DNA of 64,000 nt, from positions 26,278 to 90,277 of the forward strand of contig JAFGEQ010000002.1 of NCBI GenBank assembly GCA_016931515.1. The letters are read 5' to 3'. A model generated the notes under the pieces. It did not search any database. It was not told where the DNA came from and saw nothing but the letters and a program-made list of their open reading frames with translations. The translations under genes were made by a program, and so were the position numbers. Positions 1-64,000 of this stretch are shown piece by piece (within the stretch, counting starts at the first letter, position 1; every line of letters starts with the position of its first letter). The stretch comes from a candidate division CSSED10-310 bacterium. Its GTDB lineage: Bacteria; CSSED10-310.

Positions 1-39
1 GATTATCTGTCCACGGTAGAATAACAACTAACAAGGATA

Positions 40-1407
40 ATGATCATGCAATACATCCCTCTGACGGAAAATGAGTGCCGTCAGATGCTGGAGTCACTCG
101 GAGTCTCCTCCATCGACGATTTATTGTCAGACATACCAGCTGCAAAACGTTTGAAGCAAGCCCTGAATCTGCCGGTTGCCATGAGTGAACAGAACCTTGC
201 CCGCTTCATGAAAAGACTTGCATCATTTGACACACCTCATGACAGCATACCCTGTTTCATGGGTGCCGGCTCATATCGGCACTTCGTACCCGCAGCTGTT
301 CGGGCCATGGCTGCCCGGTCGGAGTTCGTAACTGCCTATACACCCTATCAACCGGAAATCAGCCAGGGTTCTCTTCAAGCCATGTTCGAATACCAGACGA
401 TGATGACCCAATTGACAGGAATGCAGGTATCCAATGCGTCGATGTATGATGGCGCAATGGCTACAGCTGAAGCGGCATTGCTTGCTGTTCGTGCGAAACG
501 CTGCCAGACTGTTATGGTCTCCCGCGCACTGAATCCCAGCTACCGAACAGTGCTGGACACGTATACATCAAATCTGGATGTCACGATCACCGAGCTTCCA
601 GTTAACTCCAAGGGACAAACCGATTTGACACCACTGCTTTCACTGGATGCGAAAAACATCGCCGGTGTAATGATCCAATCCCCGAATATGCTCGGTGTCA
701 TTGAAGATCTGGAGTCGATCGGCAGACAACTGAAGCAGTTGAAAATTTTGTTCGTTGTTGTCGTGACGGAAGCAATGTCTCTGGCCATCCTGAAAGCACC
801 CGGTCATTGCGGTGCCGACATCGTTTGCGGTGAGGGTCAAAGTTTGGGACTCCCGGTCAATTTCGGTGGCCCGTACCTTGGTTTCTTTACAGTCACCGAC
901 GAGTTAATGCGTCGAATGCCGGGTCGAGTTGTAGGCCTGACTCAGGATACTGAAGGACGTTGCGGCTTTGTTAACACTCTCTCGACCCGGGAACAGCACA
1001 TTCGGCGTGATAAAGCGACTTCCAACATCTGCACCAACCAGGCTTTATGTGCGATCACTTCAGCAATGTATATGACGGCGATGGGTCAGCGGGGCTTGCG
1101 AAATGTCGCACTCATGAACATGAAAAAAGCTGCATATCTGAAATCGAAACTGGAAACCGTCAGCGGTGTTAGTATTCCATTCGATGGACCAGCTTTTAAC
1201 GAGTTGACCGTCGTACTCCCGGCCTCTCTGGACTCCTTCCAGAAAGCCCTGGCGGAACATGGCATAATCGGAGGTTATGATCTCCGATGTTCATGGCCGG
1301 AACTTGGCCAAGCAATGCTGCTGTGTGTAACCGAGACCAATACACGAGAAGACATCGACCGTTTTACGGTTGTTTTATCGGAATGGATTCAGGAGGTGCG
1401 AGGATGA
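40..1407 (+). CDS. gcvPA: Glycine dehydrogenase (decarboxylating) subunit 1, glycine cleavage P-protein N-terminal half
   Basis: 455-aa ORF; N-terminus MQYIPLTENECRQMLESLGVSSIDDLLSDIP and overall length match the GcvPA family; followed by gcvPB with an ATGA start/stop overlap. Confidence 0.9.
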   Translation: MIMQYIPLTENECRQMLESLGVSSIDDLLSDIPAAKRLKQALNLPVAMSEQNLARFMKRLASFDTPHDSIPCFMGAGSYRHFVPAAVRAMAARSEFVTAYTPYQPEISQGSLQAMFEYQTMMTQLTGMQVSNASMYDGAMATAEAALLAVRAKRCQTVMVSRALNPSYRTVLDTYTSNLDVTITELPVNSKGQTDLTPLLSLDAKNIAGVMIQSPNMLGVIEDLESIGRQLKQLKILFVVVVTEAMSLAILKAPGHCGADIVCGEGQSLGLPVNFGGPYLGFFTVTDELMRRMPGRVVGLTQDTEGRCGFVNTLSTREQHIRRDKATSNICTNQALCAITSAMYMTAMGQRGLRNVALMNMKKAAYLKSKLETVSGVSIPFDGPAFNELTVVLPASLDSFQKALAEHGIIGGYDLRCSWPELGQAMLLCVTETNTREDIDRFTVVLSEWIQEVRG

Positions 1408-2897
1408 ACTGCAAAGATCCTTTCCCAGGAATAAAGGGTTTAATATTCGATGAACCTCTGATTTTTAATCGCAGTGAATCCGGCAGAAACGGATGCTCCG
1501 TTCCTGATGACGATTTAGTGGATTTTACATATTCCATCCCGGACACGTTTCTTCTGAGGGATGATATACCGGGAATGCCTGAGGTGTGTGAACTCGATAT
1601 GGTCAGACATTACACCCGCCTCTCCCAATGGAACTACTCTGTTGATCTGGGAATGTATCCACTCGGCTCCTGCACCATGAAATATAATCCCAAAGTGAAC
1701 GAAGAAATTGCTTCGCTGGATGGGTTTGCCCAACTTCATCCTCACACACCGATCCATCTCTCCCAGGGCGCTTTACAGGTTATGTATGATCTTGCCCGAT
1801 ATTTGACTGAGATAAGCGGATTGTCTGCGGTTACTCTCCAGCCATCAGCAGGCGCGCAGGGTGAACTTGCCGGCATGTTGATCATCAAATCATTCCATGT
1901 GAACAATGGGGATTCTCAGAGAGTTAATGTTTTGATTCCCGATAGCGCTCATGGCACCAATCCAGCCAGCTGTGTTCTGGCCGGTCTGAAAGCCGTGGAA
2001 ATCAAGAGTGGTCCGGATGGCAGGCTTGACCCAGAAGCGATTGTACCGTATCTGAATGAGTCCCTGGCGGGAATAATGATGACGAACCCGAACACATTGG
2101 GGATTTTTGAGACACATGCGGACAAGGTTGCCGATATGATCCATGGCGCCGGCGGATTGGTTTACATGGACGGAGCCAATCTGAACGCGCTGATGGGGAT
2201 TGTGAAACCGGCTGATCTCGGCGTGGATGTTCAGCACATTAATCTTCATAAAACCTTCTCCACACCCCATGGTGGAGGTGGCCCGGGTTCAGGTCCCGTT
2301 GCCGTGTCGGAAAAATTGAAACCGTTTTTGCCGATCCCGATTATCGAATTTGATGGCGAGCGGTACATGTACCAGTGGGATCGCCCCTTGAGCATTGGTC
2401 GCTTACACGGTTTCATGGGTAATTTCGCTGTAATGTTACGGGCTTATGCATACATCCGGGCTCTCGGGCCCGACGGTATCCGATCCGTCTCGGAAGCTGC
2501 CATTCTCAATGCGAACTATATCAAGGAAAAATTAAGACCGTATTACAATCTGCCCTATAATGACATTTGCAAACATGAATGTGTGTTAAATGATGAATAC
2601 CAGGCGAAAAACAGTATCACAACAATGGATATTGCGAAGCGATTGATGGACTACGGATTCCATCCCCCAACGGTCTATTTCCCCCTGATTGTCCATGGGG
2701 CCATCATGATCGAACCGACAGAAAGCGAATCAAGGCGAAATCTGGATCAATTCATTAACGCCATGATCCGGATTGCTCAGGAAGCGGAAGAAAACCCGGA
2801 TTTACTAAAATCAGCTCCTCATCTACCCAAACTGACTCGTCTGGATGAAACGCTTGCTGCTCGCAAACTGATTCTTCGCTGGACTCCGGATGCCTGA
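1404..2897 (+). CDS. gcvPB: Glycine dehydrogenase (decarboxylating) subunit 2 (PLP-binding half)
   Basis: Track ORF 1287..2897. I place the start at the ATG at 1404 (MNCKDPFPG...), which overlaps the gcvPA stop as ATGA. Conserved GcvPB regions are present (LGSCTMKYNP, NLHKTFSTPHGGGGPG). Confidence 0.9.
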   Translation: MNCKDPFPGIKGLIFDEPLIFNRSESGRNGCSVPDDDLVDFTYSIPDTFLLRDDIPGMPEVCELDMVRHYTRLSQWNYSVDLGMYPLGSCTMKYNPKVNEEIASLDGFAQLHPHTPIHLSQGALQVMYDLARYLTEISGLSAVTLQPSAGAQGELAGMLIIKSFHVNNGDSQRVNVLIPDSAHGTNPASCVLAGLKAVEIKSGPDGRLDPEAIVPYLNESLAGIMMTNPNTLGIFETHADKVADMIHGAGGLVYMDGANLNALMGIVKPADLGVDVQHINLHKTFSTPHGGGGPGSGPVAVSEKLKPFLPIPIIEFDGERYMYQWDRPLSIGRLHGFMGNFAVMLRAYAYIRALGPDGIRSVSEAAILNANYIKEKLRPYYNLPYNDICKHECVLNDEYQAKNSITTMDIAKRLMDYGFHPPTVYFPLIVHGAIMIEPTESESRRNLDQFINAMIRIAQEAEENPDLLKSAPHLPKLTRLDETLAARKLILRWTPDA

Positions 2898-3609
2898 TCC
2901 ACTGCTTATTGAGATTGAGAACTTTTGCAGGAGCCGTGCGAACCCGATCAGGGCAGAACACTGTCAGAAGTATTTTAAGACAGGGCATGGTGAATATGGA
3001 TATGGTGACGTTTTCCTGGGTATCGAAGTACCGGTACTCAGGAAAACCGCATTACTTTTTTGGACCGTGCCATTGAGCACATCGGTTCGATTACTCCAAT
3101 CCATCTACCACGAAGAACGGATGCTGGCCCTGATGATATGGATCCGGCAATTCGAGAGGGGCACTTCCGATGTAAGGGATAGCCTTGTGGTAGCCTATCT
3201 CGATAATACCAGCCGGATTAACAACTGGGATCTCGTTGATATATCAGCTCATAAAATCCTCGGTGCTTATCTTCTCGAACACGATTCCGAATCCGGATTA
3301 CTTAAAAAACTCGCCGGATCAACCATTTTGTGGGAACGACGAATTGCAATGATTTCGACCTTGCGTTTCATCCAGGTCAACCGTCCGGAACCGGCGTTCC
3401 TGATCGCCGACCTGCTGTTGAATGATCCTGAAGATCTGATGCACAAAGCTGTAGGATGGATGCTTCGGGAGATCGGCAAACGGGATCAGGCATCCGAGCG
3501 TGCTTTTCTCGACTCCCGTTATAAAAATATGCCCCGTACTATGCTTCGATATGCCATCGAGCGATTCGATGAACCCCTTAGACAGCAATATCTTAAAGGA
3601 ATGATTTAA
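2890..3609 (+). CDS. DNA alkylation repair enzyme (AlkD-like HEAT-repeat DNA glycosylase family)
   Basis: 239 aa; N-terminal pattern (IEIENFCRSRANPIRAEHCQKYFKTGHGEYGYGDVFLGIEVPVLR) typical of the DNA_alkylation (AlkC/AlkD) family; 8-nt overlap with the gcvPB stop. Confidence 0.65.
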   Translation: MPDPLLIEIENFCRSRANPIRAEHCQKYFKTGHGEYGYGDVFLGIEVPVLRKTALLFWTVPLSTSVRLLQSIYHEERMLALMIWIRQFERGTSDVRDSLVVAYLDNTSRINNWDLVDISAHKILGAYLLEHDSESGLLKKLAGSTILWERRIAMISTLRFIQVNRPEPAFLIADLLLNDPEDLMHKAVGWMLREIGKRDQASERAFLDSRYKNMPRTMLRYAIERFDEPLRQQYLKGMI

Positions 3610-3611
3610 TC

Positions 3612-4757
3612 GTGCAGATCGTGACTGATCGTCTCCTGATCCGTCCCGCTGCCTTCGAGGATATCCATCGTATCGTTGAACTCTGGAACGACCCCCGAAT
3701 CACGACATTTGTCGGATTCCCTTTCGGGCTTCGAACGAATGCCGATATCGTGGCATCGCAGCTGGTTCCTCCACCGGAGCATCTGACTGATCGAATACTG
3801 GTCGTTATACACTACGAATCAGGGAAGATTATCGGGCAGGCCATGATGCACTCCCCGGATCAGAACGGTCTGAGTACTACGGATATCAAATTGAATCCGG
3901 ATCATCAGGGATTGCATTACGGCTCTGAGATAAAACGGGCGCTGTTGACCTACCTGTTTCACGAGACATCCTGTACGATTGTGGAAACCACACCCAATCT
4001 TGCGAATAGCGCCAGCATACATCTTCAGGAATCATGCGGAGCTATCCGGATCGGGCGGGGACGTTGGGAACCGAGCCATGATTCGTCTGCAGATTGTATT
4101 CCAGTGGATTATTGGATCTACCGGGTTTACAAACATTCAGCACCCTATCCTGATGTTCGTCATCGGCAATTTCAATACACAGCGATAATTCCCGTTGCCG
4201 GCAAATCTCAACGTATGAGGCAGTTCAAACCGTTACTGCCATGGCCCCCAAACCAGCAGAATGCATCTCGTTGTGTGATACAGTCTGCAATCAGCAGCCT
4301 GATGGAAGCAGGTATTGATCCTATCAGGGTTGCTGTTGGGACACGGGGAACAGAGATTAAAGGCAGGTTAAAAAATTGGCCGGTACAGATTGTTGAAGGA
4401 GCCTCTGGTACCAAGGCGATGAGTGATACAATAGTTAAAGTTCTGCCGTTAATCGATCCCGCTTCTGTTATCGTAATATTACCGGGCGATCATCCTGCTG
4501 TTGCACCGGAAACCATCCGTCGATTAGTCGGCTTCCATGAGGAAAATCCAGATCGGATCCATATTCCTTCCTTTGGAGGAAAATCCGGCCACCCGGCCTT
4601 TTTCCCGCCATCGGCTAATCAATTCATGGCCTGCTCGAACCGTAAAAATGGTCTCCGATCGGTAATCCACGATTCAAGCCTGGACGTTGTTTATCATGAG
4701 ATGGGAGATCCGGGCATCCTTAAAAACCTTGATTTACCCTCAGATTATTCAGTTTGA
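3612..4757 (+). CDS. Bifunctional fusion: N-terminal GNAT acetyltransferase (RimJ/RimL-like) and C-terminal MobA/MocA-like nucleotidyltransferase
   Basis: GTG start. The first ~170 aa show GNAT hallmarks (DRLLIRPAAFEDIHRIVELWNDP). The last ~190 aa carry the MobA/MocA N-terminal motif (AIIPVAGKSQRMRQFKPLLPW) and an ILPGDHP block. Confidence 0.6.
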   Translation: MQIVTDRLLIRPAAFEDIHRIVELWNDPRITTFVGFPFGLRTNADIVASQLVPPPEHLTDRILVVIHYESGKIIGQAMMHSPDQNGLSTTDIKLNPDHQGLHYGSEIKRALLTYLFHETSCTIVETTPNLANSASIHLQESCGAIRIGRGRWEPSHDSSADCIPVDYWIYRVYKHSAPYPDVRHRQFQYTAIIPVAGKSQRMRQFKPLLPWPPNQQNASRCVIQSAISSLMEAGIDPIRVAVGTRGTEIKGRLKNWPVQIVEGASGTKAMSDTIVKVLPLIDPASVIVILPGDHPAVAPETIRRLVGFHEENPDRIHIPSFGGKSGHPAFFPPSANQFMACSNRKNGLRSVIHDSSLDVVYHEMGDPGILKNLDLPSDYSV

Positions 4758-4799
4758 TTTACTGCAGCGTGTCGAATCCCAAGGTCAAGAATGACGGGA

Positions 4800-5768
4800 T
4801 CAGGATTTCAGGAGCAGGCGATAGATATTGATCTCATCTCTGAGCGGTGATCGGGGGTCTAATCGAAATTTTCCGGAGATGGATACCAGTCCCCATCGAA
4901 TCAAGATAGTCAGATAGAGCATCTGCCGCATTAGAATGGTAGCGAAGTAACTATGATGCTTACTGAAGTAATAACACATGCTCCGATACCTTTCATAAAA
5001 TTGTTTCAAGGGGATTCTTCGTGAGGAAGCCGCCACTTGGTGTCTGGCAACAACGCTGGTCAGAAATACCCATGAATAACCGGCATTTTTTAATCGTTTT
5101 GCGAGGTCGATCTCCTCATAATATAGAAAAAATTGTTCATCCATTCCTCCAACTTGGTCCATTGCCGTGCGCCGTAGAAGAACACAGGCACCCGTCGTAT
5201 AATCGACTTCCTGATCCAATACCGGGAGTGGTGCGTATTGTTTGAATAATCTGCCAAGACACCGGAGAGGACTATTGATAATAGTTTCATCATCCGGCAT
5301 CAGGCGTTTCAACTGAAACAGATGCGCAATGGTCCGCAGGATAGATGGAAAACTACCCCGTGAGGGCTGGATCCGTCCATCAGGAAACTCTATCCTGGGT
5401 GCAACGGCAGCAACAGCCGGTTTATCATCCAAATAGGTTTTTAACTCTTGGATAGCTTCAAGAGACAGATCCGCATCCGGGTTCAAAAGCAGGATGAAAG
5501 GCGCTGAAGAAATCCGGATTCCCTGATTGACTGCAGTAGCAAATCCAACGTTCTCTGCGTTATAAATTATCGTTATATCAGTTGTAAACCGGTTCAGTAC
5601 AGCCTTTGTTTCATCTCCGGAACCGTTGTCCACAACTATTATCTCCAGCCCGTAAGAAAGGGCTTCAGAAGTCAGCGATGGCAGAAGGGATTCCAGTTCT
5701 GCTGAAGACTCATACGAAACAATGATAACGGAGACAACTCTATTCATTATCGGCAGAGGCGTTCTCAT
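4800..5768 (-). CDS. Family 2 glycosyltransferase (polyprenyl-phosphate sugar synthase-like, ArnC/DPM1-like)
   Basis: 322 aa; GT2 signature near the N-terminus (VSVIIVSYESS...IIVVDNGSGDET); lies immediately upstream of the GT-C membrane transferase gene, apparently in one operon. Confidence 0.75.
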   Translation of the reverse strand: MRTPLPIMNRVVSVIIVSYESSAELESLLPSLTSEALSYGLEIIVVDNGSGDETKAVLNRFTTDITIIYNAENVGFATAVNQGIRISSAPFILLLNPDADLSLEAIQELKTYLDDKPAVAAVAPRIEFPDGRIQPSRGSFPSILRTIAHLFQLKRLMPDDETIINSPLRCLGRLFKQYAPLPVLDQEVDYTTGACVLLRRTAMDQVGGMDEQFFLYYEEIDLAKRLKNAGYSWVFLTSVVARHQVAASSRRIPLKQFYERYRSMCYYFSKHHSYFATILMRQMLYLTILIRWGLVSISGKFRLDPRSPLRDEINIYRLLLKS

Positions 5769-5847
5769 GAGCCTGAATTTATCGTTATCGCTGTTAAATG
5801 TAAAAGCGTTTTTAATATCGAAAAATCTGTACTATTAATCAAGAAAT

Positions 5848-7536
5848 CTACTCCGATGACCCGAATGGAATGATCTTCCAGAGACTGACAGGTGAATTTT
5901 TTATCATGAATGTATGTATCTGTTCCGCTCGTGACATTTCCGCCGGAAACCATCTCCTCTGCAAATCAAGCTCATTTCCAAGTGGATACTCCCATGCTAA
6001 AATATGTGTAATTCCAAAACGATTGAACGGATCCTTCCAATTGACGAATTCTTTCCAGGTCGGAATATCTTTGAATGTTGTTTCCAGCGCGAGTTGAGGT
6101 GCCCACTGTCCGGCCAGAACCGAGTTGTCCGGTAGGTGTTGTGCGAGATATCTGGAGCTTTCGAGCACATCATATGATCGGGTGAACAAACGATACCCCA
6201 CGTAAACGCTCTGAAAAATAAGACTTGCTGCGATAAGAGCAGCGGAATATCTCTTTGGCATTTTTTTCTTCATGAAGACCAGATAGTTGATCAACAGAGT
6301 AAACAGCAGAGTGACAATTGCGCCAAGATCGGAAAAGCCTCGGAGGTCAGAGAACCCGGTAATCCTTCCTTCGAAGAGGAATCGATCGAGCAACAGTGGA
6401 ACATTTATCGAGACCGAGAGTGTGACGATTATCGCTATCGCGAATCTGTTAACCGTGCTGAGCTTCAATAAAAAATCCTGCCAATCGATATCCATCAGGA
6501 AACGAAATCCCAGAATAATAATCGGTATCAGAGCCGGCAGGTAATAACGCATCGGGCGGTATCCCATGGGCATCAGCGACAAAACGGACAGCAACAGCCA
6601 CGTGAATGAAAATGTTATTACTGGAGGTATCAGCCGGTAACGTTGTTTCAGGAGAACCAGACTGAACATGAGAATAGACGCCGGAAACAGGATCGGCATC
6701 TGGTTGAAATACACACCGGGAGGTTGTGTGAAAATATTTTTTACAAGATCGCTAATGCTATGCCCCTGTTGAGATAGATAAAATCGGCTGTATTGATGGA
6801 GTATTTGCTTATTGGGGAACCAGATATACCTCATCCACGTCAGACCGACGGCAATCATGCCGGAAAATTGTGCCATCAATCCAAGATATCGTCGTCTGCC
6901 ATTCGGTTCTGTTAGTAAGGTTGCAATCAGAACAAGGGGGAGGAAATAGATCTGTGTTGTTTTTATCTGCCATGTCCATGCAGCACAAATCCCTGTCATT
7001 ACATTGAGAAGGATGTATGGAGAACCAGGTCCGGCTTCGCGACCCTTGAGCCAGAGCCACATACTCAAGGCGGCGACTGGGAGGACGGCCGATTCGAGAA
7101 TTGCAGTTCGCTGATAAGCCACCAGACTGCTGTTCACTGCAAAAATAAAAAAAAGCCATCCGTCAGGATCGACACGCTTTGATATTCGATCCAGAAGAAA
7201 CAGTGTCATTATCGATAGAAATGCAGCCCAAATCCGAACCGCAAGTAAGCCCGTACCCGCGAACTTGAAGATCAGCTTGACCGGATAGTGAATCGTCGGA
7301 CTGACGAGGCTGTTATGCCACTCATCATGACTCATATTTCCGAATAGTATTTCGTTTCTGGCATCATGAACCCAGAATCCTTCATCTGCATAGTATCCGC
7401 CACTCCACGACAGATTCGCCGGCGGATCGGACAGTGGGAACAGAAGCCTGAATAGAAGTGCAACAATCCAGCTTGTGTATCGGATGAACCGTCGTTTTGT
7501 GTTTTTTACTTTCGTCAGATCGTCCACCATGAGCAA
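5848..7536 (-). CDS. Polytopic GT-C membrane glycosyltransferase (ArnT/PMT, GT39/GT83-like)
   Basis: 562 aa with many predicted TM helices; an N-terminal region with an acidic DE/DD loop after the first helix resembles ArnT/PMT_2; co-directional with the GT2 gene. Confidence 0.55.
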   Translation of the reverse strand: MLMVDDLTKVKNTKRRFIRYTSWIVALLFRLLFPLSDPPANLSWSGGYYADEGFWVHDARNEILFGNMSHDEWHNSLVSPTIHYPVKLIFKFAGTGLLAVRIWAAFLSIMTLFLLDRISKRVDPDGWLFFIFAVNSSLVAYQRTAILESAVLPVAALSMWLWLKGREAGPGSPYILLNVMTGICAAWTWQIKTTQIYFLPLVLIATLLTEPNGRRRYLGLMAQFSGMIAVGLTWMRYIWFPNKQILHQYSRFYLSQQGHSISDLVKNIFTQPPGVYFNQMPILFPASILMFSLVLLKQRYRLIPPVITFSFTWLLLSVLSLMPMGYRPMRYYLPALIPIIILGFRFLMDIDWQDFLLKLSTVNRFAIAIIVTLSVSINVPLLLDRFLFEGRITGFSDLRGFSDLGAIVTLLFTLLINYLVFMKKKMPKRYSAALIAASLIFQSVYVGYRLFTRSYDVLESSRYLAQHLPDNSVLAGQWAPQLALETTFKDIPTWKEFVNWKDPFNRFGITHILAWEYPLGNELDLQRRWFPAEMSRAEQIHTFMIKNSPVSLWKIIPFGSSE

Positions 7537-7719
7537 ATTGTAACAAAATGTTAGTCAAAGCCCAACCTCGTATTGCGGATTACAGGAGATCCCTTCGCTT
7601 AGATTCACTGATCCGGAAGTCTTGACTATTCGGCTATGAAGGGGTATTGATTGTACTCTGGTTTTCGTTGAAGTTGCCTTCAGGCAGACTGTACAACATG
7701 ACGAGAAAGGGGAGCAGAG

Positions 7720-9003
7720 ATGGTCAGTTCACACCGCATCCTCACGATTATGTCAATGATAATAATCATGATGTCATTGACAGCATGTGAAAACACGGAG
7801 AATCTTCGTAAAGGTATTCACCTTGAAAACACCGGTAATCATAAGGATGCCATTACTCATTACAAAGCATTTCTTGACCAGTATCCGGAAACTCAAAAGA
7901 AGCCGGCGGTGGAAGAAGCTATTGCGGAAGCTTACTTGAATTGGTCTGAAAACGAGAAGTCGTTAAAGCACTGGGAAGCTGGTGTGAATCTTATGCAGAT
8001 TGTTCTGGATGATTACAATGAAACCCGTGTCGCAGAAAAAGTTCAGGATGCTCTGCCGGAGTTTCTCCTTGAATGGTCAACGCAATTATCGACAAGCGGC
8101 CAGTTCCTGGATTCACTGACGATCCTTACTCGCCTGATCCGGCATTTCCCAGCTTCTGGGTATGCTGAAAAAGGCCGAAAATTGAGATCGGAAATCGGCA
8201 TATTCGCGTTTACATCAGATGAGAATATCTATGTTATGAATGCAGATGGCACCAAACTTAAAAAAGTTGCAAGTAATGCGATATCACCGACGATCTCTCC
8301 GGACGGTCAACGCATAGCGTACATCGAACTTGCGAAATCCGGCCAGCGTCAAGGCTATCTCTGCCTGGCAAATATCGATGGTCGCAAAGCCAAACGACTC
8401 CTCGAAAACCCGACGGCTTCCGACCCGGTTTTCTCACCCGATGGAACCAATATACTTATTTCGAAGGATAATGCTTTCCAAAAAGTAGATCTGACGGGTA
8501 GAACTATCAATGCTTATTTCGGTATCCGTGATTTCGATACAATCGGCAGTTTCAATCCGACAGGCAAACAGGTCGTCGCATTCCTGAAAAAGCCTCAAAA
8601 AAATGTCTCGCGACTATGTGTTACTGAAGATTTTGAGGAATATTTCGAATTGTATTCGACGGAGAATCCGATCCGGGATGCAGCATGGTCGAAGGACAAT
8701 CTTAGAATAGTTTTCATAACCAGCCGCGGGATCCACTCAATTTCACCTGAAGGCGGCGAAGTTACGGACCTTATGAACAGTGCGGATCATGACAATATCG
8801 ATATCAGGGCAGTTGATATCTCCCCAACCGGAGCAAACATTATCTTTCTCGGAAAAAAAGACAGCGATTTACACTATAAAATGTATTATATGACACTGGC
8901 CAGAGAAGTCGCAGAGTTACCATACGAAGCACCGGAAGGTCTGGAAAAACCGTTCCCGACCGGAAATAGCATTTCTTGGAGCTACGGTTACCTTCGCTAT
9001 TGA
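7720..9003 (+). CDS. Lipoprotein with N-terminal TPR-like region and TolB-like beta-propeller (PD40) repeats
   Basis: Signal peptide plus lipobox (MSLTAC); repeated SPDG/ FSPDG motifs (SPDGQRIAYIE, FSPDGTNILIS) typical of TolB/PD40 propellers. Confidence 0.55.
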   Translation: MVSSHRILTIMSMIIIMMSLTACENTENLRKGIHLENTGNHKDAITHYKAFLDQYPETQKKPAVEEAIAEAYLNWSENEKSLKHWEAGVNLMQIVLDDYNETRVAEKVQDALPEFLLEWSTQLSTSGQFLDSLTILTRLIRHFPASGYAEKGRKLRSEIGIFAFTSDENIYVMNADGTKLKKVASNAISPTISPDGQRIAYIELAKSGQRQGYLCLANIDGRKAKRLLENPTASDPVFSPDGTNILISKDNAFQKVDLTGRTINAYFGIRDFDTIGSFNPTGKQVVAFLKKPQKNVSRLCVTEDFEEYFELYSTENPIRDAAWSKDNLRIVFITSRGIHSISPEGGEVTDLMNSADHDNIDIRAVDISPTGANIIFLGKKDSDLHYKMYYMTLAREVAELPYEAPEGLEKPFPTGNSISWSYGYLRY

Positions 9004-9032
9004 TCCATCTTGCTACTGATAAGCAAACAATG

Positions 9033-9062
9033 AACCCCCGCTTACGCAAGCGGGGGTTTTTA
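9033..9062. terminator. Rho-independent terminator between convergent genes
   Basis: GC-rich hairpin ACCCCCGC-ttacgcaa-GCGGGGGT followed by TTTTTATT, ~30 nt after the 7720..9003 stop; it could serve both convergent genes. Confidence 0.7.
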
Positions 9063-9132
9063 TTGCCGGCTTAGCTCATCTAACCCGCTGTCTCATTTAG
9101 GGGATGGTATTTCATTCGTATTTTCACTCTGA

Positions 9133-10020
9133 TCACAGACGGAAGTAGAGAATGATGAATACGGTTAGAATCCAGAGAGCCATGTCAACAATCATGGCTT
9201 TATCCTGGAGGAAAACTTTTTCGGGGCTCCCACCCTGGTTTCGGGAGATCACCAGATAGAGGTAACGAAAAATGGCAAACAGCACGAAAGGAAATGTATA
9301 AATCAGTTTATTCGTTCCTAATTTGCCGGTCACTTCTGGCGATATCGTGTACAGGGCATATGTAACCAGGGCACTTGCTGTGACAACAGATGTCATCTGG
9401 TCGATCAATGCCGGCGTGTAATGATCAAGCACAGCCCTGTGATTCCCGGCCTGTTCTTTGATCAGATACAGTTCATGTCGACGCTTACAGATTGCCAGAA
9501 AAAGCGCAAGCAGCATCGTACACATCAACAGCCAGTGGGAAAAGTCGACATGGATGACGACAGATCCTGCGACAGCACGGAGAACGAATCCTAATGCTAT
9601 GATCATCACATCAATGATCACAACATGCTTGAGTTTCCATGAGTAAGCGATGTTCATCACGAAATAGCCTGAAGCGACCAAACCGAAACTGATCGAGAGC
9701 CTGAATGCAATGCTGAATGACACTATCGCAAGAATAACAAGAGCAATAACGGCATTGGATCTCGATAAGCGTCCTGATGGAATAGGCCGGCTGCACTTCT
9801 CCGGATGAGCCAGATCACGTTTGTAATCCATCAGATCATTCATGATATATACTGAGCCCGATATCGCTGAAAAAATAAAGAAAGCGGCGATTGATCGAAG
9901 CAGATATGCCAAATCGAAAAATTTGAGTGAAAAAAGCACTCCAGCGAACACCAGCAGATTTTTAATCCACTGCTTAGGTCGCATGGTTTCAATCAGTGCT
10001 TTCAAAACCGTTCCATTCAT
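9133..10020 (-). CDS. UbiA-family prenyltransferase, decaprenyl-phosphate phosphoribosyltransferase (DPPR synthase)-like
   Basis: 295 aa, ~8 TM helices; the N-terminal block (IETMRPKQWIKNLLVFAGVLFS ... NDLMDYKRDLAHP) matches the UbiA/DPPR-synthase family, whose first Asp-rich motif is NDxxDxxxD. Confidence 0.7.
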   Translation of the reverse strand: MNGTVLKALIETMRPKQWIKNLLVFAGVLFSLKFFDLAYLLRSIAAFFIFSAISGSVYIMNDLMDYKRDLAHPEKCSRPIPSGRLSRSNAVIALVILAIVSFSIAFRLSISFGLVASGYFVMNIAYSWKLKHVVIIDVMIIALGFVLRAVAGSVVIHVDFSHWLLMCTMLLALFLAICKRRHELYLIKEQAGNHRAVLDHYTPALIDQMTSVVTASALVTYALYTISPEVTGKLGTNKLIYTFPFVLFAIFRYLYLVISRNQGGSPEKVFLQDKAMIVDMALWILTVFIILYFRL

Positions 10021-10153
10021 CTCAATCTCCTTCTTATCCGCATAAAGTGCGCTTTCCCTTCTCTGAACATGTTACGAAAAGGTTGCACCATCATATCATT
10101 ATTCCTATTATTTCCAAAGCAAACGATCGTAACAGCCAGATTATGGAGATAGC

Positions 10154-11281
10154 ATGGAATACCTTCACATCATTCTGAATAATGCCCTGTATTTTTCACT
10201 GCTCCTCATCATTTTGTCCTCGATCATCAGCGTTTTTCTGGTCGGCAGAAAGAAAGACCGCTGCCTCAAGGACCTTAATGGGTATATGTGTTCCCTTTAT
10301 CTCAAAACAGGAAAGGAAATTTACGGTTATCTGCGAGTATTTGGAACGGGTCTCGAGATGGAATACTCCGAAACGCATCAGGATACTCAGGGTCACCTGG
10401 AAAATTCGTTTATTTTCTACATGTCTGAGTTTCAGGACTTGATGACAATCAAGCGTTTTCACCAGAAATTATCCGCTGAAGACCGTAAAAAGCGCACTAA
10501 AGACATCCGTGCAGCTTATTATCCCGGAGCGCTGAGAATCACCCGAAGAAGGATCCGGAATTTTCTCAGCACATTCCAGGACGGTATCACACGGAGTCTC
10601 AATACGCTGATTGGAATCGCTGCGGCCAAGAAGCCAAAATCCAACATCTCGGAAAAACAAAAAGACCTGACTGGTCTCGGAGCACAAGTGGTCAGTGCCG
10701 TATCTCATGCTTATGATCCAATCCTGGAACGATATATCGGGCACTATGTTGTGCTCGAAATGGTGGAAAACGGCGTTCTTGAAGAATTTTGCGGTATACT
10801 GAAAGATTACACTCAGGACTTTATCGAAATTCTAAACCTGGTCGAGTTGGAGAAGCTGCAGTTCGAGGTTGGATCACAATCCAGTGAATACGAATCATGG
10901 CTGAAAATTTTCGAGGATGATCGTCAAATCAGAATTGAGAATGAGAGTGATTGGCCGATCCATATTATCAGGATTACATCCGGTGACAAAGAGATCCGAA
11001 AGAATCACCTGATGCCGGAGAAATCCTCGATATCAACAGACATACCATCCGGTTCGGAATCCGGAATAGGGCATGCTTCCATCGTTATCGAACTCTTTGC
11101 TCCCCGGATTTATGACATGGTTGTTCCACGTGCTTTGAGCCTTATCCGGCATGGTTGTCCCCGAGAAAAACATAGCCTGGAAACATTTCTGGGAACATCG
11201 GCGTCCCAATCATTGCAGAAAGCCTTGCAATCCCATTTTGTATTAAAGGTTAATGCTCAAATACCCTCGAATCCAGAATAA
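10154..11281 (+). CDS. Hypothetical membrane-anchored protein
   Basis: 375 aa; single N-terminal TM helix (FSLLLIILSSIISVFLVG) then a mixed-charge soluble region; no family recognised. Confidence 0.4.
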   Translation: MEYLHIILNNALYFSLLLIILSSIISVFLVGRKKDRCLKDLNGYMCSLYLKTGKEIYGYLRVFGTGLEMEYSETHQDTQGHLENSFIFYMSEFQDLMTIKRFHQKLSAEDRKKRTKDIRAAYYPGALRITRRRIRNFLSTFQDGITRSLNTLIGIAAAKKPKSNISEKQKDLTGLGAQVVSAVSHAYDPILERYIGHYVVLEMVENGVLEEFCGILKDYTQDFIEILNLVELEKLQFEVGSQSSEYESWLKIFEDDRQIRIENESDWPIHIIRITSGDKEIRKNHLMPEKSSISTDIPSGSESGIGHASIVIELFAPRIYDMVVPRALSLIRHGCPREKHSLETFLGTSASQSLQKALQSHFVLKVNAQIPSNPE

Positions 11282-11828
11282 ATCGAACACCCAGGGATAA
11301 ATCATTCCAATAGACCCTGGAATCCCGGTCAGACAGCTCAATACCATGGCGTTTGAACTCAATACTTACCCCGATGTCATCCTTCAGGAGATAATTTACT
11401 CCGGCACCGAAATTGAATCCCAGATTAGCGCCATCTTTGGATCGATAATCCGTCCACCACGCTCTGTCCGTATTCCATATATACACACCCATTCCTCCCA
11501 GAACATACCCCCTGAAATCCGTCAGGAATGGATACGCCAATACCCCGTTCAGATCCAGATACCAAACCGAAAAATCACTTCCATCACGATCACGTGACAA
11601 GGAATGATGATTCATGGATGAGTGCACACCGACATAGGGTGAATACATGTATGTCAACGCGAAACTTCCACCGAATGTGGTATCAAACCGGCGGTCCAAT
11701 TCTCCGGTCGGGAATACACCTTGAAGCATCAGGTCAGCACTCAATTCGGCTCCCTTTACTGTCCCCGATATCATGCTCATAACTACCAGTATCAATAGGG
11801 CCAAGCCTTTACTTATTTCTCGGTTCAT
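11250..11828 (-). CDS. Outer-membrane beta-barrel protein (OmpW/OmpA-N-like porin family)
   Basis: 192 aa; cleavable signal peptide (LALLILVVMSMISGTVKG); alternating aromatic/hydrophobic beta-strand pattern with a C-terminal aromatic residue (ends ...RVFEH). Confidence 0.5.
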   Translation of the reverse strand: MNREISKGLALLILVVMSMISGTVKGAELSADLMLQGVFPTGELDRRFDTTFGGSFALTYMYSPYVGVHSSMNHHSLSRDRDGSDFSVWYLDLNGVLAYPFLTDFRGYVLGGMGVYIWNTDRAWWTDYRSKDGANLGFNFGAGVNYLLKDDIGVSIEFKRHGIELSDRDSRVYWNDLSLGVRFILDSRVFEH

Positions 11829-11954
11829 TCGCGATCTCCTTCTCTGGTCCGAACAACATCCTGTGACCTGCTTATCTTAGCAGCAACCAGTAACACAGAA
11901 CAAGATTGTCATCACCAAAACTCGCACTATTTATTTCAGCGCGCTAGAATAGCG

Positions 11955-12342
11955 ATGTGGAGTCGGCCGGGCGATCGCCGGTCTGCAAGTCAGGCGGGAG
12001 GAAAGTCCGGGCTCCGAAGGGCAGGATGCCGGGTAACACCCGGGAGGAGAGATCCTACGGAAAGTGCAACAGAAAGCAGACCGCCGATGACCCTGTCGAT
12101 CAGGGCACAGGCAAGGGTGAAACGGTGAGGCAAGAGCTCACCAGCGGTCCGGGTAACCGGACCGGCTTGGTAAACCCCATCCGGAGCAAGACCAAATAAG
12201 GAAGCGATTGAGAACGGCCCGTTCGATGTTTCCGGGTAGGTCGCTTGAGACATCAGGCAACTGCTGTCCTAGATGAATGATCGCCGTTAGTCCGGTTACA
12301 ACCGGATTATCACAGAACCCGGCTTACAGGCCGACTTCACAT
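11955..12342 (+). ncRNA. rnpB: RNase P RNA (bacterial type A)
   Basis: Universally conserved blocks read directly in sequence: GGAGGAAAGTCCGGGCTCC, ACAGAAAGCAGACC, GGTGAAACGGTGAGGCAAGAGCTCACCAG, ACAGAACCCGGCTTACAGGCCGACT. A P1 pairing is visible between GTGGAGTCGGCC (5') and GGCCGACTTCAC (3'). Ends are approximate. Confidence 0.9.
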
Positions 12343-12372
12343 TTTCCTGCACCGGAAGCATATTGGGATCTC

Positions 12373-12831
12373 TTATCCGCTACCGAGGGATTCTCTACGC
12401 AGAATCATCCTCACCGCAGGGATCGAATGTCCATACATAAAACCTTCAAACTCTTCGTAAATCTCAAAACCAAGACTCCGATACAATGCAAAAGCCACAT
12501 GATTACAGGCTGTAAGATTCAGCTTGAGAGAACCTTTGGAGGATTGGATGATATGATTAAGCAACTCTCTTCCTACGCCTCTTCGTCGGTGTGCAGGATG
12601 AACAAAGAGCCATGAAATGATATCACGTCGTATTCCAGCGAATCCTAAGATTTGCTTTTCCTCTTCAAAAACAAAAATCTCCGAACTGAAAAAATAGCGA
12701 AGCATTCCACTATCCCTGGCAAGTGCAGTGATTGACTCCTTCCCAACAAGGTTTTTCATCTCATCAGGTTTCGCCAGATCATAGATATCAGTGATTTGGC
12801 TCCAGTCACTATCCCTGTAAGCGCGAATCAT
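12373..12831 (-). CDS. GNAT family N-acetyltransferase
   Basis: 152 aa; GNAT motif A region (GIRRDIISWLFVHPAHRRRGVGRELL). Confidence 0.7.
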   Translation of the reverse strand: MIRAYRDSDWSQITDIYDLAKPDEMKNLVGKESITALARDSGMLRYFFSSEIFVFEEEKQILGFAGIRRDIISWLFVHPAHRRRGVGRELLNHIIQSSKGSLKLNLTACNHVAFALYRSLGFEIYEEFEGFMYGHSIPAVRMILRRESLGSG

Positions 12832-12919
12832 TCGGCTTCCTTCATTTCAATAAACGGCTTCGATAATCGAGATGAATTAATCCCTTTGACAGTAAGAAAT
12901 CTGTCACAGCATTATATCT

Positions 12920-15415
12920 TTATCGCGTTGCTGGCAAGTGTGCATTCTTATCCGGTTTAAGTAAGGCTATTATTTTGGTTTTAACGGTTTCGGTCAAGGA
13001 TTCGTAGGACTCATCCCCAGGATAGACCGGATCCTGAAAAATCACCGACACGCGTCTGAATGGTCTTGGAAATCGTGCTCCCGGAGGAAGCGCTTCACGC
13101 GCTCCAATGATTGTCACCGGCACAACTGGAACTGAAAGCTCCCGACTTAATATAGCAAAAGTTTTTCTGAAATCGCCAATTTGGCCGTCCCGGCTTCGTG
13201 TTCCTTCGGGAAAAATCATTATGTTTCGTCCCTGTTTAAGAACAGATGCCAATTTCTGAAGTGACGCTTGAACATCCTTGTTAATATCCATGATAATCAC
13301 GTTGTGGCGGTCAGCGATAAATCGCAGGAGCCAGTTTTTCAAGTGTTTGGCTTTGGCATAGAAGTAGGTCTTGCTGAAATGCCGGTTTTTCAGGAATACA
13401 GCAACAAAAAGACCATCGATGTAACTCTGGTGATTGGGCGCGATGATAAACGGCCCATCAGGTAATGAATCAACATTCTCTGCGGATAACCGAAAATAGC
13501 ACTTCAAAAACAACTTGGCGATCAGTTTGAGTAAACGACTTGTTACCCAGGATCTCGGTAACTTGACGTGTGTCGTTTCCTTAAAAACGTCCGCCCAGTT
13601 GACTTCGGCTATATCGATCTGAGTTTTACGCTCCCTTACAAGTGTAGACAGTGCTCCAATGGAGGGTAGATTAGCGAGTTCCGTCTGATCGAGTTCGATG
13701 CCGAATGTTTTTTTCAAAAACACCTGGAATGTCACCTTGTCCAGGGAATCCATACCCAGAGAACTCTCCAGATGATCACCTGGAAGCACATCGCGACCAA
13801 CGAGGGCTGACAAGTAATTCCGGATTACCGTTTGTTCTTCGCTTTCCGGTAGGTCGCAGCCCGGTTCAAGCGGTTTCGCAGGAGGTGCCTGTACGTAGTT
13901 TTCCAGCATGAATCGCCGAAGTTTCCCCATACTGGTTCTGGGCAGTTCCGTGTTCACAATCGATAAGCCGTGGATTATTTTATGTGGAGTCGCTTCCCGG
14001 TTATATACATCAATGATTCGTGTACGAATCAAATGGTGAAGACTCACGCTATCATTATCATTCGACATCGCTGGAGCTGGCCGGATCAGGGCATGCAACC
14101 GGTCCTCAACCAGACAAATCGCCGCTTCTTCGATCATCGGATCCATCGCTTCCAGCACCACTTCTATTTCCACAGGATTGATGTTCTTACCATTGCTAAG
14201 TACGATGATCTCCTTCTTGCGCCCGGTAATGAACAGGTGACCGCTATCATCAAGGTAACCCAAATCCCCCGTATACAACCAGCCGTCTCTCAATATGTCG
14301 GAGGTCTCCCCCGGCCGGTTGTAATATCCTTTCATTATATTGGGTCCGGACGCGGTGATCTCACCCTGACGTATCTCAATCTGTGTCACCGGGAGTGCCT
14401 GTCCCGCCGAACCGGCAATAAAACCACCAGGGCGTGTAAATGTAATCATCGGAGCCGCTTCCGTCATCCCATACCCTTCAAGCACTTCAAATCCAAGAGT
14501 CCTGAAAAAAATCGCGGTTTCCGGATCCAGTCTCGATCCTCCGGAAACCATGTAACGAACCGCCCCACCAAAACCTCGTTGTACCGTCCCGAAAACCAAC
14601 CTGGAAATCGCTTGTTTATCAAGTCTACGGGCAATTCTGAATAAAACTCTCGGAACCATCGACGCTTCGATTTTAGCTTGTATTCCCTTACGGAAGGCTT
14701 CGTACAATCTGGGTACACCGATGATCATTGTGATTTTGTGTGCCTGTAATGTCTTCATTATATCAGCTGGTTGCAACGATGGAGAAAAAACGGCGGTGGA
14801 CCCAGCATACATGTTGATTACAACCGTTCCCAGAAGAGGAAAAATATGATGCAGTGGCAACAGAACGAGGATGTTATCGTTTGAATTATAAACCTTCACA
14901 TCACGTGATACGCCATCCGTGTTCGCCAGAATATTGCCAATAGACAACATGACACCCTTTGGACTGCCTGTTGTGCCGGATGTATACACTATCAATGCGA
15001 TACGATCCCGGTTACCGGGATTTTCGCAAGGACGCTGATCACTGCTTCCGGAAACAGGAACATCCTCCATCAGAATGATTGGAATCCCGAAACCGGACAG
15101 AGATATGGCTTTTTCAATTGTCTCGCGGGTCTGATGCGAGCATATGATGGCATCAGGTGAACAATCTTTCAGAATATAAGCAATATCCGATGCGTTGGAT
15201 TTGAAATCAACCGGAACAACCGTCGCTTCACAGTGCCAAATCGCATAAAAAGCATAAATCCATTCCGGTCGATTTTCAGCGCAAATCACAACCCGAAGCG
15301 GATTGTAATCCTGCAAGGATTTCGCAAAACTCAATATGGCACCAGCCAATTCAGAATAACTGACCGGCTTGTCCGCCGATATAATCGCCGGTTTATCAGG
15401 ATTATAATTTATCAT
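12920..15415 (-). CDS. Tri-domain fusion: acyl-AMP/CoA ligase, acyl-carrier (PP-binding) domain and 1-acyl-glycerol-3-phosphate acyltransferase (PlsC/LPLAT)
   Basis: Track ORF reaches 15490. The likely start is the ATG at ~15415 (MINYNPDKPAIIS). The AMP-binding core has YTSGTTGSPKGV; a phosphopantetheine attachment site reads LGMDSLD; the C-terminal LPLAT domain has the HX4D motif (NHQSYID) and an FPEGTRS block. Confidence 0.75.
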   Translation of the reverse strand: MINYNPDKPAIISADKPVSYSELAGAILSFAKSLQDYNPLRVVICAENRPEWIYAFYAIWHCEATVVPVDFKSNASDIAYILKDCSPDAIICSHQTRETIEKAISLSGFGIPIILMEDVPVSGSSDQRPCENPGNRDRIALIVYTSGTTGSPKGVMLSIGNILANTDGVSRDVKVYNSNDNILVLLPLHHIFPLLGTVVINMYAGSTAVFSPSLQPADIMKTLQAHKITMIIGVPRLYEAFRKGIQAKIEASMVPRVLFRIARRLDKQAISRLVFGTVQRGFGGAVRYMVSGGSRLDPETAIFFRTLGFEVLEGYGMTEAAPMITFTRPGGFIAGSAGQALPVTQIEIRQGEITASGPNIMKGYYNRPGETSDILRDGWLYTGDLGYLDDSGHLFITGRKKEIIVLSNGKNINPVEIEVVLEAMDPMIEEAAICLVEDRLHALIRPAPAMSNDNDSVSLHHLIRTRIIDVYNREATPHKIIHGLSIVNTELPRTSMGKLRRFMLENYVQAPPAKPLEPGCDLPESEEQTVIRNYLSALVGRDVLPGDHLESSLGMDSLDKVTFQVFLKKTFGIELDQTELANLPSIGALSTLVRERKTQIDIAEVNWADVFKETTHVKLPRSWVTSRLLKLIAKLFLKCYFRLSAENVDSLPDGPFIIAPNHQSYIDGLFVAVFLKNRHFSKTYFYAKAKHLKNWLLRFIADRHNVIIMDINKDVQASLQKLASVLKQGRNIMIFPEGTRSRDGQIGDFRKTFAILSRELSVPVVPVTIIGAREALPPGARFPRPFRRVSVIFQDPVYPGDESYESLTETVKTKIIALLKPDKNAHLPATR

Positions 15416-15517
15416 GGATTTTGTCTTCCTATACTTTAAGATATCCGACCTTCCCGCAGGCATTTTCAGCGTACACGCATGAAGCAGCACATGTCAACCG
15501 GCACTCATTAGCATCAA

Positions 15518-15562
15518 ATCAAGGTTAAATAGCCCGGCAGTCAAGTTGATATACACCTTGAT
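15518..15562. promoter_or_regulatory. Inverted repeat ATCAAGGT-N29-ACCTTGAT in the divergent promoter region upstream of the DnaE2-like polymerase gene
   Basis: Perfect 8-bp inverted repeat read directly; sits between the fusion acyltransferase gene (-) and the polymerase gene (+), ~45 nt upstream of an AT-rich TATATTATAAT element and the AGGAGA RBS. Confidence 0.3.
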
Positions 15563-15607
15563 TTTCGCCCTTGTTTCGCCTATATTATAATCAGGAGATT
15601 GTGAACG

Positions 15608-18600
15608 GTGCCATCGAACGATTTTATTCATCTTAATCTTCACACTTGTTTTTCGATGCTGGAAGGTGCGTCCGGCATTGAGTCGCTGGTTGCTGCTGCT
15701 GCCAGGGCGGAGATGCCGGTGCTGGCCGTTACAGATACGGATGGTTTGTACGGAGTTGTTCCATTCACCAGAATATGCCGGGAATATGGAATCCGGCCAA
15801 TTTATGGTGTCGAGTTGACTGAACCTTTTCATGGGGATCCAGCCCATTCAAAGCAGTTCTTTGATCGTCGCACGATGCGTCATGCCACTCTTTTGGCGAG
15901 GGATGAATCCGGTTACGAGGCTGTTTGTCGCATCATAACGGAACGCCATCTTAAAAAGGGCTTCAATTGGGAGTCGAGTGTCGCCGTGCTGCCGGAATCG
16001 GTATACGTGTTATCGTCCGATGAACGGCTTTTGCAGCTCAGAGCGGCAAACCGGCGACTTCAGAGTGCAACCCGGGTCGAGTTACGCCATTATGGCGGTC
16101 CGGTTTCCACGGAGAATCGGCGGCGACTCCTTGCATTAGCCGACCAACTCAAGATTCGGGCGGTCGCCACTAACGGTGTTCATTTCTGTGATGCTGCCGA
16201 GTATACCGTACATCGAATTCTCTGTGCGCTCCGAATGAATGCCACTATTGGTACGGTACCGGCTCATTCGGTGATGCCCCCTGCTGCAAGCCTGGTTACG
16301 GCGGCAGAGATGTTCGAACGGTTCAGCGCGTGCCCCGAGCCGCTACATGAGACCGTGAGGATTGCGCGGGAATGTGGCGTAAAGCTGGATCTGGGGGTGC
16401 GCCGGCTGCCACGATTCCCGGTACCCGGGAATGGGGATGCATACCGCTATCTCCGGGGTCTGGCGCTTCAGGGTTTGTCGGAGCGCTATGACAGCAAGAA
16501 TGCGATAGCCGCCCGGAATGTGTTGGAGCGTGAGTTGGGGGTTATTCAATCCATGCAGCTCGCTGACTATTTTTTGATTTGCCATGACATCATTCGCTTT
16601 GCGCGATCCCGCGGTTACCCCTGCCTGGGTCGTGGATCTGCCGCGAATTCAATTGTCTCGTATTGCCTGTATATCACTCATGTTGATCCTATCGTGCATA
16701 ATCTGTTTTTTGAACGATTTTTGAATGAACAGCGAACATCCCTGCCTGATTTTGATCTTGATTTCGGTACGGAGGATCGGGAGAAGGTCCTGGATTATAT
16801 CTTCTCGTTTTATGGCAGGGACCGGGTAGCGATGATCGGAACTCACGTGACATTCCAGGTGCGAAGTGCTTTCCGGGAAGTCGCGATTGCCCAGGGGTTG
16901 GCGAAGGGAGAGGTCGATGATTTTATCAAGCGTTTGCCGCACATTGCATCCGCAGAAAACCTGCACTCGAAGCTGGCGACATCGCCGGAAACCCGATCTC
17001 TGCCACTGACCACGGAGCCATTTGCATCGTTGCATAAAATTGCCGAGCGAATCAGCGGGTTTCCGCGTCATATCGGCACTCATCCCTGCGGTCTTGTTAT
17101 CACACCGGAGCCGCTGCAGCGGTTCATGCCACTGGAACTCGGCGAAAAGGGGTTGGCTGTAACGCAATGGACGATGAACCCGGTTGAGGAAGCGGGCTTG
17201 CTGAAAATTGATATTCTTGGGCAGAGGGGGTTGGAAGTAATTTCCTATACAGTCAAGGCTGTTCGGCAACAGGGAAAACCTGTGCCGTCGGATCCGAAGA
17301 CTTTTCTGACGGATGCCCGAACGCGGGAATGGCTTCGAAACGGCCGTTCCATCGGTTGTTTCTACATCGAAAGTCCCGCAATGATCAGTCTGATCCGTCA
17401 GGCTCGGTGCGATGACTTCGAATGTCTGACAGCACTCTCATCCATCATTCGTCCCGGTGTCTCCAATTACGGTGGCAAAAACACCTATCTCAGGCGGCAT
17501 TTGAAACTGGAAGCGGATACGGTTCTTCATCCGGTTCTGATACCGATTCTTCGCGATACCCGGGGATGCCTGATTTATCAGGAACAGGTTATCCGTATCG
17601 CATCGGAACTGGCGGGATTGACACTGGGTGAAGCCGATGATCTTCGACGTCTGATGTCCTTTAAAAAAAACCGGAAACGACTATCGGATTACCGGGAACG
17701 TTTTTTCGCTGGATGTCGAAGTAAAGACATTCCGGAACCGGTTATCGACGAGATTTATCGGCAAGTCGATTCGTTTGCTGGTTATGCCTTTTGCAAAGCG
17801 CATTCCGCCTCCTTCGCTCTCGAGTCTTTTGAGAGCATGTTTTACAAAACTCATCACCCGGCAGAATTCATGGCGGCAGTTCTTTCAGGTGGCGGCGGTT
17901 ACTATGGTTCTCTGGAGTATCTCGAAGAATCCCGCCGTCTCGGTCTGGCAATCCATCCTCCCTGTATTAATGGAAGTGAAATCCGATTCAGCGGTTATGA
18001 TGGACACCTGCGGGTTGGACTCATGCAAATCAAAGGACTTCGTGAATCCACCGCACATGCGATCGTCACCGCCAGACAAAAGCATGGGCCATTTCGCGAT
18101 CTTCCCGATCTTCTGATTCGTGTTCCGGATATAAAAATCGACGAGGCCAGGAACCTCGCAAAATGCGGTGGAATGCGTTCTCTTGGTCGAACCATCCCGG
18201 AAATTCTTTGGGGGGTCGAGATATTCTTCAAAATGGAAAAATCCCAGGATGCATCCGGCAACCTCCTCGAAGAAAACGATCCCAAACGACAGGCCGATAT
18301 CGAGCGGTCAAAAAAACTTTGGAATGCCGTACCTAATTATCCTGATCCAACTCTGGAAAAGCGACTGATATGGGAATTGGAAATCCTCGGCATGTCTCCT
18401 ACCGCCCATCCTCTCAGACTTTTCCACCGGGAGATATCACGCATTCGCAGATTGCGGCCTGTCATACGATCAGTAGATATGGGTGCTCGCGCCGGCCAGG
18501 CAACGTACATGCTGGGGTGGCGGATTATCGGGAAAAAAACCCGGACAAAACGTACCGGGGAGATGATGTCATTTATTACATTTTCAGATGAATGGGGGCG

Positions 18601-18844
18601 ATTCGAAGCCACTTTTTTTCCAAAATCATTTGAACAGAATGCCGTTGAGCTCCGAAAAGGATTTGGACCCTTCCTCTTGAAGGGGAGAGTGGATATGGAA
18701 TTCGGGGTTGCCACATTGGTCGTGGACAACGTCAAACTCATGTCGGAACAGCATCCTGCTGTGCGAGACACCCGCGGACCGCTCCGCCAACCGGAAGGTG
18801 TCCTGTCTGTATCGGAAAGAAAAGCGCTTTATTCGATTTCCTGA
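15608..18844 (+). CDS. dnaE2: DNA polymerase III alpha-subunit family, short DnaE2/ImuC-like (error-prone polymerase-like)
   Basis: 1078 aa with GTG start; N-terminal PHP domain (IHLNLHTCFSMLEGASGIE); polymerase core with FDLDFGTEDREKV; the length fits DnaE2 rather than the ~1160-aa replicative DnaE1, and there is no long C-terminal tau-binding extension. Confidence 0.75.
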   Translation: MPSNDFIHLNLHTCFSMLEGASGIESLVAAAARAEMPVLAVTDTDGLYGVVPFTRICREYGIRPIYGVELTEPFHGDPAHSKQFFDRRTMRHATLLARDESGYEAVCRIITERHLKKGFNWESSVAVLPESVYVLSSDERLLQLRAANRRLQSATRVELRHYGGPVSTENRRRLLALADQLKIRAVATNGVHFCDAAEYTVHRILCALRMNATIGTVPAHSVMPPAASLVTAAEMFERFSACPEPLHETVRIARECGVKLDLGVRRLPRFPVPGNGDAYRYLRGLALQGLSERYDSKNAIAARNVLERELGVIQSMQLADYFLICHDIIRFARSRGYPCLGRGSAANSIVSYCLYITHVDPIVHNLFFERFLNEQRTSLPDFDLDFGTEDREKVLDYIFSFYGRDRVAMIGTHVTFQVRSAFREVAIAQGLAKGEVDDFIKRLPHIASAENLHSKLATSPETRSLPLTTEPFASLHKIAERISGFPRHIGTHPCGLVITPEPLQRFMPLELGEKGLAVTQWTMNPVEEAGLLKIDILGQRGLEVISYTVKAVRQQGKPVPSDPKTFLTDARTREWLRNGRSIGCFYIESPAMISLIRQARCDDFECLTALSSIIRPGVSNYGGKNTYLRRHLKLEADTVLHPVLIPILRDTRGCLIYQEQVIRIASELAGLTLGEADDLRRLMSFKKNRKRLSDYRERFFAGCRSKDIPEPVIDEIYRQVDSFAGYAFCKAHSASFALESFESMFYKTHHPAEFMAAVLSGGGGYYGSLEYLEESRRLGLAIHPPCINGSEIRFSGYDGHLRVGLMQIKGLRESTAHAIVTARQKHGPFRDLPDLLIRVPDIKIDEARNLAKCGGMRSLGRTIPEILWGVEIFFKMEKSQDASGNLLEENDPKRQADIERSKKLWNAVPNYPDPTLEKRLIWELEILGMSPTAHPLRLFHREISRIRRLRPVIRSVDMGARAGQATYMLGWRIIGKKTRTKRTGEMMSFITFSDEWGRFEATFFPKSFEQNAVELRKGFGPFLLKGRVDMEFGVATLVVDNVKLMSEQHPAVRDTRGPLRQPEGVLSVSERKALYSIS

Positions 18845-19914
18845 ATGGTTCGCTTGCAGCGTAAGATTGTCAGGCTGCAATCTGTCATAACTTGTAATTT
18901 ATTCAGTGTGTCGACTTCTTCCATTAACGTAAAAGCTGATCGGGTTCCACCAATCGCTATACCGGTCAGTCGATGACTGATATGTATGGGGACAACCACA
19001 AACGCCTGCAACTCCTCCATGCGCAGCATCTTTGGTACCCATCTCATATCGTTCGAGTCGGACTCGAAACCGACATATTTGATTTCAGGATTTTGCAGAT
19101 ACTCGCTCCAAAACGGAATTTTCTGCAGCTTATCCAACAAAGGAACACCCTTGCTTCCACGCCGAAAATCCGCCACATCATTCCAAAAAAAGTTCTTGGC
19201 ATTGTCGAGAACCAAAAAGACCACGCGATCACAAAGCTGCTCCATAAATTGAAGAAAATATCCGACTGCTTCTTTGTTACCGGTTGCCTCCAGAAACAGA
19301 CTTTTCGTTTGAGTTCCCAGAATATTGGTCCTGTCGAACACGGTGAATTGCCCCGAATCTCCGAGAGCGACCAGGCTTTGATCGGTTTCATAGATTTCTT
19401 TATCAGCGGAATACTGGTTATCATGGACGATCAGATCCTGCATCATCGACGCTTCCACGGTCGCGTCCGCCCTGCCGACGGGATTGACTGCAATCTGGTA
19501 GTATTTCGCGAGCGCTCGATGCAGCAGTGATTCCATGCAGACATACGGCCTGATAATATATCCGGATTTATGAGACAGTTCATCGACAAGCTGAATATCA
19601 TCCGCCTCGAGCATGGCCACATGCATTCGCCGGCCCATCACCCTGAAAGGCACGACTCGATAGGATTGAACGAGCTCTCCCGATAGCTTCTGAATGACCT
19701 CATCCGGAATGTTCTCCAGATCAGACGGCATGGCTGCAGGAATCCCTTTCTGTAATGCCAGCATCTCACAAACCTGGGTCTCATCCATTAACATCATCTG
19801 TACCAGGTGTTCACCGAACCGCCCCCCGGACATACTTTGGCGCCTGAGGACTTTCTCCAGTTGGTCAGGAGTCAACAACCCCTGGTCAAGCAGTATTTCT
19901 CCCAGCTTCTTCAT
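18829..19914 (-). CDS. MshEN/GspE-N-terminal-domain protein, putative c-di-GMP receptor
   Basis: 361 aa; the N-terminus KLGEILLDQGLLTPDQLEKVLRRQ fits the 24-residue MshEN c-di-GMP-binding motif RLGxx(L/V/I)(L/V/I)xxG(L/F/V/I)(L/V/I)xxxx(L/V/I)xx(L/V/I/A)(L/V/I/F)xxQ at every position except R1->K; no ATPase domain follows. Confidence 0.6.
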   Translation of the reverse strand: MKKLGEILLDQGLLTPDQLEKVLRRQSMSGGRFGEHLVQMMLMDETQVCEMLALQKGIPAAMPSDLENIPDEVIQKLSGELVQSYRVVPFRVMGRRMHVAMLEADDIQLVDELSHKSGYIIRPYVCMESLLHRALAKYYQIAVNPVGRADATVEASMMQDLIVHDNQYSADKEIYETDQSLVALGDSGQFTVFDRTNILGTQTKSLFLEATGNKEAVGYFLQFMEQLCDRVVFLVLDNAKNFFWNDVADFRRGSKGVPLLDKLQKIPFWSEYLQNPEIKYVGFESDSNDMRWVPKMLRMEELQAFVVVPIHISHRLTGIAIGGTRSAFTLMEEVDTLNKLQVMTDCSLTILRCKRTIQEIE

Positions 19915-20136
19915 GGTCCCGGCCTCCTGCTTTGATTATACGGGAAAAAACTTTCTTGTGACAATGTCCACCGTATCGCAACCATGGATACATCCTTGAA
20001 AAAACTGCCAGTTCGCGAATCGCGCTCTGCCGGTTGAGTGTTTCACTAAGTTATTACATAATTCGAATCAAGCGTCCACAGATTTTGTGTACCACCGCCA
20101 AAATCGATTGTAATAAACACTATTCAGGAACAGCTC

Positions 20137-20964
20137 ATGTCTTTAGAAAATGTCGAAATTATCTTAGTTGAACCGATTTACCCGGGTAACATAGGTGCGA
20201 TTGCCCGATCCGCGTTTAATTATGATCTGAGCACAATCAAAATAATCGGACATGTCGACTATCTGTGCACAGAAGCTAAACAGATGTCCCTGTACGGCTA
20301 CCCCCTGCTTCAGAAAGCAGCCCGTTTTGATACACTCGCCCAGGCGGTGAAAGATTGCGATCTGGTCATCGGAACTGTCCAACAGGAACGGTACAACCGC
20401 CAACCTCCTCTGTCTGCTTCTCAGACTATGTCGGCCTATAAGAACCGGATACTGACCGGGCGGACGGCACTGGTTTTCGGGCGAGAGGACAACGGGTTGA
20501 CCCGCGAAGAAATCGATGTCTGCCATGTTCTGACGACACTTCCAACTCCAACCGGGTTAAGCTTCAATCTTGCCCATTCAGCCACTGTGTTCCTCTACGA
20601 GATGCATCGGGCAATCAATGGAGTTACCCCATACCGCGAACCACCTGCTCCTCCCCAAAGCGAATATGAAGACCTTTTCAGAGTCATCCGTTCCGCCCTT
20701 TTTAAGGTTGGCTTTTTTCGTCCTGACCGAAAAGTCAATACGATGATAAGGATCAGGGATGTGATTTACCGTATGAATCTTAACTCGTCAGATTTTCCGC
20801 TGTTAAAAGCGATATTTTTCAAAATTGACAGTTTCGCCTCACGCGCTTTTCCGCATCTTCCTCGAGACCTGTTCGACGATTGCACTATATACGGTCAGGA
20901 GGTCGAATTACCTGAACCTCCCAGTCCTCCATCTGATATTAACCACCTGTCAGGGTACCGGTAA
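20137..20964 (+). CDS. trmJ: SpoU/TrmH-family RNA 2'-O-methyltransferase (TrmJ-like)
   Basis: 275 aa; the N-terminus VEIILVEPIYPGNIGAIARSAFNY is the TrmJ/LasT signature; LVFGREDNGLTREE is the SPOUT block. Confidence 0.7.
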   Translation: MSLENVEIILVEPIYPGNIGAIARSAFNYDLSTIKIIGHVDYLCTEAKQMSLYGYPLLQKAARFDTLAQAVKDCDLVIGTVQQERYNRQPPLSASQTMSAYKNRILTGRTALVFGREDNGLTREEIDVCHVLTTLPTPTGLSFNLAHSATVFLYEMHRAINGVTPYREPPAPPQSEYEDLFRVIRSALFKVGFFRPDRKVNTMIRIRDVIYRMNLNSSDFPLLKAIFFKIDSFASRAFPHLPRDLFDDCTIYGQEVELPEPPSPPSDINHLSGYR

Positions 20965-23374
20965 TCCGGCTCGATAAATATTCCAGCACATCAATAGCTT
21001 CTGACTTTACTGTATCGCTGCCTGCAATCACAGGACCGATACAACCCGGACATCCATAACGGCATTCGCAACTTTTTACGGAATTACAGGCTTCCGTTAG
21101 AATAGTGGATGCTGTACGGAACAGTTGTTCACTCAACCCGATCCCCCCGGGGTACCGATCAAAAATAAAAAGATTGACGGTACCCCCGGATGGGGGCGGT
21201 TGACCATGGGTCTGAATCATGCCCAGATGATCCATTTGTACAGTCCAGTCGTGGTCGCATGCGACAACACAGGAGCCAATATCGCGCGGATCACTCATCA
21301 ACAGGACAGATGCCACACTGTGAATCGCTGTCAATGCGCCGATGAGACCGGCGGCTGGAGAAGCCGTCACTGATGGGTCCGTTCCATCTTCGCCGTTTAA
21401 AGGAACCGTAAACCATGCTGCAAAAGTGATCAGTTCCTGTTCAGGTAAGTTAACCGTCCCTGTTCCCAGCTGCTCCTGTGTGCCGAAACGCAGCTTTTTG
21501 TATCCGATAACCCGGCTTACAACCTTCACATCGCCCATGTGAACCGGACTCGACTTCGGAACACCGGGTTTTTCATCAAGAATCTGAATTTTTATCTGCT
21601 CGATCGGCGCTGTATAATAACCAGTGTCTAATGCGCGAATTCGGGCTTTGCAGTTTTCCAGATCAAGATTGAGTACAAGAAACTGCCGTGCGCCATGCAG
21701 ATATACTGCCTCCGGATGCAAAAGAAGATGAGCTGCACAGATATCGATCTCGCCAATGACTTCAGGATTTTCATCTGACTCTTCGACAATTATGACACTC
21801 TGTGAACTCACAGATCTCAGACTGACTTTTTCAGCTGGATAATCACCACCTGTGTAGAACCATCTGCCACCACTGTGTTGCACCTCCCCGGATGATTCCA
21901 GATACTCCAGAAACTCCTCCGTCACATCCAGACCGGCATATCTCTCCGAATCCATGAATGGCAATTCGAAGGCTGCACAGCGGATATGTGCAAGCAGTAT
22001 GAGCAGGTTATCCGGATTAATCAGTGCATGTTCCGCGGGTTGATTAAAGAAATACTCCGGGTTCCGGACAATGTATTGATCCAGGGGTGCAGCAGATGCA
22101 ATTACTACTGCCAATGATCGGTCTTCCCGGCGCCCGGCGCGACCCGCCCGTTGCCAGGTTGATGCAATCGTCCCAGGATAACCAGCCATTACGACAGCTC
22201 CCATATTGCCGATGTCAACACCCAGTTCCAGAGCTGATGTTGCGACAACACAGCGGATGCTGCCCTGCCGGAGACCTGATTCTATTTCCCGCCTCTCCCG
22301 TGGCAGGTAACCACCACGGTAGCCACGGATCATTCCCGGGTCAATGATATCTTTCATCAATTTCTTGAGTTCCAGAAGCAACAACTCAACATTTCGTCTG
22401 CTCCGTGCAAATATCAGCGTCTGAACGCCTTCTGCAAGAATTAGTCTGGAGAATCGCGTGGTCTCCTCCAAATATGATCGGCGGATCATGTCTGCCGAAT
22501 CAATGACCGGAGGATTATAGAAAATGACAACCTTTTCACCGGCTGGAGCACCTGATTCAGCGATCAAATGAACGGGTTCCCCGATCAGTCGTTCCGCAAA
22601 TTCAAGCGGATTGGCAATTGTGGCTGAACTCATAATGATCCGGGGATTGGATCCGTGAAATTGGCAGATTCTTCGTAATCGTCGGAACACATTGCATAAA
22701 TGACTCCCGAAAATTCCGCGGTATTGATGCAATTCATCGACCACAATGAACTCAAGATGCTGAAAAAAGGAGGCCCATCGGGCGTGATGAGGCAGGATTC
22801 CACTATGGATCATATCCGGATTGGTCAGCACTATTCGAGCTGCTTCACGGATTCTTTTACGATTCTCCGATGATGTGTCACCATCATAAATACACGGCTG
22901 GACTGTTTTTACCGCACCTCCGGTCATGTTTATCAATTCATGGTATTGATCCTGGGCGAGTGCCTTTGCGGGAAAAATATAAAGAGCTTTGGATTTTGGT
23001 TGAGTCATCAATCGATCGATTATCGGCAAATTGTAACATAAGGTTTTTCCAGATGCAGTCGGTGTTACAATCACGAGGTTCTCGCCTCTTCTAATCGCAT
23101 GCCATGCAAGCACCTGATGTGTATACAGTTTATCGATATGTCGATCTCTTATAATTTTCAGCAGTTCCGGATGGATGTCGGAAGGAAGAGGGCCATACTC
23201 CGGGTACTTGCGAGGCAATTGCTGGAGCGATGTAATTCCCGATGAAAATCGGGCATTTTTTACTTTTGTCAGGATCGTGCGGATTGGATCTTTGCTGTCA
23301 TCACACGGTTCCAGACCTTGTTTCGAACGGAGTTTTGATTCAGACGAACCTTCTCTTTCCGGATCAGTCTTCAT
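20939..23374 (-). CDS. DEAD/DEAH-box helicase with C-terminal DUF1998 (MrfA/YprA/Hrq1-like)
   Basis: 811 aa; Walker A (VIVTPTASGKT), DEAH-like (VVDELH) and helicase-C motifs; the C-terminal region has a 4-Cys cluster (CECRYGCPGC) as in the DUF1998 zinc domain. Confidence 0.75.
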   Translation of the reverse strand: MKTDPEREGSSESKLRSKQGLEPCDDSKDPIRTILTKVKNARFSSGITSLQQLPRKYPEYGPLPSDIHPELLKIIRDRHIDKLYTHQVLAWHAIRRGENLVIVTPTASGKTLCYNLPIIDRLMTQPKSKALYIFPAKALAQDQYHELINMTGGAVKTVQPCIYDGDTSSENRKRIREAARIVLTNPDMIHSGILPHHARWASFFQHLEFIVVDELHQYRGIFGSHLCNVFRRLRRICQFHGSNPRIIMSSATIANPLEFAERLIGEPVHLIAESGAPAGEKVVIFYNPPVIDSADMIRRSYLEETTRFSRLILAEGVQTLIFARSRRNVELLLLELKKLMKDIIDPGMIRGYRGGYLPRERREIESGLRQGSIRCVVATSALELGVDIGNMGAVVMAGYPGTIASTWQRAGRAGRREDRSLAVVIASAAPLDQYIVRNPEYFFNQPAEHALINPDNLLILLAHIRCAAFELPFMDSERYAGLDVTEEFLEYLESSGEVQHSGGRWFYTGGDYPAEKVSLRSVSSQSVIIVEESDENPEVIGEIDICAAHLLLHPEAVYLHGARQFLVLNLDLENCKARIRALDTGYYTAPIEQIKIQILDEKPGVPKSSPVHMGDVKVVSRVIGYKKLRFGTQEQLGTGTVNLPEQELITFAAWFTVPLNGEDGTDPSVTASPAAGLIGALTAIHSVASVLLMSDPRDIGSCVVACDHDWTVQMDHLGMIQTHGQPPPSGGTVNLFIFDRYPGGIGLSEQLFRTASTILTEACNSVKSCECRYGCPGCIGPVIAGSDTVKSEAIDVLEYLSSRITGTLTGG

Positions 23375-24539
23375 ACAGGAGAAACGGTTGCCTCATTCGT
23401 TGAAAATTCTTTTCATCCTTGTGCCATCGTTCCTGAATATCAAGCAGCGAGGTGCCGGTCTCTATTTCCCGGCGCAACGTCGAGTTCCCCGCTAAAATGT
23501 CAAATGGCAGCTTGACATATTCATACTCATAAGGAGGCAGTTTCCATTGGAATTGCGTCGGGTAGAGATCCCTCAGAACTTTAATTATGGCAACAGCGGT
23601 CAAAACCGGTTTGAATACAGTTCGATCAGTAACATGAATCTGGATTCCGCCGCATGGTTCACCTTTGAATTTCTGGAATGTGGGTCTGAACATGAGTTCT
23701 CTGAATCGGACACCGGGAAGCCTGTAATCTACCATAGCGCAAAGAAATCGACGAGGATCGATGAATGGAGCTCCAACTATCTCGAAAGGACGAGTCGTAC
23801 CCCGTCCTTCCGAAATATTGGTTCCTTCTATCAGGCACATCCCGGGATAAACAGTTGCCGTGGCCAACGTCGGCATATTGGGAGAGGGAATCACCCAGGG
23901 AACACCCGTGTCATCAAACCACATTTTACGTGTCCATCCTGTCATTGAGATTACATCCAAATCACAGCCTATCTCAAAGCATTCATTAAACATTCTGGCT
24001 AATTCACCACATGTCATACCATGCCGATTGGGAATGGGATACATGCCAACAAACGATGTATACCCACTCTCAACCACGGATCCTTCGATCTCAATCCCAT
24101 TCAATGGATTGGGACGATCCAGAACGATCATCTTCTTATGATCCCTGGCGCATGCCTTCATGACATTCGCCATGGTGTATATAAAGGTATAATATCGTGC
24201 CCCGACATCCTGAATGTCGAATACCATGGCATCAACATATTCCATCATCTCTTCCGTCGGAATCCGGGTTTCTCCATAAAGACTGAAAAACGGAAGACCG
24301 GTATTATGATCTCGATAACTGTGCCACTCCACCATGTTATCCTGAGTATGACCGAAAATTCCATGTTGCGGTCCGAATACCGCCGTCAGGAACGCAGCCG
24401 GATGATTCATTAATCGATGCATCGTGTGCTCAAATGTATGATCAACCGAAGTGGCGTTACTAACTAATCCAAGCCTGATTCCGCGGTATCTTTCTATCTC
24501 CGAATCCAAAAACCGATAGAGTCCATGTCTGACGTCCAC
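23364..24539 (-). CDS. DUF1343 family protein (exo-beta-N-acetylmuramidase NamZ/YbbC-like)
   Basis: 391 aa; the N-terminal RLGLVSNATSVD block is characteristic of DUF1343/NamZ. Confidence 0.6.
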   Translation of the reverse strand: MDVRHGLYRFLDSEIERYRGIRLGLVSNATSVDHTFEHTMHRLMNHPAAFLTAVFGPQHGIFGHTQDNMVEWHSYRDHNTGLPFFSLYGETRIPTEEMMEYVDAMVFDIQDVGARYYTFIYTMANVMKACARDHKKMIVLDRPNPLNGIEIEGSVVESGYTSFVGMYPIPNRHGMTCGELARMFNECFEIGCDLDVISMTGWTRKMWFDDTGVPWVIPSPNMPTLATATVYPGMCLIEGTNISEGRGTTRPFEIVGAPFIDPRRFLCAMVDYRLPGVRFRELMFRPTFQKFKGEPCGGIQIHVTDRTVFKPVLTAVAIIKVLRDLYPTQFQWKLPPYEYEYVKLPFDILAGNSTLRREIETGTSLLDIQERWHKDEKNFQRMRQPFLLYED

Positions 24540-24664
24540 TGGATACCTCCATTCCTGTTCCTATCACCAATTATGGCATAACTCGTCTCAGGATTCATCT
24601 CCGTCCTGTTGATTTCCTGTTGTGACTTGCAGCAGAACATTCATTCCTTTACATTATAACCGGT

Positions 24665-25498
24665 ATGAAGAATGATCCAGCTAACAGTCCACTAGTTGTT
24701 CCCCGCAAAAGCGGCAAAATCGTCAGTTTTACATCCCTGTTCAGTGGGTGGATCCTGGCGTATTCCGATATTCACCATGGATTGATTCTTCCATTTCAGA
24801 GGGTTGATGACAGGCTGAAATCCCTGGCAATATTGGTCTCCAGTATCGGCCTGACCTGGTTTATCTATGTTCCGATCCATGAATTGCTGCACGTCGGCGG
24901 ATGTGTAATCACAGGGGGAACCGTATCTGAGTTAATATTGGGACGTGAATATGGAGCTGATTTACTGAGGCATATTTTCCCATTTATAACGCCCATAACA
25001 ACGCAATACGCCGGCCGCGTAACCGGATTTCAACCGAATGGCGATATTGGGTACCTCGTTACAGTCTTTGCGCCTTTCATCCTCACCGTTTTTCCGGGAG
25101 TCTGGTTCATCGGTAAAGCGTTACAAACCGCAAAGATTTGGTTTTGGGGTCCCGGTATTGTGATGGGATTAGCATCTTTCTATAACTTGACTGGTGACTT
25201 TTTCGAGATCGGCACCATTTTCTCCACACGCTTGCTGGACTTTGTCTCCCTAGGCTTCTCGTCAGAGGTCATCCCTTCCTTCTGGGAATTGCGATCGGAT
25301 GATGTTTTCAGGCTCTTCAGTGAAATCGCATCTGCACCTGACGCGTATGGAATGAATCATTTTACCGGCATGTCAATCGTTACAGCAACCATTCTGATTG
25401 GTTTTTTTCTTGCAGTCGTCTGTTCCGGTTTAACCTATCGACTCGGCCGGAGGTTTGCAGGGATTCCTATGATTCAGAAATCAGTTACCGAAAAGTAA
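24665..25498 (+). CDS. Polytopic membrane protein with HExxH motif (possible zincin-like membrane peptidase, DUF3267-like)
   Basis: 277 aa, several TM helices; an HELLH motif sits at a helix boundary (VPIHELLHVGG). Confidence 0.35.
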   Translation: MKNDPANSPLVVPRKSGKIVSFTSLFSGWILAYSDIHHGLILPFQRVDDRLKSLAILVSSIGLTWFIYVPIHELLHVGGCVITGGTVSELILGREYGADLLRHIFPFITPITTQYAGRVTGFQPNGDIGYLVTVFAPFILTVFPGVWFIGKALQTAKIWFWGPGIVMGLASFYNLTGDFFEIGTIFSTRLLDFVSLGFSSEVIPSFWELRSDDVFRLFSEIASAPDAYGMNHFTGMSIVTATILIGFFLAVVCSGLTYRLGRRFAGIPMIQKSVTEK

Positions 25499-25515
25499 AG
25501 GAACAGGAGATTACT

Positions 25516-26616
25516 GTGAAAATTGCCATGGTAGTCGGTAACAGACCTCATTTTGTCAAAGCAGCTCCATTGCTGAGAATAATGTCAACCAATCCCGACA
25601 TTCAAACTATCATTATCCACACAGGTCAACATTATGATCACAGTATGTCAGGTGCCTTCCTGGAAGGTTTTTCTTTTCCACCTGTGGATGTCAATCTTGG
25701 TGTAGGCTCCGGTTCAATAGGCATGCAGACAGGTACCATCCTGGCTAAACTCGACCCGGTGTATCGCAAATTGGCTCCAGACTGTATCTTGAGCATGGGT
25801 GATACGAATACGACTCTTGCCGCTGCTCTGGCTGCCTATCAGCAGCACATCCCCAACGCCCATATCGAAGCCGGGATGCGTGAAAACATATGGAGACCTG
25901 AGGAGATCAACAAGATAGTGGCGGATCATTGCGCGGACTATTTGTTTGCACCAATCCCAAGGGCTGTGGAAAATCTTCGGAACGAGGGCTTTCCTGAATC
26001 AAGAATCTTTTATACCGGGGATATAACGCTGGATACTTTCGTGAGCAATCGATCGGCTGCAATGCAGAATTTCCATGATGTGAGAAAGCGTTTTCCCCTG
26101 ATCCCTGAAAAATATGATCTGATGACTCTGCATCGAGCTGAAACCGTGGATGATCCGGTTGTTTTTGGCCGGATTCTGGACGCCTTGACATTGTGGCCGA
26201 TTCCGATCGTCTTCCCGGTTCACCCCCGAACCGAAAAGCAGATCCGTCGATTCGGCTTCGATGCCCGGTTGACTGCTATGAAGCATGTGTTGTGTCTACC
26301 CGCTCTTCCCTATTTGGATTTTCTCGGTCTTCTACTGCATGCGGATCGAATTGCCACCGATTCGTCAGGCGTGTTGAAAGAAGCTTTCTATGCCGGCAAG
26401 TTAAGCATCGTGCTGGATGATTCCACTGAGTACTGCGAAATATTCGACATGAAAGCCGCGTTTATGGGAGGTCGTGACACCGCCGGTATTGCCTCTGCGT
26501 TGAATAAGATGAAGCATGCCGCCTTCCCCACCTTCCACGACAATCCGTTCGGAGGCGGCCAAGCTGCACAGAAAATGATCAGCATTATTCTGGGTGCTCT
26601 GATGAAAACACACTGA
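25516..26616 (+). CDS. wecB: UDP-N-acetylglucosamine 2-epimerase (non-hydrolysing)
   Basis: 366 aa; N-terminus KIAMVVGNRPHFVKAAPLLRIM...IIHTGQHYD is canonical for WecB/MnaA. Confidence 0.8.
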   Translation: MKIAMVVGNRPHFVKAAPLLRIMSTNPDIQTIIIHTGQHYDHSMSGAFLEGFSFPPVDVNLGVGSGSIGMQTGTILAKLDPVYRKLAPDCILSMGDTNTTLAAALAAYQQHIPNAHIEAGMRENIWRPEEINKIVADHCADYLFAPIPRAVENLRNEGFPESRIFYTGDITLDTFVSNRSAAMQNFHDVRKRFPLIPEKYDLMTLHRAETVDDPVVFGRILDALTLWPIPIVFPVHPRTEKQIRRFGFDARLTAMKHVLCLPALPYLDFLGLLLHADRIATDSSGVLKEAFYAGKLSIVLDDSTEYCEIFDMKAAFMGGRDTAGIASALNKMKHAAFPTFHDNPFGGGQAAQKMISIILGALMKTH

Positions 26617-26742
26617 GTTGCGCATCAGGTAGTTTGCTCAGCTTCTTTGATAGCTGATTTCATCGAATTTTAGCTTGTTATCAGCCACAGGCTATGGTAT
26701 TGCTACCGGCTAAATGCCGTGAGGCATTATCCAAGGGAAGCA

Positions 26743-26775
26743 GAGTCTATACAGAGTCTATAAGGAGTCTATAAG
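26743..26775. repeat. Three tandem 11-bp direct repeats (R)GAGTCTATA(M) immediately upstream of buk
   Basis: agagtctatac / agagtctataa / ggagtctataa read directly at ~26742-26775; the last copy runs into the AGGAG RBS ~10 nt before the ATG at 26785. Confidence 0.5.
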
Positions 26776-26784
26776 GAGAACATT

Positions 26785-27915
26785 ATGGGAAATGGTTTGA
26801 ATATTCTGGTTATCAATCCAGGTTCGACATCAGATGAAATCAGTCTGTTCAGAGGGAAAGAGAAAATTTTTCATAAAACCGTCAGATATTCTCCAAAGCA
26901 GATGGAACCATTTGACACACATCCGGTTACCGCGCAGTTTGAGTTTCGCTCCAAATTGCTGATGGATACACTTAAAGAGCAGAATGTTGATGTCAATTCT
27001 CTTGACGCGATTGCAGGACGAGGCGGTCTCCTCCGTCCGGTTCCGGGAGGAACGTATCTTGTTAATGACGCAGTGCTCCGGGAACTGAAATCCTGCCAGT
27101 ACGGCGACCATCCATCCAATCTGGGTGGTTTGCTGGCTGATTCTCTGGCTCATTCACTTGGTATTCCGGCTTATATCGCAGATCCAGTCGTCGTCGATGA
27201 AATGGAAGACATCGCCCGTCTCTCGGGAATGCCTGAAAATCCTAGGATTTCGATTTTCCATGCGCTCAATCAGAAACGCGTTGCACGACTAGCTGCGAAG
27301 GAACTTGGAAGACCGTATGAGGATATCAACTTGATTGTTATGCATGGTGGCGGTGGTATCAGTATCGGAGCTCATAAAAAAGGCCGGGTGGTTGATGTAA
27401 ACCAGGCACTTGATGGAGATGGTCCGTATACACCGCAAAGGTCCGGCGGAGTCCCGGGTGGCGGGTTGTTGAAAATGGCTTATTCAGGAAAGTATACGCT
27501 TCAGGAGATGAAGTTGAAGATGAAAGGGAAAGGCGGTCTTGTTGCTTATCTTGGTACCTCCGACCTCGTTTTTCTGGAGAATTACCTTGACAACAAACCG
27601 GTCTCCGAAGAAGACCTCAAAATGCTGAAACCGGGTGTCGATAAGGAGTTCATCCAACTTTGTCTCGAGGGCATGGCTTATCAAATTGCGAAGGACATCT
27701 GCGCAATGGCTGGCGTTCTCAAGGGAGACGTTGACGGTATCGTACTGACAGGTGGAATCATTTACGATCCGCGGCTCAAACCATGGATTATAGAACGGAT
27801 TCAGTGGATGGGGAAACCGATTTTCTGCTACCCCGGTGGTGATGAAATGGCTGCGTTGCGTGATGCCGCGACACGGGTGATGAATGGCGAAGAAGACGCT
27901 CATATCTATGAATGA
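26785..27915 (+). CDS. buk: Butyrate kinase (ASKHA family)
   Basis: 376 aa; N-terminus ILVINPGSTSDEISLF matches the butyrate/acetate kinase start (ILVINPGSTSTK...); length fits Buk rather than Ack. Confidence 0.7.
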   Translation: MGNGLNILVINPGSTSDEISLFRGKEKIFHKTVRYSPKQMEPFDTHPVTAQFEFRSKLLMDTLKEQNVDVNSLDAIAGRGGLLRPVPGGTYLVNDAVLRELKSCQYGDHPSNLGGLLADSLAHSLGIPAYIADPVVVDEMEDIARLSGMPENPRISIFHALNQKRVARLAAKELGRPYEDINLIVMHGGGGISIGAHKKGRVVDVNQALDGDGPYTPQRSGGVPGGGLLKMAYSGKYTLQEMKLKMKGKGGLVAYLGTSDLVFLENYLDNKPVSEEDLKMLKPGVDKEFIQLCLEGMAYQIAKDICAMAGVLKGDVDGIVLTGGIIYDPRLKPWIIERIQWMGKPIFCYPGGDEMAALRDAATRVMNGEEDAHIYE

Positions 27916-28014
27916 TTGATGCGTTGATCGATTTGATTGACAGTTGAAAATCTACTTTATCGGCATTATATTCTGATGTCATTATGCGGGAACATTGGTC
28001 AGAAAGGATAAACA

Positions 28015-28782
28015 ATGCTTATTGCTGTTATTTTACGACAAGTGCCTGACACGGAAGCAGATATTGTAATTCATCCCGAGGATCCGACACGGATTATCGG
28101 AGATGATATCAAGTGGATTATGAACCCTTATGACGAATTCGCGGTTGAAGCGGCAGTGTCCACTGCAGAAGAACATTCAGGTGAGACACTTGCAATATGT
28201 ATCGGTTCTGAAAAAGCCGAATCGGTCATTCGAACAGCCATGGCGATGGGAATCGATGCAGGATTGTTGATTAGAAGAGATTCCGACAACAATCCGGATA
28301 TCATTTCCGAAGCGAAAGTCATCGCAGCGAGTTTGAAGGAGCAGATGCCGGATTTGATACTATGTGGACGTGAATATATTGATACCGGCGATGACGGCAT
28401 AGCTGCGGCGCTGGCCGAGTTTCTTCATGTTCCTCATGTACTCAATGTAAATAAATTAACGGTAGATAGCGATCAGATTCAGGTTGAACGGGAAGTGGAT
28501 GGTGATACATTGAGAATCTCGATGACTCTCCCCGGGGTCGTATCCTGTCAAAAAGGTCTCAATGAACCTCGATATCCCAACTTGATGGCAGTTAGGAAAG
28601 CTCAAAAAAAGCCGTTGGACATAAAATCTCTGTCCGATCTGGGTGATGATGCAGCTCGAATGCGTTACATTGCGCTCTCATATCCACCGGCTAGAAGCGC
28701 CGGCAGACTAGTCAAAGGGGAGCCAGAGGACACAGCCCGTCAGGCAGCGGAATGGCTGACGCGAGACGCTCGCGCATTTTAA
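28015..28782 (+). CDS. etfB: Electron transfer flavoprotein beta subunit
   Basis: 255 aa; MLIAVILRQVPDTEA...INPYDEFAVEAA is the EtfB N-terminal signature. Confidence 0.8.
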   Translation: MLIAVILRQVPDTEADIVIHPEDPTRIIGDDIKWIMNPYDEFAVEAAVSTAEEHSGETLAICIGSEKAESVIRTAMAMGIDAGLLIRRDSDNNPDIISEAKVIAASLKEQMPDLILCGREYIDTGDDGIAAALAEFLHVPHVLNVNKLTVDSDQIQVEREVDGDTLRISMTLPGVVSCQKGLNEPRYPNLMAVRKAQKKPLDIKSLSDLGDDAARMRYIALSYPPARSAGRLVKGEPEDTARQAAEWLTRDARAF

Positions 28783-28800
28783 TTGGAGAGGAGTATTGAT

Positions 28801-29763
28801 ATGTCAGGGATTTTAGTATGGGTGGAAACCAAAAACGGCAGACTTCGCAAATCCTCTCTTGAGGCGATTCAGGCAGGTTTGCAGATCGGCAAGAACTCGG
28901 AACCAGTGTCTGCTGTCGTTATCGGAGACAGAGTTTTAGCCGATCATGTTGCCATCTACCCGTTGAAAAATGTTTTTGTCATTTCAGGTGATCAGACGAA
29001 AACGTATCAAAGTGAACCATTCACGGACGCATTTTTTCAGGCGTTCGAAGTATCCGGCGCCTCCACAGTGATAATGGGCGCAACAGCATTGGGACGGGAT
29101 CTAAGTGCAAGATTGGCTGCACGGATGGATGCAGTTCTGGCTACGGATATCATCTCTGTCGATATGTCGGATGGCCTGTCGATCCTAAAACCGGTGTATT
29201 CGGGCAAGTTGATTGCAAAAATCAGTCTGGATGCTCCCCGGCAGGTTATCACGATTCGACCGAATGTTTTCGACACGCCTGAAGAGACAGGAAACACTGC
29301 ACCTGTAGTAGTGATTGAACCCGTTTCAAGCGACATAAGAGCACAAGTCAGGGAAGCGGTTACAGCTGCGCAGGATGCCATCGATATTACTGAAGCGGAA
29401 ATCATAGTATCCGGAGGCCGCGGGGTCGGTGGACCGGATGGATTCAAACTGCTCGAGGAAACCGCGAAGTTATTGGGAGGCTCTGTCGGAGCATCACGGA
29501 CAGCCGTTGATGAGGGATGGATCCCTTATAAACATCAGGTCGGCCAGACAGGTAAGGTGGTCAGCCCGATTCTCTACATTGCATGCGGTATTTCAGGAGC
29601 CATTCAACATTTTGCCGGAATGGGTTCCGCTCGTTTTATCATCGCAATCAATACGGATCCTGAAGCACCAATAATGAAGAAAGCCGATTTCGCAATTGTA
29701 GGTAACCTGTTTAACGTGTTACCTGCACTGCGCGATGAATTGGGTAAAATCATTCGAAAATAA
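28801..29763 (+). CDS. etfA: Electron transfer flavoprotein alpha subunit
   Basis: Track ORF 28783..29763. The likely ATG is at ~28801 (MSGILVWVE) after a GGAGAGGA RBS. The C-terminal FAD-binding block reads ISGAIQHFAGMGSARFIIAINTDPEAPI. Confidence 0.8.
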   Translation: MSGILVWVETKNGRLRKSSLEAIQAGLQIGKNSEPVSAVVIGDRVLADHVAIYPLKNVFVISGDQTKTYQSEPFTDAFFQAFEVSGASTVIMGATALGRDLSARLAARMDAVLATDIISVDMSDGLSILKPVYSGKLIAKISLDAPRQVITIRPNVFDTPEETGNTAPVVVIEPVSSDIRAQVREAVTAAQDAIDITEAEIIVSGGRGVGGPDGFKLLEETAKLLGGSVGASRTAVDEGWIPYKHQVGQTGKVVSPILYIACGISGAIQHFAGMGSARFIIAINTDPEAPIMKKADFAIVGNLFNVLPALRDELGKIIRK

Positions 29764-29790
29764 TCGAAAACCGGTTTGTTCGGAGGTTTT

Positions 29791-31797
29791 ATGGATCATA
29801 CATTCTTTCACGCATTGATTGTATCGCTGGCGATACCCGGCGCATTGTACCCATTCATCAAAGCAGTCCACAGAAAGTTTGCACTTCTGCAAAAAAGTAA
29901 TCCTGTTCCAGATCCGATCAGTGAACATCGAGTGCGAGTTAAAGAGCTGTTATCCATTTTTCTGGGTCAACAAAAGCTGTTTCAGGATTTCAAACCGGGC
30001 ATCATGCATGCAGTAATTTTCTGGGGGTTTCTTGCATTACTGCTGCGTGCCATTACACTTTTTATGATGTGCTTGTTCGGTTTTCAGTTTCATCTGCCTC
30101 TGCTTGGCAGTAATCAAATCACGGGGCGTCTGTTCTCCCTGATTACAGGTATGGCAACTGTCAGTGTTCTGATCATGGTGATATATGCCATGTACCGGCG
30201 CTATGTCCAGAAAGTGAAACGTTTGATTAACACATGGGGAGCTGCGTTTGTTTTAGGTATGATCGCCATGTTGATGATCACTGACCTGCTCTTCGATGGT
30301 GTTTTCCATGGCATCAGGAATACAGGCTTTTTATGGTATTCGCCCTTCGGATCAACTCTAGGAATTCTGTTCGCAGGCAGCAGTGGCATTGTTAACCCGG
30401 CAATGGTTTGGCTCGGGCATTTTTGTATTGTTTTGCATTGTCTTGGAATTCTTGCATTCCTTGTGTATCTCCCCAGCGGGAAGCACATGCATATCCTGAC
30501 ATCGGTTTTCAATGTCTATTTACGGCCCCTGCATCGAACCGGGCGACTTGTCAAACTTGATCTTGACGATGAAACGATCGAATCTTTTGGGATCGAGAAG
30601 ATGGACGATCATACCTGGAAAGATGTGCTGGACTTGTACACATGTACGGAATGTGGCCGGTGCAATGACCAATGTCCAGCTGCATTAACCGGGAAGTCGC
30701 TCGCACCTAGAGAAATTACAATTGCGGAGAATCATTTTCTACAAGATGAAGATGCTGACCGGATACTGACCGGATGCGCAACCGATGAACCTGTCAAGCA
30801 ACTGATTCCGGATGTCGTCAGCGAAGCCGCTATTTGGGAATGTACAACCTGTCATGCATGTGAACAGGCTTGCCCGGTCAACATTGGCTATGTTCACCGG
30901 ATAATAGGCCTCCGCAGAGCAGCAAATCTCAACCGCGGAGAATTTCCCAAGGAGTTAAAACGCGTTTTCAAGGGCATGGAAAACAATAGCAATCCTTGGA
31001 ATATCGGGGCCTCTAAGCGAGGAGATTGGGCATCTGATCTGGACATTCCATTCTTCTCAGACACGCCCAATGCCGAATTCCTTTTATATCCAGGCTGCGC
31101 CGGTTCATTCGATGATCGGGCTATAAAAGTTACCAAAACCCTCGTTCAATTACTCCGCAAGTTGAATATCTCGTTTGCGATTCTGGGATCCGATGAGACC
31201 TGTTGTGGCGAAACCGCCCGGCGTCTGGGTGAAGAAGCATTGGGACAATCCTTGATTCATGCCAACATTGAGTTGTTTAATGAACTCGGAGTTAAAAGCA
31301 TCCTGACAACATGTCCGCACTGCTACAATACATTCAAAAACGAGTATCCTGATTTCGGCGGTAATTTCAAAGTGATCCATCATTCTCAACTGCTCGCCGG
31401 GTGGGTCAGAAATAATCCGATTTTTCCTGCTGCCGTGCAGCTTCAGGACGTGACAATACATGATCCATGTTACCTTGGTCGGGTCAATGGTGATTACGAT
31501 AGCGCCAGATCCATTATCAATGGCATCAGTGGACTGATCACAACCGAAACCGAAAAAAACCGCTCAAAATCAATGTGTTGCGGCGCAGGTGGAGGTATGT
31601 TCTGGATGGAGGAAACCGGCGAACGGATTAACCACAGTCGATTTGATGAGTTAATGGTACAACAGCCATCTCAAATTGCTGTTTCTTGTCCATATTGTCT
31701 GATCATGCTGTCGGATGCAGCCAAAGATAAACAGGTACAGGATGCCGTGAAAGTGCAGGATGTTGCAGAGATCCTGTTATCTGCAATTGATCGTTGA
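29791..31797 (+). CDS. Membrane-bound Fe-S oxidoreductase (N-terminal TM domain, 4Fe-4S dicluster, C-terminal CCG cysteine-rich domains; heterodisulfide reductase/GlpC-like)
   Basis: Track ORF 29776..31797 with an ATG at ~29791 after GGAGG. Hydrophobic N-terminal ~260 aa; two CxxCxxCxxxCP ferredoxin motifs (CTECGRCNDQCP, CTTCHACEQACP); CCG-like motifs (TTCPHCYNTF, CPYC) in the C-terminal half; directly follows etfBA. Confidence 0.7.
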   Translation: MDHTFFHALIVSLAIPGALYPFIKAVHRKFALLQKSNPVPDPISEHRVRVKELLSIFLGQQKLFQDFKPGIMHAVIFWGFLALLLRAITLFMMCLFGFQFHLPLLGSNQITGRLFSLITGMATVSVLIMVIYAMYRRYVQKVKRLINTWGAAFVLGMIAMLMITDLLFDGVFHGIRNTGFLWYSPFGSTLGILFAGSSGIVNPAMVWLGHFCIVLHCLGILAFLVYLPSGKHMHILTSVFNVYLRPLHRTGRLVKLDLDDETIESFGIEKMDDHTWKDVLDLYTCTECGRCNDQCPAALTGKSLAPREITIAENHFLQDEDADRILTGCATDEPVKQLIPDVVSEAAIWECTTCHACEQACPVNIGYVHRIIGLRRAANLNRGEFPKELKRVFKGMENNSNPWNIGASKRGDWASDLDIPFFSDTPNAEFLLYPGCAGSFDDRAIKVTKTLVQLLRKLNISFAILGSDETCCGETARRLGEEALGQSLIHANIELFNELGVKSILTTCPHCYNTFKNEYPDFGGNFKVIHHSQLLAGWVRNNPIFPAAVQLQDVTIHDPCYLGRVNGDYDSARSIINGISGLITTETEKNRSKSMCCGAGGGMFWMEETGERINHSRFDELMVQQPSQIAVSCPYCLIMLSDAAKDKQVQDAVKVQDVAEILLSAIDR

Positions 31798-31825
31798 TCA
31801 AATCAGTCTTTAGTGGACCGCTTCG

Positions 31826-32887
31826 TCAATACAATCGTTTCAGGTTCCGTTTTGCAACAGGATCATTCGGATTGATGCGCAGTGCCTGGCGATAAGCGTC
31901 TTTTGCACCGTTGCGTTCACCTTGTTTTTGCAACACATTGCCTAATAAAACAAAGGCTGCAGCATTCCTTGTGTCGCAATCGATCGCTGTTCGGAACGAT
32001 GCCTCCGCATCACTCAGATTATCTTGGGACAAAGCAATCTGTCCTGCCAGCATGTGCCCTGAGCTGGACCGTGGTTCCTTCACTAAGTACAAAGCCAGAT
32101 TTTTTCTTGCGTTCCCGATTTGCCCTTCATTGTAATAGCAAAAGGCGATATTCAATCGTGCCACGCTGTTACCAGGATCGATACTAATACCACGTTGATA
32201 GTAATTTATCGCGTCAACAAAATGGTTCTGCTCCTGTAGAATCATGCCGACACTAAAATGCAATACGGCGGACTCGGGAAAATCATTGGACGCCTTTAAA
32301 ATTGCATCCTGATACTCTGATTTTTTTTCCGTTTTTACAAGCATACGGATGAGGTCAATACGAATAAACTCATCACCGGGTTGAAGCTCTGACGCTCTGC
32401 GGAATTTCTCCGCCGCCAGTTGCCAATTCCCTTTAATCTTGTAAATTCTGGCCATTTCGAGGATGGCCTGATAGTAATCGGATTGACTATCTAACAGAAT
32501 TTCAAATTCCTTGAGCGCTTCATCATACAGGCCTTGCTGCTTCAACAGAATGCCCAGTTCCATTCTTGTGATCAGCACGCTCGACTCGATGTCGAGTGCT
32601 TGTCTATAGTAGAGGACCGCCTGTTCAGGCTGCCCGGTCTCAGCTAATGCTCTTGCATACGCCGCCAGGGCGATGAAACTATCCGGATTGTTCATCACTG
32701 CCTGGCCACAGGTATCCACCGCTTCTGAGTATTTTCCAGATTCAACCAGCATGAAGCACTCATCAATCATTGGATCCGTGTCCGCTTGTCGTGATTCTTG
32801 CGCGATCTTTCGGGAATCCGGCACACAGCCTGTCATAAAGCTGCTCAGGCAAACCAAAATGAAAATGGTGAAAAACCAGTTCCTCAT
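31826..32887 (-). CDS. TPR-repeat lipoprotein
   Basis: 353 aa; signal peptide and lipobox (FMTGC); multiple 34-aa TPR units (AxxYxxAL...P patterns). Confidence 0.55.
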   Translation of the reverse strand: MRNWFFTIFILVCLSSFMTGCVPDSRKIAQESRQADTDPMIDECFMLVESGKYSEAVDTCGQAVMNNPDSFIALAAYARALAETGQPEQAVLYYRQALDIESSVLITRMELGILLKQQGLYDEALKEFEILLDSQSDYYQAILEMARIYKIKGNWQLAAEKFRRASELQPGDEFIRIDLIRMLVKTEKKSEYQDAILKASNDFPESAVLHFSVGMILQEQNHFVDAINYYQRGISIDPGNSVARLNIAFCYYNEGQIGNARKNLALYLVKEPRSSSGHMLAGQIALSQDNLSDAEASFRTAIDCDTRNAAAFVLLGNVLQKQGERNGAKDAYRQALRINPNDPVAKRNLKRLY

Positions 32888-32943
32888 TGCTATCTCCTTT
32901 CAAAACGTGCCGCAGAGTGGAAAGCCATAACTATGGAATAGTA

Positions 32944-34734
32944 TCAACCCGGCTTTCCCGCGTAATACAATTGATGCAGACGAGGGTATATCCCATTTTG
33001 TTTCTTCAATAATTCGTCATGAGTTCCAGACTCTGCCAGATGTCCTTTATGGAAGACAAAAATCCTGTCTGCATTGCGAATAGTCGACAAGCGATGTGCC
33101 ACAACCAGTGCCGTCCTGCCTTTTAGAATCTTCTCTGTTGCGATCTGGATGACGGATTCGGTTACAGTGTCTATGTTTGACGTTGCTTCATCAAGAATCA
33201 CAATCTGGGGATTGAAGCTTATTGTACGCATAAATGAGACGAGCTGCTTCTGACCCGCTGATAGTCGCCGGCCTCCTTCACCCACTTCCGTCGCAAACTT
33301 CCTGCTCATCCGGTTGATGAATGTCGCCAAACCGCTCTGTTCCGCAATCCTTTCCAACTCCATATCGGAAATCCCCTGCCGACCGACCCGGATATTGTCT
33401 GCTATTGACCCGTTAAAAATAAACGCGTCCTGGTGAATCAACCCCAAGAATCCCCGAAGCACATTGAGCGGTATTTTTCGGATATCAGTGCCATCCAATC
33501 GGATAACACCCCGGACCGGATCATAAAACCTACATAACAGGTTCGTCAGAGTCGTTTTACCCGCTCCAGTAGCCCCCACAACAGCGATACTCTCTCCAGG
33601 GTGAATCACAAACGAGACATCTTTCATGACCCATTCTTCATTATTATAAGCAAACCAGACATTTTCGAATCGAATTTCCCCGACAATGGTCTCTGGGATT
33701 ACCGCATCATCTTCCAAAGGTTCTGAGACACCGGTCGACATATCCATTACCTGGAATATCCGCTCCGATGAAGCAAGTGCAGATTGGAGAATATTAATCT
33801 GTTGAGACATATCCTGAATCGGGCGGAAAAAACGCCTGGCATATTGAAAAAAGGCAACTAAAACGCCAACAGTGATGCCTCCTCCCTGGATCATAAAACC
33901 GCCATACTTCAAAAGCAGTACGATCGTGATTGCGCTCGTTATCTCCACTGTTGGGACAAAAAGAGCGAAGTAGAATACGGTTTGGAGATGTGCATTGAGT
34001 GTTTCCTGGTTAGCGCGATCGAATTGTTCACGAACTTTTAGATTATTGTTAAACAACTGGATAACATGTATTCCTCGGATATGTTCAGAGAGGAATCCGT
34101 TGAGTGCGGCAACTTTCGTCCGTACCGCTCGAAAACTGTCCCGAAATTTTTTCCTGAACAGGATGACATTCACTGCGAACAGAACCATGCTTAACAGGAC
34201 AAATATAGTGAGTCGGGTATTCAAGGAAAACATAATGACAACGATACCTATCAGTGTCATGGAGTCACCGATAAACTGAACAACACCGGAGGAAAACAGT
34301 TCGTTCAAGGTCTCAATATCTGATGTAAGGCGGGTGATGATCCAGCCTGTTGGAAATTTGTCAAAAAAGCGGATATCCAGCGATTGAATATGTTTAAACA
34401 GAGATTTACGGATATCATTCATGATTGATTGCCCAGTCAATGCCATCGTATAGATCTGGCTGAACATTGCGATAAAACTGCCGAGAATCGTCATCATATA
34501 TATTGCAGTCAATCGTAACAAACCGGAGTAATTCTTGTCTGCGATTGGACCATCGATTGCAGATTTTATAATGTATGGACCGGCGAGTTGAAGAGTGGAA
34601 AACGCCAGAAGACATATGAGAGCAAGGATTACTTGAAGCCAGTAGGGCTTAAGAAATCCGAAAATTCTTCCAGTCGTACTGAGATTGATCGTAAAATTTT
34701 CAGGTATCTCTGCTGCATGGTGCATTCTCGGCAT
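32944..34734 (-). CDS. ABC transporter permease/ATP-binding protein (type I exporter, MsbA-like), second subunit of a heterodimer
   Basis: Track ORF reaches 34776. An ATG at 34734 overlaps the upstream stop as TAATG. Six TM helices are followed by an NBD with Walker A GATGAGKTT, signature LSAGQKQL and Walker B ILDEATS. Confidence 0.8.
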   Translation of the reverse strand: MPRMHHAAEIPENFTINLSTTGRIFGFLKPYWLQVILALICLLAFSTLQLAGPYIIKSAIDGPIADKNYSGLLRLTAIYMMTILGSFIAMFSQIYTMALTGQSIMNDIRKSLFKHIQSLDIRFFDKFPTGWIITRLTSDIETLNELFSSGVVQFIGDSMTLIGIVVIMFSLNTRLTIFVLLSMVLFAVNVILFRKKFRDSFRAVRTKVAALNGFLSEHIRGIHVIQLFNNNLKVREQFDRANQETLNAHLQTVFYFALFVPTVEITSAITIVLLLKYGGFMIQGGGITVGVLVAFFQYARRFFRPIQDMSQQINILQSALASSERIFQVMDMSTGVSEPLEDDAVIPETIVGEIRFENVWFAYNNEEWVMKDVSFVIHPGESIAVVGATGAGKTTLTNLLCRFYDPVRGVIRLDGTDIRKIPLNVLRGFLGLIHQDAFIFNGSIADNIRVGRQGISDMELERIAEQSGLATFINRMSRKFATEVGEGGRRLSAGQKQLVSFMRTISFNPQIVILDEATSNIDTVTESVIQIATEKILKGRTALVVAHRLSTIRNADRIFVFHKGHLAESGTHDELLKKQNGIYPRLHQLYYAGKPG

Positions 34735-36491
34735 TAAAAAGACTCCAATTGAGATAGTAGATCCTGACGCCGGCAAAGGTCCGCATAATATCCATTCGCA
34801 GCAACCAGTGTGTCATGATCACCATCTTCGCTAATCCCGCCGTCCTCCAAAATTAAAATCCGGTCAGCTCGCCGTGCTGTATTCATTCTGTGGGAAATGA
34901 TAATCGTCGTCTTCTTTCCTTTAATTTGTAGAAGCTTATTAAGGATTGCCTCTTCAGTCGCTATGTCAACGCTTGAAAACGGATCATCCAGAAGAAGGAG
35001 ATCTGAGTCGCGAAGGAGCATTCGAGCAAGTGTCAGGCGTTGCTTCTGACCCCCCGATAAATTTATCCCCCGTTCACCGAGGTGTGTCTCCAACTGATCC
35101 GGGAATTCCATGAATTCCTGGTCCAAATTCGCGATCTCAAGCGCATTCATAAGAACGGTCGGATCTGACGATCTGGCTCCGAAAAACAGATTGTTGGCAA
35201 TCGAGTCAGAAAAAACAACGATGTTTTGCGGCATTATTCCAACATATTCTCGAATAGGATATTCCGGTAACGAATCGGTTGGATATCCATTAATTGATAC
35301 TGTCCCTGAAGTGGGAAGGTAGCTTCGTGTGATCAGATTCATGAGGGTTGTTTTTCCTGATCCCGATGCTCCCATGACTGCCACTGTTTCCCCCTGTTTG
35401 ATTGAAAAATTGGTTTTTTCCAGAACATAGGGTTGATCAGGACAGTATTTGAAGCAGACATCTTTGAACTCGATATCACCTCTGAACTGATGAACAGGAA
35501 TGTAATCATCCCCCGGCAGCATACCCAGGCATGGTTTTTCTTCAAAGATTGACTGGATTCTTTGCATGGCAGCAGATCCCTGCTGAATCAGACCGACAAC
35601 CCAGCCGACAGCAAAGAGAGGCCATGAGAGGATTGCCAGGTATTCAAGAAAGGCAACCATACTCCCAATGGTAATCCGTCCGGAGATAACCCACCATCCA
35701 CAGAAGAGCAGAATGACGCTCGTAGAAATGCCTGTAAGAAGTGTCATCAGCGGCGTAAACAAACCCTGGAAGCGAACCAGATTTAAATTTTTCCGGACAT
35801 AATTGTCACTCATCGCGTTTAACTTCTCGCATTCCACTGATTCAAGGTTATAGGCCTTAACAATCCGAATCCCGGTCAGATTTTCCTGTACACAGGATGT
35901 GATTTCAGCAAGCTGCTCCTGAACCTGTTCGGAGTGGAATCGGATCTTCCTGCCCATGAAGTAAAACATGACCGGCATCAAAGGAAGAGGGATTAAGGAC
36001 AGCAGTGTCAGCCGGATATCGATGACCAGCATAAAACTCAATGCAAAAATCAAGGAAACGATAGTGTTTCCTATTTGCATCAACGCAGGACCCAATATCA
36101 TTCGAACTCGGAGAATATCATTAGTCATCCTTGATAGGATGTCACCGCTTGAAACACGATCATAATAGGATCGGGGCAGTATTAGAACATGCTCAAAAAT
36201 CTTCTGTCTCAAGTCTCCTTCAACATGCCGGCTGACACCAATAATCAACCATCTCATGAGAAATCGAAATATGCAGACACTGATGGTTACACTCAGAATG
36301 GCCAGAATATACAGTCCGATTCTGGCTTTAAAATGGTCACTGCCCAAATCATCAACTGCCATCTTCATAATCCACGGCTGGATCATCATCAGACTCGAGG
36401 AGCAGAGGAGGCAGAGCAATCCCAACGTGAGTGTTTTAGAATAAGGTTTCCAGTAAGGTGCCAGTATGTTATGAAGGCGTTTTAATGTCAT
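34734..36491 (-). CDS. ABC transporter permease/ATP-binding protein (type I exporter), first subunit of a heterodimer
   Basis: 585 aa; TMD then NBD with Walker A GASGSGKTT, signature LSGGQKQR and Walker B LLLDDPFSS. Confidence 0.8.
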   Translation of the reverse strand: MTLKRLHNILAPYWKPYSKTLTLGLLCLLCSSSLMMIQPWIMKMAVDDLGSDHFKARIGLYILAILSVTISVCIFRFLMRWLIIGVSRHVEGDLRQKIFEHVLILPRSYYDRVSSGDILSRMTNDILRVRMILGPALMQIGNTIVSLIFALSFMLVIDIRLTLLSLIPLPLMPVMFYFMGRKIRFHSEQVQEQLAEITSCVQENLTGIRIVKAYNLESVECEKLNAMSDNYVRKNLNLVRFQGLFTPLMTLLTGISTSVILLFCGWWVISGRITIGSMVAFLEYLAILSWPLFAVGWVVGLIQQGSAAMQRIQSIFEEKPCLGMLPGDDYIPVHQFRGDIEFKDVCFKYCPDQPYVLEKTNFSIKQGETVAVMGASGSGKTTLMNLITRSYLPTSGTVSINGYPTDSLPEYPIREYVGIMPQNIVVFSDSIANNLFFGARSSDPTVLMNALEIANLDQEFMEFPDQLETHLGERGINLSGGQKQRLTLARMLLRDSDLLLLDDPFSSVDIATEEAILNKLLQIKGKKTTIIISHRMNTARRADRILILEDGGISEDGDHDTLVAANGYYADLCRRQDLLSQLESF

Positions 36492-36640
36492 TCTCGAAGT
36501 CGTGGTTGATCTGATCGGAAATGATCAGGGGACGAAGTATAAAAGAATTTCTCCTTTTTCTCAAATTGACCAGATGACATACAGGTTGTTTTGGGTGTGG
36601 AGATTGTTCGATACGGTTTCACAAACAATGACAAACGCTG

Positions 36641-36675
36641 TTACATTTTATTTCAAGATTTTTACATTTTGTAAA
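36641..36675. promoter_or_regulatory. Direct repeat TTACATTTT (x2, 21 bp apart) with embedded palindrome TTTACA-ttt-TGTAAA in the divergent promoter region upstream of the 1711-aa regulator gene
   Basis: Read directly in the 235-bp intergenic region between the ABC exporter (-) and the giant gene (+); the two-helical-turn spacing suggests a dimeric regulator site. Confidence 0.3.
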
Positions 36676-36725
36676 ATTTTCTGGTATTCCTGTTAGGAAT
36701 TTCGTAAAATATCCGGTGGAAAAAG

Positions 36726-39700
36726 TTGGATTATCAGGCAAATCCAAACCAAAGGGATAACACGATGCATTTACCAAAAGAGTTACACGAAACCTACTCA
36801 ATTAGTGACGATCTGGGTGAAGATAGTCTGGGTAAATTATTAAGAGTAAAAAATAAAAGCAACGACACCATGCATCTCATGCGACTGATGCGAATATCAG
36901 GAAATGACCGGTTATTATCAGCTGAAATGAATTCCGACCTGGCACTATGGGCTGATCTCCATTATCATAGTGTCTCGTTTATCCGGGAGTTCTTGGATAT
37001 AAATGATTCTCACATTGCAGTAATTATGGATAACCGCCCCGGCATCAGACTAAGCACGGTGTGGAATGACATGCTACGCAAGGTTTCTGATGCAGATACA
37101 TTTATTCAAGAAATCGGTTCCGGGATTGAGTACATGCATCTGAATGGCATACGGCATTTATTCGTAAACCCGGACACGATACTTATCGACACAAGGGACG
37201 GCTCACGAGCTTTCTATCTGACCGATTGCGGACTGCTTGAGTTTCTTGAATGGACCACCCGATTTAATCTTCCAAAACCTGATGATTTTCCGGCTCTTGA
37301 ATTCATGAGCCCTGAGTTTGTTTCAGGGGAGCGATCAGATCTCAGAAGCGATCTCTACTCGTTCGGTACGGTCATATATCAACTTCTCACTGGTATCAAT
37401 CCGTTTCAATCAGACACTGCTACAGCAACAATTTCGGCTCATCTGAACCGGTTGATTAACCAACCCAAAGATTTAAACAGCGAAATCTCCGATAAATTGA
37501 ATATGTCAGTCATGAAGCTTCTCGAGAAAAACCCCGGATATCGACCCAGTAGTCTGATTAAGCATTTCGGTATTACATTTGAATCTGATGACTCTCAGGA
37601 AGTGCATTATTCCCTCTTGAATTCCTATTCTATTGATCATCCGCTTCCATTACAGGAGATCCGTTCAGCATTCGAAAAAGCATGCAATGGATCAGGGAGT
37701 GTTCTGGTGCTTGTTGGCGATACCGGGATCGGAAAAAGTCGTCTGCTGGAGGGAGTTGAATCTGAATTTCGGCTTTCAGGCGTAAACCCGATAATTATAC
37801 AGGCTTTCCCCAATTCGGATACTGAATGCGGATGCGGTGTCCTACGATCCGTTTTCAAAGCATTACACCATTTTTATCCAAAGCTGGAACCGGACGTCAT
37901 CGATCAGATGTATCCTCCTGATTTTGAAAAAAACTATCTTCAAATCTCAGATGCACTCTTTCAAGAGGCTGTTTTGCAGAGCTGTGCCAGACATATTTTG
38001 AAAGCTATTTTCGACAGGATTCAAGGAGATCAAGCGGTTCCTTGTGTTGTGATTCTCAAAGACTGCTTTTTCTCGGACAGTATTTTCTGGGGGTTTTTCC
38101 GCACGCTGGCACGACTGTTATCTGAGAAGGCCATTGGAAATGTTCCTTGTCTTTGGCTTGTCGAGACCCGGGATATTGAATCCGGTTTCATTAGAGTAAA
38201 AGGCAATGACGCCATTAAGCCGATTGAACTGGTTACATGTAATCGAGAAACCGTAATTAAAATCCTGGCTTCAGGTTTTGGTTTGGAATCAGTTCCAGAG
38301 ATGTTGACTGATTGGGTGATGGAGTTATCTGAAGGGAATTTCCAGACCATTGATCAGATGATAACAATGCTGCGTTACACCGGCATCCTTTCCCTGAAAG
38401 ATGATATCTATACAATAAACGATAATACATGGCATACGGTAAGAACTCATTGCAAAGATCTGAATCAGTTTACAGATTATGTAATCGATCATTACATGAC
38501 TCCTCCCATGCGTCTCGTTCTGACCCATTTATCTTTATGGCCGCATGGATGCTCACTGATCAATTTATCCCTGACAATGGACCTGGACACCTCAACCCGT
38601 AAGTTTTTTCATTGGTTGCTTTTTTCCGAATGGGTACGGAAGACAAGAGTGGAAGGGTCGTTCATCTACAAGATTCGATATCCTGTTCTACAGGAACGAT
38701 TTCTCAGAGCAACACCCGATTACCAGAAATCCAGATGGCATCAACGAATTGCCGATCAACTGTGTGACCGGCAGGGAGCTCTATCAACCATAGTCGCTGA
38801 GCATTATTTCAGCGCCGATAATCGTCTCCATGGATGCGAACATGCTTTGTCGGCTGCGATGCATTATCGTGACCGGCAATGTCTGGAAAAATCCCGGTTC
38901 TGGTTCACACGGATCCTTGAGAGCATGCCCGAGCGCAATCGAACTAAAATAACCCAGATAAGCTTTGAATATGCCAAGGTCTTGATAGCCGACAAGGACT
39001 TTTCCAAAGCACACGTGACGCTGTCTCAGGCGGAATCATTCCTCGAGTCACGATTCCATCATAAACGCGACAAAGCAGATTACCTCCTCCTTCGCGGCAT
39101 ATGCAGCTTCCATCTTGAAGATAACAATCAGGCTGTTTCATTCTTACTGGATGCTCTGAAAATGTTACCTCGAACAACTGCTCATGAATACCGGCTGAAG
39201 ATTCTTTTCTTTTTGGCACAAATTTGCGAAAAACTAAATGATTTTGAAGGACTTATCGTCCATTTCACAAATCTTCAGAAGTTACTTCCGCTGCGGAATT
39301 ATCCTTTTTTCGCAGGTCGACTTTTGGGTATTGTTGAACGGGCGTACCAGGAACTGCAGCAATACACAACCGCAGAATTTTACTTGAAAGAATCGATTCT
39401 TTTCGGCGAAACCACTGGTGATCATATATTTTTGTTAAACCAAAACCTTCGTTTGGGCCAGATTTATGAGCGGACAGGAAAATATCGTCTGGCAAGTGAA
39501 TCTTACGACCGCGTGATAAGACTGAGTAGAAAATACGTTCATTCTCGGTTGTTATGTGATGGCTTATGCCATCTGGCCAATCTGCACATGCTGTACAGTC
39601 AACAGGAACTTGCCCAAGGATTGCTGGCTGAAGCACTTCAATTATCTGAGAAGCTAAATGAACAACGTCTCTATGTCTGGAGCAGCTTTTTGCTATCCTC

Positions 39701-41861
39701 CGTTTTTATTCAGAAGGGTTTGCTTGATGAAGCGAATAGTATTCTGAGTGCTTTGATACCGGGAACCCTTGTTGGAATCGAGATAACGCTGATAGGAAGA
39801 ATCTACCTGAACAAAGCTAGAATTGCAGAACGCAGGGGACAATTTTACCTGATGCTTCAACTGTTCACTGAGCTATTGAGTCAAGTACGGATCCAGAATC
39901 AAAGAATACTTACAGCTTTTTCACACCTGTATATCGCTCGCGTACACACACTTCTTGAGCAGTTGCCGCAAGCAAAATCAGCACTCGGCGAAGCCCGGAA
40001 AATTTTAGATAACTCTGACCTGTCTATTCCGGACTGCAACATCCTCGAAGCCACTATATATCTCATGCAGCACAATCCGAAAAAAGCCAGGAAATTGGCT
40101 ATGGAAGCCATAGATCAATCGAAAGAGAAGAACCTCATTCATCAACAGGCGGAAGCATCTCGGGTTTTGGGATTAATTGACCAGGCGGAAAATAATCAGG
40201 AAGGTGCGATCCTTCATTTTCAGACTGCACTGGCTTATTTTATATCTGATCAGGAGGAGTTTGAAGCGGCTCATATTCACCGTTTATTAGCGAAGGCTTA
40301 TTCTTTTTTATCCAAGCATGACCTTGCGAAGCAGGAAGACCAAGCTGCAGATGCCTTATTCAAAAAGTTATCTGCTTTCTACTATCTATCCGGTGATGCT
40401 GGTACGGAAAGCCCTCGACAAGAGAACGAACATCCGGATGTTATTGCTTCAATTTCTTCCGGCCTAGTCGTTCATCTCCTTCAATCCCTGTATTCGTTTG
40501 AAGCAGCTTGCAGTGCGATTCTTCATATCGTCTTACAGAGCGGTGGTTTTGATCAGGGCGCTGTCTTTCAGACCGGAAGCGGATCTGCCAATCTGTCTTT
40601 GATCGCTGACATATCAATGACAGCAGATGATCAGAAAACAGCACAAAAGCTTTGTAAAGCATGGATTCAAGAGTGTAACACTATACTGCCGGTATGTCGG
40701 ATGGAAGACAGTGCTTTGTTTCCGGATCAAGCTTCCGTGACGCAGGTGTGTTACTTGCCTGTTTTGATGGATAAATCTCTCGTGGCCATCATGTTTCTGA
40801 CGAGCAGGGATCCGATTCTTAAAAAGCGAGTTCGCTTATTCTCGGAACTTATTTCTATCGCATTCGAGATTATTCGAGACTTGGAAACAGCTCATATCAA
40901 TATAGATCACGAGGTGCCGGAGTCCAGAGTTCATTCATCAAAGCTGGTCGCAGAATCTGCTGAGATGAGCAGGATTAAAGTGGCACTTTATTCAATCGCA
41001 GCCTCCAAACTGCCTGTGCTGATCACAGGAGAAAGTGGTACTGGAAAGTCATTTCTTGCAGAATATATTCATAGGATAGCTTATCAAGGCAGGACAGCAC
41101 CAGCAGTAATTCAATGCAGTACGCTCAATTCTTCTTCCAAATCACAGGCACTTACCAGTGTGATAGATGGCATGCTTGCGACGGGATTTTCGACAACAAT
41201 AACCAGTAAAACCGTTATCATTGAAGATATTGATTTATTATCCTTAACGCAGCAGATGGAGCTGATTCCTATCTTACAACCCGATAGACGATATCCACTG
41301 CTACAGACAAATTTGCGATTTATTTTCACTACTGCCTGCAACATCAGGCAGTCCGTCCAGGAGAGCTCATTTTCCGAAGAGCTTTATCGACTGATCGCGG
41401 AAATTCAACTTAAAATGCCGAATCTTGCGAGCCGAAAAGAGGATATTCCTCAATTAGCCAGGGTATTCTTAGAAGAAGCCGTCGAATTAACACATAAAAA
41501 GTTTACATATTTTCATCCCGACACCCTGGATGCGTTGATGTCATATCCGTGGCCGGCTAATGTGATCGAGTTAAAGCATGCCCTTGAGACGGCGGTGCTT
41601 TTTGGTACACCTCCGGAGATCCATGTTCGGGATTTACCCAAAGAGATTCGATCTTACCTTGAGCGAGCTGGCATAATGGGTATTGATACACCGGTTTTGC
41701 GAAGTATTGAAGATATTGAAGAAGCGCACATTCGATCGATTCTTCATGGCACAAAGGGCAACAAGTTGCGAGCTTGCGAATTACTGGGAATTTCCAGACC
41801 CACGCTGGATCGAAAACTAGAAAAATTTGGCATCATCATTTCGAAAAAAAGGAAACGCTGA
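36726..41861 (+). CDS. Giant multi-domain regulator: degenerate Ser/Thr-kinase-like domain, P-loop (STAND/AAA-like) NTPase, TPR-like repeats, GAF-like domain, sigma-54-interaction AAA+ domain and C-terminal Fis-type HTH
   Basis: 1711 aa. The track start is a TTG; an alternative ATG lies 13 codons in. Kinase-fold motifs in residues ~20-285: catalytic loop IRHLFVNPDTILID, DCG in place of DFG, MSPE in place of APE, subdomain IX SDLYSFGTVIYQLLTG. P-loop VLVLVGDTGIGKSRLLEGV at ~aa 326. Sigma-54 AAA+ domain from ~aa 1400: Walker A GESGTGKS, second region of homology RFIFTT, SRKEDIP, WPANVIELKHALE. C-terminal HTH LRACELLGISRPTLDRKLEKFGI. Confidence 0.8.
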   Translation: MDYQANPNQRDNTMHLPKELHETYSISDDLGEDSLGKLLRVKNKSNDTMHLMRLMRISGNDRLLSAEMNSDLALWADLHYHSVSFIREFLDINDSHIAVIMDNRPGIRLSTVWNDMLRKVSDADTFIQEIGSGIEYMHLNGIRHLFVNPDTILIDTRDGSRAFYLTDCGLLEFLEWTTRFNLPKPDDFPALEFMSPEFVSGERSDLRSDLYSFGTVIYQLLTGINPFQSDTATATISAHLNRLINQPKDLNSEISDKLNMSVMKLLEKNPGYRPSSLIKHFGITFESDDSQEVHYSLLNSYSIDHPLPLQEIRSAFEKACNGSGSVLVLVGDTGIGKSRLLEGVESEFRLSGVNPIIIQAFPNSDTECGCGVLRSVFKALHHFYPKLEPDVIDQMYPPDFEKNYLQISDALFQEAVLQSCARHILKAIFDRIQGDQAVPCVVILKDCFFSDSIFWGFFRTLARLLSEKAIGNVPCLWLVETRDIESGFIRVKGNDAIKPIELVTCNRETVIKILASGFGLESVPEMLTDWVMELSEGNFQTIDQMITMLRYTGILSLKDDIYTINDNTWHTVRTHCKDLNQFTDYVIDHYMTPPMRLVLTHLSLWPHGCSLINLSLTMDLDTSTRKFFHWLLFSEWVRKTRVEGSFIYKIRYPVLQERFLRATPDYQKSRWHQRIADQLCDRQGALSTIVAEHYFSADNRLHGCEHALSAAMHYRDRQCLEKSRFWFTRILESMPERNRTKITQISFEYAKVLIADKDFSKAHVTLSQAESFLESRFHHKRDKADYLLLRGICSFHLEDNNQAVSFLLDALKMLPRTTAHEYRLKILFFLAQICEKLNDFEGLIVHFTNLQKLLPLRNYPFFAGRLLGIVERAYQELQQYTTAEFYLKESILFGETTGDHIFLLNQNLRLGQIYERTGKYRLASESYDRVIRLSRKYVHSRLLCDGLCHLANLHMLYSQQELAQGLLAEALQLSEKLNEQRLYVWSSFLLSSVFIQKGLLDEANSILSALIPGTLVGIEITLIGRIYLNKARIAERRGQFYLMLQLFTELLSQVRIQNQRILTAFSHLYIARVHTLLEQLPQAKSALGEARKILDNSDLSIPDCNILEATIYLMQHNPKKARKLAMEAIDQSKEKNLIHQQAEASRVLGLIDQAENNQEGAILHFQTALAYFISDQEEFEAAHIHRLLAKAYSFLSKHDLAKQEDQAADALFKKLSAFYYLSGDAGTESPRQENEHPDVIASISSGLVVHLLQSLYSFEAACSAILHIVLQSGGFDQGAVFQTGSGSANLSLIADISMTADDQKTAQKLCKAWIQECNTILPVCRMEDSALFPDQASVTQVCYLPVLMDKSLVAIMFLTSRDPILKKRVRLFSELISIAFEIIRDLETAHINIDHEVPESRVHSSKLVAESAEMSRIKVALYSIAASKLPVLITGESGTGKSFLAEYIHRIAYQGRTAPAVIQCSTLNSSSKSQALTSVIDGMLATGFSTTITSKTVIIEDIDLLSLTQQMELIPILQPDRRYPLLQTNLRFIFTTACNIRQSVQESSFSEELYRLIAEIQLKMPNLASRKEDIPQLARVFLEEAVELTHKKFTYFHPDTLDALMSYPWPANVIELKHALETAVLFGTPPEIHVRDLPKEIRSYLERAGIMGIDTPVLRSIEDIEEAHIRSILHGTKGNKLRACELLGISRPTLDRKLEKFGIIISKKRKR

Positions 41862-41936
41862 TTCCTTGACGTTTTGGAGAGCAAGACCTATGATCGTGAG
41901 GGATAGTGGTAGTGAGACCTGGTGGGACATAGATCA

Positions 41937-42776
41937 ATGAAAGTCACAGCATATGGGGCAACCGATTTGGGGATGCGGCGACCTGTTAATGAGGACAGTT
42001 TCCGGCTTTGTCCTGCTGTCCAGCTTTTCCTTGTGGCAGATGGGATGGGAGGCCACGCTGCTGGTCATGTGGCAAGCCGTATGGCGGTGAACGAAGTTGC
42101 GGAATTTATTGAATCGCACCTTTTGGGTGGAACTGATGATCGGGACGATGATTCGGATTATACTCAAATTCTAGTTGAGGCACTTCAAGCTGCCAATCAG
42201 TATATTATTACCGCAACACATCACCGAAAAGATCTCCGGGGAATGGGAACAACTCTAGTTGTAGTCTTGATTCGAGGAAGAAAACTATATGCTGCCAGTG
42301 TCGGAGACAGCCGGCTGTATTTAATTCGCCAGGAAGAAGTGAAACTGCTCACAACCGATCACTCGTGGGTTAATATGCAGGTGCAACTGGGCAATATGAC
42401 GTCGGAGGAATCACGGCTTCACCCGATGAGAAATGTAATCACTCGAGCGTTGGGAACACAATTACAGGTAGAAGTCGATACTCTTGTTCAGTTGCTCGAG
42501 GCGGGTGACTGCTTGGTTATGTGTACCGATGGTTTAAGCAATATGTTGAGTGATAAAGAGATTGCACTGAGTGTACTTCATCATGAGACTGATTTGAAGC
42601 AAGCAGTGGAAGAATTAATCCAACGTGCAAACATGCGGGGTGGGGATGACAATATCACCACTGTCGTTTTGAAAATCCAGGATGATATTGAATCCAATGA
42701 GCATTACGCTCAAGATACTGAAGTTATGTTTATACGTCCTATCAAACCCGGGAAAAACTCAACGGAACAGGATTGA
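41937..42776 (+). CDS. PP2C-family Ser/Thr protein phosphatase (Stp1/PrpC-like)
   Basis: Track ORF 41922..42776 with the likely ATG at ~41937 (MKVTAYGATDLGMRRPVNEDSF); metal-binding motifs LVADGMGGHAAG and DGLSNMLSD, and a DDNITTVV-like C-terminal block. Confidence 0.8.
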   Translation: MKVTAYGATDLGMRRPVNEDSFRLCPAVQLFLVADGMGGHAAGHVASRMAVNEVAEFIESHLLGGTDDRDDDSDYTQILVEALQAANQYIITATHHRKDLRGMGTTLVVVLIRGRKLYAASVGDSRLYLIRQEEVKLLTTDHSWVNMQVQLGNMTSEESRLHPMRNVITRALGTQLQVEVDTLVQLLEAGDCLVMCTDGLSNMLSDKEIALSVLHHETDLKQAVEELIQRANMRGGDDNITTVVLKIQDDIESNEHYAQDTEVMFIRPIKPGKNSTEQD

Positions 42777-43720
42777 TAATGATACGTTACCTTGTCACCG
42801 GAGCTGCCGGATTTATCGGTTCGCATCTGGTTGAATCACTTCTGACTTTACCGAATACCGAAATTATTGCGATTGATAATCTTATCACGGGCAATCTGAA
42901 CAATTTGAAACATCTGTTAAATCGCATTCATTTCATTCAAGACGATATCACCCATCCGGATGTTTTAAAGGAACTGATGGAGAACATTGATTTCGTCCTG
43001 CATCAGGCAGCTCTTCCATCCGTTCCACGATCCATTTCAGATCCTGATGCATGTAACAGACATAACATTACCGGAACTTTGCAAGTATTAATCGCAGCTC
43101 GTGATGCCAGGGTCAAGCGAGTCATATTTGCGTCATCTTCATCAGTCTATGGCTCAGATATCACTCTGCCTAAGCATGAATCGCTACCAACAATTCCCAA
43201 ATCACCCTATGCGTTAACAAAACTAACTGGAGAGCATTACTGCAGAATCTTTTATGAAGCCTATGGGCTTGAAACTGTTGCATTACGTTACTTCAATGTC
43301 TTTGGACCTCGGCAAAATGTGGCCTCGCAGTATTCCGCCGTCATCCCTCAGTTTATTTCGCATTTGCTTGCCGGAACTCCACCGGAAATCCATGGAGATG
43401 GAACACAATCTCGCGATTTCACATATATATCGAATATTGTTATGGCGAATCTGCAGGCGTGTACGGCGCCCGGGATAGCTGGCCAGGTGTTCAATGTCGG
43501 TTGTGGTTCGCATATTTCAATCAATGATCTTTATTCGATTATTGCCGATGAGATTGGCTCAGATCTGGAACCAATATATACACCACCCAGGATCGGAGAC
43601 GTCCGACATTCCTGCGCGGATATTACGAAAGCCCGCAATTTGATTGGATATGATCCAAGCGTAAGTGTTCGTGAAGGCTTGGCAATAACTGTCGATCATT
43701 ATGCAAACGTGTTCCGATAA
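42773..43720 (+). CDS. NAD-dependent epimerase/dehydratase (UDP-hexose or UDP-GlcNAc 4-epimerase, WbpP/Gne-like)
   Basis: 315 aa; Rossmann motif VTGAAGFIGSHLVESLL; catalytic YxxxK (YALTK); ATGA overlap with the PP2C stop. Confidence 0.75.
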   Translation: MIMIRYLVTGAAGFIGSHLVESLLTLPNTEIIAIDNLITGNLNNLKHLLNRIHFIQDDITHPDVLKELMENIDFVLHQAALPSVPRSISDPDACNRHNITGTLQVLIAARDARVKRVIFASSSSVYGSDITLPKHESLPTIPKSPYALTKLTGEHYCRIFYEAYGLETVALRYFNVFGPRQNVASQYSAVIPQFISHLLAGTPPEIHGDGTQSRDFTYISNIVMANLQACTAPGIAGQVFNVGCGSHISINDLYSIIADEIGSDLEPIYTPPRIGDVRHSCADITKARNLIGYDPSVSVREGLAITVDHYANVFR

Positions 43721-43725
43721 AGAGA

Positions 43726-45984
43726 ATGAGATCGAACTATCGATTTTTATATTTTGCTCCCTTACTGATCTGCATAATATTCAATGGATGCAGTGTCGAT
43801 CAGAGTGGGCAGGAAACGCAACCTGCGATTCGAGATTTAGTGGAGTCTTTTGATCCGTCCTGGTTGAACAGTGACCGGGAACGTTTTGTTTTCCACGATT
43901 TTCTGAATAAAAAACACCATTTGGGCAGCGGTTGGGAATTCGACGAAAACCAGGCCGAAACGCGTTTCCCCTGGCCTAGATTCACAATGGCCAGTGGCAT
44001 AATAGTATTGGATTGGAATCACCGAATGGAGCGTCGAATTACATTAAAACTGCTCAACATTGCATCAGATTACCCACCAGATATCATCGGCTTAAGCGTT
44101 AATGGCCAGGCTGTTCCTCTTATGGAAGATCACCTGCCATGCGGTGAATATGAGTTTTATGTTCCCTCATCCGTCCAAAAAACCGGGATCAATGAACTTC
44201 ATGTCAGTTTGAATCGTGACCGACTACCGCCTGATTTTGATATTCATTCGATTGGTTTGCACTCCATTCGTATTACGCTGGGAGCGGTTGTAAGAAATTC
44301 GATTCAAATAGGTGACCAAGTTCGAAGCAGTTTGCTTTTTGCTCCTCCGGTTGGGTTACGAATTCCCTATCAATCTGCCAAAAAACAGAATTTGCAATTC
44401 AGTTATGGATTATTCTCCTCTAACGAAAACAAGAACAAGTTTGTCTACTCATTAGAAGTGGCAATTTTTGAAAAAAATGGAGATCGTCCCGTTCTCGAAA
44501 GACGATTCCCTATCATTCGCAATCAGGAAACTTGTAGCAATTGGCAATTTGTAAAACAAAAGCTGCCCGTTATGGCAGATCAGGGAATACTGGAAATTAC
44601 ATTCTCTGCCGACGAGGAAATTACCGGACCAATCGATTATCTGGCACTCAGTGAAATTCTCATCGTTCCTGCGAATCAGAAAGGGGATCATGATACCAAT
44701 CTGATTCAACCCGATATCATATTGACAACACTCTCATCCGTGGCAGCCAGACAGTTAGGATCTTACGGTAACGCTTGTGCCAGAACACCGTTTTTAGATC
44801 GTTTTTCCCAACATGGATTAATTTTTATCGACGTCACATCAGCAAGCAACGGCGAAGTTCCCTCATTGTTATCAATTGCGACTGGAAAGTTGCCTCGCGA
44901 TCATGGCGCTTACCGAACTAATTCAATTACGAAGGATTTTCCATATATATTTGGAGATTTATTGACTGAGACGGATTATCAAAGTCACGCATTCGCGTTT
45001 ACAAATTCCGCAACCCAATCTGTTCTCTCTCGTCTTCCCGGTTTTAAACGCGTGTATTTCTCAAATCCCTCAAAGGATAGTCTGCAGAGCATCCGCGCGC
45101 AGTTAAACAGCATGCTGACATCACCCCACATCATTGCCCAACCTGGTTTTTTCTGGTTTCATTTCGCTCCCGAGACAGTCACCCCTGGGATGATAGATGG
45201 CATGTTCGACCTGACTGTATATAATAAAAACCATTTGCCAATCTCCGATCTGAATATTCCTCTCTCAGAGCAGGATCGTTTGTTCTCTCTTTCCCAAAAA
45301 ATTAACGCCAATGGGGATGTTCGTTCCCTATTAGGAAGCAACGACTATCGGTTGACGAATCTCGACAAAACTGTTTCGTCGGTTGTTCGTGACATAATAG
45401 ACCAACGATCATCAAGAGATGTCTCTATGATTGTTACGTCGGACAGCGGGATCATTCGAAGCTTGAATTCGAACGTTCTATCGAATGATTCTCTATCCCA
45501 GGAAGTTCTCCATGTCCCGTTAATCTGGAACGAGATCAGGAGCAATTCAGATCAGACTGAATACAGAAAGGGGATTGTCTCAACGGCCATAAGTAATCTG
45601 AAAATTTGTGAAATGATGGGGAAGCTCATGCGCAATGGTGATCTTAAAAGCATTTCTTGGAATGGATCTCCAGGATCAACAATCCGACCCATAATCGCCG
45701 AACATGATACACGTCCAATAATTGCATATCGAAAAGAGGAATTTAAGATGATTCACTGCTTGTCAAACCCATATTATCAAATCGCAACCACAAACCTGTT
45801 CAATCTGGATACCGACCCGGGAGAATCCATCAATTTAGCCGGGAGAGACCCTGAGTATACACAGCAATTTCTTGATCCTGTGTTGGCATTCTGCCGTGGA
45901 AGTTCTTTCTATCCGAGCCCACGAATGGGTTTGGAAGAAGAAACTCAAGCTATTCTGCAATCACTTAAATACACCGTCCAATGA
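43726..45984 (+). CDS. Lipoprotein with C-terminal sulfatase-like (alkaline-phosphatase superfamily) domain lacking the canonical CxPxR catalytic motif
   Basis: 752 aa; signal peptide and lipobox (FNGC). The region DIILTTLSSVAARQLGSYGNACARTPFLDRFSQHGLIF...GEVPSLLSIATGKLPRDHG aligns to the sulfatase N-terminal metal-binding and CxPSR...GRYP region, but the Cys/Ser and Arg are replaced. Confidence 0.45.
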   Translation: MRSNYRFLYFAPLLICIIFNGCSVDQSGQETQPAIRDLVESFDPSWLNSDRERFVFHDFLNKKHHLGSGWEFDENQAETRFPWPRFTMASGIIVLDWNHRMERRITLKLLNIASDYPPDIIGLSVNGQAVPLMEDHLPCGEYEFYVPSSVQKTGINELHVSLNRDRLPPDFDIHSIGLHSIRITLGAVVRNSIQIGDQVRSSLLFAPPVGLRIPYQSAKKQNLQFSYGLFSSNENKNKFVYSLEVAIFEKNGDRPVLERRFPIIRNQETCSNWQFVKQKLPVMADQGILEITFSADEEITGPIDYLALSEILIVPANQKGDHDTNLIQPDIILTTLSSVAARQLGSYGNACARTPFLDRFSQHGLIFIDVTSASNGEVPSLLSIATGKLPRDHGAYRTNSITKDFPYIFGDLLTETDYQSHAFAFTNSATQSVLSRLPGFKRVYFSNPSKDSLQSIRAQLNSMLTSPHIIAQPGFFWFHFAPETVTPGMIDGMFDLTVYNKNHLPISDLNIPLSEQDRLFSLSQKINANGDVRSLLGSNDYRLTNLDKTVSSVVRDIIDQRSSRDVSMIVTSDSGIIRSLNSNVLSNDSLSQEVLHVPLIWNEIRSNSDQTEYRKGIVSTAISNLKICEMMGKLMRNGDLKSISWNGSPGSTIRPIIAEHDTRPIIAYRKEEFKMIHCLSNPYYQIATTNLFNLDTDPGESINLAGRDPEYTQQFLDPVLAFCRGSSFYPSPRMGLEEETQAILQSLKYTVQ

Positions 45985-46147
45985 AATGCGGGGAAGATTC
46001 GGATAAAATGGACAGGAGAATGAGCAGGAACAGACAACTTAGAACCCTGAAATGGATAATAGGGTTACGTTCGAGAGACAGGGACTTTTCGTTTCACGAA
46101 GTCGGAATTAAAAAGACATCGCTGAAAGAAGATCAGGAAATTCTGCC

Positions 46148-46426
46148 ATGCACGACCAATTAACTGTAACTCAAGTCGGGTTTGTTTTTTTGTGTTTTTC
46201 GATAATCGCTTTTACAGCGTATATGAGGATTCTAATGTATCTCAACGCATTGGATGCCGGATTGGAAAATCCACCTGAAAGACCACACATGGGAGAAAAG
46301 CTACAGGCGTATAAAGCTTTCTGTGCGGAACGTGGGCGAAGACCCGTATTACTTTATATTTTCGCTGTTGGTGCGATCGGGGCGGTAATTTTCTGGCTGC
46401 CACTTCCGTGGTTGCTACTTCGATAA
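46148..46426 (+). CDS. Small two-TM membrane protein (hypothetical)
   Basis: 92 aa with two hydrophobic helices; ends 6 nt before the FHA gene start, so co-transcription is plausible. Confidence 0.3.
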   Translation: MHDQLTVTQVGFVFLCFSIIAFTAYMRILMYLNALDAGLENPPERPHMGEKLQAYKAFCAERGRRPVLLYIFAVGAIGAVIFWLPLPWLLLR

Positions 46427-46431
46427 AAATA

Positions 46432-46902
46432 ATGAATTTATCAGAAAAAGGCACACCGGTTCTTGAAGTTTACGATAGAGATACTCTGCTCGCTCGCATC
46501 CCGTTCATTCAGAAAGGCAAAAACTATCGCCTGGGAAGAGATCCATCGAATGATCTTGTGATTAGTCACGAACAGGTATCGCGATTTCATCTGTCGATAT
46601 ATCGCGGTTGGGATGATGTTCTTACGATCAGGGACACGGGTAGCCGGAATGGAGTCATTTTGAATGGGAAGCGTGTCTCCGGCCCATTTGAAGTCAGATC
46701 TGACGATGACATCCGGATTGGTCAATTAAAATGCTTGATAAAAGGAATCAAAACAAACCCGATACATTGTTTGCAGGAAAATGCCCTTCATTCATCAGAA
46801 AAGTCAGACAGAATCCCGTATTGTAAAAATCCTATTATATTATTAATCATAAGTGGCTTGTTTTTGGTCTCAACCATTGTGTTGATTGTGTCGTTAATCT
46901 AG
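46432..46902 (+). CDS. FHA-domain protein with C-terminal transmembrane anchor
   Basis: Track ORF 46408..46902 (GTG) with an ATG at ~46432. FHA core YRLGRDPSNDLVISHEQVSRFHLSIY...RDTGSRNGVILNGKRV; C-terminal helix ILLIISGLFLVSTIVLIVSLI. Confidence 0.7.
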   Translation: MNLSEKGTPVLEVYDRDTLLARIPFIQKGKNYRLGRDPSNDLVISHEQVSRFHLSIYRGWDDVLTIRDTGSRNGVILNGKRVSGPFEVRSDDDIRIGQLKCLIKGIKTNPIHCLQENALHSSEKSDRIPYCKNPIILLIISGLFLVSTIVLIVSLI

Positions 46903-46917
46903 CCTTTATCAGCTGGA

Positions 46918-56164: not shown

Positions 56165-57125
56165 CTACAATCCTGCTATCACAAGATCGTGCAGACGAAT
56201 AATACCACATGCTCGTCTTTTATCATCAATAACCGGCAGAACAGCTATCTGGCTGCTTCTCTCCTCCATCAGTCGCAAAGCATCCATTGCCAGATCCTGG
56301 CGATTCACAGAAATCGGATCCTTTGTCATCAATTCATCCACTGTTATCTCCAGAATATTCGGATGCGTCTGAATCGCCCGGCGGAGATCGCCATCTGTCA
56401 GAATTCCTTTCAATACGTGTTCAGGAGTTACAATCAGAACCGCTCCCATTGATTTTCCGGTCATCGTAATCAAAGCGTCTTTCATTCGCGTTCCCGATCT
56501 GACCAATGGTGTCTCATCACCGGAATGCATTAGATCCTCTACTTTGAGAAGAAGCCTTTTTCCCAAAGTGCCTGCGGGATGAAACTCAGCAAAATTGTCG
56601 GAGTTAAACTTGTGAAGTTTGATGAGTGCAGCTGCGAGAGCATCACCAATCACCATCTGAACAGTCGTGCTGGCCATCGGCGCCATCCCCATCGGACAAG
56701 CTTCCCGTGGCACCGTGAACCCGATGACGGCATCCGCCGATTGTCCAAGATGCGACTCCCGCCGTGCTGTTACGGCAATTACTTTGATCTTTCTGGATCT
56801 TACGAACATCAGGAGTCTGCGAATCTCATCCGATTCGCCACTGTTGGATAGAAGAAGGATGACATCCTGGGGTACGATCATTCCCATATCGCCATGCAGA
56901 CATTCGACTGGATGAACAAACACGGATTGCGTTCCGGTACTTGACAAAGTTGACGCAATCTTCCTCGCAACAAGTCCGGATTTGCCTATACCCATTGTCA
57001 CGATTTTTCCCCGACAGCCCATGATCATCTCGACAGCTGTGACAAAATCCTGATCCAGCACATCCCTTGACGCCCTTATCGCTTCTGTTTCCTTATCAAA
57101 AACATCCTGCGCGTCGTGTATAATT

Positions 57126-57139
<14 letters not shown>
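56165..57139 (-). CDS. kdsD: Arabinose-5-phosphate isomerase (KpsF/GutQ/KdsD family; SIS plus tandem CBS)
   Basis: 324 aa; SIS domain (GKIVTMGIGKSGLVARKIASTLSSTGT) followed by two CBS domains; adjacent to kdsA. Confidence 0.8.
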
Positions 57140-58927
<1,788 letters not shown>

Positions 58928-59052
58928 CTACCTCCCATCCGATGTAAACGTCTTCTTACCCGATCCAGTTTAAACGTAACAGAGTCATTTGCAACTGGTT
59001 TCGGAACAAACCCGTCGACATCCGGCACTGAGTTCACTATGATTGCGTTCTG

Positions 59053-59766
59053 ATGACCAGTATGAAAACCGGCACATCCATTCACCCGATTGATACAGCA
59101 GCCTTTGTAGCAGTTATTGTGTCAGGTGGCACTGGCCGACGATTTGGTTCATCCAAGCCGAAACAGTTTTCATCGCTAGCTGACCAGACGGTTCTGTCCT
59201 GCTCCGTCAATGCATTCTGTAATTTTACGGGGCTGCAAGAACTCATTATTGTATCCCATCCGGATTGGTTGGATGAAACACGTAAAATACTGAAAGACAC
59301 CATCCGAACAGGACAGATTAAAATTGTGGCTGGTGGCGAATTCAGGCAAGACTCCAGTCGACTCGGCCTCGAAGCAATCACTTCATCTGATAGCATTCCT
59401 GTGCTCATACACGATGCAGTTCGTCCATGGATTTCAACTGAACTGATACACTCCATCCTGGCAGCAGTTCTCTCCGGTTGCTGCGCCGTGATTCCGGTGC
59501 TTTCAACCCATGATAGCATGGTTATGATCCGGAATGGTATCGTCACGGAGTATATCGACCGGTCCGAAATCGGCCATGTTCAAACACCTCAAGGATTTTT
59601 CCTCAATGTTATTCGCAAAGAGCATCGCAGAGCATTCGCTTCCGGGAAACGACACTTTACGGATGATGCATCCCTGATGCTGGCGGGAGGATACCCAGTA
59701 ATGGCTATCCCCGGGGATCCGTTAAATAAAAAAATCACGGTTCCCGGTGATCTAAACTCGAGCTGA
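59053..59766 (+). CDS. ispD: IspD-family cytidylyltransferase (2-C-methyl-D-erythritol 4-phosphate cytidylyltransferase-like)
   Basis: 237 aa; the N-terminus AVIVSGGTGRRFGSSKPKQFSSLADQTVL parallels E. coli IspD AVVPAAGFGRRM...PKQYLSIGNQTIL; the length matches IspD, but TarI-type specificity cannot be excluded. Confidence 0.65.
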   Translation: MTSMKTGTSIHPIDTAAFVAVIVSGGTGRRFGSSKPKQFSSLADQTVLSCSVNAFCNFTGLQELIIVSHPDWLDETRKILKDTIRTGQIKIVAGGEFRQDSSRLGLEAITSSDSIPVLIHDAVRPWISTELIHSILAAVLSGCCAVIPVLSTHDSMVMIRNGIVTEYIDRSEIGHVQTPQGFFLNVIRKEHRRAFASGKRHFTDDASLMLAGGYPVMAIPGDPLNKKITVPGDLNSS

Positions 59767-60430
59767 TACCTCCGGCCCGATCCCAGATATATAACCATGT
59801 CAATGCAATTGTATTCACTGCGCTGGAGTAAGTAATCGTACCCGTTCCGAAGGGTGCCGACAACAGATCATAATCAGCAATTCTTTTGTTTTCCCTGTTC
59901 AGGGTTTCCTCCAGTATAGCGGTCAATTGATCTCTACGTTCAGCGGAACGTATGAGCAGTTGTCTAAGCCCTTCAGCGGATCTTGGCCGGGAGTCCAGAC
60001 CTCTCCAGCGAATCCTAAAATACTGCCGGTTCTTTTGTAAAAAGATTGCATAATCTGTAATCCAGTTTGCATCATTCAACCGGGACGGCTGTGTCAGGAG
60101 AGAATGAATATCCGATATTCGCCGGGCAATTCGGCCGAGTAACCGAGAGCCGCCCGAATATGAGTGATCAGTAGTGAATGAGCGAATCGCAGACTCACTA
60201 TCAGTCAGAATAGCATTAACATTCTCCTGCAGATTCATTCTTTGAGTGGGTTGAGTCATCTGACCGGCATAAACATCATCCGCATAATGTTGAATGACCC
60301 ATTGCAAGTTTGCCGGCATCAATTTTTGGGCATCACCGATCATGCCAAGATAGTTTTGCTCCGTCCAGCATGCTTGAGTTGCAGCAATCAGTACAAGATA
60401 TCCTGTCAGCAAGGTAATCAATCTGCGCAT
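59735..60430 (-). CDS. Hypothetical secreted protein
   Basis: 231 aa; signal peptide (LLTGYLVLIAATQA); no family recognised; 32-nt convergent overlap with the ispD end. Confidence 0.35.
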   Translation of the reverse strand: MRRLITLLTGYLVLIAATQACWTEQNYLGMIGDAQKLMPANLQWVIQHYADDVYAGQMTQPTQRMNLQENVNAILTDSESAIRSFTTDHSYSGGSRLLGRIARRISDIHSLLTQPSRLNDANWITDYAIFLQKNRQYFRIRWRGLDSRPRSAEGLRQLLIRSAERRDQLTAILEETLNRENKRIADYDLLSAPFGTGTITYSSAVNTIALTWLYIWDRAGGISSSLDHREP

Positions 60431-60572
60431 GAAACCTCCTCAACACCGCAGTCACAATAGCAGGTCACGGTAACGTGAGCAATTAATTTCGATTGGAGAG
60501 TCATAAACAAATCAGGTATGATTGAAGTGCATTGTTTTTTTGAACGTTACATATGGAGGTTAGAGGAATTTT

Positions 60573-61436
60573 ATGCTCAAGGCAGGAATTTTTGTGGATG
60601 CTGAAAATGTTATGAGAACCGGCGGATGGGGTTTGCGTTACGACACGTTGCAAGAGTTTGTCCGTGCTCAAAACGCTCATATCATCCGTGCAAACACTTA
60701 CCTTGCTCAGGATAATGAACGAGAAGCCCTGGATGTCGAGTTTCGCCGGAAGAAGGATTTATATCGATCTAATCTGAGACAAATGGGTTACAAGGTCGTC
60801 TTAAAACCAGTGCGCAGGTACCGGGATTCTGAGGGCGTTCTTGTTACTAAAGCGAATGCAGATCTCGAACTGGCAGTTGACGCTATTATGCAGGCGCGTG
60901 AATTGGACTACATCGTTCTTCTATCCGGAGACGGTGATTTCACACGATTGGTGACAGCCTGTCAGGATTTAGGATGCCGAGTAGATGTCATTGGTCTTCA
61001 TTATTGCAGCCGGGAATTACGAGAAGCAGCCGATCATTTTGTTTCAGGCTTTTTAATTCCGGAGCTTCTTCCTGTACCCGATGGTCGAAGCCGTGGTCTT
61101 TTAACAGCGGTAAACGAGGAAAAGTACTTTGGTTGGCTATCCATTTTTCGATCATTGAAGCTGGATGATATCGATCGGGAAATCTTCATTCACGGCAATG
61201 ATCTTGAAGGCGGTCGCATGACCAATGAACGATTCGCAATACTGCGTGAGCAGCAGGCTATCATTGACTTCCAATTAGTGGAGGACGAGAGAGGTCGACG
61301 AGCTGTCAACGCGGTCGTATTGAGACCCGAAGAGAGCACCTGGCCGGTTAAGCGGGAAGGTGAGGAGGCGGAGAATACTGCTGAGCCACCGATCATCGAC
61401 GAACGAATCAAGGGAGATACAAACTATGAAGATTAA
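60573..61436 (+). CDS. NYN-domain (LabA-like, PIN-related) protein with C-terminal extension
   Basis: 287 aa; N-terminal GIFVDAENV and central LLSGDGDFTRLV blocks typical of NYN/LabA/DUF88 ribonuclease-like domains; a ~110-aa C-terminal extension, possibly an OB or cold-shock-like fold. Confidence 0.6.
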   Translation: MLKAGIFVDAENVMRTGGWGLRYDTLQEFVRAQNAHIIRANTYLAQDNEREALDVEFRRKKDLYRSNLRQMGYKVVLKPVRRYRDSEGVLVTKANADLELAVDAIMQARELDYIVLLSGDGDFTRLVTACQDLGCRVDVIGLHYCSRELREAADHFVSGFLIPELLPVPDGRSRGLLTAVNEEKYFGWLSIFRSLKLDDIDREIFIHGNDLEGGRMTNERFAILREQQAIIDFQLVEDERGRRAVNAVVLRPEESTWPVKREGEEAENTAEPPIIDERIKGDTNYED

Positions 61437-62508
61437 TTTCACATGGCCGGATCACTTGATACCGATGGTGGCCCCATTAGGTGGCGACCAGTTCATGGTC
61501 GATCTTTTTATCAACAGCATTCTCCTGGAAAATGATGAAGTGATACCTCGCCGTTTTACACGAATGATTCTGGATCTATTGAATGACGATAAACCTCTCT
61601 GGAGGATGGAAATCCCGCTTCCAGCATTAATGTCACATCTGGCGGTGGACTCTGAGTTAAATACTCTCTCAGAGGAGAAAAAACGAAATTACGTAGGGGA
61701 GCATCTGGCAGATCGAATGGACAGAATCCAGACGGATCCGGTATTCCAGCCGGGCAGTCGAGGACTGTTAAGGCGTTTCCCGATTCGTTTCCTGGCAACA
61801 TCCATACCGGATACACTGATCGCTCGTGCTTTTTCAGGACCTCATCTGATTGGACGAGCCGAGATCGCTGTTCGACCTTTCTCGAACAAACGAGCTTATC
61901 ATTTTCCGGTATCTGGTGCATGGCAGGTAATCAATAACTTTGATTATACACTGGGACATCGTGCTTATGCCGGTCAAGAGTTTGCGATGGATTTTGTCCA
62001 GTTGGGTTCTGATGGATTGTTAAGAAAAGGACTCTCGAATGATCCATCGGATTATTATTGTTTTGGCGCGGAAGTCGAAGCGATGCATGACGGTGTTGTC
62101 GTGCATATAGAAAGCCGGATACCCGATAATTCTGCAGGTTGTAATTCAAACGGAAAGGCTTTTCAGAAACGCGTAGATAAGTATGGTTATACTTCCGGGC
62201 GCTCCGGGAACCATATCATCATCCGGCATGATGAGGATCGTTTCAGTTTTTATGCACACCTTAAGACTAATTCGATAGATCTCAAACCCGGGGACGAAGT
62301 CCGGCGCGGGCAAAGAATAGCCCTGGTTGGCAACTCCGGTCATTGTTCCCATGCCCATCTCCACATCCAACTGAATGAGGGAGAAAATCCGCTGGGTCAC
62401 CGAGGACTTCCAATGTCTTTTGATAATCTTTTTGATTTTTTCGGGCAGCCGCTACCTTTCATAACTCACAACAATCTCCTTGTTCACCGAGCGGTTAAAG
62501 ACCGGTGA
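61426..62508 (+). CDS. M23 family (LytM-like) metallopeptidase
   Basis: Track ORF 61360..62508 with an ATG at ~61426 (MKINFTWPDH). M23 motifs HIIIRHDEDRFSFYAHL and GNSGHCSHAHLHIQL (HxxxD ... HxH). Confidence 0.75.
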   Translation: MKINFTWPDHLIPMVAPLGGDQFMVDLFINSILLENDEVIPRRFTRMILDLLNDDKPLWRMEIPLPALMSHLAVDSELNTLSEEKKRNYVGEHLADRMDRIQTDPVFQPGSRGLLRRFPIRFLATSIPDTLIARAFSGPHLIGRAEIAVRPFSNKRAYHFPVSGAWQVINNFDYTLGHRAYAGQEFAMDFVQLGSDGLLRKGLSNDPSDYYCFGAEVEAMHDGVVVHIESRIPDNSAGCNSNGKAFQKRVDKYGYTSGRSGNHIIIRHDEDRFSFYAHLKTNSIDLKPGDEVRRGQRIALVGNSGHCSHAHLHIQLNEGENPLGHRGLPMSFDNLFDFFGQPLPFITHNNLLVHRAVKDR

Positions 62509-62538
62509 CACTGCTGTAATACAGTGTATACGGACAAA

Positions 62539-64000
62539 AATGCCGATCCCGGAACAAGAACCGCTTCCATTTGGCCGGGTCTGATCTGTCTGTGTATCTG
62601 CATTGGTATACTCTTCCCGGGAGCAATATTTAAGGGTAAAGCGATTCTGCCCGGTAATCTCCTTTATGCGTATCATCCATGGCAAAGTGAATTCCCTGAC
62701 CAATCGATTCAGCCAGTCAATTGGATTCTTTTCGACGAAATTCTGGAGTTTATTCCCTGGCGCGAAACAATCAGAAAGAATGTTCTGTCAGGACGGATTC
62801 CTTTGTGGGATCCCACTGCATTCTGTGGTTTTCCATTTGCGGGAATATATCAAAATGCACTGATCTACCCACCTGACCGGTTATTGGATTTTTTGCCTGT
62901 CAGTACATATACGTTGATCCGGAATGTTTTTCACATTTTGCTAGCCGGCGCAGGAATGGGTTTTTACCTGAAAAGGTATCGAATGAAACAATGTGCCGTT
63001 ACATTCGGTACACTTGCCTTCGGAATCTCCGGATTTATGATTGTATGGCTGGGTCATCCCCACGCAAAAGTCGCTGCATGGCTGCCAATGCTGTTTCTTG
63101 GAATGGATCATATCCTGTCGAAATCCCCCAAAGCTGTCCCGATCGCAGGCTTGGCTATGACCATGACACTTATTGCAGGACATATCGAGACAGCTCTTCA
63201 TACCATCAGTGCAGCCCTCCTCTATCTGATTCTTTCATTATTTATAGACAAGGAATCCCGACATCATATTTTCTTTAAAACCCTTATTGTATTATTCGTC
63301 TCAGTCATATCCCTCTGCATTGCGGGCAGCATGATTATACCGTTTTCTGAATATCTTACACGCTCAGTCGCTTTTGCAACACGGTCATCAGGTGTTATCA
63401 CGCAAGGTTGGCTCGATCCCATTCTTGCTATTACCCTTCTTATGCCGCGAGTCTTCGGAAGTAGTGCTGATTTCAATTATTGGTATCCGGGCTTCAACTC
63501 CTCAGAAATCGGTGGTGGATATGTCGGAGTCATCACCGTTCTGCTGGCAATTACAGCGGTGTTTGCTCTCTGGAGAAAACCGTTCGTAATCAAACATGGA
63601 CTGCTGGTTCTTTTAAGTGGGCTGATATCTTTCGGTATACCTCCATTCTATTCTCTGATCAGCAAACTCCCAGGTTTTAAAATGTCATATAACTTTCGCC
63701 TGGTGATAATTCTGGGCTTCTCATCAATTGCCCTAGCCTCTTATATGATCGACAGAATGATCGAAAGTATCCGTCCAATAATGCGATATGCCTCATCCGT
63801 GACAGCTATCCTGTTATCAGCACTCTGTTTTGCATCAATACCGATTCTTCTGAGGCATACTGATCAAATACCCGTGACTCGGCCATCCGTATCCGCAATT
63901 GCAACCACTATCATTCTGATATTCGGCGCATTAACTGTTCTCCTTTCAGGGAAACACCTCTCAGCAACACCTCAAATCTTTCTGATGTTGCTCGTAATTA
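62539..64000 (+). CDS. Polytopic membrane protein, 5' partial (continues beyond the window)
   Basis: Absent from the ORF track because it has no in-window stop. I translated frame 1 by hand from the ATG at ~62539 (MPIPEQEPLPFGRVLICLCICIGILFPG...) and it stays open to position 64000, with ~12 hydrophobic helices; YfhO-like or GT-C-like topology is possible. Confidence 0.5.

Follow-up and report, generated by a model that had tools for sequence, protein, structure and literature searches.

What does a protein do that carries an MshEN motif, a module that mostly sits at the N-terminus of GspE, PilB and MshE ATPases, when no ATPase follows it? The question is raised by one open reading frame in the 64-kb stretch of DNA analysed here (64,000 nucleotides, hereafter the window). 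A preliminary description of this DNA had placed the frame at 18829-19914, and it is present at 18829..19914 on the minus strand, with an ATG start and 361 amino acids plus stop. In a MAG of candidate division CSSED10-310 the identical protein, MBN1878522.1, carries the label 'hypothetical protein'. The complete CDS encodes an MshEN domain, a linker and a GAF-like domain.

An intact gene without an ATPase

The gene has expression signals of its own. A sigma-70-like promoter, TTGTCA-18-TATAAT, was picked up by the promoter scan at 19935..19964 on the minus strand (11 of 12 positions, a consensus match only), and a Shine-Dalgarno sequence, AGGAGG, lies 8 nt 5' of the ATG (19923..19928, minus strand). 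With its own predicted promoter and Shine-Dalgarno sequence, and with a 3' end that abuts a convergent gene, the gene is best taken as a single-gene unit. Strong purifying selection acts across the whole gene. Compared with an 88%-identity orthologue, pN was 0.076 and pS 0.75 for the entire coding sequence, and pN was lower than pS in all three regions taken singly. In the linker and the GAF-like part dS has reached saturation, so no dN/dS is given for these two regions.

The absence of ATPase motifs behind the MshEN motif, as first described, is borne out. In the Pfam search no T2SSE ATPase family matched the protein even at E<=10, and direct reading of the 361-aa sequence found no Walker A motif of the form GxxxxGK[ST]. 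The PilB model TIGR02538 covers aa 3-168, corresponding to profile positions 1-166 of 564 only, and the phmmer matches in the PDB end at about aa 165. Given the usual place of MshEN in such enzymes, the TIGR02538 match could be read as the trace of a disrupted GspE/PilB/MshE ATPase gene, leaving a pseudogene fragment. The chance of this is negligible. Similarity to the ATPase occurs nowhere in the protein, full-length orthologues of the same size are found at 44-88% identity among 13 matches, pN is far below pS, and the C-terminal module is predicted to be well folded and is common to more than 100 other protein clusters. There is also no room downstream for an ATPase remnant since the neighbouring dnaE-type gene overlaps the stop codon. 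The conserved GAF-like domain, the purifying selection and the same-length orthologues together rule out a GspE pseudogene fragment. A C-terminal part derived from a broken GspE gene was one of the two outcomes that the preliminary description had named as fatal to its reading; a conserved GAF-like domain was found there instead.

The MshEN domain and its c-di-GMP motifs

By profile and alignment, residues 1-142 are predicted to form a complete MshEN domain. The NCBIfam model of the 53-residue MshE-type c-di-GMP motif, NF053729, has a cutoff of 38 bits and scored 55.2 bits over aa 3-55 (E 4.5e-15); Pfam MshEN, PF05157, whose cutoff is 23.1 bits, reached 40.5 bits over aa 66-141. Both scores exceed the curated cutoffs, so the profile check proposed for the N-terminus came out in favour of MshEN. 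In a phmmer search against the PDB, PilF, PilB and MshE matched aa 2-165 through their N-terminal GSPII/MshEN domains, at E values between 3.7e-30 and 1.6e-07; the best stretch was the PilF GSPII-A domain, a non-binder. The C-terminal subdomain, which is T2SSE_N1-like, occupies aa ~62-142 (19489..19731, minus strand) and includes the PF05157 match. In the full-length AF2 model this subdomain has an alpha/beta pattern with pLDDT 73-93, and the four-helix MshEN_N part is of low confidence (pLDDT 44-58). No other segment of the protein is as strongly conserved as MshEN_N, whose mean column identity is 0.85. The estimate of ~250 aa following the motif has to be revised, as MshEN takes up 142 aa and leaves ~220 aa of non-MshEN sequence.

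Motif I, KLGEILLDQGLLTPDQLEKVLRRQ, spans aa 3-26 (19837..19908, minus strand) and lies inside the NF053729 match. The consensus applied was (R/K/L)LGxx(L/V/I)(L/V/I)xxG(L/V/I)(L/V/I)xxxxLxxxLxxQ, which the motif fits; all positions of the strict consensus are met except for R1->K, and K1 is permitted by both the relaxed [RKPN] class and the extended consensus. The lysine is kept in 11 of the 11 orthologues that include the N-terminus, and it is the commonest residue at this position in the family (54 of 104 representatives). In Thermus PilF GSPII-B, which also has K at position 1 of motif I, the KD is 6 nM, as compared with ~92 nM in the K167R mutant (PMC11731258). Since K is the commonest residue in the family and gives tighter binding than R in PilF GSPII-B, the R1->K change is no defect. 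The original statement that the motif fits save for R1->K was thus accurate for KLGEILLDQGLLTPDQLEKVLRRQ, the only strict mismatch there, but it drew attention to the majority state of the family, whereas it is motif II that holds the relevant deviations.

The search for a second half-motif, suggested earlier, found it exactly 5 residues after motif I. The spacer, SMSGG, was read from the sequence at aa 27-31 (19822..19836, minus strand), and five residues is the canonical spacing between MshEN motifs (PMC5013675). Motif II, RFGEHLVQMMLMDETQVCEMLALQ, was read likewise at aa 32-55 (19750..19821, minus strand). This 24 + 5 + 24 arrangement is conserved in all orthologues, and Gly3, Leu21 and Gln24 are kept in both motifs. 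Motif II retains R1, G3, L6, V7, L11, L21 and Q24 and deviates at positions 2, 10 and 17 (L2->F, G10->M and L17->V). The relaxed 'hydrophobic' classes alone admit F2 and V17, and M10 falls outside even the relaxed [GAS]. Of 104 related proteins, 89 have G at position 10 and none has M; the presence of M or L there is peculiar to the CSSED10-310 orthologue clade. The protein shows none of the disabling changes of the XpsE type that PMC5013675 lists.

Two structures allow a closer comparison. Vibrio cholerae MshE (PDB 5HTL; Wang et al. 2016, PMC5013675) likewise has the 24 + 5 + 24 motif followed by a T2SSE_N1-like subdomain, with the Gly3, Leu and Gln24 positions conserved, and the window protein aligns to 5htl with E 1.6e-07. 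It differs from MshE in lacking the C-terminal T2SSE ATPase, in opening motif I with K rather than R, in having F2, M10 and V17 in motif II, and in beginning its motif at residue 3, almost without an N-terminal basic tail. Thermus thermophilus PilF GSPII-B (PDB 8pdk and related; PMC11731258) resembles the window protein in being of MshEN type with a lysine at position 1 of motif I, and in PilF this lysine stacks hydrophobically on the guanine and confers nanomolar affinity (PMC11731258). PilF, however, has three GSPII domains before an ATPase, motif II of its GSPII-B starts with L and is one residue shorter, and both GSPII-A and GSPII-C give a better alignment with the window protein than GSPII-B does.

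From these comparisons we infer c-di-GMP binding by the MshEN domain. The domain (aa 1-142) would most likely bind one monomeric c-di-GMP, with K3 and R32 capping both guanines and two hydrophobic triads, L4/V48/L52 and F33/L19/L23, stacking beneath them. Binding would be expected to reorient the N- and C-subdomains of MshEN, as seen in PilF GSPII-B. A purely scaffolding or interacting role for the MshEN fold, as in XpsE and PilF GSPII-A, with any ligand sensing left to the GAF-like domain, is rather unlikely. The clade-specific changes in motif II (G10->M, L2->F and L17->V) would suit such a role, as would the best PDB stretch being that of the non-binding GSPII-A, an example showing that a conserved consensus motif is by itself no guarantee of c-di-GMP binding (PMC12002112). 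Against it, the curated c-di-GMP-motif HMM was exceeded by 17 bits, the predicted ligand contacts are kept (G3 and Q24 of both motifs, K/R at position 1), both Leu triads remain hydrophobic, the contact residues are conserved in orthologues down to 44% identity, and MshEN_N is under the highest conservation noted above. Because motif I begins at residue 3, an occluding N-terminal helix extension as in GSPII-A is absent as well. On the other side, a regular-expression search of the ORFs of the 64-kb window found no GGDEF, EAL, HD-GYP or PilZ signature, so that the window itself gives no sign of c-di-GMP metabolism, a result that says little about the whole genome.

The GAF-like domain and the family that shares it

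The MshEN domain is followed by a linker of aa 143-198 (19321..19488, minus strand), which AF2 predicted poorly (pLDDT 32-45). Towards its end, at aa ~186-198, the linker holds an invariant stretch, D/G-S-G-Q-F-x-x-x-D-R-x-x-I, in which G188, Q189, F190, D194 and I198 are invariant among orthologues; a similar motif, ED-R-G-x-F-x-x-x-E-R, occurs in one sub-clade of distant relatives.

Residues 199-361 (18832..19320, minus strand), ending in a final helix of ~33 residues, are modelled as a divergent GAF-like domain of the sensor or interaction type. The C-terminal domain prediction called for in the preliminary description thus returned a GAF-like fold, on the combined evidence of AF2, Foldseek and profile comparison. 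The AF2 model of the domain has pLDDT 92.1 and pTM 0.89. In the Foldseek search of the PDB, GAF domains ranked top (3o5y, E 3.7e-6; 3oov, TM 0.61), the top neighbours having probability 1.0 and TM 0.55-0.61. A family profile, A3, to which the window domain is tied through the relatives P0021 (59 bits) and P0089 (35 bits), matched 2m7u and 4fof (E 4e-6) and also 3vv4, 6p58 and 3oov; the full set runs from E 4e-6 to 2e-4, and the matches cover almost the entire domain. None of the Pfam GAF models PF01590, PF13185 and PF13492 matched the protein, its C-terminal 214 aa or its C-terminal 163 aa; a faint match to NreA was obtained for the protein (E 0.044). Among 39 relatives, sub-threshold matches to Pfam GAF, GAF_2 and GAF_3 were seen in 9, 7 and 3, respectively. 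Like canonical GAFs (3o5y, 3oov, 3p01 and the cyanobacteriochrome 2m7u/4fof), the domain has an N-terminal helix pair, an antiparallel sheet and a C-terminal helix, and the 'vPl...g..iGvl' hairpin is present too. It departs from them in lacking a Pfam GAF match, in TM-scores of 0.5-0.6, and in showing no recognised chromophore- or cNMP-binding signature. W244 and P309 are invariant family-wide and E215, D229 and D237 are invariant within the clade, all of them in or near the core of the domain.

What such a domain does is a matter of speculation, as is the identity of its partner. Since an enzymatic or DNA-binding module is absent, the output would have to be a protein-protein interaction, that of an adaptor. 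We suggest that the subdomain movement in MshEN could be relayed through the conserved linker to the GAF-like domain (aa 199-361), which would then associate with itself, or bind a partner protein, differently; a second small ligand on the GAF-like domain might gate the output too. The last point leads to a possible, though doubtful, variant in which the GAF-like domain binds a small molecule of its own, such as a cyclic nucleotide, a metabolite or an acyl compound, and the protein reports its coincidence with c-di-GMP. Small-molecule binding is common among GAF domains, the structural neighbours include the cAMP-bound Lcd1 GAF (5w10), PDE GAFs and LuxR-type AHL-binding domains, and the invariant residues in or near the core would agree with such a role. 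These similarities are tempered by the TM-scores of just 0.5-0.6 at 10-18% sequence identity; a known ligand-binding signature such as NKFDE was not found, and many GAF domains only dimerise. The reading we prefer, and consider somewhat better than an even bet, is a cytoplasmic, monocistronically expressed two-domain c-di-GMP effector made of an MshEN receptor and a GAF-like adaptor output. The core of the early proposal stands: the protein is an intact, stand-alone MshEN protein other than an ATPase, and it probably acts as a c-di-GMP receptor or adaptor.

Full-length orthologues are confined to candidate phylum CSSED10-310; a related-loci search with alignment A1 returned only 4 loci, all from CSSED10-310-type MAGs. 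The MshEN + GAF-like architecture itself is far more widespread. It was found in 126 of 161 fetched proteins, and no fewer than 110 other clusters at 50% identity have it, Desulfuromonas being one of the sources. The representative-library search used the full-length query and gave 9281 matches at E<=0.001, dominated by MshEN, so that the size of the family can be stated as a lower bound only. Uncharacterised 'GspE/PulE/PilB domain-containing proteins' of ~335-450 aa, such as Desulfuromonas sp. WP_291315151.1 (P0030 cluster), share the architecture: MshEN, a variable linker, a ~150-aa GAF-like domain and a conserved final helix (LILKNKIL-type, as compared with LTILRCKRTIQ in the window protein). 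Identity to the window protein is 23-27% overall and 9-21% within the GAF-like domain. Unlike the window protein, these relatives have G at position 10 of motif II, often have long, low-complexity linkers, and do not lie beside dnaE. The gene neighbourhoods of the distant relatives P0021, P0030, P0031 and P0089 had no common theme, and with neighbours so inconsistent no partner can be named.

MshEN joined to a non-ATPase partner has been documented since 2016 (PMC5013675). Escherichia coli NfrB (GT2-MshEN; PMC8669469), Myxococcus xanthus FrgA (MshEN-UNK-HEAT) and MshEN-REC proteins all place MshEN, as a c-di-GMP input module, on a non-ATPase output, and such proteins are tabulated in Suppl. 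Table 4 of PMC5013675. The partner domain in the window protein is neither enzymatic, unlike that of NfrB, nor a receiver, unlike that of MshEN-REC. With fusions known since 2016 and this exact architecture common in sequence databases, MshEN on a non-ATPase protein is not unusual, and the initial view of a stand-alone MshEN protein as a departure from the norm does not hold. No characterised stand-alone MshEN-GAF protein was found in the literature searched. The protein is therefore plausible rather than exceptional, a member of a large, widespread and experimentally unstudied family.

The convergent dnaE-type gene and the meaning of the locus

The 3' end of the gene overlaps by 16 nt (18829..18844) that of a convergent dnaE-type gene (15608..18844, plus strand), just as the preliminary description had stated. 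Its label 'DnaE2-like' for the polymerase is not supported. The error-prone model NF004225 scored 603.7 bits, below its cutoff of 939 and below the 708.8 bits of the DnaE model NF004226, and upstream of the polymerase gene, in place of imuA and imuB, lies a divergent AMP-binding/acyltransferase gene.

Among the neighbours, the dnaE orthologue alone is conserved in 10 of the 10 distinct orthologous loci, and it is always convergent. The overlap is again exactly 16 nt in 7 distinct orthologous loci (L001, L005, L011, L012, L013, L016 and L017), all of them read to both gene ends; in L003, which holds the 44%-identity orthologue, a gap of ~75 nt to dnaE replaces the overlap. An MrfA-type repair helicase gene lies two genes away in the window, in L012 and in L013. 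Such an arrangement invites a functional tie to DnaE, for example through replication or repair being controlled by c-di-GMP, or through mutual transcriptional interference across the 16-nt overlap. We regard this as very improbable. Convergent genes are not co-transcribed, every locus comes from a single candidate phylum, and neither the distant relatives nor the CSSED10-310 paralogue P0021 adjoin dnaE. The synteny requires no functional link, because overlapping 3' ends alone block rearrangement between the two genes. It is just as hard to credit the protein with regulating the chromosomal replicase, or repair, in a c-di-GMP-dependent manner in candidate phylum CSSED10-310, although a physical interaction or an antisense or transcriptional-interference link with dnaE, if true, would tie second-messenger signalling to DNA replication.

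For locus 18829..19914 alone, the gain from the two-domain effector reading is mainly a better annotation. If c-di-GMP binding is true, the uncultured candidate phylum CSSED10-310 gains a predicted c-di-GMP effector. On a wider scale, a single divergent type of GAF-like output domain, which falls below the Pfam GAF thresholds, recurs in many of the non-ATPase MshEN proteins closest to this one, and the MshEN + GAF-like proteins look like a sizeable class of putative c-di-GMP effectors without a characterised member. One characterised member would aid the annotation of many 'GspE N-terminal domain-containing' hypothetical proteins.

A stand-alone MshEN domain and its putative ligand-contact motifs

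The ORF list confirms a real gene at 18829..19914 of the minus strand, with an ATG start and a product of 361 aa (the MshEN-GAF gene). The N-terminus of its product reads MK-KLGEILLDQGLLTPDQLEKVLRRQ-SMSGG-RFGEHLVQMMLMDETQVCEMLALQ, in which two 24-residue MshEN-type motifs, motif I (aa 3-26) and motif II (aa 32-55), are separated by the canonical five-residue spacer SMSGG. NF053729, a curated NCBIfam model for the MshE-type c-di-GMP motif of 53 residues, matches aa 3-55 with 55.2 bits (cutoff 38, E 4.5e-15), and the Pfam MshEN model PF05157 matches aa 66-141 with 40.5 bits against a cutoff of 23.1. In a phmmer search of PDB sequences, aa 2-165 aligned with GSPII/MshEN domains, namely those of PilF from T. 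thermophilus (E 3.7e-30), of PilB proteins (E about 1e-15) and of V. cholerae MshE 5HTL (E 1.6e-07). Residues 1-142 thus constitute a complete MshEN domain with both its N and C subdomains, and the similarity is far above a chance motif resemblance. The preliminary description of the locus, which had recognized an MshEN-type N-terminus followed by no ATPase motifs, was correct on both counts: the protein has no similarity to the T2SSE ATPase in Pfam at E<=10, its sequence contains no Walker A motif, and it matches only the first 166 of the 564 positions of the PilB equivalog model.

The same description regarded R1->K in motif I as the sole blemish. Lys occupies this position in every one of the 11 orthologues whose sequence covers the N-terminus, and among 104 non-orthologous proteins of the same architecture it is commoner than Arg (54 versus 42). 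The relaxed search motif of Wang et al. allows [RKPN] at position 1 (PMC5013675). The equivalent lysine of PilF GSPII-B, K167, stacks on guanine and gives a KD of 6 nM, whereas the K167R mutant binds more weakly with a KD of about 92 nM; on this basis the MshEN consensus was widened to take in Lys at position 1 (PMC11731258). R1->K is thus no blemish. The real deviations from the consensus sit in motif II, the second half-motif, which carries L2->F, G10->M and L17->V. Position 2 is Phe in the MshEN-GAF protein and Leu in some orthologues. Position 10 is Gly in 89 of the 104 relatives and Met in none, Met or Leu at this position being confined to the clade of the MshEN-GAF protein. None of the disabling substitutions given for the non-binder XpsE occurs in the protein. 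Motif conservation makes it probable, short of proof, that the MshEN domain binds c-di-GMP.

The GAF-like C-terminal domain and the linker

In the full-length AF2 model from 12 sequences (pLDDT 70), the MshEN_C subdomain is confidently predicted, the linker at aa 143-198 is disordered (pLDDT 32-45) and the C-terminal domain is folded, with an alpha/beta pattern. An HMM of the C-terminal region built from the family only detected significant homology in the fetched related proteins P0021 (59 bits), P0089 (35 bits) and P0031 (26 bits). Upon iteration the HMM converged on a domain of ~150 residues that forms the C-terminus in 126 of the 161 fetched proteins, which are essentially the top matches of an exhaustive representative search plus the orthologues. 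The proteins with the closest MshEN are therefore mostly 335-450-aa combinations of MshEN with this same C-terminal domain, not ATPases. A 39-sequence alignment of the domain was used for profile searches and for an AF2 model of aa 199-361, which was of high confidence (pLDDT 92.1, pTM 0.89). The profile matched the solved GAF domains 2m7u and 4fof (E 4e-6) as well as 3vv4, 6p58 and 3oov, and sub-threshold Pfam matches were found among the 39 members to GAF_2 in nine, GAF in seven and GAF_3 in three, with no match to these models for the MshEN-GAF protein itself. In Foldseek searches of the PDB with the model, GAF domains ranked top (3o5y, E 3.7e-6, followed by 3p01, 3eea, 3oov and 5w10) with TM-scores of 0.5-0.6, and related LuxR-type ligand-binding domains were also among the matches. 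On the predicted fold and the profile-level relationship we term aa 199-361 GAF-like, but the domain passes none of the Pfam GAF models.

Within an otherwise variable linker, the stretch G-Q-F-x-x-x-D-R-x-x-I (aa 186-198, DNA about 19321-19359) is invariant. It falls in a low-confidence region of the AF2 model and resembles the 'EDRGxFxxxERxDF' of one distant sub-clade (P0031, P0036, P0063, P0103, P0037 and P0107).

Gene integrity and genomic neighbourhood

A search of 5.8 billion proteins returned 13 homologues, eight of them near-full-length (359-361 aa) with 58-88% identity and one of 346 aa with 44%; an identical copy in a candidate division CSSED10-310 MAG is annotated 'hypothetical protein'. 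Compared with the 88% orthologue, pN is 0.076 and pS 0.75 (saturated); taken separately, the MshEN, linker and GAF-like parts each also show pN far below pS. Upstream lies a promoter close to the consensus (TTGTCA-18-TATAAT, 19964..19935, minus strand), and an AGGAGG Shine-Dalgarno sequence is read 8 nt before the ATG. The gene is real and independent. The alternative that it is a pseudogene, a fragment of a disrupted GspE gene, is refuted by the intact orthologues, the low pN relative to pS and the GAF-like nature of the C-terminal domain. The annotated P0012, a related protein of only 227 aa, is without MshEN; tblastn on its contig (L015, PWNJ01000234.1) covers query residues 1-361 at 57% identity, and the deposited gene call is probably too short, owing to a misassigned start or a frameshift.

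The convergent gene (15608..18844, plus strand) encodes a DnaE-type Pol III alpha subunit of 1078 aa with PHP, DNA_pol3_alpha, finger, HHH and OB domains. Its earlier label, 'DnaE2-like', is unsupported: the DnaE model NF004226 (708.8 bits) outscores the error-prone DnaE2 model (603.7 bits), both under their equivalog cutoffs, and no imuA/imuB lies upstream of the gene in the window. The 16-nt overlap already noticed between the two genes (18829-18844) holds, with identical length in all seven distinct orthologous loci for which both gene ends were read (L001, L005, L011, L012, L013, L016 and L017), although the overlapping bases differ; in L003 alone, the locus of the 44%-identity orthologue, the two genes are instead about 75 nt apart. 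With a convergent gene overlapping it at the 3' end, the MshEN-GAF gene is a single-gene unit. The dnaE orthologues, 64-82% identical across CSSED10-310 MAGs and more conserved than the MshEN-GAF gene, stand tail-to-tail with it in 10 of 10 distinct orthologous loci, while the other neighbours vary. We read this synteny as inherited, not functional, because overlapping 3' ends themselves resist rearrangement and all loci come from one phylum; a functional link with dnaE is of low probability.

Within 20137-24539, upstream, lie a divergent TrmJ-like SpoU methyltransferase gene (plus strand), a minus-strand MrfA/Hrq1-type DEAD helicase gene with an MZB zinc domain, whose best NCBIfam match is TIGR03817 ('helicase/secretion neighborhood putative DEAH-box helicase', below cutoff), and a minus-strand gene for the exo-muramidase NamZ. 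This trio accompanies the orthologue in L012 and L013, not in L001, L005 and L011, where the divergent neighbour is instead a 785-788-aa protein with no Pfam match on record. Divergent from dnaE is a gene (12920-15490, minus strand) for an 856-aa AMP-binding, phosphopantetheine-binding and acyltransferase fusion, which resembles Aas-type acyl-ACP synthetase/lysophospholipid acyltransferases. Farther away are a 1711-aa protein (36726-41861, plus strand) with an N-terminal Ser/Thr kinase, AAA_16/TPR (MalT-like), a sigma-54 activator AAA+ and a Fis-type HTH, followed by a PP2C phosphatase gene (41922-42776). FlhA (FHIPEP, 692 bits; 46918-48984) and an FlhB family export-gate protein (50257-51336) are both encoded on the minus strand about 27-31 kb from the MshEN-GAF gene, and the organism thus possesses an export apparatus of the flagellar or T3SS type, which is among the classic targets of c-di-GMP control. 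No GGDEF, EAL, HD-GYP or PilZ signature is recognizable within the 64-kb window. The neighbourhoods of distant family members have no common theme, P0021 being the exception. This second, paralogue-like MshEN + GAF-like protein of the same candidate phylum (L006 3294-4331, CSSED10-310 MAG JAFGDC010000609.1), whose GAF-like domain gave the 59 bits on the orthologue-only HMM, is encoded directly upstream of FliH-, sigma-70-, FliF-, T3SS-ATPase (FliI)- and FliJ-like genes.

Proposed mechanism and relation to known MshEN proteins

By homology to 5HTL and PilF GSPII-B, the MshEN domain would bind one c-di-GMP, with K3 and R32 capping the guanines, the triads L4/V48/L52 and F33/L19/L23 stacked under them, G5 and G34 reading the Hoogsteen edges through their backbone amides, and the phosphates in contact with Q26 and Q55. 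Subdomain reorientation may then be relayed via the linker, with its invariant stretch, to the GAF-like domain and alter its dimerisation or partner binding. That the output is a protein-protein interaction is speculative; it would have to be one because catalytic and DNA-binding modules are absent. The GAF-like domain may, in addition, bind a second ligand. The MshEN + GAF-like architecture itself is established, and the ligand-relay model is, as a whole, the most likely. Of the dedicated c-di-GMP receptor or adaptor proposed in the preliminary description, the stand-alone non-ATPase architecture stands, binding is probable and the adaptor output is conjectural.

MshEN has been known with non-ATPase partners since 2016, including REC, HD-GYP, glycosyltransferase, CheA/CheX, kinase and 'UNK' domains and GAF-MshEN-T2SSE (PMC5013675, main text and Suppl. 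Table 4), but the stand-alone MshEN + GAF-like architecture is absent from that list, and the literature searched yielded no characterised example. It is abundant in databases, for example in Desulfuromonas, under names such as 'GspE/PulE/PilB domain-containing protein'. The MshEN-GAF protein is a lineage-specific member with a clade-specific G10->M in motif II and a fixed dnaE adjacency. The locus chiefly improves annotation and points to a large, as yet uncharacterised class of presumed c-di-GMP effectors.

Follow-up and report, generated by a model that had tools for sequence, protein, structure and literature searches.

The analyses presented here suggest that a giant fusion gene of a candidate division CSSED10-310 bacterium probably encodes a DNA-binding switch, that is, a pseudokinase/pseudo-bEBP transcription regulator that would act independently of sigma-54. 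We hold this reading, which is built on sequence comparison, with moderate confidence. The gene lies in a 64,000-nt stretch of DNA, which we refer to as the window, and it belongs to a small and apparently undescribed family of giant bacterial regulators. Its closest relatives share the loss of catalytic motifs and are termed the degenerate clade, while more distant members of the family, termed canonical, keep all of these motifs.

The fusion gene and its neighbourhood

The ORF listing gave one unbroken ORF on the plus strand (36726..41861; 1711 aa from a TTG) with no stops or frame breaks. The start of the fusion gene is likely the ATG at 36765 and not the TTG at 36726: the NCBI entry MBN1878535.1 is 1698 aa long, matching this ATG, and Met1 is invariant in a seven-member family alignment. 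The domains follow one another in the order Pkinase, AAA_16/STAND, TPR, divergent GAF, Sigma54_activat with AAA lid and Fis-type HTH (Table 1). The single 5.1-kb ORF and its Pfam calls confirmed the claim of an earlier note on this DNA that four signalling modules are fused in one reading frame, and the domains which that note had listed (kinase-like, STAND NTPase, TPR, GAF-like, bEBP AAA+ and Fis HTH) were correctly named. Both the Pkinase and the Sigma54_activat matches were significant within the same polypeptide (74 and 57.8 bits, respectively). Single ORFs of about 1700 aa with the same layout and the same gene order were found in unrelated ENA, Logan and NCBI assemblies, which excluded that a frameshift or an assembly join separates a kinase/STAND gene from a bEBP gene; the architecture thus recurs in other genomes, as had been expected. 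Public databases label the protein 'sigma 54-interacting transcriptional regulator'. Apart from this annotation, we found no description of the kinase-STAND-TPR-GAF-bEBP-HTH layout in the literature searched, in agreement with the earlier view that it had not been described.

The following gene had been taken for a PP2C Ser/Thr phosphatase, and this assignment held: the gene is intact, its product matches the NCBIfam model NF033484 with 257 bits, above the curated cut-off of 230, and all the metal-binding motifs (RxxNED, DGMGGH, GDSR, TDGL and GGDDN) are there. The listed ORF (41922-42776) begins at the GTG at 41922 and the start is likely the ATG at 41937. PP2C was retained after the fusion gene in 13 out of 20 family loci. 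Its stop overlaps by 4 nt with the start of the epimerase gene, which stands in the same order at related loci together with the gene of a predicted lipoprotein (Pfam Sulfatase, 45.7 bits; N-terminal signal plus Cys, LLICIIFNGC). Further downstream, ORFs of 92-93 aa occupy the same place, upstream of the FHA gene, in loci L001-L003. The C-terminal tail of the FHA protein is hydrophobic and likely constitutes a membrane anchor. The FHA gene was syntenic in the degenerate clade only and may belong with the adjoining FlhA/FlhB genes.

Table 1. Features of the fusion gene and its surroundings (positions counted from the first nucleotide of the window).
Feature	Position	Strand	Evidence
Two MsbA-like ABC exporter genes, divergent from the fusion gene	32944..36491	-	Syntenic in the degenerate clade
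Conserved box TTTGTAAAATTTTCTGG upstream of the fusion gene	36662..36710	+	Conservation
Fusion gene, 1698 aa	36765..41861	+	ATG start; ORF listing, NCBI length, family alignment
Kinase-like domain (predicted pseudokinase), residues 8-265	36786..37559	+	Pfam Pkinase; alignments to titin kinase and homologs
STAND-type NTPase (NOD), residues 296-560	37650..38444	+	AAA_16; alignments
Helical arm and TPR sensor, residues 561-1190	38445..40334	+	TPR_12, TPR_MalT
Divergent GAF-like domain, residues about 1236-1385	40470..40919	+	hhalign, AF2 model
bEBP-type AAA+ core and lid, residues 1395-1632	40947..41660	+	Pfam; alignments to NtrC1, ZraR and homologs
Fis-type HTH (HTH_8) and basic KKRKR tail, residues 1646-1698	41700..41858	+	Pfam
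Candidate sigma-70-type promoter TTGACG-17-TATGAT, 5 nt past the fusion-gene stop	41866..41894	+	Consensus, conservation
PP2C Ser/Thr phosphatase, Stp1/IreP type	41937..42776	+	NCBIfam NF033484, motifs
NAD-dependent sugar-nucleotide epimerase (TviC-like)	42773..43720	+	Profile matches; synteny
Predicted lipoprotein, 752 aa, with sulfatase/alkaline-phosphatase-type domain	43726..45984	+	Pfam
92-aa ORF, both ends hydrophobic	46148..46426	+	Upstream of the FHA gene
FHA-domain protein	46432..46902	+	Pfam FHA 62 bits, Yop-YscD_cpl 48 bits

State of the catalytic and DNA-binding modules

The N-terminal domain matched Pkinase (PF00069) over residues 11-262 with 74 bits, the cut-off being 31.7, and the titin and DAPK kinase structures at E 1e-16. 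Alignments to titin kinase and homologs revealed that its G-loop reads GEDSLG and not GxGxxG, that the beta3 (VAIK) Lys is replaced by Arg (HLMRLM) and that the catalytic loop reads HLFVNPDT as compared to HRDLKPxN, the HRD Asp being changed to Phe and the downstream Asn to Thr. In addition, the 'GT' ahead of the (A/S)PE motif is missing and DFG has become DCG, with its Asp kept. The change of the beta3 Lys to Arg, that of the catalytic-loop Asn to Thr and a GxDxxG G-loop were common to all members of the degenerate clade in which the kinase region was covered; the HRD Asp was missing in the fusion protein and in P0122. The motifs quoted in the earlier note were present, but in degenerate forms (DFG appears as DCG, and the HRD Asp is gone). 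We regard the domain as a predicted pseudokinase. Some kinases have catalytic residues relocated, and two observations count against the pseudoenzyme reading, namely that an intact PP2C is tightly linked to a predicted dead kinase and that the DFG Asp is kept.

The STAND-type NTPase matched AAA_16 (PF13191) from residue 296 (49.9 bits, cut-off 32.6). Its Walker A, GDTGIGKS, is intact, while VVILKD stands in place of the Walker B hhhhDD and GNF in place of GxP. The acidic pair of this Walker B is (K/R/E)(D/N) throughout the family, canonical members included. The helical arm and TPR region, 31-45% identical to that of orthologs, matched TPR_12 with 62 bits (cut-off 30.1) and, over residues 866-1074, TPR_MalT with 34.9 bits, under the cut-off of 45. 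No Pfam GAF match at E<=0.01 was obtained for the GAF-like stretch of the fusion protein. With hhalign, a profile-profile comparison to relatives aligned it with their GAF regions at 94.4% probability (E 8.6e-8), Pfam GAF was called at the equivalent position in the orthologs P0127 and P0129, and the AF2 model presented an alpha/beta layout with pLDDT values of 55-86. This domain showed the lowest conservation of all (14-22% identity among orthologs).

Residues 1395-1554 matched Sigma54_activ_2 (PF14532) with 72 bits and Sigma54_activat (PF00158) with 57.8 bits, and AAA_lid_14 was placed at residues 1556-1630. The Walker A of this AAA+ domain, GESGTGKS, is kept and GxxGxGKS is conserved. When compared to the NtrC1 and ZraR structures and to homologs, L1 carries a gap of 6-8 residues in place of GAFTGA and L2 is short by 2-5 residues, both lengths depending on the alignment. 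Moreover, Walker B is VIIEDI (IIED) and not hhhhDE, sensor I reads TTA with the Asn missing, FRxD has become FSEE (FSEELY), with Ser in place of Arg, and the sensor II Arg is replaced by Ile (ANVIELKH). By sequence comparison, the AAA+ of the fusion protein and its clade has lost the sigma-54-contacting L1/L2 loops along with the residues that ATP hydrolysis requires; the P-loop and the lid are retained. No part of the family is better conserved than the C-terminal HTH (HTH_8, PF02954; residues 1648-1688, 39 bits), which is 75-89% identical to that of orthologs with 32-40% identity elsewhere and whose recognition helix, RPTLDRKLEK, is the same in the canonical and degenerate clades.

Canonical and degenerate loci and their DNA sites

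The canonical members (P0127/L004, P0129/L005, L015, L018, L023 and L025) resemble the fusion protein in their length and domain order, in the HTH and in the unusual Walker B of the STAND domain, and L004 and L018 also have the PP2C neighbour. They keep HxDLKPEN, the beta3 Lys, DFG, GAFT(D/G)A, FLDE, ATNRD, FREDxYYRL and GNVRELEN, and thus present an active-looking kinase and a GAFTGA-bearing AAA+ that would be functional. In most of them, the stop is followed by a near-consensus sigma-54-type promoter and then by a gene whose product, a small proline-rich peptide, is secreted and may act in signalling; the PP2C operon follows in some. Unlike most canonical loci, the degenerate clade has neither the sigma-54-type promoter nor the peptide gene. 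Specifically, TGGCAC-N5-TTGC with at most one mismatch, located 198-284 nt past the stop and followed by a signal-peptide ORF, was present in five out of seven distinct canonical lineages, while the combination of this element with a conserved signal-peptide ORF applied to none of the eight distinct degenerate or intermediate lineages. L018 comes from another CSSED10-310 MAG and, since it keeps a GAFTDA-bearing member, it suggests that the CSSED10-310 lineage has sigma-54.

The degenerate state was held across at least six distinct lineages with a mutual identity of 32-40% and the same gene order. Together with the 75-89% identity of the HTH, this indicates that purifying selection acts on a function other than catalysis, with DNA binding at its core. 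It would fit a decaying, non-functional relic with eroding domains that catalytic motifs were lost together in three nucleotide-using domains and that the GAF-like region diverged so far among orthologs. We consider such a relic highly improbable, however, because the 5.1-kb ORF is free of stops here and in the other lineages (at least six), specific substitutions (beta3 Arg and Thr for the catalytic-loop Asn) are common to the clade, the HTH is conserved, and the downstream promoter is kept along with the gene order.

This downstream promoter, TTGACG-17-TATGAT, was found at the identical position in eight out of eight degenerate-clade loci and 39-42 nt past the stop in the three intermediate loci (3/3). 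In all eight distinct degenerate or intermediate lineages, TTGAC(G/C)-17-TAT(G/T)(A/C)T stands directly ahead of PP2C. By consensus and conservation, it is a candidate sigma-70-type promoter that would drive the PP2C-epimerase-lipoprotein genes. In contrast, the -24/-12 promoters anticipated at the neighbouring clusters did not appear: the intergenic regions of the cluster held none, and one-mismatch sigma-54 matches in the 64-kb window were at chance level (4 vs 3.8 expected).

These results bear on the model put forward in the earlier note, in which an active Ser/Thr kinase autophosphorylates, PP2C opposes it and an active bEBP drives sigma-54 transcription of the neighbours. That one polypeptide combines significant Pkinase and Sigma54_activat matches, with a PP2C gene alongside, is consistent with it, and so are the same-architecture canonical relatives, which keep all the motifs and mostly have adjoining sigma-54-type promoters, one of them (L018) being from the same candidate division. 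Nevertheless, the fusion protein departs from the canonical kinase sequence at the beta3 Lys, the HRD Asp, the catalytic-loop Asn and the G-loop, its AAA+ has lost GAFTGA, the canonical Walker B and the arginines of FRxD and sensor II, with L2 shortened, and a conserved -35/-10 promoter rather than a -24/-12 element precedes PP2C, so that we regard this model as very unlikely. The direct link that it drew from Ser/Thr phospho-signalling to enhancer-dependent transcription fails for the fusion protein, although it fits canonical relatives such as P0127, P0129, L018 and L025.

Upstream of the fusion gene, the conserved box holds a TGTAA half-site, the dyad ATTTTGTAAAAT and, as a second copy, ATTTCGTAAAAT. 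We regard this box as a candidate operator or promoter, and it may be no more than a promoter. The canonical dyad TGTAA-N7-TT(A/G)CA follows the gene in some canonical members, and none was found in the intergenic regions of the degenerate loci. The perfect form, TGTAA-N7-TTACA, occurs twice in the 64-kb window as compared to 0.23 expected, both strands counted, and the two copies lie outside the promoter regions common to orthologous loci. That the dyad search established no binding site in the degenerate clade, in which only the TGTAA half-site box is conserved upstream, counts against the pseudoenzyme reading.

The excess of perfect dyads and the identical recognition helix in both clades could also be accounted for by a decoy or partner, a dead regulator that competes with a canonical paralog for shared enhancer sites or poisons mixed rings and thereby damps sigma-54-dependent expression, without itself controlling sigma-70 promoters. 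In two MAGs (L014 with L016 and L013 with L017), a canonical member coexists with an intermediate one of the degenerate type, in line with this possibility. We nonetheless consider it unlikely, as no canonical paralog was found in the MAGs with the fully degenerate clade among the best 80 of 226 loci, the location of the two dyads does not favour it, and the tight, conserved linkage of the fusion gene to an operon of its own with a sigma-70-type promoter speaks for a local role.

Known systems and the proposed switch

The input half of the fusion protein recalls PknK of M. tuberculosis and MalT, which have been assigned to one STAND subfamily (PMC4381067). They share the AAA_16 STAND NTPase and the MalT-like TPR sensor, and PknK also an N-terminal Hanks kinase; a signal-dependent nucleotide switch with multimerisation would be expected here too. 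However, PknK is active as a kinase and carries neither a DNA-binding nor a bEBP module, MalT has a LuxR-type HTH at its end, and the fusion protein differs from both in its predicted dead kinase, its K-D Walker B and its GAF, bEBP AAA+ and Fis HTH end. The N-terminal Pkinase-AAA_16-(TPR)-GAF chassis is also that of the HstK-type cyanobacterial dual Ser/Thr-His kinases. Pkinase-AAA_16-GAF homologs carry other outputs (GGDEF, cyclase, SpoIIE, STAS and HD-GYP) and several of them have degenerate kinase motifs as well. Dual STYK-GAF-HisK proteins have been described (PMC1262709), whereas the output of the fusion protein is a bEBP AAA+ plus HTH, and that 2005 survey of kinase architectures, which contains no occurrence of sigma, NtrC or AAA, does not include the combination.

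STAND- and kinase-type proteins of the Avs or PD-T4-6 kind also act in anti-phage defence, and the PADLOC models for PD-T4-6 kinases, MADS6 and RtcR-type CARF-AAA-HTH proteins matched parts of the protein. These matches were generic and reflected the kinase fold and the bEBP AAA+ plus HTH; neither an effector domain (a nuclease, for example) nor a defence-island context was found, and the chromosomal order with envelope-sugar and ABC-exporter genes is kept across distant lineages. We thus give next to no credence to a role in defence.

On the output side, the order GAF, AAA+ and Fis-type HTH is that of the GAF-regulated bEBPs (NifA, NorR, FhlA and PexR), and the top NCBIfam and PDB matches of the fusion protein were bEBPs (PrdR, DhaR, NtrC1 and ZraR). 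GAF-regulated bEBPs keep GAFTGA, the Walker B DE and the arginine fingers and activate sigma-54 promoters (PMC12754779), while the fusion protein has none of these three elements. The loss of GAFTGA is not unique among bEBP homologs and TyrR, which acts with sigma-70, is one example. Likewise, R. capsulatus NtrC, VpsR, Caulobacter NtrC and NtrX are GAFTGA-less and act at sigma-70 promoters (bioRxiv 10.1101/2023.06.06.543975). The fusion protein shares with these regulators the L1 deletion and the retained HTH, and VpsR (PDB 7v2b) was among its structural-sequence matches. They may constitute its closest functional analogy, and the adjoining promoter lends circumstantial support to an action with sigma-70. 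The R. capsulatus NtrC/VpsR-type proteins measure 450-520 aa and are either response regulators or ACT/PAS proteins, in contrast to the 1390-residue pseudokinase-STAND-TPR-GAF input found here, and in the fusion protein Walker B, the R-finger and sensor II are degenerate too. By sequence, it did not fall into an orthologous group with the GAFTGA-less regulators, all scores being far under the cut-offs.

In the pseudoenzyme reading that we favour, the fusion protein would be a cytoplasmic multi-domain regulator whose HTH binds DNA as a signal-dependent oligomer. The STAND/TPR switch would bring about oligomerisation together with an AAA+ ring that binds nucleotide without remodelling. Like TyrR, VpsR and Rhodobacter NtrC, the regulator would act at sigma-70 promoters without sigma-54, as an activator or a repressor, and its likely targets are the promoter of the fusion gene itself, that of the divergent ABC exporters and/or the PP2C envelope-sugar operon. 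The pseudokinase domain could serve as a docking or allosteric module, and the co-conserved PP2C would reverse the phosphorylation carried out by a kinase encoded elsewhere.

For the family as a whole, we tentatively propose, at somewhat less than even confidence, an undescribed group of giant one-component regulators in which an ancestral Hanks kinase/PP2C and STAND gate controlled a sigma-54-driven, small secreted proline-rich peptide, and in which the lineage of the fusion gene became a doubly dead, sigma-70-rewired factor. If true, this would be a clean natural case in which a bEBP and a kinase have jointly turned into pseudoenzymes and the sigma-54 target has been lost with them.

One reading frame for the whole fusion

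The earlier note had described kinase-like, STAND, TPR, GAF-like and sigma-54-activator domains fused in a single reading frame, and this description held. The ORF counted from TTG was listed as single and unbroken, its translation contained no internal stops, and Pfam placed Pkinase and Sigma54_activat on the same polypeptide as the other domains (table). An assembly join or frameshift was rejected, given the continuous ORF and the orthologs of about 1700 aa in independent assemblies. The gene probably starts at ATG 36765, giving 1698 aa; this length agrees with NCBI protein MBN1878535.1, and Met1 was invariant in an alignment of seven family members. Public databases already carry an automatic annotation of the protein, that entry being titled 'sigma 54-interacting transcriptional regulator [candidate division CSSED10-310 bacterium]'. 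As for the GAF-like stretch, Pfam did not call it; the clade profile matched the GAF regions of relatives (hhalign probability 94%, E 8.6e-8), and Pfam GAF was present at the equivalent position in orthologs P0127 and P0129. The AF2 model of residues 1177-1698 had a mean pLDDT of only 69.7.

A word-index search returned about 17 other proteins combining Pkinase, AAA_16, (TPR), GAF and Sigma54_activat (with or without HTH_8) at 22-29% local identity, which fall within a far larger kinase-AAA_16-GAF group having other outputs (His-kinase, GGDEF, cyclase, SpoIIE, STAS and HD-GYP). That the protein was an orphan, as these identities alone would have implied, was rejected when exhaustive HMMER searches with the middle region recovered true orthologs: P0122 (1702 aa, 40% identity), P0123 (1696 aa, 36%) and P0125 (1700 aa, 32%), three sequences that are incomplete (P0124, P0126 and P0130) and, at a greater distance, P0127, P0128 and P0129 with 24-28% identity. 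When GTDB species genomes were scanned (best 80 of 226 loci), loci L009-L018, L023 and L025 were added; they stem from uncultured lineages, CSSED10-310, WOR-3 and Stahlbacteria among them.

Kinases fused to sigma-54 modules are reportedly covered in Sorangium and myxobacterial kinome papers. No description of a kinase fused to a bacterial enhancer-binding protein (bEBP) was found in the literature searched, and none is mentioned in a survey of the architectures of bacterial kinases from 2005 (PMC1262709). The N-terminal two-thirds of the protein resemble PknK/MalT-type STAND kinases, PknK and MalT belonging to one STAND subfamily (PMC4381067), and also the kinase-AAA_16-GAF 'dual kinase' group. 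Its remaining third, at the C-terminus, is a GAF-bEBP of the NifA or NorR kind, yet without GAFTGA.

Motif losses and family states

A kinase domain from which the VAIK Lys, the HRD Asp or the DFG Asp is missing is regarded as a pseudokinase. Alignment of the kinase-like domain to titin kinase structures and to homologs revealed a Gly-rich loop reading GEDSLG, Arg in place of the beta3 Lys (HLMRLM), a catalytic loop HLFVNPDT instead of HRDLKPxN (catalytic Asp to Phe, Mg-binding Asn to Thr), DCG in place of DFG, and absence of the 'GT' that canonical relatives carry ahead of the (A/S)PE motif. By this criterion the domain is classed as a predicted pseudokinase; although homologous to Hanks kinases, it lacks features that define an active one.

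The AAA+ module, aligned to the NtrC1 and ZraR structures and to homologs, retained Walker A (GESGTGKS) and the lid. A deletion of 6-8 residues fell precisely at the site of GAFTGA, the motif through which bEBPs contact sigma-54, and the L2 loop was shortened. In addition, Walker B read VIIEDI instead of hFLDEI, sensor I TTA instead of ATN, and sensor II ANVIELKH instead of GNVRELEN, with FSEELY in place of FREDLY. The protein is homologous to bEBPs but lacks features that define a sigma-54 activator. GAFTGA-less bEBP homologs, among them VpsR and R. capsulatus NtrC, have been reported to be active at sigma-70 promoters (bioRxiv 10.1101/2023.06.06.543975).

The STAND module kept its Walker A (GDTGIGKS); ILKD stands in place of the LDD of relatives, and the GxP motif reads GNF. 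At the Walker B acidic pair, every family member, including the canonical ones, carried (K/R/E)(D/N) (ILKD, ILKN, ILEN, LFRD), which suggests that a predicted NOD binding nucleotide with poor or no hydrolysis is a family-wide trait. A defence system was also considered and rejected: PADLOC matches were generic and domain-level only, and that this is a defence STAND protein is scarcely credible.

The alignments distinguished three family states. The degenerate state (window, P0122/L001, P0123/L002, P0125/L003 = L010, L009 = L011 and L012) had beta3 Arg, catalytic-loop Thr and GxDxxG in all members whose kinase region was covered, and the L1 deletion in all members; the HRD Asp varied inside this clade: P0123, P0125 and the fragment P0130 have it, the window protein and P0122 do not. 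The intermediate state (P0128/L007 = L016 and L017) had HLDLNPEN, no beta3 Lys and NAG in place of DFG in the kinase, with Walker A GTGRD and L1 'SG--TEY' in the AAA+ module. The canonical state (P0127/L004, P0129/L005 = L014, L013, L015, L018, L023 and L025) combined HxDLKPEN, beta3 Lys and DFG with GAFT(D/G)A, FLDE, ATNRD, FREDxYYRL and GNVRELEN. L012, L017 and L018, the last from a CSSED10-310 MAG, are N-terminally incomplete and were assigned from AAA+ and HTH only.

Conservation between the window protein and P0122, P0123 and P0125, respectively, was highest in the HTH (89, 75 and 83% identity), followed by the AAA lid (55, 47 and 53%), TPR (45, 43 and 31%), AAA+ core (41, 36 and 30%), STAND (36, 34 and 32%), kinase-like (32, 29 and 32%) and GAF-like (22, 14 and 16%) regions. 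An intact 5.1-kb ORF, clade-specific substitutions and a near-invariant HTH across diverged lineages argue against a pseudogene, so that a non-functional relic appears highly improbable; the same features argue for a DNA-binding function that would not need catalysis.

Gene order, promoters and the linked peptide gene

The window shares its gene order with degenerate loci L001-L003. Upstream lie genes for an ETF, for a CCG/Fe-S protein and a TPR protein, and for two MsbA-like ABC exporters that are transcribed divergently. The cluster itself comprises the fusion gene, PP2C, an epimerase, a sulfatase-like lipoprotein of about 750 aa, a hydrophobic ORF of 92 aa and an FHA protein whose tail is hydrophobic; it is followed, on the minus strand, by FlhA, then a TPR protein, then FlhB. 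L002 is an exception at two points: two additional genes separate its fusion gene from the ABC exporters, and OmpA and VWA genes stand behind the sulfatase-like gene. PP2C-epimerase-sulfatase also follows intermediate P0128 and canonical P0127, and PP2C follows canonical L018. The neighbouring phosphatase had been recognized correctly in the earlier note: it belongs to the Stp1/IreP family (NCBIfam 257 bits versus a curated cut-off of 230) and has the full set of metal-binding motifs. No other kinase genes are encoded within the window.

The lipoprotein gene is always grouped, in putative co-transcription, with PP2C and the TviC-like epimerase, and its product may act in envelope polysaccharide modification. 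A TPR protein and an unassigned 204-aa ORF lie between the FlhA-like (FHIPEP) and FlhB-like export-gate genes, and the 64-kb window contained no further flagellar or injectisome genes. The FHA protein also matched the YscD cytoplasmic-domain profile, and may therefore belong with the export apparatus rather than with the kinase/PP2C module.

All degenerate loci carry a putative -35/-10 promoter that begins 5 nt past the fusion-gene stop, reading TTGAC(G/C)-17-TAT(G/T)AT in loci other than the window; intermediate loci carry TTGACC-17-TATGCT 39-42 nt past the stop. No TGGCAC-N5-TTGC match (at most 1 mismatch) was found within 700 nt after the stop in any degenerate or intermediate locus. Such a match was present on the coding strand, 198-284 nt past the stop, in five of seven distinct canonical lineages (L004; L005, L013 and L014 counted as one; L018; L025; and the distant L008), as against none of eight distinct degenerate or intermediate lineages (own Fisher calculation, p ~0.007). 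Sigma-54 promoters in the window were rejected, its matches being at chance level and none positioned for the cluster. Direct coupling of a Ser/Thr kinase to sigma-54 transcription, as the earlier note proposed from the domains that the protein does contain, does not apply to this copy, which combines pseudokinase motifs with loss of GAFTGA and has no -24/-12 elements close to its cluster; we consider an active kinase and sigma-54 activator very unlikely.

A conserved, unannotated small ORF (~52-69 codons) follows the match in all five lineages except L008. Its product starts with a signal peptide and ends in a hydrophobic tail, with VPAFADP..IP.PP..PPP in between, and may serve as a secreted signal. 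A six-frame profile search found no homolog in the window or the degenerate loci. In L008, the locus of the distant canonical homolog P0006, the match is the sole one in 20.8 kb, and the small ORF behind it is unrelated to the peptide and sits ahead of a radical-SAM gene, an arrangement that resembles a RiPP-type pair controlled by a kinase-bEBP regulator. In L004 and L018 the promoter and peptide gene are followed by PP2C, which is likely the ancestral arrangement; in the degenerate clade, the loss of GAFTGA seems to have gone together with that of the sigma-54 promoter and the peptide gene.

Two MAGs, among the loci listed, hold a canonical and an intermediate copy together (binchicken_co20_385, L013 and L017; SRR3330210_bin.56, L014 and L016), indicating that these states are paralogs able to share one genome. 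In both, the canonical copy is linked to the peptide gene and the intermediate (degenerate-type) copy to PP2C. Such co-occurrence counts towards a decoy or poisoned-ring partner of a canonical paralog, a reading that we regard as unlikely for the window protein.

TGTAA-N7-TT(A/G)CA dyads adjoin the stop codon in four canonical lineages (L004, L018, L023 and L025), upstream of the sigma-54-type promoter wherever one was found, and are plausible candidate enhancers for the invariant family HTH. They were not found in the intergenic regions of degenerate loci, and an operator common to both clades was rejected. In the degenerate clade, conservation ahead of the fusion gene is limited to a TGTAA half-site box, at 36662-36710 in the window; the TTTGTAA(A/T/C)AT..TGCT box, which is conserved some 95 nt before the ATG, is a candidate element. 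The window itself holds two perfect dyads (0.23 matches expected, both strands counted), one inside the fusion gene and one overlapping the FlhB-like gene start; neither was found in orthologous loci. An inverted repeat between TTG 36726 and ATG 36765, in the likely 5' leader, could be a hairpin or an operator; the L001 version is a perfect 9-bp repeat (TTGGATTAT CAGA ATAATCCAA).

Coordinates of features in the window, the fusion protein and the related loci
Feature	Locus	Position	Remark
Fusion ORF from TTG	window	36726..41861 (+)	1711 aa
Pkinase	protein	11-262	Pfam 74 bits
AAA_16	protein	from 296	Pfam 49.9 bits
TPR_12	protein		Pfam 62 bits
TPR_MalT	protein		Pfam 34.9 bits, under its cut-off
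Sigma54_activ_2 + Sigma54_activat	protein	1395-1554	Pfam 72 and 57.8 bits
AAA_lid_14	protein	1556-1630	Pfam
HTH_8	protein	1648-1688	Pfam
STAND Walker B position	protein; window	426-436; about 38040-38072	
Leader inverted repeat	window	36726-36750	TTGGAT(TAT)...ATCCAA
Palindromic dyad	window	38480-38496	TGTAATCGATCATTACA
Palindromic dyad	window	51324-51340	TGTAATGATTCATTACA
Sigma-70-type promoter	window	41866-41894	TTGACG-17-TATGAT
Predicted lipoprotein	window	43726-45984	752 aa, LLICIIFNGC; weak sulfatase/alkaline-phosphatase-type domain
FlhA-like to FlhB-like genes	window	46918-51336 (-)	
Sigma-54-type promoter/peptide gene	L004	7408-7697	
Sigma-54-type promoter/peptide gene	L005	15453-15738	
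Sigma-54-type promoter/peptide gene	L013	6408-6692	
Sigma-54-type promoter/peptide gene	L018	1754-2051	
Sigma-54-type promoter/peptide gene	L025	5326-5533	
Peptide gene	L015	11437-11640	promoter match missing at <=2 mismatches
Promoter match, small ORF, radical-SAM gene	L008	13124-14928	67 aa; 493 aa
17-bp dyad	L025	5070, 5190, 5222	three copies
17-bp dyad	L023	5889, 10967, 11030	three copies
17-bp dyad	L004	7219	
17-bp dyad	L018	1567	

Proposed function and significance

On balance, we favour as reasonably likely that the window protein is a sigma-54-independent DNA-binding regulator. The STAND/TPR switch would set its oligomeric state by the logic of MalT, and the AAA+ ring would bind nucleotide without remodelling RNA polymerase and help to determine that state. 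TyrR acts at sigma-70 promoters, and the regulator would work at such promoters like TyrR, VpsR and R. capsulatus NtrC. It could target the promoter of its own gene or that of the divergent ABC exporters, in the region of the half-site box; a further candidate is the PP2C/envelope-sugar operon. The pseudokinase domain could serve as a docking or allosteric module, and the intact PP2C might act on phosphorylation by a kinase whose gene lies elsewhere.

A Hanks kinase, a STAND switch, GAF and a bEBP can share one polypeptide, and do so repeatedly in uncultured phyla; 'Pkinase + Sigma54_activat' matches by themselves would misassign the function of the window protein. As read from alignments and gene neighbourhoods, its lineage shows a coordinated loss throughout of sigma-54 contact surface, sigma-54-type promoter and the target gene of that promoter, together with a predicted loss of kinase catalysis; DNA-binding domain, PP2C partner and gene order are kept in all. 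For canonical relatives there are testable predictions: candidate enhancer dyads in four lineages and, in most, a -24/-12 promoter with a peptide target. Altogether, the family and its coordinated double degeneration with promoter rewiring merit further attention, as a natural model for the conversion of an enhancer-dependent activator into a sigma-70 regulator and as a model for the roles of bacterial pseudokinases.

Follow-up and report, generated by a model that had tools for sequence, protein, structure and literature searches.

A probable pseudokinase at the head of a STAND regulator whose kinase, GAF-like, and sigma-54 modules appear to have decayed together

The large regulator described here is encoded within a 64,000-nucleotide (64 kb) stretch of DNA, hereafter referred to as the window. 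It is in all likelihood a MalT/PknK-like STAND regulator that is headed by a PknB-like pseudokinase and in which the kinase, GAF, and AAA+ modules have decayed together. Because the HRD aspartate, the lysine of the catalytic loop, the Mg-binding asparagine, and the ATP-anchoring lysine are all replaced, phosphotransfer should be impossible, and we infer that this activity has been lost from the domain. A preliminary description had favored a non-catalytic scaffold or sensor over an active kinase, and the motif mapping, the predicted fold, and the comparison of orthologues all agree with that assessment.

The regulator gene extends from 36765 to 41861 on the + strand, which also carries all other features given coordinates below, and it encodes 1,698 residues as judged by the ORF translation, the Pfam matches, and database protein P0045. 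Possible start codons are a TTG at 36726 and an ATG at 36765, the latter of which agrees with the orthologues and with the identical P0045 (1,698 residues). Residue numbers are thus counted from the ATG, and those of the preliminary description, counted from the TTG, are higher by 13. According to Pfam, the order of domains is kinase-like, STAND ATPase, TPR, GAF-like, sigma-54 AAA+, and Fis-type HTH, and the full-length orthologues contain 1,696-1,727 residues. The P-loop of the STAND (AAA_16) NTPase, GDTGIGKS (37716-37739), is invariant throughout the family. The AAA_16 match itself, delineated by residues 296-341, scores 49.9 bits against a cut-off of 32.6, and it is followed by MalT-like TPR/TPR_12 repeats (39360-40007; Pfam TPR_12 and TPR_MalT). 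The STAND module is not regarded as dead; its Walker B motif is odd across the family, canonical members included, and the alignment register in that region is uncertain. A strongly diverged GAF-like region (40305-40919) occupies the same position as the Pfam GAF match in orthologue P0051. In a Kyte-Doolittle scan one 19-residue window reached 1.85, namely residues 993-1011 (ILSALIPGTLVGIEITLIG). This stretch lies within the TPR array and contains both glutamate and proline, which makes a membrane helix improbable.

The N-terminal ∼270 residues are predicted to form a genuine Hanks fold. A kinase-like domain had been placed at 36780-37580, and the Pfam Pkinase match (PF00069), delineated by residues 11-262 (36795-37550), fits well within those limits. 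The score of this match, 74 bits, clears the cut-off of 31.7 (E-value 1.6e-20), and the match covers positions 1-253 of the 263 in the profile. The AlphaFold model (pLDDT 84.3, pTM 0.84) displays a bilobal kinase architecture, with β3, αC, αE, β7, and β8 in canonical order. A Foldseek search of the PDB with this model returned PknB, DAPK, and Stk1 as its top matches, with E-values down to 5.7e-19 and TM-scores of 0.64-0.75 when normalized to the query and 0.71-0.82 when normalized to the target. The residues that hold the fold together, namely His 125, Pro 136, Gly 156, Pro 183, Glu 184, Asp 196, and Arg 260, are invariant in the family.

The register of the catalytic motifs was established by four concordant alignments, one with phmmer against titin kinase and three with MAFFT, which included PKA and PknB, 43 homologues, and the orthologues, respectively. 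Structural positions were assigned from the secondary-structure register of the model together with these alignments rather than by three-dimensional superposition. The glycine-rich loop is degenerate and reads G18-E-D20-S-L-G23 (36816-36833), and throughout clade B, the clade of the window, each sequence covering the domain has an aspartate in place of the second (middle) glycine of GxGxxG. The VAIK lysine position, which lies within β3 (residues 36-43), is occupied by Arg 40 (36882-36884), again in all clade B sequences covering the domain. The preliminary description had recognized neither a VAIK lysine nor a glycine-rich loop; the lysine and the middle glycine are indeed lost, but an arginine takes the place of the former and half of the loop survives. 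The αC glutamate is replaced by Asp 58, which is positioned within αC (residues 46-62). The catalytic loop, located between αE (residues 107-126) and β7 (residues 139-142), retains only a remnant of HRDLKPEN, H131-L-F133-V-N135-P-D137-T138 (37155-37178), in which Phe 133 stands for the HRD aspartate, Asn 135 for the lysine, and Thr 138 for the asparagine. At the end of β8 (residues 149-155), D154-C155-G156 (37224-37232) replaces DFG, such that the metal-binding aspartate is kept and the phenylalanine is lost. All of these substitutions in the catalytic loop and the DFG motif had been proposed beforehand and are borne out by the four alignments. Within the activation segment, the SPE version of the APE motif (37308-37316) is retained. 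Immediately before SPE the P+1 loop has lost its 'GT', and the segment as a whole is unconserved across the clade. Of the positions equivalent to K72, D166, N171, and D184, which had been singled out for checking, only the last, the DFG aspartate, is retained.

To place these changes in context, the 43 nearest homologues from a word-index search were compared. The canonical residue is found in 35 of the 43 at the VAIK lysine, in 39 at both the HRD aspartate and the loop lysine, and in 42 at the loop asparagine, and the DFG motif retains its aspartate in 35 and its phenylalanine in 40. Given how common the canonical residues are in this set, the combination in the window represents a marked departure. 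In one recent survey (10.1101/2025.01.12.632604), a pseudokinase is defined by sequence as a domain missing at least one of the VAIK lysine, the HRD aspartate, and the DFG aspartate. The window domain lacks two of these three residues (lysine to arginine, aspartate to phenylalanine) and has the DFG aspartate, and by its sequence it is thus a pseudokinase. Nucleotide could still be bound through Asp 154, Asp 58, and Arg 40.

The sigma-54 activator module has lost its working parts in parallel with the kinase. Pfam identifies Sigma54_activat, Sigma54_activ_2, AAA_lid_14, and HTH_8 in the C-terminal portion of the protein. The degenerate AAA+ domain (40947-41426) was delineated by the Sigma54_activat match and by alignments to NtrC1, ZraR, and the orthologues. 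Its Walker A motif, GESGTGKS (residues 1422-1429), is kept. The segment encompassing ELFG...GAFTGA is gone, through either deletion or replacement with SVIDGMLA, and shortening has affected the L2 region as well. The Walker B motif reads VIIEDID rather than the canonical LFLDEI, so that DE has become E-D; the sensor I asparagine is an alanine (TTACN versus ATNRD); and the arginine finger is a serine (FSEELYRLI versus FREDLYYRL). The Fis-type HTH_8 DNA-binding domain (41706-41828; residues 1648-1688, 39.1 bits) is the best conserved part of the regulator.

The orthologues were found by an exhaustive representative search; a word-index search with residues 1-500 returned only generic kinases of no more than 27% identity and none of the orthologues, nor even the identical P0045. 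Those from relatives of candidate phylum CSSED10-310 share the gene neighborhood of the window. Wherever the domain is covered, the sequences of clade B share the β3 arginine, a threonine at the position of the loop asparagine, GxDxxG, and the absence of the DFG phenylalanine. HxD is still present in P0047, P0048, L005-L007, and P0054 of this clade, and the HRD aspartate is lost only in the window (phenylalanine) and in its closest relative, L001/P0046 (valine). Both kinase and activator are fully canonical in the more distant orthologues P0051 and L011 and in paralogues P0053, L009, and L010; L014, which covers only the C-terminal part of the protein, has a canonical activator module. Several positions vary even between close orthologues: F/V/D at the HRD aspartate, H/F at the histidine, N/K/R at the loop lysine, and C/G/V/T after the DFG aspartate. 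In two more distant MAGs (group C), the copy linked to the PP2C gene is differently degenerate, and a canonical paralogue is located on another contig. Public databases annotate one of the orthologues simply as 'protein kinase'.

The extent to which constraint has been relaxed can be gauged against the neighboring genes. Between the window and L001, identity amounts to 80% for the PP2C phosphatase and 73-76% for the ABC exporters. Within the regulator the values are 86% for the HTH, 37% for the AAA+ domain, 32% for the kinase-like domain, and 27% for the GAF-like region. The same pattern is observed when pairs of equal PP2C/epimerase divergence (∼58-60%) are compared: the canonical pair L004/L011 shows identities of 56, 57, and 71% for kinase, GAF, and AAA+, respectively, versus 34, 15, and 31% for the degenerate pair L002/L003. 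Within clade B as a whole, the HTH is 70-86% identical, the kinase domain about 30%, and the GAF-like region 15-27%. The kinase, GAF-like, and AAA+ regions are thus under relaxed constraint. The kinase-like domain is nevertheless under purifying selection in sister lineages. Two strain pairs from clade B gave dN/dS values of 0.20-0.26 for this domain, as compared with 0.07 for one canonical pair. The clade B pairs represent sister lineages that still contain the HxD aspartate rather than the branch of the window, with 21-37 differing codons and a low divergence that tends to inflate the ratio. A value of ∼0.2 in these strain pairs argues that the domain is constrained and not junk. For the HTH, dN is zero in L003/L006 (six codons), and the second strain pair displays no HTH substitutions.

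These data bear directly on whether the kinase-like domain is simply a functionless remnant, drifting neutrally and retained only through the need for the remainder of the protein. Such a remnant might be expected from the 32% identity to the closest orthologue versus 73-86% for the neighbors, and from the drift of catalytic-site residues among close relatives. On the other hand, the reading frame is intact in all full-length orthologues, with no frameshifts, stops, or deletions, the AlphaFold bilobal fold is confident, and the structural invariants are kept. In addition, Arg 40, Asp 20, and Thr 138 are fixed in the clade B sequences covering the domain, and the dN/dS values given above are far below 1. 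Neutral decay is accordingly regarded as unlikely.

That the domain is an atypical yet active kinase, with its catalytic residues moved in the manner of the WNK lysine or with Asp 137 as the base, is considered very unlikely. Some so-called pseudokinases do keep weak or non-canonical activity, examples being WNK, CASK, and HER3, and the window domain has kept the DFG aspartate (Asp 154), the αC acid Asp 58, the basic Arg 40, the APE motif, Asp 196, and Arg 260, in addition to experiencing purifying selection in sister lineages. Against this, four catalytic positions and the P+1 GT were lost at once, the sites that a new mechanism would require vary among close orthologues, and the activation segment is unconserved. 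Asp 137 had been put forward as a possible alternative base (D150 of VNPD in the earlier numbering), but it corresponds to the conserved Glu/Asp of the 'PEN' segment. As this position is glutamate in every relative, canonical or degenerate, Asp 137 is not a relocated catalytic residue. Finally, SelO and SidJ, pseudokinase-class proteins with non-canonical activity (PMC12599244), provide bacterial precedents for a different enzymatic activity on the kinase fold (AMPylation or glutamylation, respectively), and the conserved β3 arginine and glycine-loop aspartate could create a new pocket, but this is most improbable given that the active-site sets of SelO and SidJ are fixed whereas close relatives of the window protein vary in the catalytic loop and in the residue that follows the DFG aspartate, and that there is no resemblance in sequence to either protein, the best matches being ordinary Ser/Thr kinases.

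The regulator resides in a conserved neighborhood. Directly downstream of it, in the window as in 11 related loci, is a gene for a PP2C phosphatase (41922-42776; PP2C_2 79.4 bits, PP2C 66.9 bits), the metal-binding motifs of which are intact (RRPVNED, ADGMGGH, GDSR, TDGL, and GGDDN). It is followed by genes for an NAD-dependent epimerase and a sulfatase-family protein (42773-45984), assigned by profile matches and synteny. The complete block of regulator, PP2C, epimerase, and sulfatase is present in L001-L008 and L012-L014, and nearby in L011. The linkage to PP2C is ancestral, being observed beside canonical kinases also, and is therefore no peculiarity of the dead form. A small FHA protein (46408-46902; Pfam FHA and Yop-YscD_cpl), which has a C-terminal hydrophobic tail, is encoded next to the SctV gene, and its pThr-binding residues are canonical (GR, SRFH, and SRNG). 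Its gene lies beside that for FHIPEP in L001-L003 and L005-L007, and it travels with the type III secretion genes rather than with the regulator. Both the adjacent phosphatase and the nearby FHA protein had been pointed out earlier, and both are present. Their intact motifs imply that Ser/Thr phosphorylation still occurs. No second Hanks kinase was found within the 64 kb window, and it is plausible that the phospho-donor is encoded elsewhere in the genome.

The following history of the locus is proposed. The ancestral protein would have joined an active kinase to a functional sigma-54 activator, with PP2C as its partner. In the clade of the window, the kinase, GAF, and AAA+ modules decayed jointly. 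That clade has retained the P-loops and the TPR scaffold, along with the Fis-type HTH and the PP2C encoded next to the regulator. The regulator would now be an oligomerizing, DNA-binding protein unable to remodel the sigma-54 polymerase. Its probable role is to activate or repress the flanking envelope genes at promoters of the sigma-70 type, the candidate targets being the PP2C-epimerase-sulfatase genes and the divergent pair of ABC exporters. In this scheme the pseudokinase would be a module for docking or allostery, and it might also accept phosphate and be reset by PP2C. When the whole window was searched for sigma-54 promoters (TGGCAC-N5-TTGCA, with up to one mismatch), no site was found. 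The same search was negative around L004 and L011, the canonical orthologues linked to PP2C, so that the absence of such sites from the window is weak evidence. Sigma-54 sites associated with a regulator gene occur only with the unlinked canonical paralogues L009 and L010, on the downstream side; others fall inside the SctV gene (L003 and L005) or ∼4.3 kb upstream of the regulator gene (L019). A scan of 36300-43000 for sigma-70 promoters and terminators showed no enrichment over shuffled sequences.

A single origin of decay for clade B and the group formed by P0052, L012, and L013, which share 'LYRLI' and 'ILKN', was entertained and rejected as the simplest reading, since the GAFTGA deletions differ and different kinase residues are changed. 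Neighbor-joining trees do not resolve the branching. Given that GAFTGA was removed by a different deletion in each group, conversion of the kinase-activator-PP2C unit into a non-catalytic DNA-binding regulator may have taken place at least twice independently in lineages around CSSED10-310, each time with joint decay of the kinase, GAF, and AAA+ modules beside an intact PP2C, and with the surviving pseudokinase partnering a canonical paralogue; this broader proposal is put forward as a doubtful one. If such repeated conversion did occur, the sole purpose of the kinase activity would have been to gate the sigma-54 ATPase. The pseudokinase would then be the partner or phospho-acceptor of a canonical paralogue encoded elsewhere, as two MAGs hold both forms, and the arrangement would constitute a bacterial counterpart to the kinase/pseudokinase pairs of eukaryotes.

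Bacterial pseudokinases have been catalogued by sequence, and almost none have been studied experimentally. The locus offers a graded series of positional orthologues, from canonical (P0051 and L011) through HxD-keeping (P0047 and P0048) to fully degraded (the window and P0046), with the neighboring genes as an internal clock for the comparison of rates. As such it is well suited for asking why a kinase fold outlives catalysis and whether the kinase and the sigma-54 ATPase are coupled. For the window protein, the labels 'protein kinase' and 'sigma-54-dependent activator' would be equally misleading, as neither activity is likely.

With respect to known systems, Mycobacterium tuberculosis PknK and the MalT/LAL-type STAND regulators combine a kinase or effector, an AAA_16 NTPase, MalT-like TPR repeats, and a DNA-binding end, and the window protein resembles them in its Pfam AAA_16 and TPR_MalT matches. 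PknK differs in having an active kinase and another DNA-binding output, as opposed to the degenerate sigma-54 module and Fis-type HTH observed here. Both the domain order and the length are like those of typical Pkinase-AAA_16-TPR-GAF-Sigma54_activat-HTH_8 regulators of 1,600-1,770 residues, such as MBI4482549.1 from Acidobacteriota, which is annotated as a 'sigma 54-interacting transcriptional regulator'. In these typical proteins, Pkinase scores 137-177, Sigma54_activat 123-243, and GAF 52-70 bits, whereas in the window protein the first two score 74 and 57.8 bits and GAF is absent among the 25 Pfam families listed. In VpsR, TyrR, HupR, and Rhodobacter capsulatus NtrC, all activators of the sigma-54 type, GAFTGA is missing and promoters of other kinds are the targets. 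The PDB sequence matches include VpsR (7v2b), and the window protein shares with this group an EBP-homologous AAA+ domain devoid of the sigma-54 contact loop and a Fis-type HTH. Unlike these proteins, it also lacks the Walker B DE, the sensor I asparagine, and the arginine finger, and it contains ∼1,390 additional N-terminal residues.

The best PDB sequence match is titin kinase (4jnw and 1tki; E-value 1.7e-16), itself reported to be an inactive pseudokinase scaffold (PMC4042850). Titin, however, keeps its catalytic aspartate (HFD) and loop asparagine, and the resemblance reflects a general CAMK-like similarity rather than common ancestry of the dead state. A parallel in architecture is provided by CP1, a bacterial family that comprises Ser/Thr kinases as well as pseudokinases (O'Boyle et al., bioRxiv 10.1101/2025.01.12.632604; PMC12599244). 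As described in the available text of these two accounts, CP1 proteins join a cytosolic Hanks-type domain to an ATPase of the COG3899 type, and an FhlA-like module (GAF, sigma-54 activator) often comes next. Approximately 34-40% of the members lack the VAIK lysine and/or the HRD aspartate, fewer lack the DFG aspartate, the degradation varies by member, and no function is given there as experimentally established. Neither a parallel decay of the sigma-54 module nor a conserved PP2C neighbor is described in that text, and the CP1 proteins cited in it are from cyanobacteria and proteobacteria, whereas the lineage that encodes the window protein is uncultured and lies near CSSED10-310. The likeness, which rests on architecture and on Pfam proxies for COG3899 rather than on the authors' family profile, is nonetheless close: the architecture is the same, the lysine and aspartate are lost, and the DFG aspartate is kept. 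In its predicted domain organization, the window protein thus matches the published CP1 architecture, a kind already catalogued by sequence analysis.

The regulator gene extends from 36765 to 41861 on the plus strand and encodes, from an ATG start, a protein of 1698 residues with the kinase-like domain at its 5' end. The preliminary description had employed an in-frame TTG at 36726, 5' of this codon; the ATG is preferred because a length of 1698 residues agrees with the database copy and with all of the orthologues. Residues are counted here from the ATG, and the earlier numbers are 13 higher. The Pfam profiles delineate a Pkinase domain from residues 11 to 262 (E-value of 1.6e-20, 74 bits versus a cut-off of 31.7), an AAA_16 STAND P-loop at residues ~296 to 341, TPR_12 and MalT-type TPR repeats from 866 to 1081, Sigma54_activ_2 and Sigma54_activat from 1395 to 1554 (40947-41426), an AAA_lid_14 domain, and an HTH_8 motif from 1648 to 1688. 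Proteins with the same architecture typically score 137-177 bits for Pkinase, 123-243 for Sigma54_activat, and 52-70 for GAF, as compared to 74 and 57.8 bits for the first two in the window protein, with GAF absent among the families listed. The NCBIfam profiles for sigma-54 regulators and PknB-type kinases were resembled in part, and every curated cut-off was missed by far. In the STAND NTPase, the Walker B region (38046-38063, residues 428-433) reads VVILKD. Throughout the family, including those members with canonical kinases, it follows hhhh[K/R/E][D/N] rather than the hhhhDD of typical AAA_16 proteins, and in the nearest relatives it is K-N, without an acidic residue.

Four independent alignments of the kinase-like domain, namely a phmmer search against PDB chains (top match titin kinase, E-value of 1.7e-16) and MAFFT alignments with PKA and PknB, with 43 database homologues, and with the orthologues, gave an identical motif register. 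The GxGxxG loop corresponds to G18-E-D20-S-L-G23, the VAIK lysine to Arg 40, the α-C glutamate to Asp 58, HRDLKPEN to H131-L-F133-V-N135-P-D137-T138, DFG to D154-C-G156, and APE to S182-P-E184. The α-F aspartate (Asp 196) and the subdomain XI arginine (Arg 260) are retained. Among the 43 homologues the canonical residue is found in 35 for the lysine, 39 for both the HRD aspartate and the loop lysine, 42 for the asparagine, 35 for the DFG aspartate, and 40 for the DFG phenylalanine. The model predicted by AlphaFold from the 43-homologue alignment is confident (pLDDT of 84.3, pTM of 0.84) and displays strands and helices in the canonical kinase order, with Arg 40 in β3, Asp 58 in αC, the HLF segment between αE and β7, and Asp 154 at the end of β8. 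The best Foldseek matches in the PDB were PknB, S. aureus Stk1, and DAPK, with E-values down to 5.7e-19 and target-normalised TM-scores of 0.71-0.82.

The domain thus appears to be a kinase fold devoid of phosphotransfer chemistry, and meaningful protein kinase activity is very probably absent. The pseudokinase call of the preliminary description agrees with the missing phosphotransfer residues and the fold, and its substitutions (HRD Asp to Phe, loop Lys to Asn, Asn to Thr, DFG Phe to Cys) are all correct. It had also noted no VAIK lysine or glycine-rich loop; the lysine is indeed missing, but an arginine occupies its position and the loop is half retained.

On the basis of its motifs, the AAA+ domain appears to be as degenerate as the kinase domain. 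When aligned to the NtrC1 and ZraR structures, SVIDGMLA lies at the GAFTGA site, VIIEDID replaces the Walker B hhhhDE, the sensor I asparagine is an alanine, and the first arginine finger is a serine. Walker A, the lid, and the Fis-type HTH are retained. Contact with, or remodelling of, the sigma-54 holoenzyme cannot be expected of such a domain, and the protein probably does not act as a sigma-54 activator. No rpoN gene is present within the 64 kb window.

A word-index search for homologues returned nothing above 27% identity. An exhaustive search revealed a small family whose full-length members have 1696-1727 residues (39% identity for P0046, 37% for P0047, 33% for P0048, 28% for P0051, 25% for P0052, and 24% for P0053), and further loci came from a scan of species-representative genomes. 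Two of these are labelled "candidate division CSSED10-310", a phylum that is rare, has no cultured member, and is known through MAGs from Zodletone Spring (PMC8248873). In loci L001-L003 and L005-L007, on other MAG contigs, genes for ETF, an Fe-S/CCG protein, a TPR protein, two divergent ABC exporters, and the regulator are followed by those for PP2C, an epimerase, a sulfatase, a small ORF, FHA, and SctV. The shorter regulator-PP2C-epimerase-sulfatase core occurs also in L004, L008, and L012-L014, and nearby in L011. Given this shared gene order, the loci are positional orthologues. The exporter genes (32944-36491, minus strand; Pfam ABC_membrane and ABC_tran in the L001 orthologues, on which their identity rests) diverge from the regulator across a 273-bp gap, 36492-36764, a candidate regulatory region; this arrangement is common to L001, L003, and L006. 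One orthologue in the P0048 cluster, MGB4099835.1, is publicly annotated as "protein kinase", a label that appears to overstate what the sequence supports, and fragments of the gene as "helix-turn-helix domain-containing protein". Neither name would convey the degenerate catalytic motifs.

The motif tables sort the family into three states. The canonical members, comprising PP2C-linked orthologues (P0051/L004, L011) and unlinked paralogues (P0053, L009, L010), display GxGxxG, A[VM]K, HxDLKPEN, and DFG in the kinase and ELFG...GAFTDA, Walker B DE, ATN, and FRED..YYRL in the activator; L014, represented by its C-terminal part only, has a canonical activator module. Clade B contains the window protein, L001/P0046, L002/P0047, L003/P0048, L005-L008, and P0054. 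All of its sequences that span the kinase domain have the β3 arginine, GxDxxG, and "PET" or "PDT" for PEN, and lack the DFG phenylalanine; all that span the activator have an eight-residue deletion removing GAFTGA, a shortened L2 region, and neither Walker B DE nor the arginine finger. In group C (P0052/L012, L013) there is a β3 valine and NAG for DFG, with HxD and PEN retained, and the activator carries a separate two-residue deletion within GAFTGA and a Walker A Lys to Arg change. The different deletions argue that clade B and group C decayed independently. Two sets of sequences, the combined PP2C and epimerase and the non-enzymatic regulator parts, gave neighbor-joining trees that each recover clade B as a single group and do not resolve how group C and the canonical orthologues branch. 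Most of clade B retains the HxD aspartate (HWDIRPET, HLDIRPET). It is missing only from the window protein (HLFVNPDT) and its closest relative, L001/P0046 (YFGVLKPET), which places the window protein at the most degraded end of the clade.

A near-consensus sigma-54 promoter, TGGCACAGCGATCGCA, lies on the plus strand at position 6408 of L009 and 15423 of L010. In both MAGs the canonical paralogue that is not linked to PP2C lies ~300 bp upstream of it, and the site could be a target promoter of the active regulator form. No match to TGGCAC-N5-TTGCA with one mismatch or fewer was found in the 64 kb window; this contrast is suggestive only, since L004 and L011 have no such site either.

Neighboring genes served as a clock for divergence. 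Between the window and L001, identities are 80% for PP2C, 78% for the Fe-S protein, 73-76% for the ABC exporters, and 68% for the epimerase, as compared to 32% for the kinase, 27% for the GAF-like, 37% for the AAA+, and 86% for the HTH regions of the regulator. At matched neighbor divergence (PP2C and epimerase ~58-60%), the canonical pair L004/L011 shows 56% (kinase), 57% (GAF), 71% (AAA+), and 65% (HTH) identity, and the degenerate pair L002/L003 34, 15, 31, and 62%, respectively. At 40305-40919, the site of the orthologues' GAF, no GAF is among the families listed; this GAF-like region carries an insertion versus the canonical relatives, and shows only 15-27% identity within clade B. In every lineage the regulator reading frame is unbroken and its length constant, and structural invariants are retained. 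Nei-Gojobori dN/dS values for two close clade B strain pairs, which are sister lineages still with HxD and outside the window's own branch, are 0.20 and 0.26 for the kinase-like domain (37 and 21 differing codons) versus 0.07 for the canonical pair L009/L010; the clade B counts are small, and low-divergence pairs inflate dN/dS. The corresponding values are 0.21-0.30 versus 0.06 for the GAF or GAF-like region, 0.54 (10 codons; second pair unchanged) versus 0.04 for AAA+, and 0 (six codons; second pair unchanged) versus 0.15 for the lid and HTH. Constraint on the kinase-like domain is relaxed yet present, and the domain is not drifting freely.

The PP2C gene (41922-42776) encodes all of the metal-binding motifs and lies 3' of the regulator in both canonical and degenerate lineages. 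The pairing, being present with both kinds of kinase, is ancestral, and PP2C appears to have outlasted the kinase activity of its neighbor. The FHA protein (46408-46902) retains the canonical pThr-binding residues and ends in a hydrophobic tail. Its gene adjoins that for SctV/FHIPEP (46918-48984), followed by those for a class II-like TPR chaperone (48990-49496), a 204-residue protein without a Pfam match (49524-50138), and an SctU/FlhB-family protein (50257-51336), all four on the minus strand; FHA is grouped with these type III secretion genes, separate from the regulator. The order of this group (46408-51336) is kept across related MAG contigs. That PP2C and FHA are both intact implies that Ser/Thr phosphorylation is still present in this organism, which supports the earlier proposal of a phospho-donor encoded elsewhere, a plausible one; no second Hanks kinase occurs within the 64 kb window. 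The MAGs CALFER01 (L012, L010) and CAYYMM01 (L013, L009) each contain two giant-regulator paralogues, the degenerate copy beside the PP2C-epimerase-sulfatase block and the canonical one on another contig. For the clade B MAGs, whose assemblies are possibly incomplete, the genome scan returned no canonical paralogue.

Elsewhere in the window, ORFs at 5848-7536 (minus strand, 562 residues), 10154-11281 (plus, 375), 24665-25498 (plus, 277), and 59735-60430 (minus, 231) match no Pfam family at E ≤ 1e-5. The glycine cleavage P-protein subunit ORFs, 40-1407 and 1287-2897 (plus strand), overlap by ~120 nt as listed, and the start codon of the second probably lies further 3'.

The window protein joins a kinase fold lacking phosphotransfer residues, a STAND P-loop, TPR repeats, a decayed GAF, and a decayed sigma-54 AAA+ domain to a strongly conserved Fis-type HTH. 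In the most likely reading, it would be a DNA-binding regulator that oligomerises in a signal-dependent manner and no longer exerts its output via sigma-54. The pseudokinase could serve as a docking or allosteric module, perhaps as a phospho-acceptor reset by PP2C, and the flanking envelope genes would be likely targets. Taken whole, this specific picture is tentative, its chances being slightly under even.

VpsR, TyrR, and HupR are relatives of sigma-54 activators that lack GAFTGA, so that this kind of regulator is already known. The window protein would act in a like manner, and VpsR is among the PDB alignment matches. According to a bacterial Ser/Thr kinase atlas (10.1101/2025.01.12.632604) and a review (PMC12599244), the kinase domain of the CP1 family is always attached to a COG3899 ATPase and often to an FhlA-like or PAS module; the VAIK lysine is missing from 34% of the members, the HRD aspartate from 37%, and the DFG aspartate from 17%, and no experimental function is reported for the family. 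Both the architecture and the partial, member-specific residue loss match the window protein, which is assigned to CP1 by architecture only. The decay of three modules in parallel, the retention of PP2C, and the graded series of orthologues may be new; the pseudokinase itself appears to be correctly identified as belonging to a class that is known, though purely bioinformatic.

Follow-up and report, generated by a model that had tools for sequence, protein, structure and literature searches.

The origin of SctD and the purpose of its cytoplasmic FHA fold are open questions of injectisome evolution; in the model pathogens the fold has lost phosphothreonine (pThr) binding, and control by a kinase is hinted at only by chlamydial CdsD. 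These questions are raised again by a gene at positions 46432–46902 (plus strand) of the window, the whole 64,000-nucleotide stretch analysed here, which derives from a metagenome-assembled genome of the candidate phylum CSSED10-310. It encodes a compact protein with an FHA domain and a membrane anchor, all of the phospho-contact residues are in place, and genes of this type are locked beside sctV in two distant phyla. What, then, is an FHA protein doing next to the export gate of a secretion system of type III (T3SS)? We think it probably corresponds to an SctD reduced to its cytoplasmic part, because an FHA gene with a transmembrane (TM) segment lies tail-to-tail with sctV in every CSSED10-310 relative that could be checked and also in the myxobacteria.

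The preliminary description treated positions 46148–46902 as a single gene, but the interval holds two open reading frames in different frames. The FHA gene itself begins with an ATG at 46432 and ends with a stop codon at 46900–46902, encoding 156 amino acids; the deposited protein MBN1878540.1 (candidate division CSSED10-310), described as an 'FHA domain-containing protein', has annotated boundaries that match the 46432 start. Five nucleotides upstream, at 46148–46426 on the plus strand, is a separate gene with its own frame and its own stop codon, coding for a 92-residue protein with two TM segments and no family match in Pfam or NCBIfam. It is exactly 92 residues long and 59–68% identical in three relatives (L087, L088 and L089), and its 3′ end is also visible in a fourth (L092). 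A single frameshifted gene was considered and ruled out; because relatives keep both proteins apart (92 residues plus 149–156 residues) and conserved, the split is not a frameshift artefact. A 60-codon reading frame at 45981–46163 shows no conservation and is unlikely to be a gene. The convergence on an sctV-like gene, which had also been described, is borne out: the FHA stop codon ends at 46902, sctV occupies 46918–48984 on the minus strand, and the 15 nt between the convergent stop codons (46903–46917) contain no terminator-like site. Scans for sigma-70 promoters and terminators gave values near background and revealed neither a clear promoter nor a clear terminator for the FHA gene, and a search with the sigma-54 promoter consensus returned 19 matches against 28 expected, which is no signal.

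The FHA domain is readily recognized, scoring 62.4 bits against Pfam FHA (PF00498; cut-off 20.7) with the full profile (positions 1–67) covered, and 48.2 bits against Pfam Yop-YscD_cpl (threshold 33.2). The motif quoted in the preliminary description, RLGRDPSNDLVISHEQVSRFHL...RNGVILNG, is found in the protein, and Pfam and hydropathy agree with its picture of an FHA reading frame with a single TM helix at the extreme C terminus. In the AlphaFold2 (AF2) model the FHA domain is a beta-sandwich, in keeping with the eleven-stranded FHA fold that Foldseek also indicates, spanning residues 10–104 (46459–46743, plus strand) with pLDDT above 90 across the domain. Between it and the membrane lies a linker of roughly 25–30 residues in total, part of which forms a short helix and about 13 residues of which (117–129) are disordered. 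The TM helix covers residues 131–156 or thereabouts by hydropathy (46822–46899, plus strand) and residues 134–155 in the AF2 model, with pLDDT of about 97. The protein ends inside this helix, as do all of its orthologs, and is thus a tail-anchored protein with no periplasmic domain; the FHA domain therefore sits on the cytoplasmic face of the membrane, and no part of the protein remains from which a periplasmic ring could be built. The pThr-contact residues are G35-R36, S50-R51-F52-H53 and S71-R72-N73-G74, and the GR, SxxH and NG elements are invariant in an alignment of five family members and in an alignment with 41 myxobacterial proteins. Judged by these residues, the domain keeps every canonical pThr contact and is predicted to be a pThr reader.

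Comparison with solved structures brings the domain closest to a T3SS component. The top Foldseek match is 3GQS, the FHA domain of chlamydial CT664 (E 2.6e-9, target TM-score 0.87, rmsd 1.6 Å, 30% identity). The same CT664/CdsD domain is the best match by sequence (E 6.9e-9, the next match being at 5e-4) and with a profile of the FHA family (E 6.9e-15, 58 bits, the next match scoring 47). Foldseek returned 140 PDB matches at E ≤ 0.001, of which the best 50 are all FHA-fold domains; among these best 50 the window domain ranks with the pThr binders OdhI, GarA and EmbR, and the other T3SS entry, 4D9V, which we take to be the cytoplasmic domain of YscD, is at rank 49.

The genes on the other strand show the kind of secretion system to which the FHA gene is attached. 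The 688-residue sctV product is an export gate of the FHIPEP family (PF00771, 692 bits) and of the non-flagellar type, scoring 689.6 bits with TIGR01399 (hrcV) against 616.6 for FlhA and falling on the non-flagellar side of a neighbor-joining tree. Its nearest relatives by distance are Cystobacterineae SctV proteins (47% identity) among the matches listed, which came from a contig scan with the generic pattern DAMPGKQM, so that closer relatives beyond these matches are possible. Next to it at 48990–49496 (minus strand) is a gene for a 168-residue LcrH/SycD-like TPR chaperone, recognized by TPR matches in Pfam and by TIGR02552 at 76.3 bits (below the cut-off of 104.8); its best match at any of the loci is the product of a chaperone gene that precedes sctV upstream in Archangium (L001), and identity is 71–72% in L088 and L089. 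The following gene (49524–50138, minus strand) encodes a 204-residue protein with no match in Pfam or NCBIfam, kept in L088 and L089 at 53–54% identity with a near-invariant C-terminal helix; it weakly resembles small proteins of myxobacterial T3SS clusters and is a possible secretion substrate. The export switch gene sctU lies beyond it at 50257–51336 (minus strand; 359 aa, PF01312 321 bits), its product scoring 301 bits with the SctU model and 293 bits with the FlhB model, both under their respective cut-offs. The FHA gene is therefore part of a T3SS cluster, since it abuts sctV and has sctU, a chaperone gene and a candidate substrate gene on the opposite strand. Among the window reading frames of at least 150 codons that were scanned on either side of the interval from about 12.4 to 25.5 kb (a gene of the size of sctS, about 88 codons, could be missed), no sctC, J, N, Q, R, S or T was found, nor any T6SS genes. 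Non-flagellar T3SS genes of the myxobacterial kind are hereby extended to a rare, uncultured phylum.

On the strand of the FHA gene there is a string of genes that speaks to phosphorylation, and the claim that a PP2C gene and a gene for a kinase-like sigma-54 activator lie within 10 kb holds. The first gene of the string (36726–41861, plus strand) encodes a 1711-residue protein in which Pfam recognizes, in order, a kinase-like domain, an AAA_16 (STAND) domain, TPRs, a sigma-54-type AAA+ domain and an HTH. The Pkinase fold is present (74 bits), but alignment with titin kinase shows Phe in place of the catalytic Asp, Thr in place of the catalytic Asn and Arg in place of the VAIK Lys; the corresponding domains of its orthologs are likewise degenerate, and there is no GAFTGA motif in the window protein. 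The domain thus lacks the marks of an active Hanks-type Ser/Thr kinase and is predicted to be a pseudokinase, and because these three catalytic residues are missing the locus encodes no evident writer of a phospho-mark. The second gene (41937–42776, plus strand) encodes a 279-residue PP2C (PPM) Ser/Thr phosphatase (PF13672 and PF00481) that scores 166 bits with tPphA and also matches Stp1 and PstP, with metal-binding motifs that align and are predicted to be intact; no other gene of the block is as well conserved, with 67–81% identity in relatives. Between the PP2C and 92-residue protein genes, Pfam identifies an NAD-dependent epimerase (42779–43720, plus strand) and a 752-residue sulfatase-family protein with a lipoprotein-like N terminus (43726–45984, plus strand), and L087, L088 and L089 keep this gene order. 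The phospho-signalling role proposed in the preliminary description is accordingly plausible in part: the conserved pThr-contact residues and an intact PP2C in a conserved string are in its favor, but the neighboring kinase is predicted to be dead.

We looked for orthologs by an exhaustive HMMER search of 1.84 billion representative sequences followed by a profile search; a word-indexed search with the window FHA protein alone had matched only itself. The family has seven members including the window protein, all of 149–178 residues and of the same architecture, and scores fall sharply after the seventh, from 181 to 69 bits. In each of the six lineages with genomic context, the FHA gene and sctV converge and are separated by 6–18 nt. 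The full block is common to three lineages and comprises the pseudokinase-activator, PP2C, epimerase, sulfatase, 92-residue protein and FHA genes on one strand, and sctV, the LcrH-like chaperone, the 204-residue protein and sctU on the other; synteny in the relatives ends just beyond sctU. The FHA gene is the fastest-evolving of the block, its products being 31–41% identical among relatives compared with 62–63% for SctV, and no relative has a longer, SctD-like ortholog. Because the six CSSED10-310 lineages are fairly close, with SctV proteins 60–66% identical, some of this synteny may be inherited rather than selected.

That kinship is close enough for passive synteny, and it is one of the grounds for supposing that the FHA protein reads the phospho-mark for a generic envelope-signalling module of the PP2C/FHA type, serving the epimerase, the sulfatase lipoprotein or envelope synthesis in the manner of actinobacterial FhaA, FhaB and PstP, and that its adjacency to sctV is mere inherited synteny. 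The FHA gene does lie in a tight same-strand string with the PP2C, epimerase and sulfatase genes (overlaps or gaps of no more than 60 nt), and an epimerase and a sulfatase lipoprotein point to envelope chemistry rather than to secretion. The best NCBIfam match of the FHA protein is also FhaB/FipA (NF049868), but at 44.6 bits it is far under the cut-off of 125, and in FhaB/FipA the TM segment is N-terminal to a C-terminal FHA domain, the reverse of the order seen here. Moreover, synteny breaks right past sctU and yet the junction of the FHA gene with sctV is kept; the same convergent position beside sctV is occupied in a second phylum, that of the closest SctV homologs among the matches listed, by a tail-anchored FHA protein that has diverged independently and that has no PP2C, epimerase or sulfatase gene for company in the loci examined; and in 78 other sctV/flhA loci examined as a control there is not a single FHA reading frame within about 10 kb. 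We therefore consider the envelope module unlikely. Tight linkage of the FHA gene with sctV recurs in two phyla, and orthologs located away from T3SS genes, the pattern that would speak against a role in secretion, were seen in none of the six family lineages and in none of six myxobacterial T3SS* loci.

In the myxobacteria the protein convergent on sctV has two FHA domains, an acidic linker and a C-terminal TM helix, and this arrangement is present at all six loci (L001, L033, L082, L084, L085 and L096), with gaps of 3–67 nt in five of them and 636 nt in L001. Over 800 proteins belong to the corresponding family, and their annotation says no more than 'FHA domain-containing protein'. Among 121 listed proteins, most of them myxobacterial, a 293-residue probable fragment is the one exception to a TM helix that lies at most about 8 residues from the C terminus (115 have it by a strict automated count and five on inspection). 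In the stretch bounded by the HEAT-repeat and RDD genes, the myxobacterial clusters encode SctI-like, SctJ, FliG-like and SctL, N, O, P, Q, R, S, T, U and V proteins, and within these limits there is no canonical SctD and no SctD-like gene other than that of the FHA protein. A split SctD, with its periplasmic piece encoded upstream of sctJ, was also considered and rejected; the small reading frames there have no TM segment and look SctI-like or needle-like. The gene assignments of the Myxococcus xanthus T3SS* were reportedly defined by Thiery et al. in 2022 (in Cell Reports), and from gene order the FHA-FHA-TM protein is probably the published T3SS* 'SctD', at about MXAN_2458; our literature search found no paper that mentions MXAN_2455–2460.

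How closely the proteins of the two phyla are related is less easily judged. Myxobacterial FHA proteins match the SctD model TIGR02500 weakly (32–36 bits against a cut-off of 86, over model positions 3–55 only), and their best PDB match is GarA, not CT664. Window and myxobacterial proteins are 31% identical and score 46–55 bits against each other, which is the generic FHA level, and more than 150 other FHA proteins outscore the myxobacterial ones against the window protein when whole proteins are compared, most of these by summing two to seven FHA repeats. A profile-profile comparison of A3 with A2 supplied no evidence; A2 includes the window protein. As the myxobacterial proteins are not the closest in FHA similarity, the case for orthology across the phyla is one of architecture and position, and convergence is possible; the FHA gene being the fastest-evolving of its block, loss of signal over such a distance is expected.

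The myxobacterial data also bear on whether the window locus is in decay, in which case it would hold a truncated sctD beside the leftover sctU and sctV of a dead secretion system. The genes for SctU, SctV, a chaperone and one unknown protein are all of the T3SS genes identified among the window reading frames scanned, and the myxobacterial systems were themselves once called relics (PMC3459982). Against this, the reading frames of the block are intact and conserved in length in at least four diverged lineages, the tail anchor is conserved throughout the family and in the 121 proteins with the one exception noted, and the T3SS* of myxobacteria does function when prey is lysed (PMC10433427, PMC12075869). 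Decay is accordingly very improbable.

We lean toward a functional explanation, in which the gene supplies a deep-branching non-flagellar T3SS with a dedicated cytoplasmic FHA module that is tethered to the membrane and works like the cytoplasmic half of SctD. The FHA domain would dock a threonine-phosphorylated partner at the export apparatus, for which an export-apparatus or sorting-platform component or a regulator are candidates, and such docking could control assembly or the loading of substrates. The PP2C may remove the phospho-mark, and the kinase would act in trans, since the neighboring kinase-like domain is predicted to be catalytically dead. The 92-residue membrane protein is a likely partner of the tail anchor within the membrane.

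A purely structural equivalent of SctD would look similar in several respects: its FHA domain, like those of MxiG, PrgH and YscD, would dock the sorting platform but would not recognize pThr, and the PP2C would have its targets elsewhere. The locus has no active kinase, the protein holds the position of the sole SctD-like gene of the myxobacterial T3SS* clusters, and in the well-studied injectisomes the FHA fold of SctD does not bind pThr (PMC3162421). The GR, SxxH and NG elements are nevertheless invariant despite overall identities of 31–44%, whereas the FHA domain of MxiG has lost several canonical pThr residues and FHA-2 of CdsD the key Arg (PMC3162421); the fold ranks with those of OdhI, GarA and EmbR and well above 4D9V; and a protein with no periplasmic domain cannot form an SctD ring. 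A structural role that excludes pThr recognition is thus quite improbable, and we prefer a module that reads a phospho-mark. The suggestion that the protein is a minimal SctD-like component stands insofar as the CT664/CdsD FHA domain is the best structural match and the myxobacterial clusters contain no other SctD-like gene, but it falls short in that the periplasmic ring domain is absent.

These considerations lead to a broader proposal, which we put forward as speculation with somewhat poor prospects. The most basal non-flagellar systems, the myxobacterial T3SS* and that of CSSED10-310, may use a ringless, tail-anchored, pThr-reading 'half SctD', and canonical SctD may have arisen later by its fusion to a periplasmic ring module as secretin and needle were recruited; ancestral export would then have been gated by Ser/Thr phosphorylation, a control lost in YscD, PrgH and MxiG and partly kept in CdsD. 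Myxococcus xanthus is experimentally tractable, and the FHA protein there appears to be the sole SctD-like gene product of the T3SS*. Two questions could thus be put to it: does a needleless T3SS operate without an outer inner-membrane ring, and does threonine phosphorylation control type III export or the recruitment of the machine to sites of contact with prey?

Comparison with known systems shows where the window protein agrees with each of them and where it departs. Members of the SctD family (YscD, PrgH, MxiG and EscD) likewise have an N-terminal cytoplasmic FHA fold followed by one TM helix and are encoded with a T3SS, and the FHA folds of YscD and PrgH have partly lost the canonical pThr residues. 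They also have periplasmic domains that build a ring, without which the window protein can neither assemble into the 24-mer outer inner-membrane ring nor reach the secretin; because this region is absent the window protein is not a member of the SctD family, and TIGR02500 gave no match at E ≤ 0.01 for it or for P0125 and P0210.

CdsD is an SctD of about 830 residues that carries two FHA domains and whose periplasmic C-terminal part resembles that of YscD, and it is phosphorylated by PknD. Chlamydial CdsD (CT664, Cpn0712) resembles the window protein in belonging to a deep-branching T3SS lineage with Ser/Thr-signalling genes nearby (PMC2765968). It differs in that the aligned CT664 domain has GS where the window protein has the canonical GR, in that none of the Chlamydiae loci examined has cdsD beside cdsV whereas the FHA gene here abuts sctV, and in that the window locus, unlike the CdsD/PknD system, is predicted to encode no active kinase.

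The Fha1/TagH-PpkA-PppA system of T6SS and the mycobacterial FhaA/FhaB-PstP-PknB system also place a canonical FHA reader and a PP2C eraser beside a membrane machine, but the kinase-like domain of the window locus is predicted to be inactive. TagH is a soluble protein, whereas the window protein is tail-anchored, and the TagH/Fha1 model (TIGR03354) does not match the window protein and reaches only 33 bits with P0210, against a cut-off of 120.

The myxobacterial T3SS*, a needleless non-flagellar T3SS (MXAN_2434–2464), differs in that its FHA protein has two FHA domains and an acidic, proline-rich linker in 350–380 residues, compared with one FHA domain in 156 residues here, and in that the gene is co-transcribed with a TPR gene rather than with PP2C and 92-residue protein genes. 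In other respects the two agree: cytoplasmic FHA domains or a single such domain, followed by a disordered linker and, at the extreme C terminus, a TM helix; a gene convergent on sctV across a short gap, adjoining the closest SctV relatives among the matches listed; and TPR/LcrH-like chaperones encoded between sctU and sctV.

The preliminary description treated 46148-46902 as a single FHA gene, and although the FHA core is present as quoted there, the range holds two genes. An ATG at 46432 starts the FHA gene, 5 nt past an ORF for a 92-aa protein and in a different frame, and the gene ends at 46902 (+), encoding 156 aa; its deposited counterpart is MBN1878540.1, an 'FHA domain-containing protein' of candidate division CSSED10-310. 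The product matches Pfam FHA with 62.4 bits and the related clan member Yop-YscD_cpl with 48.2 bits. An AlphaFold2 model with 42 sequences as input (mean pLDDT 83, and above 90 for residues 10-104) shows an FHA beta-sandwich that a short helix and a disordered stretch (117-129) connect to a TM helix at 134-155. Because this helix closes the protein, the protein is tail-anchored, with its FHA domain in the cytoplasm and no periplasmic part. The phosphothreonine-contact residues are canonical, with G35-R36, S50-x-x-H53, and N73-G74 invariant in alignments of the family and of 41 myxobacterial proteins.

A word-indexed search with this protein returned only itself; an exhaustive HMMER search recovered full-length relatives of the same layout, P0125 (156 aa, 43% identity), P0126 (178 aa), P0132 (149 aa), and P0210 (151 aa), and P0273 and P0274 came to light in a profile search. 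Scores in the latter fall from 181 to 69 bits below these six sequences, and the family is thus tiny and well delimited; the gene is real and conserved. It is convergent on sctV wherever flanking DNA is available (the window and loci L087, L088, L089, L092, and L093, with L090 and L091 identical to L089), and the stop-to-stop spacing is only 6-18 nt across all lineages. The plus-strand string of the window is also present in L087, L088, and L089, and the minus-strand string in L088 and L089, although the lineages of CSSED10-310 are moderately closely related, which limits the weight of this synteny; past sctU, the genes of the relatives differ from those of the window. Identities to the window are 67-81% for PP2C, 71-72% for the LcrH-like chaperone, 62-63% for SctV, 45-46% for SctU, 31-41% for FHA, and 36-40% for the 1711-aa protein described below. 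The FHA protein is fast-evolving, yet its length, architecture, and position are kept.

In the window, 15 nt separate the two stop codons, in agreement with the closeness of the FHA gene to the sctV stop noted earlier. No terminator-like structure was found at this junction (46903-46917 and flanks). The FHA and sctV transcripts probably each run antisense into the opposite gene, and mutual transcriptional interference is therefore possible.

The minus-strand string runs sctU (50257-51336), a 204-aa protein without a known family (49524-50138), an LcrH/SycD-like TPR chaperone, and sctV (46918-48984), which encodes the FHIPEP export-gate protein; sctU lies farthest from the FHA gene. SctV fits hrcV, the injectisome model, better (689.6 bits) than FlhA (616.6 bits). 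No further T3SS core gene was found among the window ORFs of at least 150 aa scanned on either side of approximately 12.4-25.5 kb, a threshold that could miss a gene as short as sctS. The 204-aa protein is rich in Ser and Gly in its middle, and its C-terminal helix is near-invariant (...MFELAVKIADIQHQAAMSAIRGIKY). This helix is weakly like the C termini of small myxobacterial T3SS-cluster proteins (a marginal 8.4 bits), for example the products of three 72-aa genes in tandem in Melittangium (L084, 16577-17744), and the protein may be a substrate of the needle, rod, or translocator kind. In the 118 nt that separate sctU from the 204-aa gene, a sigma-70-like promoter matches perfectly, at 12/12 positions (TTGACA-16-TATAAT; 50236-50209, -), and an 11/12 match lies upstream of sctU at 51369-51341 (-); overall, promoter counts for the region are near background.

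The plus-strand string is tightly spaced, with gaps of at most 60 nt or overlaps, in the order 1711-aa protein, PP2C, NAD-dependent epimerase, sulfatase-family lipoprotein, 92-aa protein, and FHA protein. The 1711-aa protein (36726-41861, +) is a Pkinase-AAA_16(STAND)-TPR-sigma54 AAA+-HTH_8 protein in which the catalytic Asp is replaced by Phe, the catalytic Asn by Thr, and the VAIK Lys by Arg; because these residues are replaced and the orthologs are degenerate too, it is a predicted pseudokinase. The AAA+ domain lacks a GAFTGA motif, and the protein appears to be degenerate both as a kinase and as a sigma-54 activator, with its length kept at about 1700 aa in relatives. The PP2C of the conserved string is intact, aligning over its full length with tPphA, Stp1, and PstP and with the metal-binding motifs in place. 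A Polyangiaceae MAG also has a PP2C (L018:3724-4503, -), 38% identical to that of the window and about 1.3 kb from sctV; no FHA ORF was found at that locus.

The 92-aa protein (46148-46426, +) has its own ORF and two TM or hydrophobic segments, and matches no Pfam or NCBIfam family. In all relatives with context, its gene precedes the FHA gene by 3-6 nt, and the protein is conserved better than the FHA protein (59-68% identity); its loop (ALDAGxENPP.R.H.G.KL.AY) has many positive charges and no Ser or Thr. It is possibly a membrane partner of the FHA tail anchor. A 60-aa ORF at 45981-46163 (+), overlapping the sulfatase stop and the 92-aa start, is called as a gene on Logan contig L081, and is probably not one because relatives lack it or have only 30 aa of it. 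Since the epimerase and sulfatase genes share the string of the FHA gene, an envelope-signalling role of the FHA protein is allowed; we infer instead that it is a dedicated component or regulator of the window T3SS.

The best SctV relatives among the matches listed in species-representative genomes are from Archangium (47% identity), and on a neighbour-joining tree the window SctV falls on the non-flagellar side, nearest by distance to a Cystobacterineae group. Those proteins are part of what Abby and Rocha named the 'Myxo' NF-T3SS (PMC3459982), the T3SS* of Myxococcus xanthus, which is without needle or secretin and is required for prey lysis (PMC10433427, PMC12075869). The product of the gene convergent on myxobacterial sctV carries two FHA domains and, beyond an acidic proline-rich linker, a TM helix at the extreme C terminus (Archangium L001 and L033, Myxococcus L082, Melittangium L084, Myxococcales MAG L085, and metagenome contig L096). 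The gaps are 3-67 nt, apart from that in L001, which contains a doubtful ORF. This family is large (864 matches at E <= 1e-5), its sole source name is 'FHA domain-containing protein', and a single C-terminal TM closes 120 of 121 checked proteins (115 by a strict automated count), the exception being a probable 293-aa fragment. An FHA-domain HMM found no FHA ORF flanking the other 78 sctV/flhA loci. The convergent pairing is recurrent and very tight, and spans two phyla. Both systems have chaperone-like TPR genes between sctU and sctV, and the two sets of FHA proteins are alike in sequence at the generic FHA level only.

The FHA domain of C. trachomatis CT664 (3GQS) is the top PDB sequence match of the window protein (E 6.9e-9; runner-up 5e-4), and with the family profile it scores E 6.9e-15 and 58 bits (EmbR, 47 bits). 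By fold, too, 3GQS is the best match (Foldseek E 2.6e-9, target TM-score 0.87, rmsd 1.6 A, 30% identity), followed by the pThr-binding FHA domains of OdhI, GarA, and EmbR; 4D9V, presumably the cytoplasmic domain of YscD, comes 49th. The canonical GR of the window protein aligns with GS in CT664. The affinity for 3GQS is specific to the CSSED10-310 family, as GarA is the best PDB match of the myxobacterial protein and 3GQS the eleventh. CT664 has been described as a YscD homologue, and its C. pneumoniae counterpart (Cpn0172 in PMC3162421, Cpn0712 in PMC2765968) as CdsD, which PknD phosphorylates on its FHA domains (PMC3162421, PMC2765968).

We do not file the window protein as SctD, because the periplasmic ring domain that defines SctD is missing. 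The myxobacterial cluster has, upstream of sctQ, a HEAT-repeat gene, small SctI-like or needle-like ORFs, SctJ, a FliG-like 483-aa protein, SctL, SctN, SctO, and SctP; downstream, FliO, SctR, S, T, and U, an FlhB-C paralog, chaperones, and SctV; and, convergent on the latter, the FHA protein, a TPR gene, a small beta-barrel-like ORF, and an RDD gene. Neither side contains an SctD periplasmic domain or a second FHA protein, and the FHA protein matches the SctD model TIGR02500 weakly (32-36 bits against a cut-off of 86), over the N-terminal 55 model positions only. MXAN_2445 is sctQ (PMC10196010); counting from it, the HEAT gene is MXAN_2434 and the FHA gene approximately MXAN_2458, both inside the published cluster MXAN_2434-2464. 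This gene counting suggests that the 'SctD' listed for T3SS* is the tail-anchored FHA protein.

Myxo-type T3SS* clusters also encode, between sctJ and sctL, a FliG_C-domain protein of 480-580 aa (L098:4901-6349, +; also L096, L099, and L104; 33.9 bits against a cut-off of 23.3), and their SctQ is a FliM+FliN fusion; these systems have been stated to be without FliG (PMC3459982). A FliG-like linker might take the place of the SctD-SctK connection. The 'needleless' clusters contain several Gly/Ala-rich proteins of 176-220 aa as well (L098:1242-1781 and 3438-3965, +; L082:7557-8198, -), the two in L098 without a Pfam match. Their terminal helices (...NSVSNIR, ...LKDTLKTQV) recall the C termini of needle and inner-rod families, and may put the absence of such proteins from T3SS* in question.

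In our proposed mechanism, the FHA protein would fill the role of the cytoplasmic domain of SctD, and a threonine-phosphorylated partner would be tethered by it to the export apparatus, with a kinase acting in trans and the PP2C as eraser of the phospho-mark. That SctD contains an FHA fold, that CdsD is linked to a kinase, and that FHA and PP2C proteins control T6SS is known; a canonical FHA protein that is tail-anchored and cytoplasm-only, serving as a conserved sctV partner of basal NF-T3SSs, appears to be undescribed, as does its single-domain form, linked to PP2C, in a phylum that is rare and uncultured (PMC8248873).
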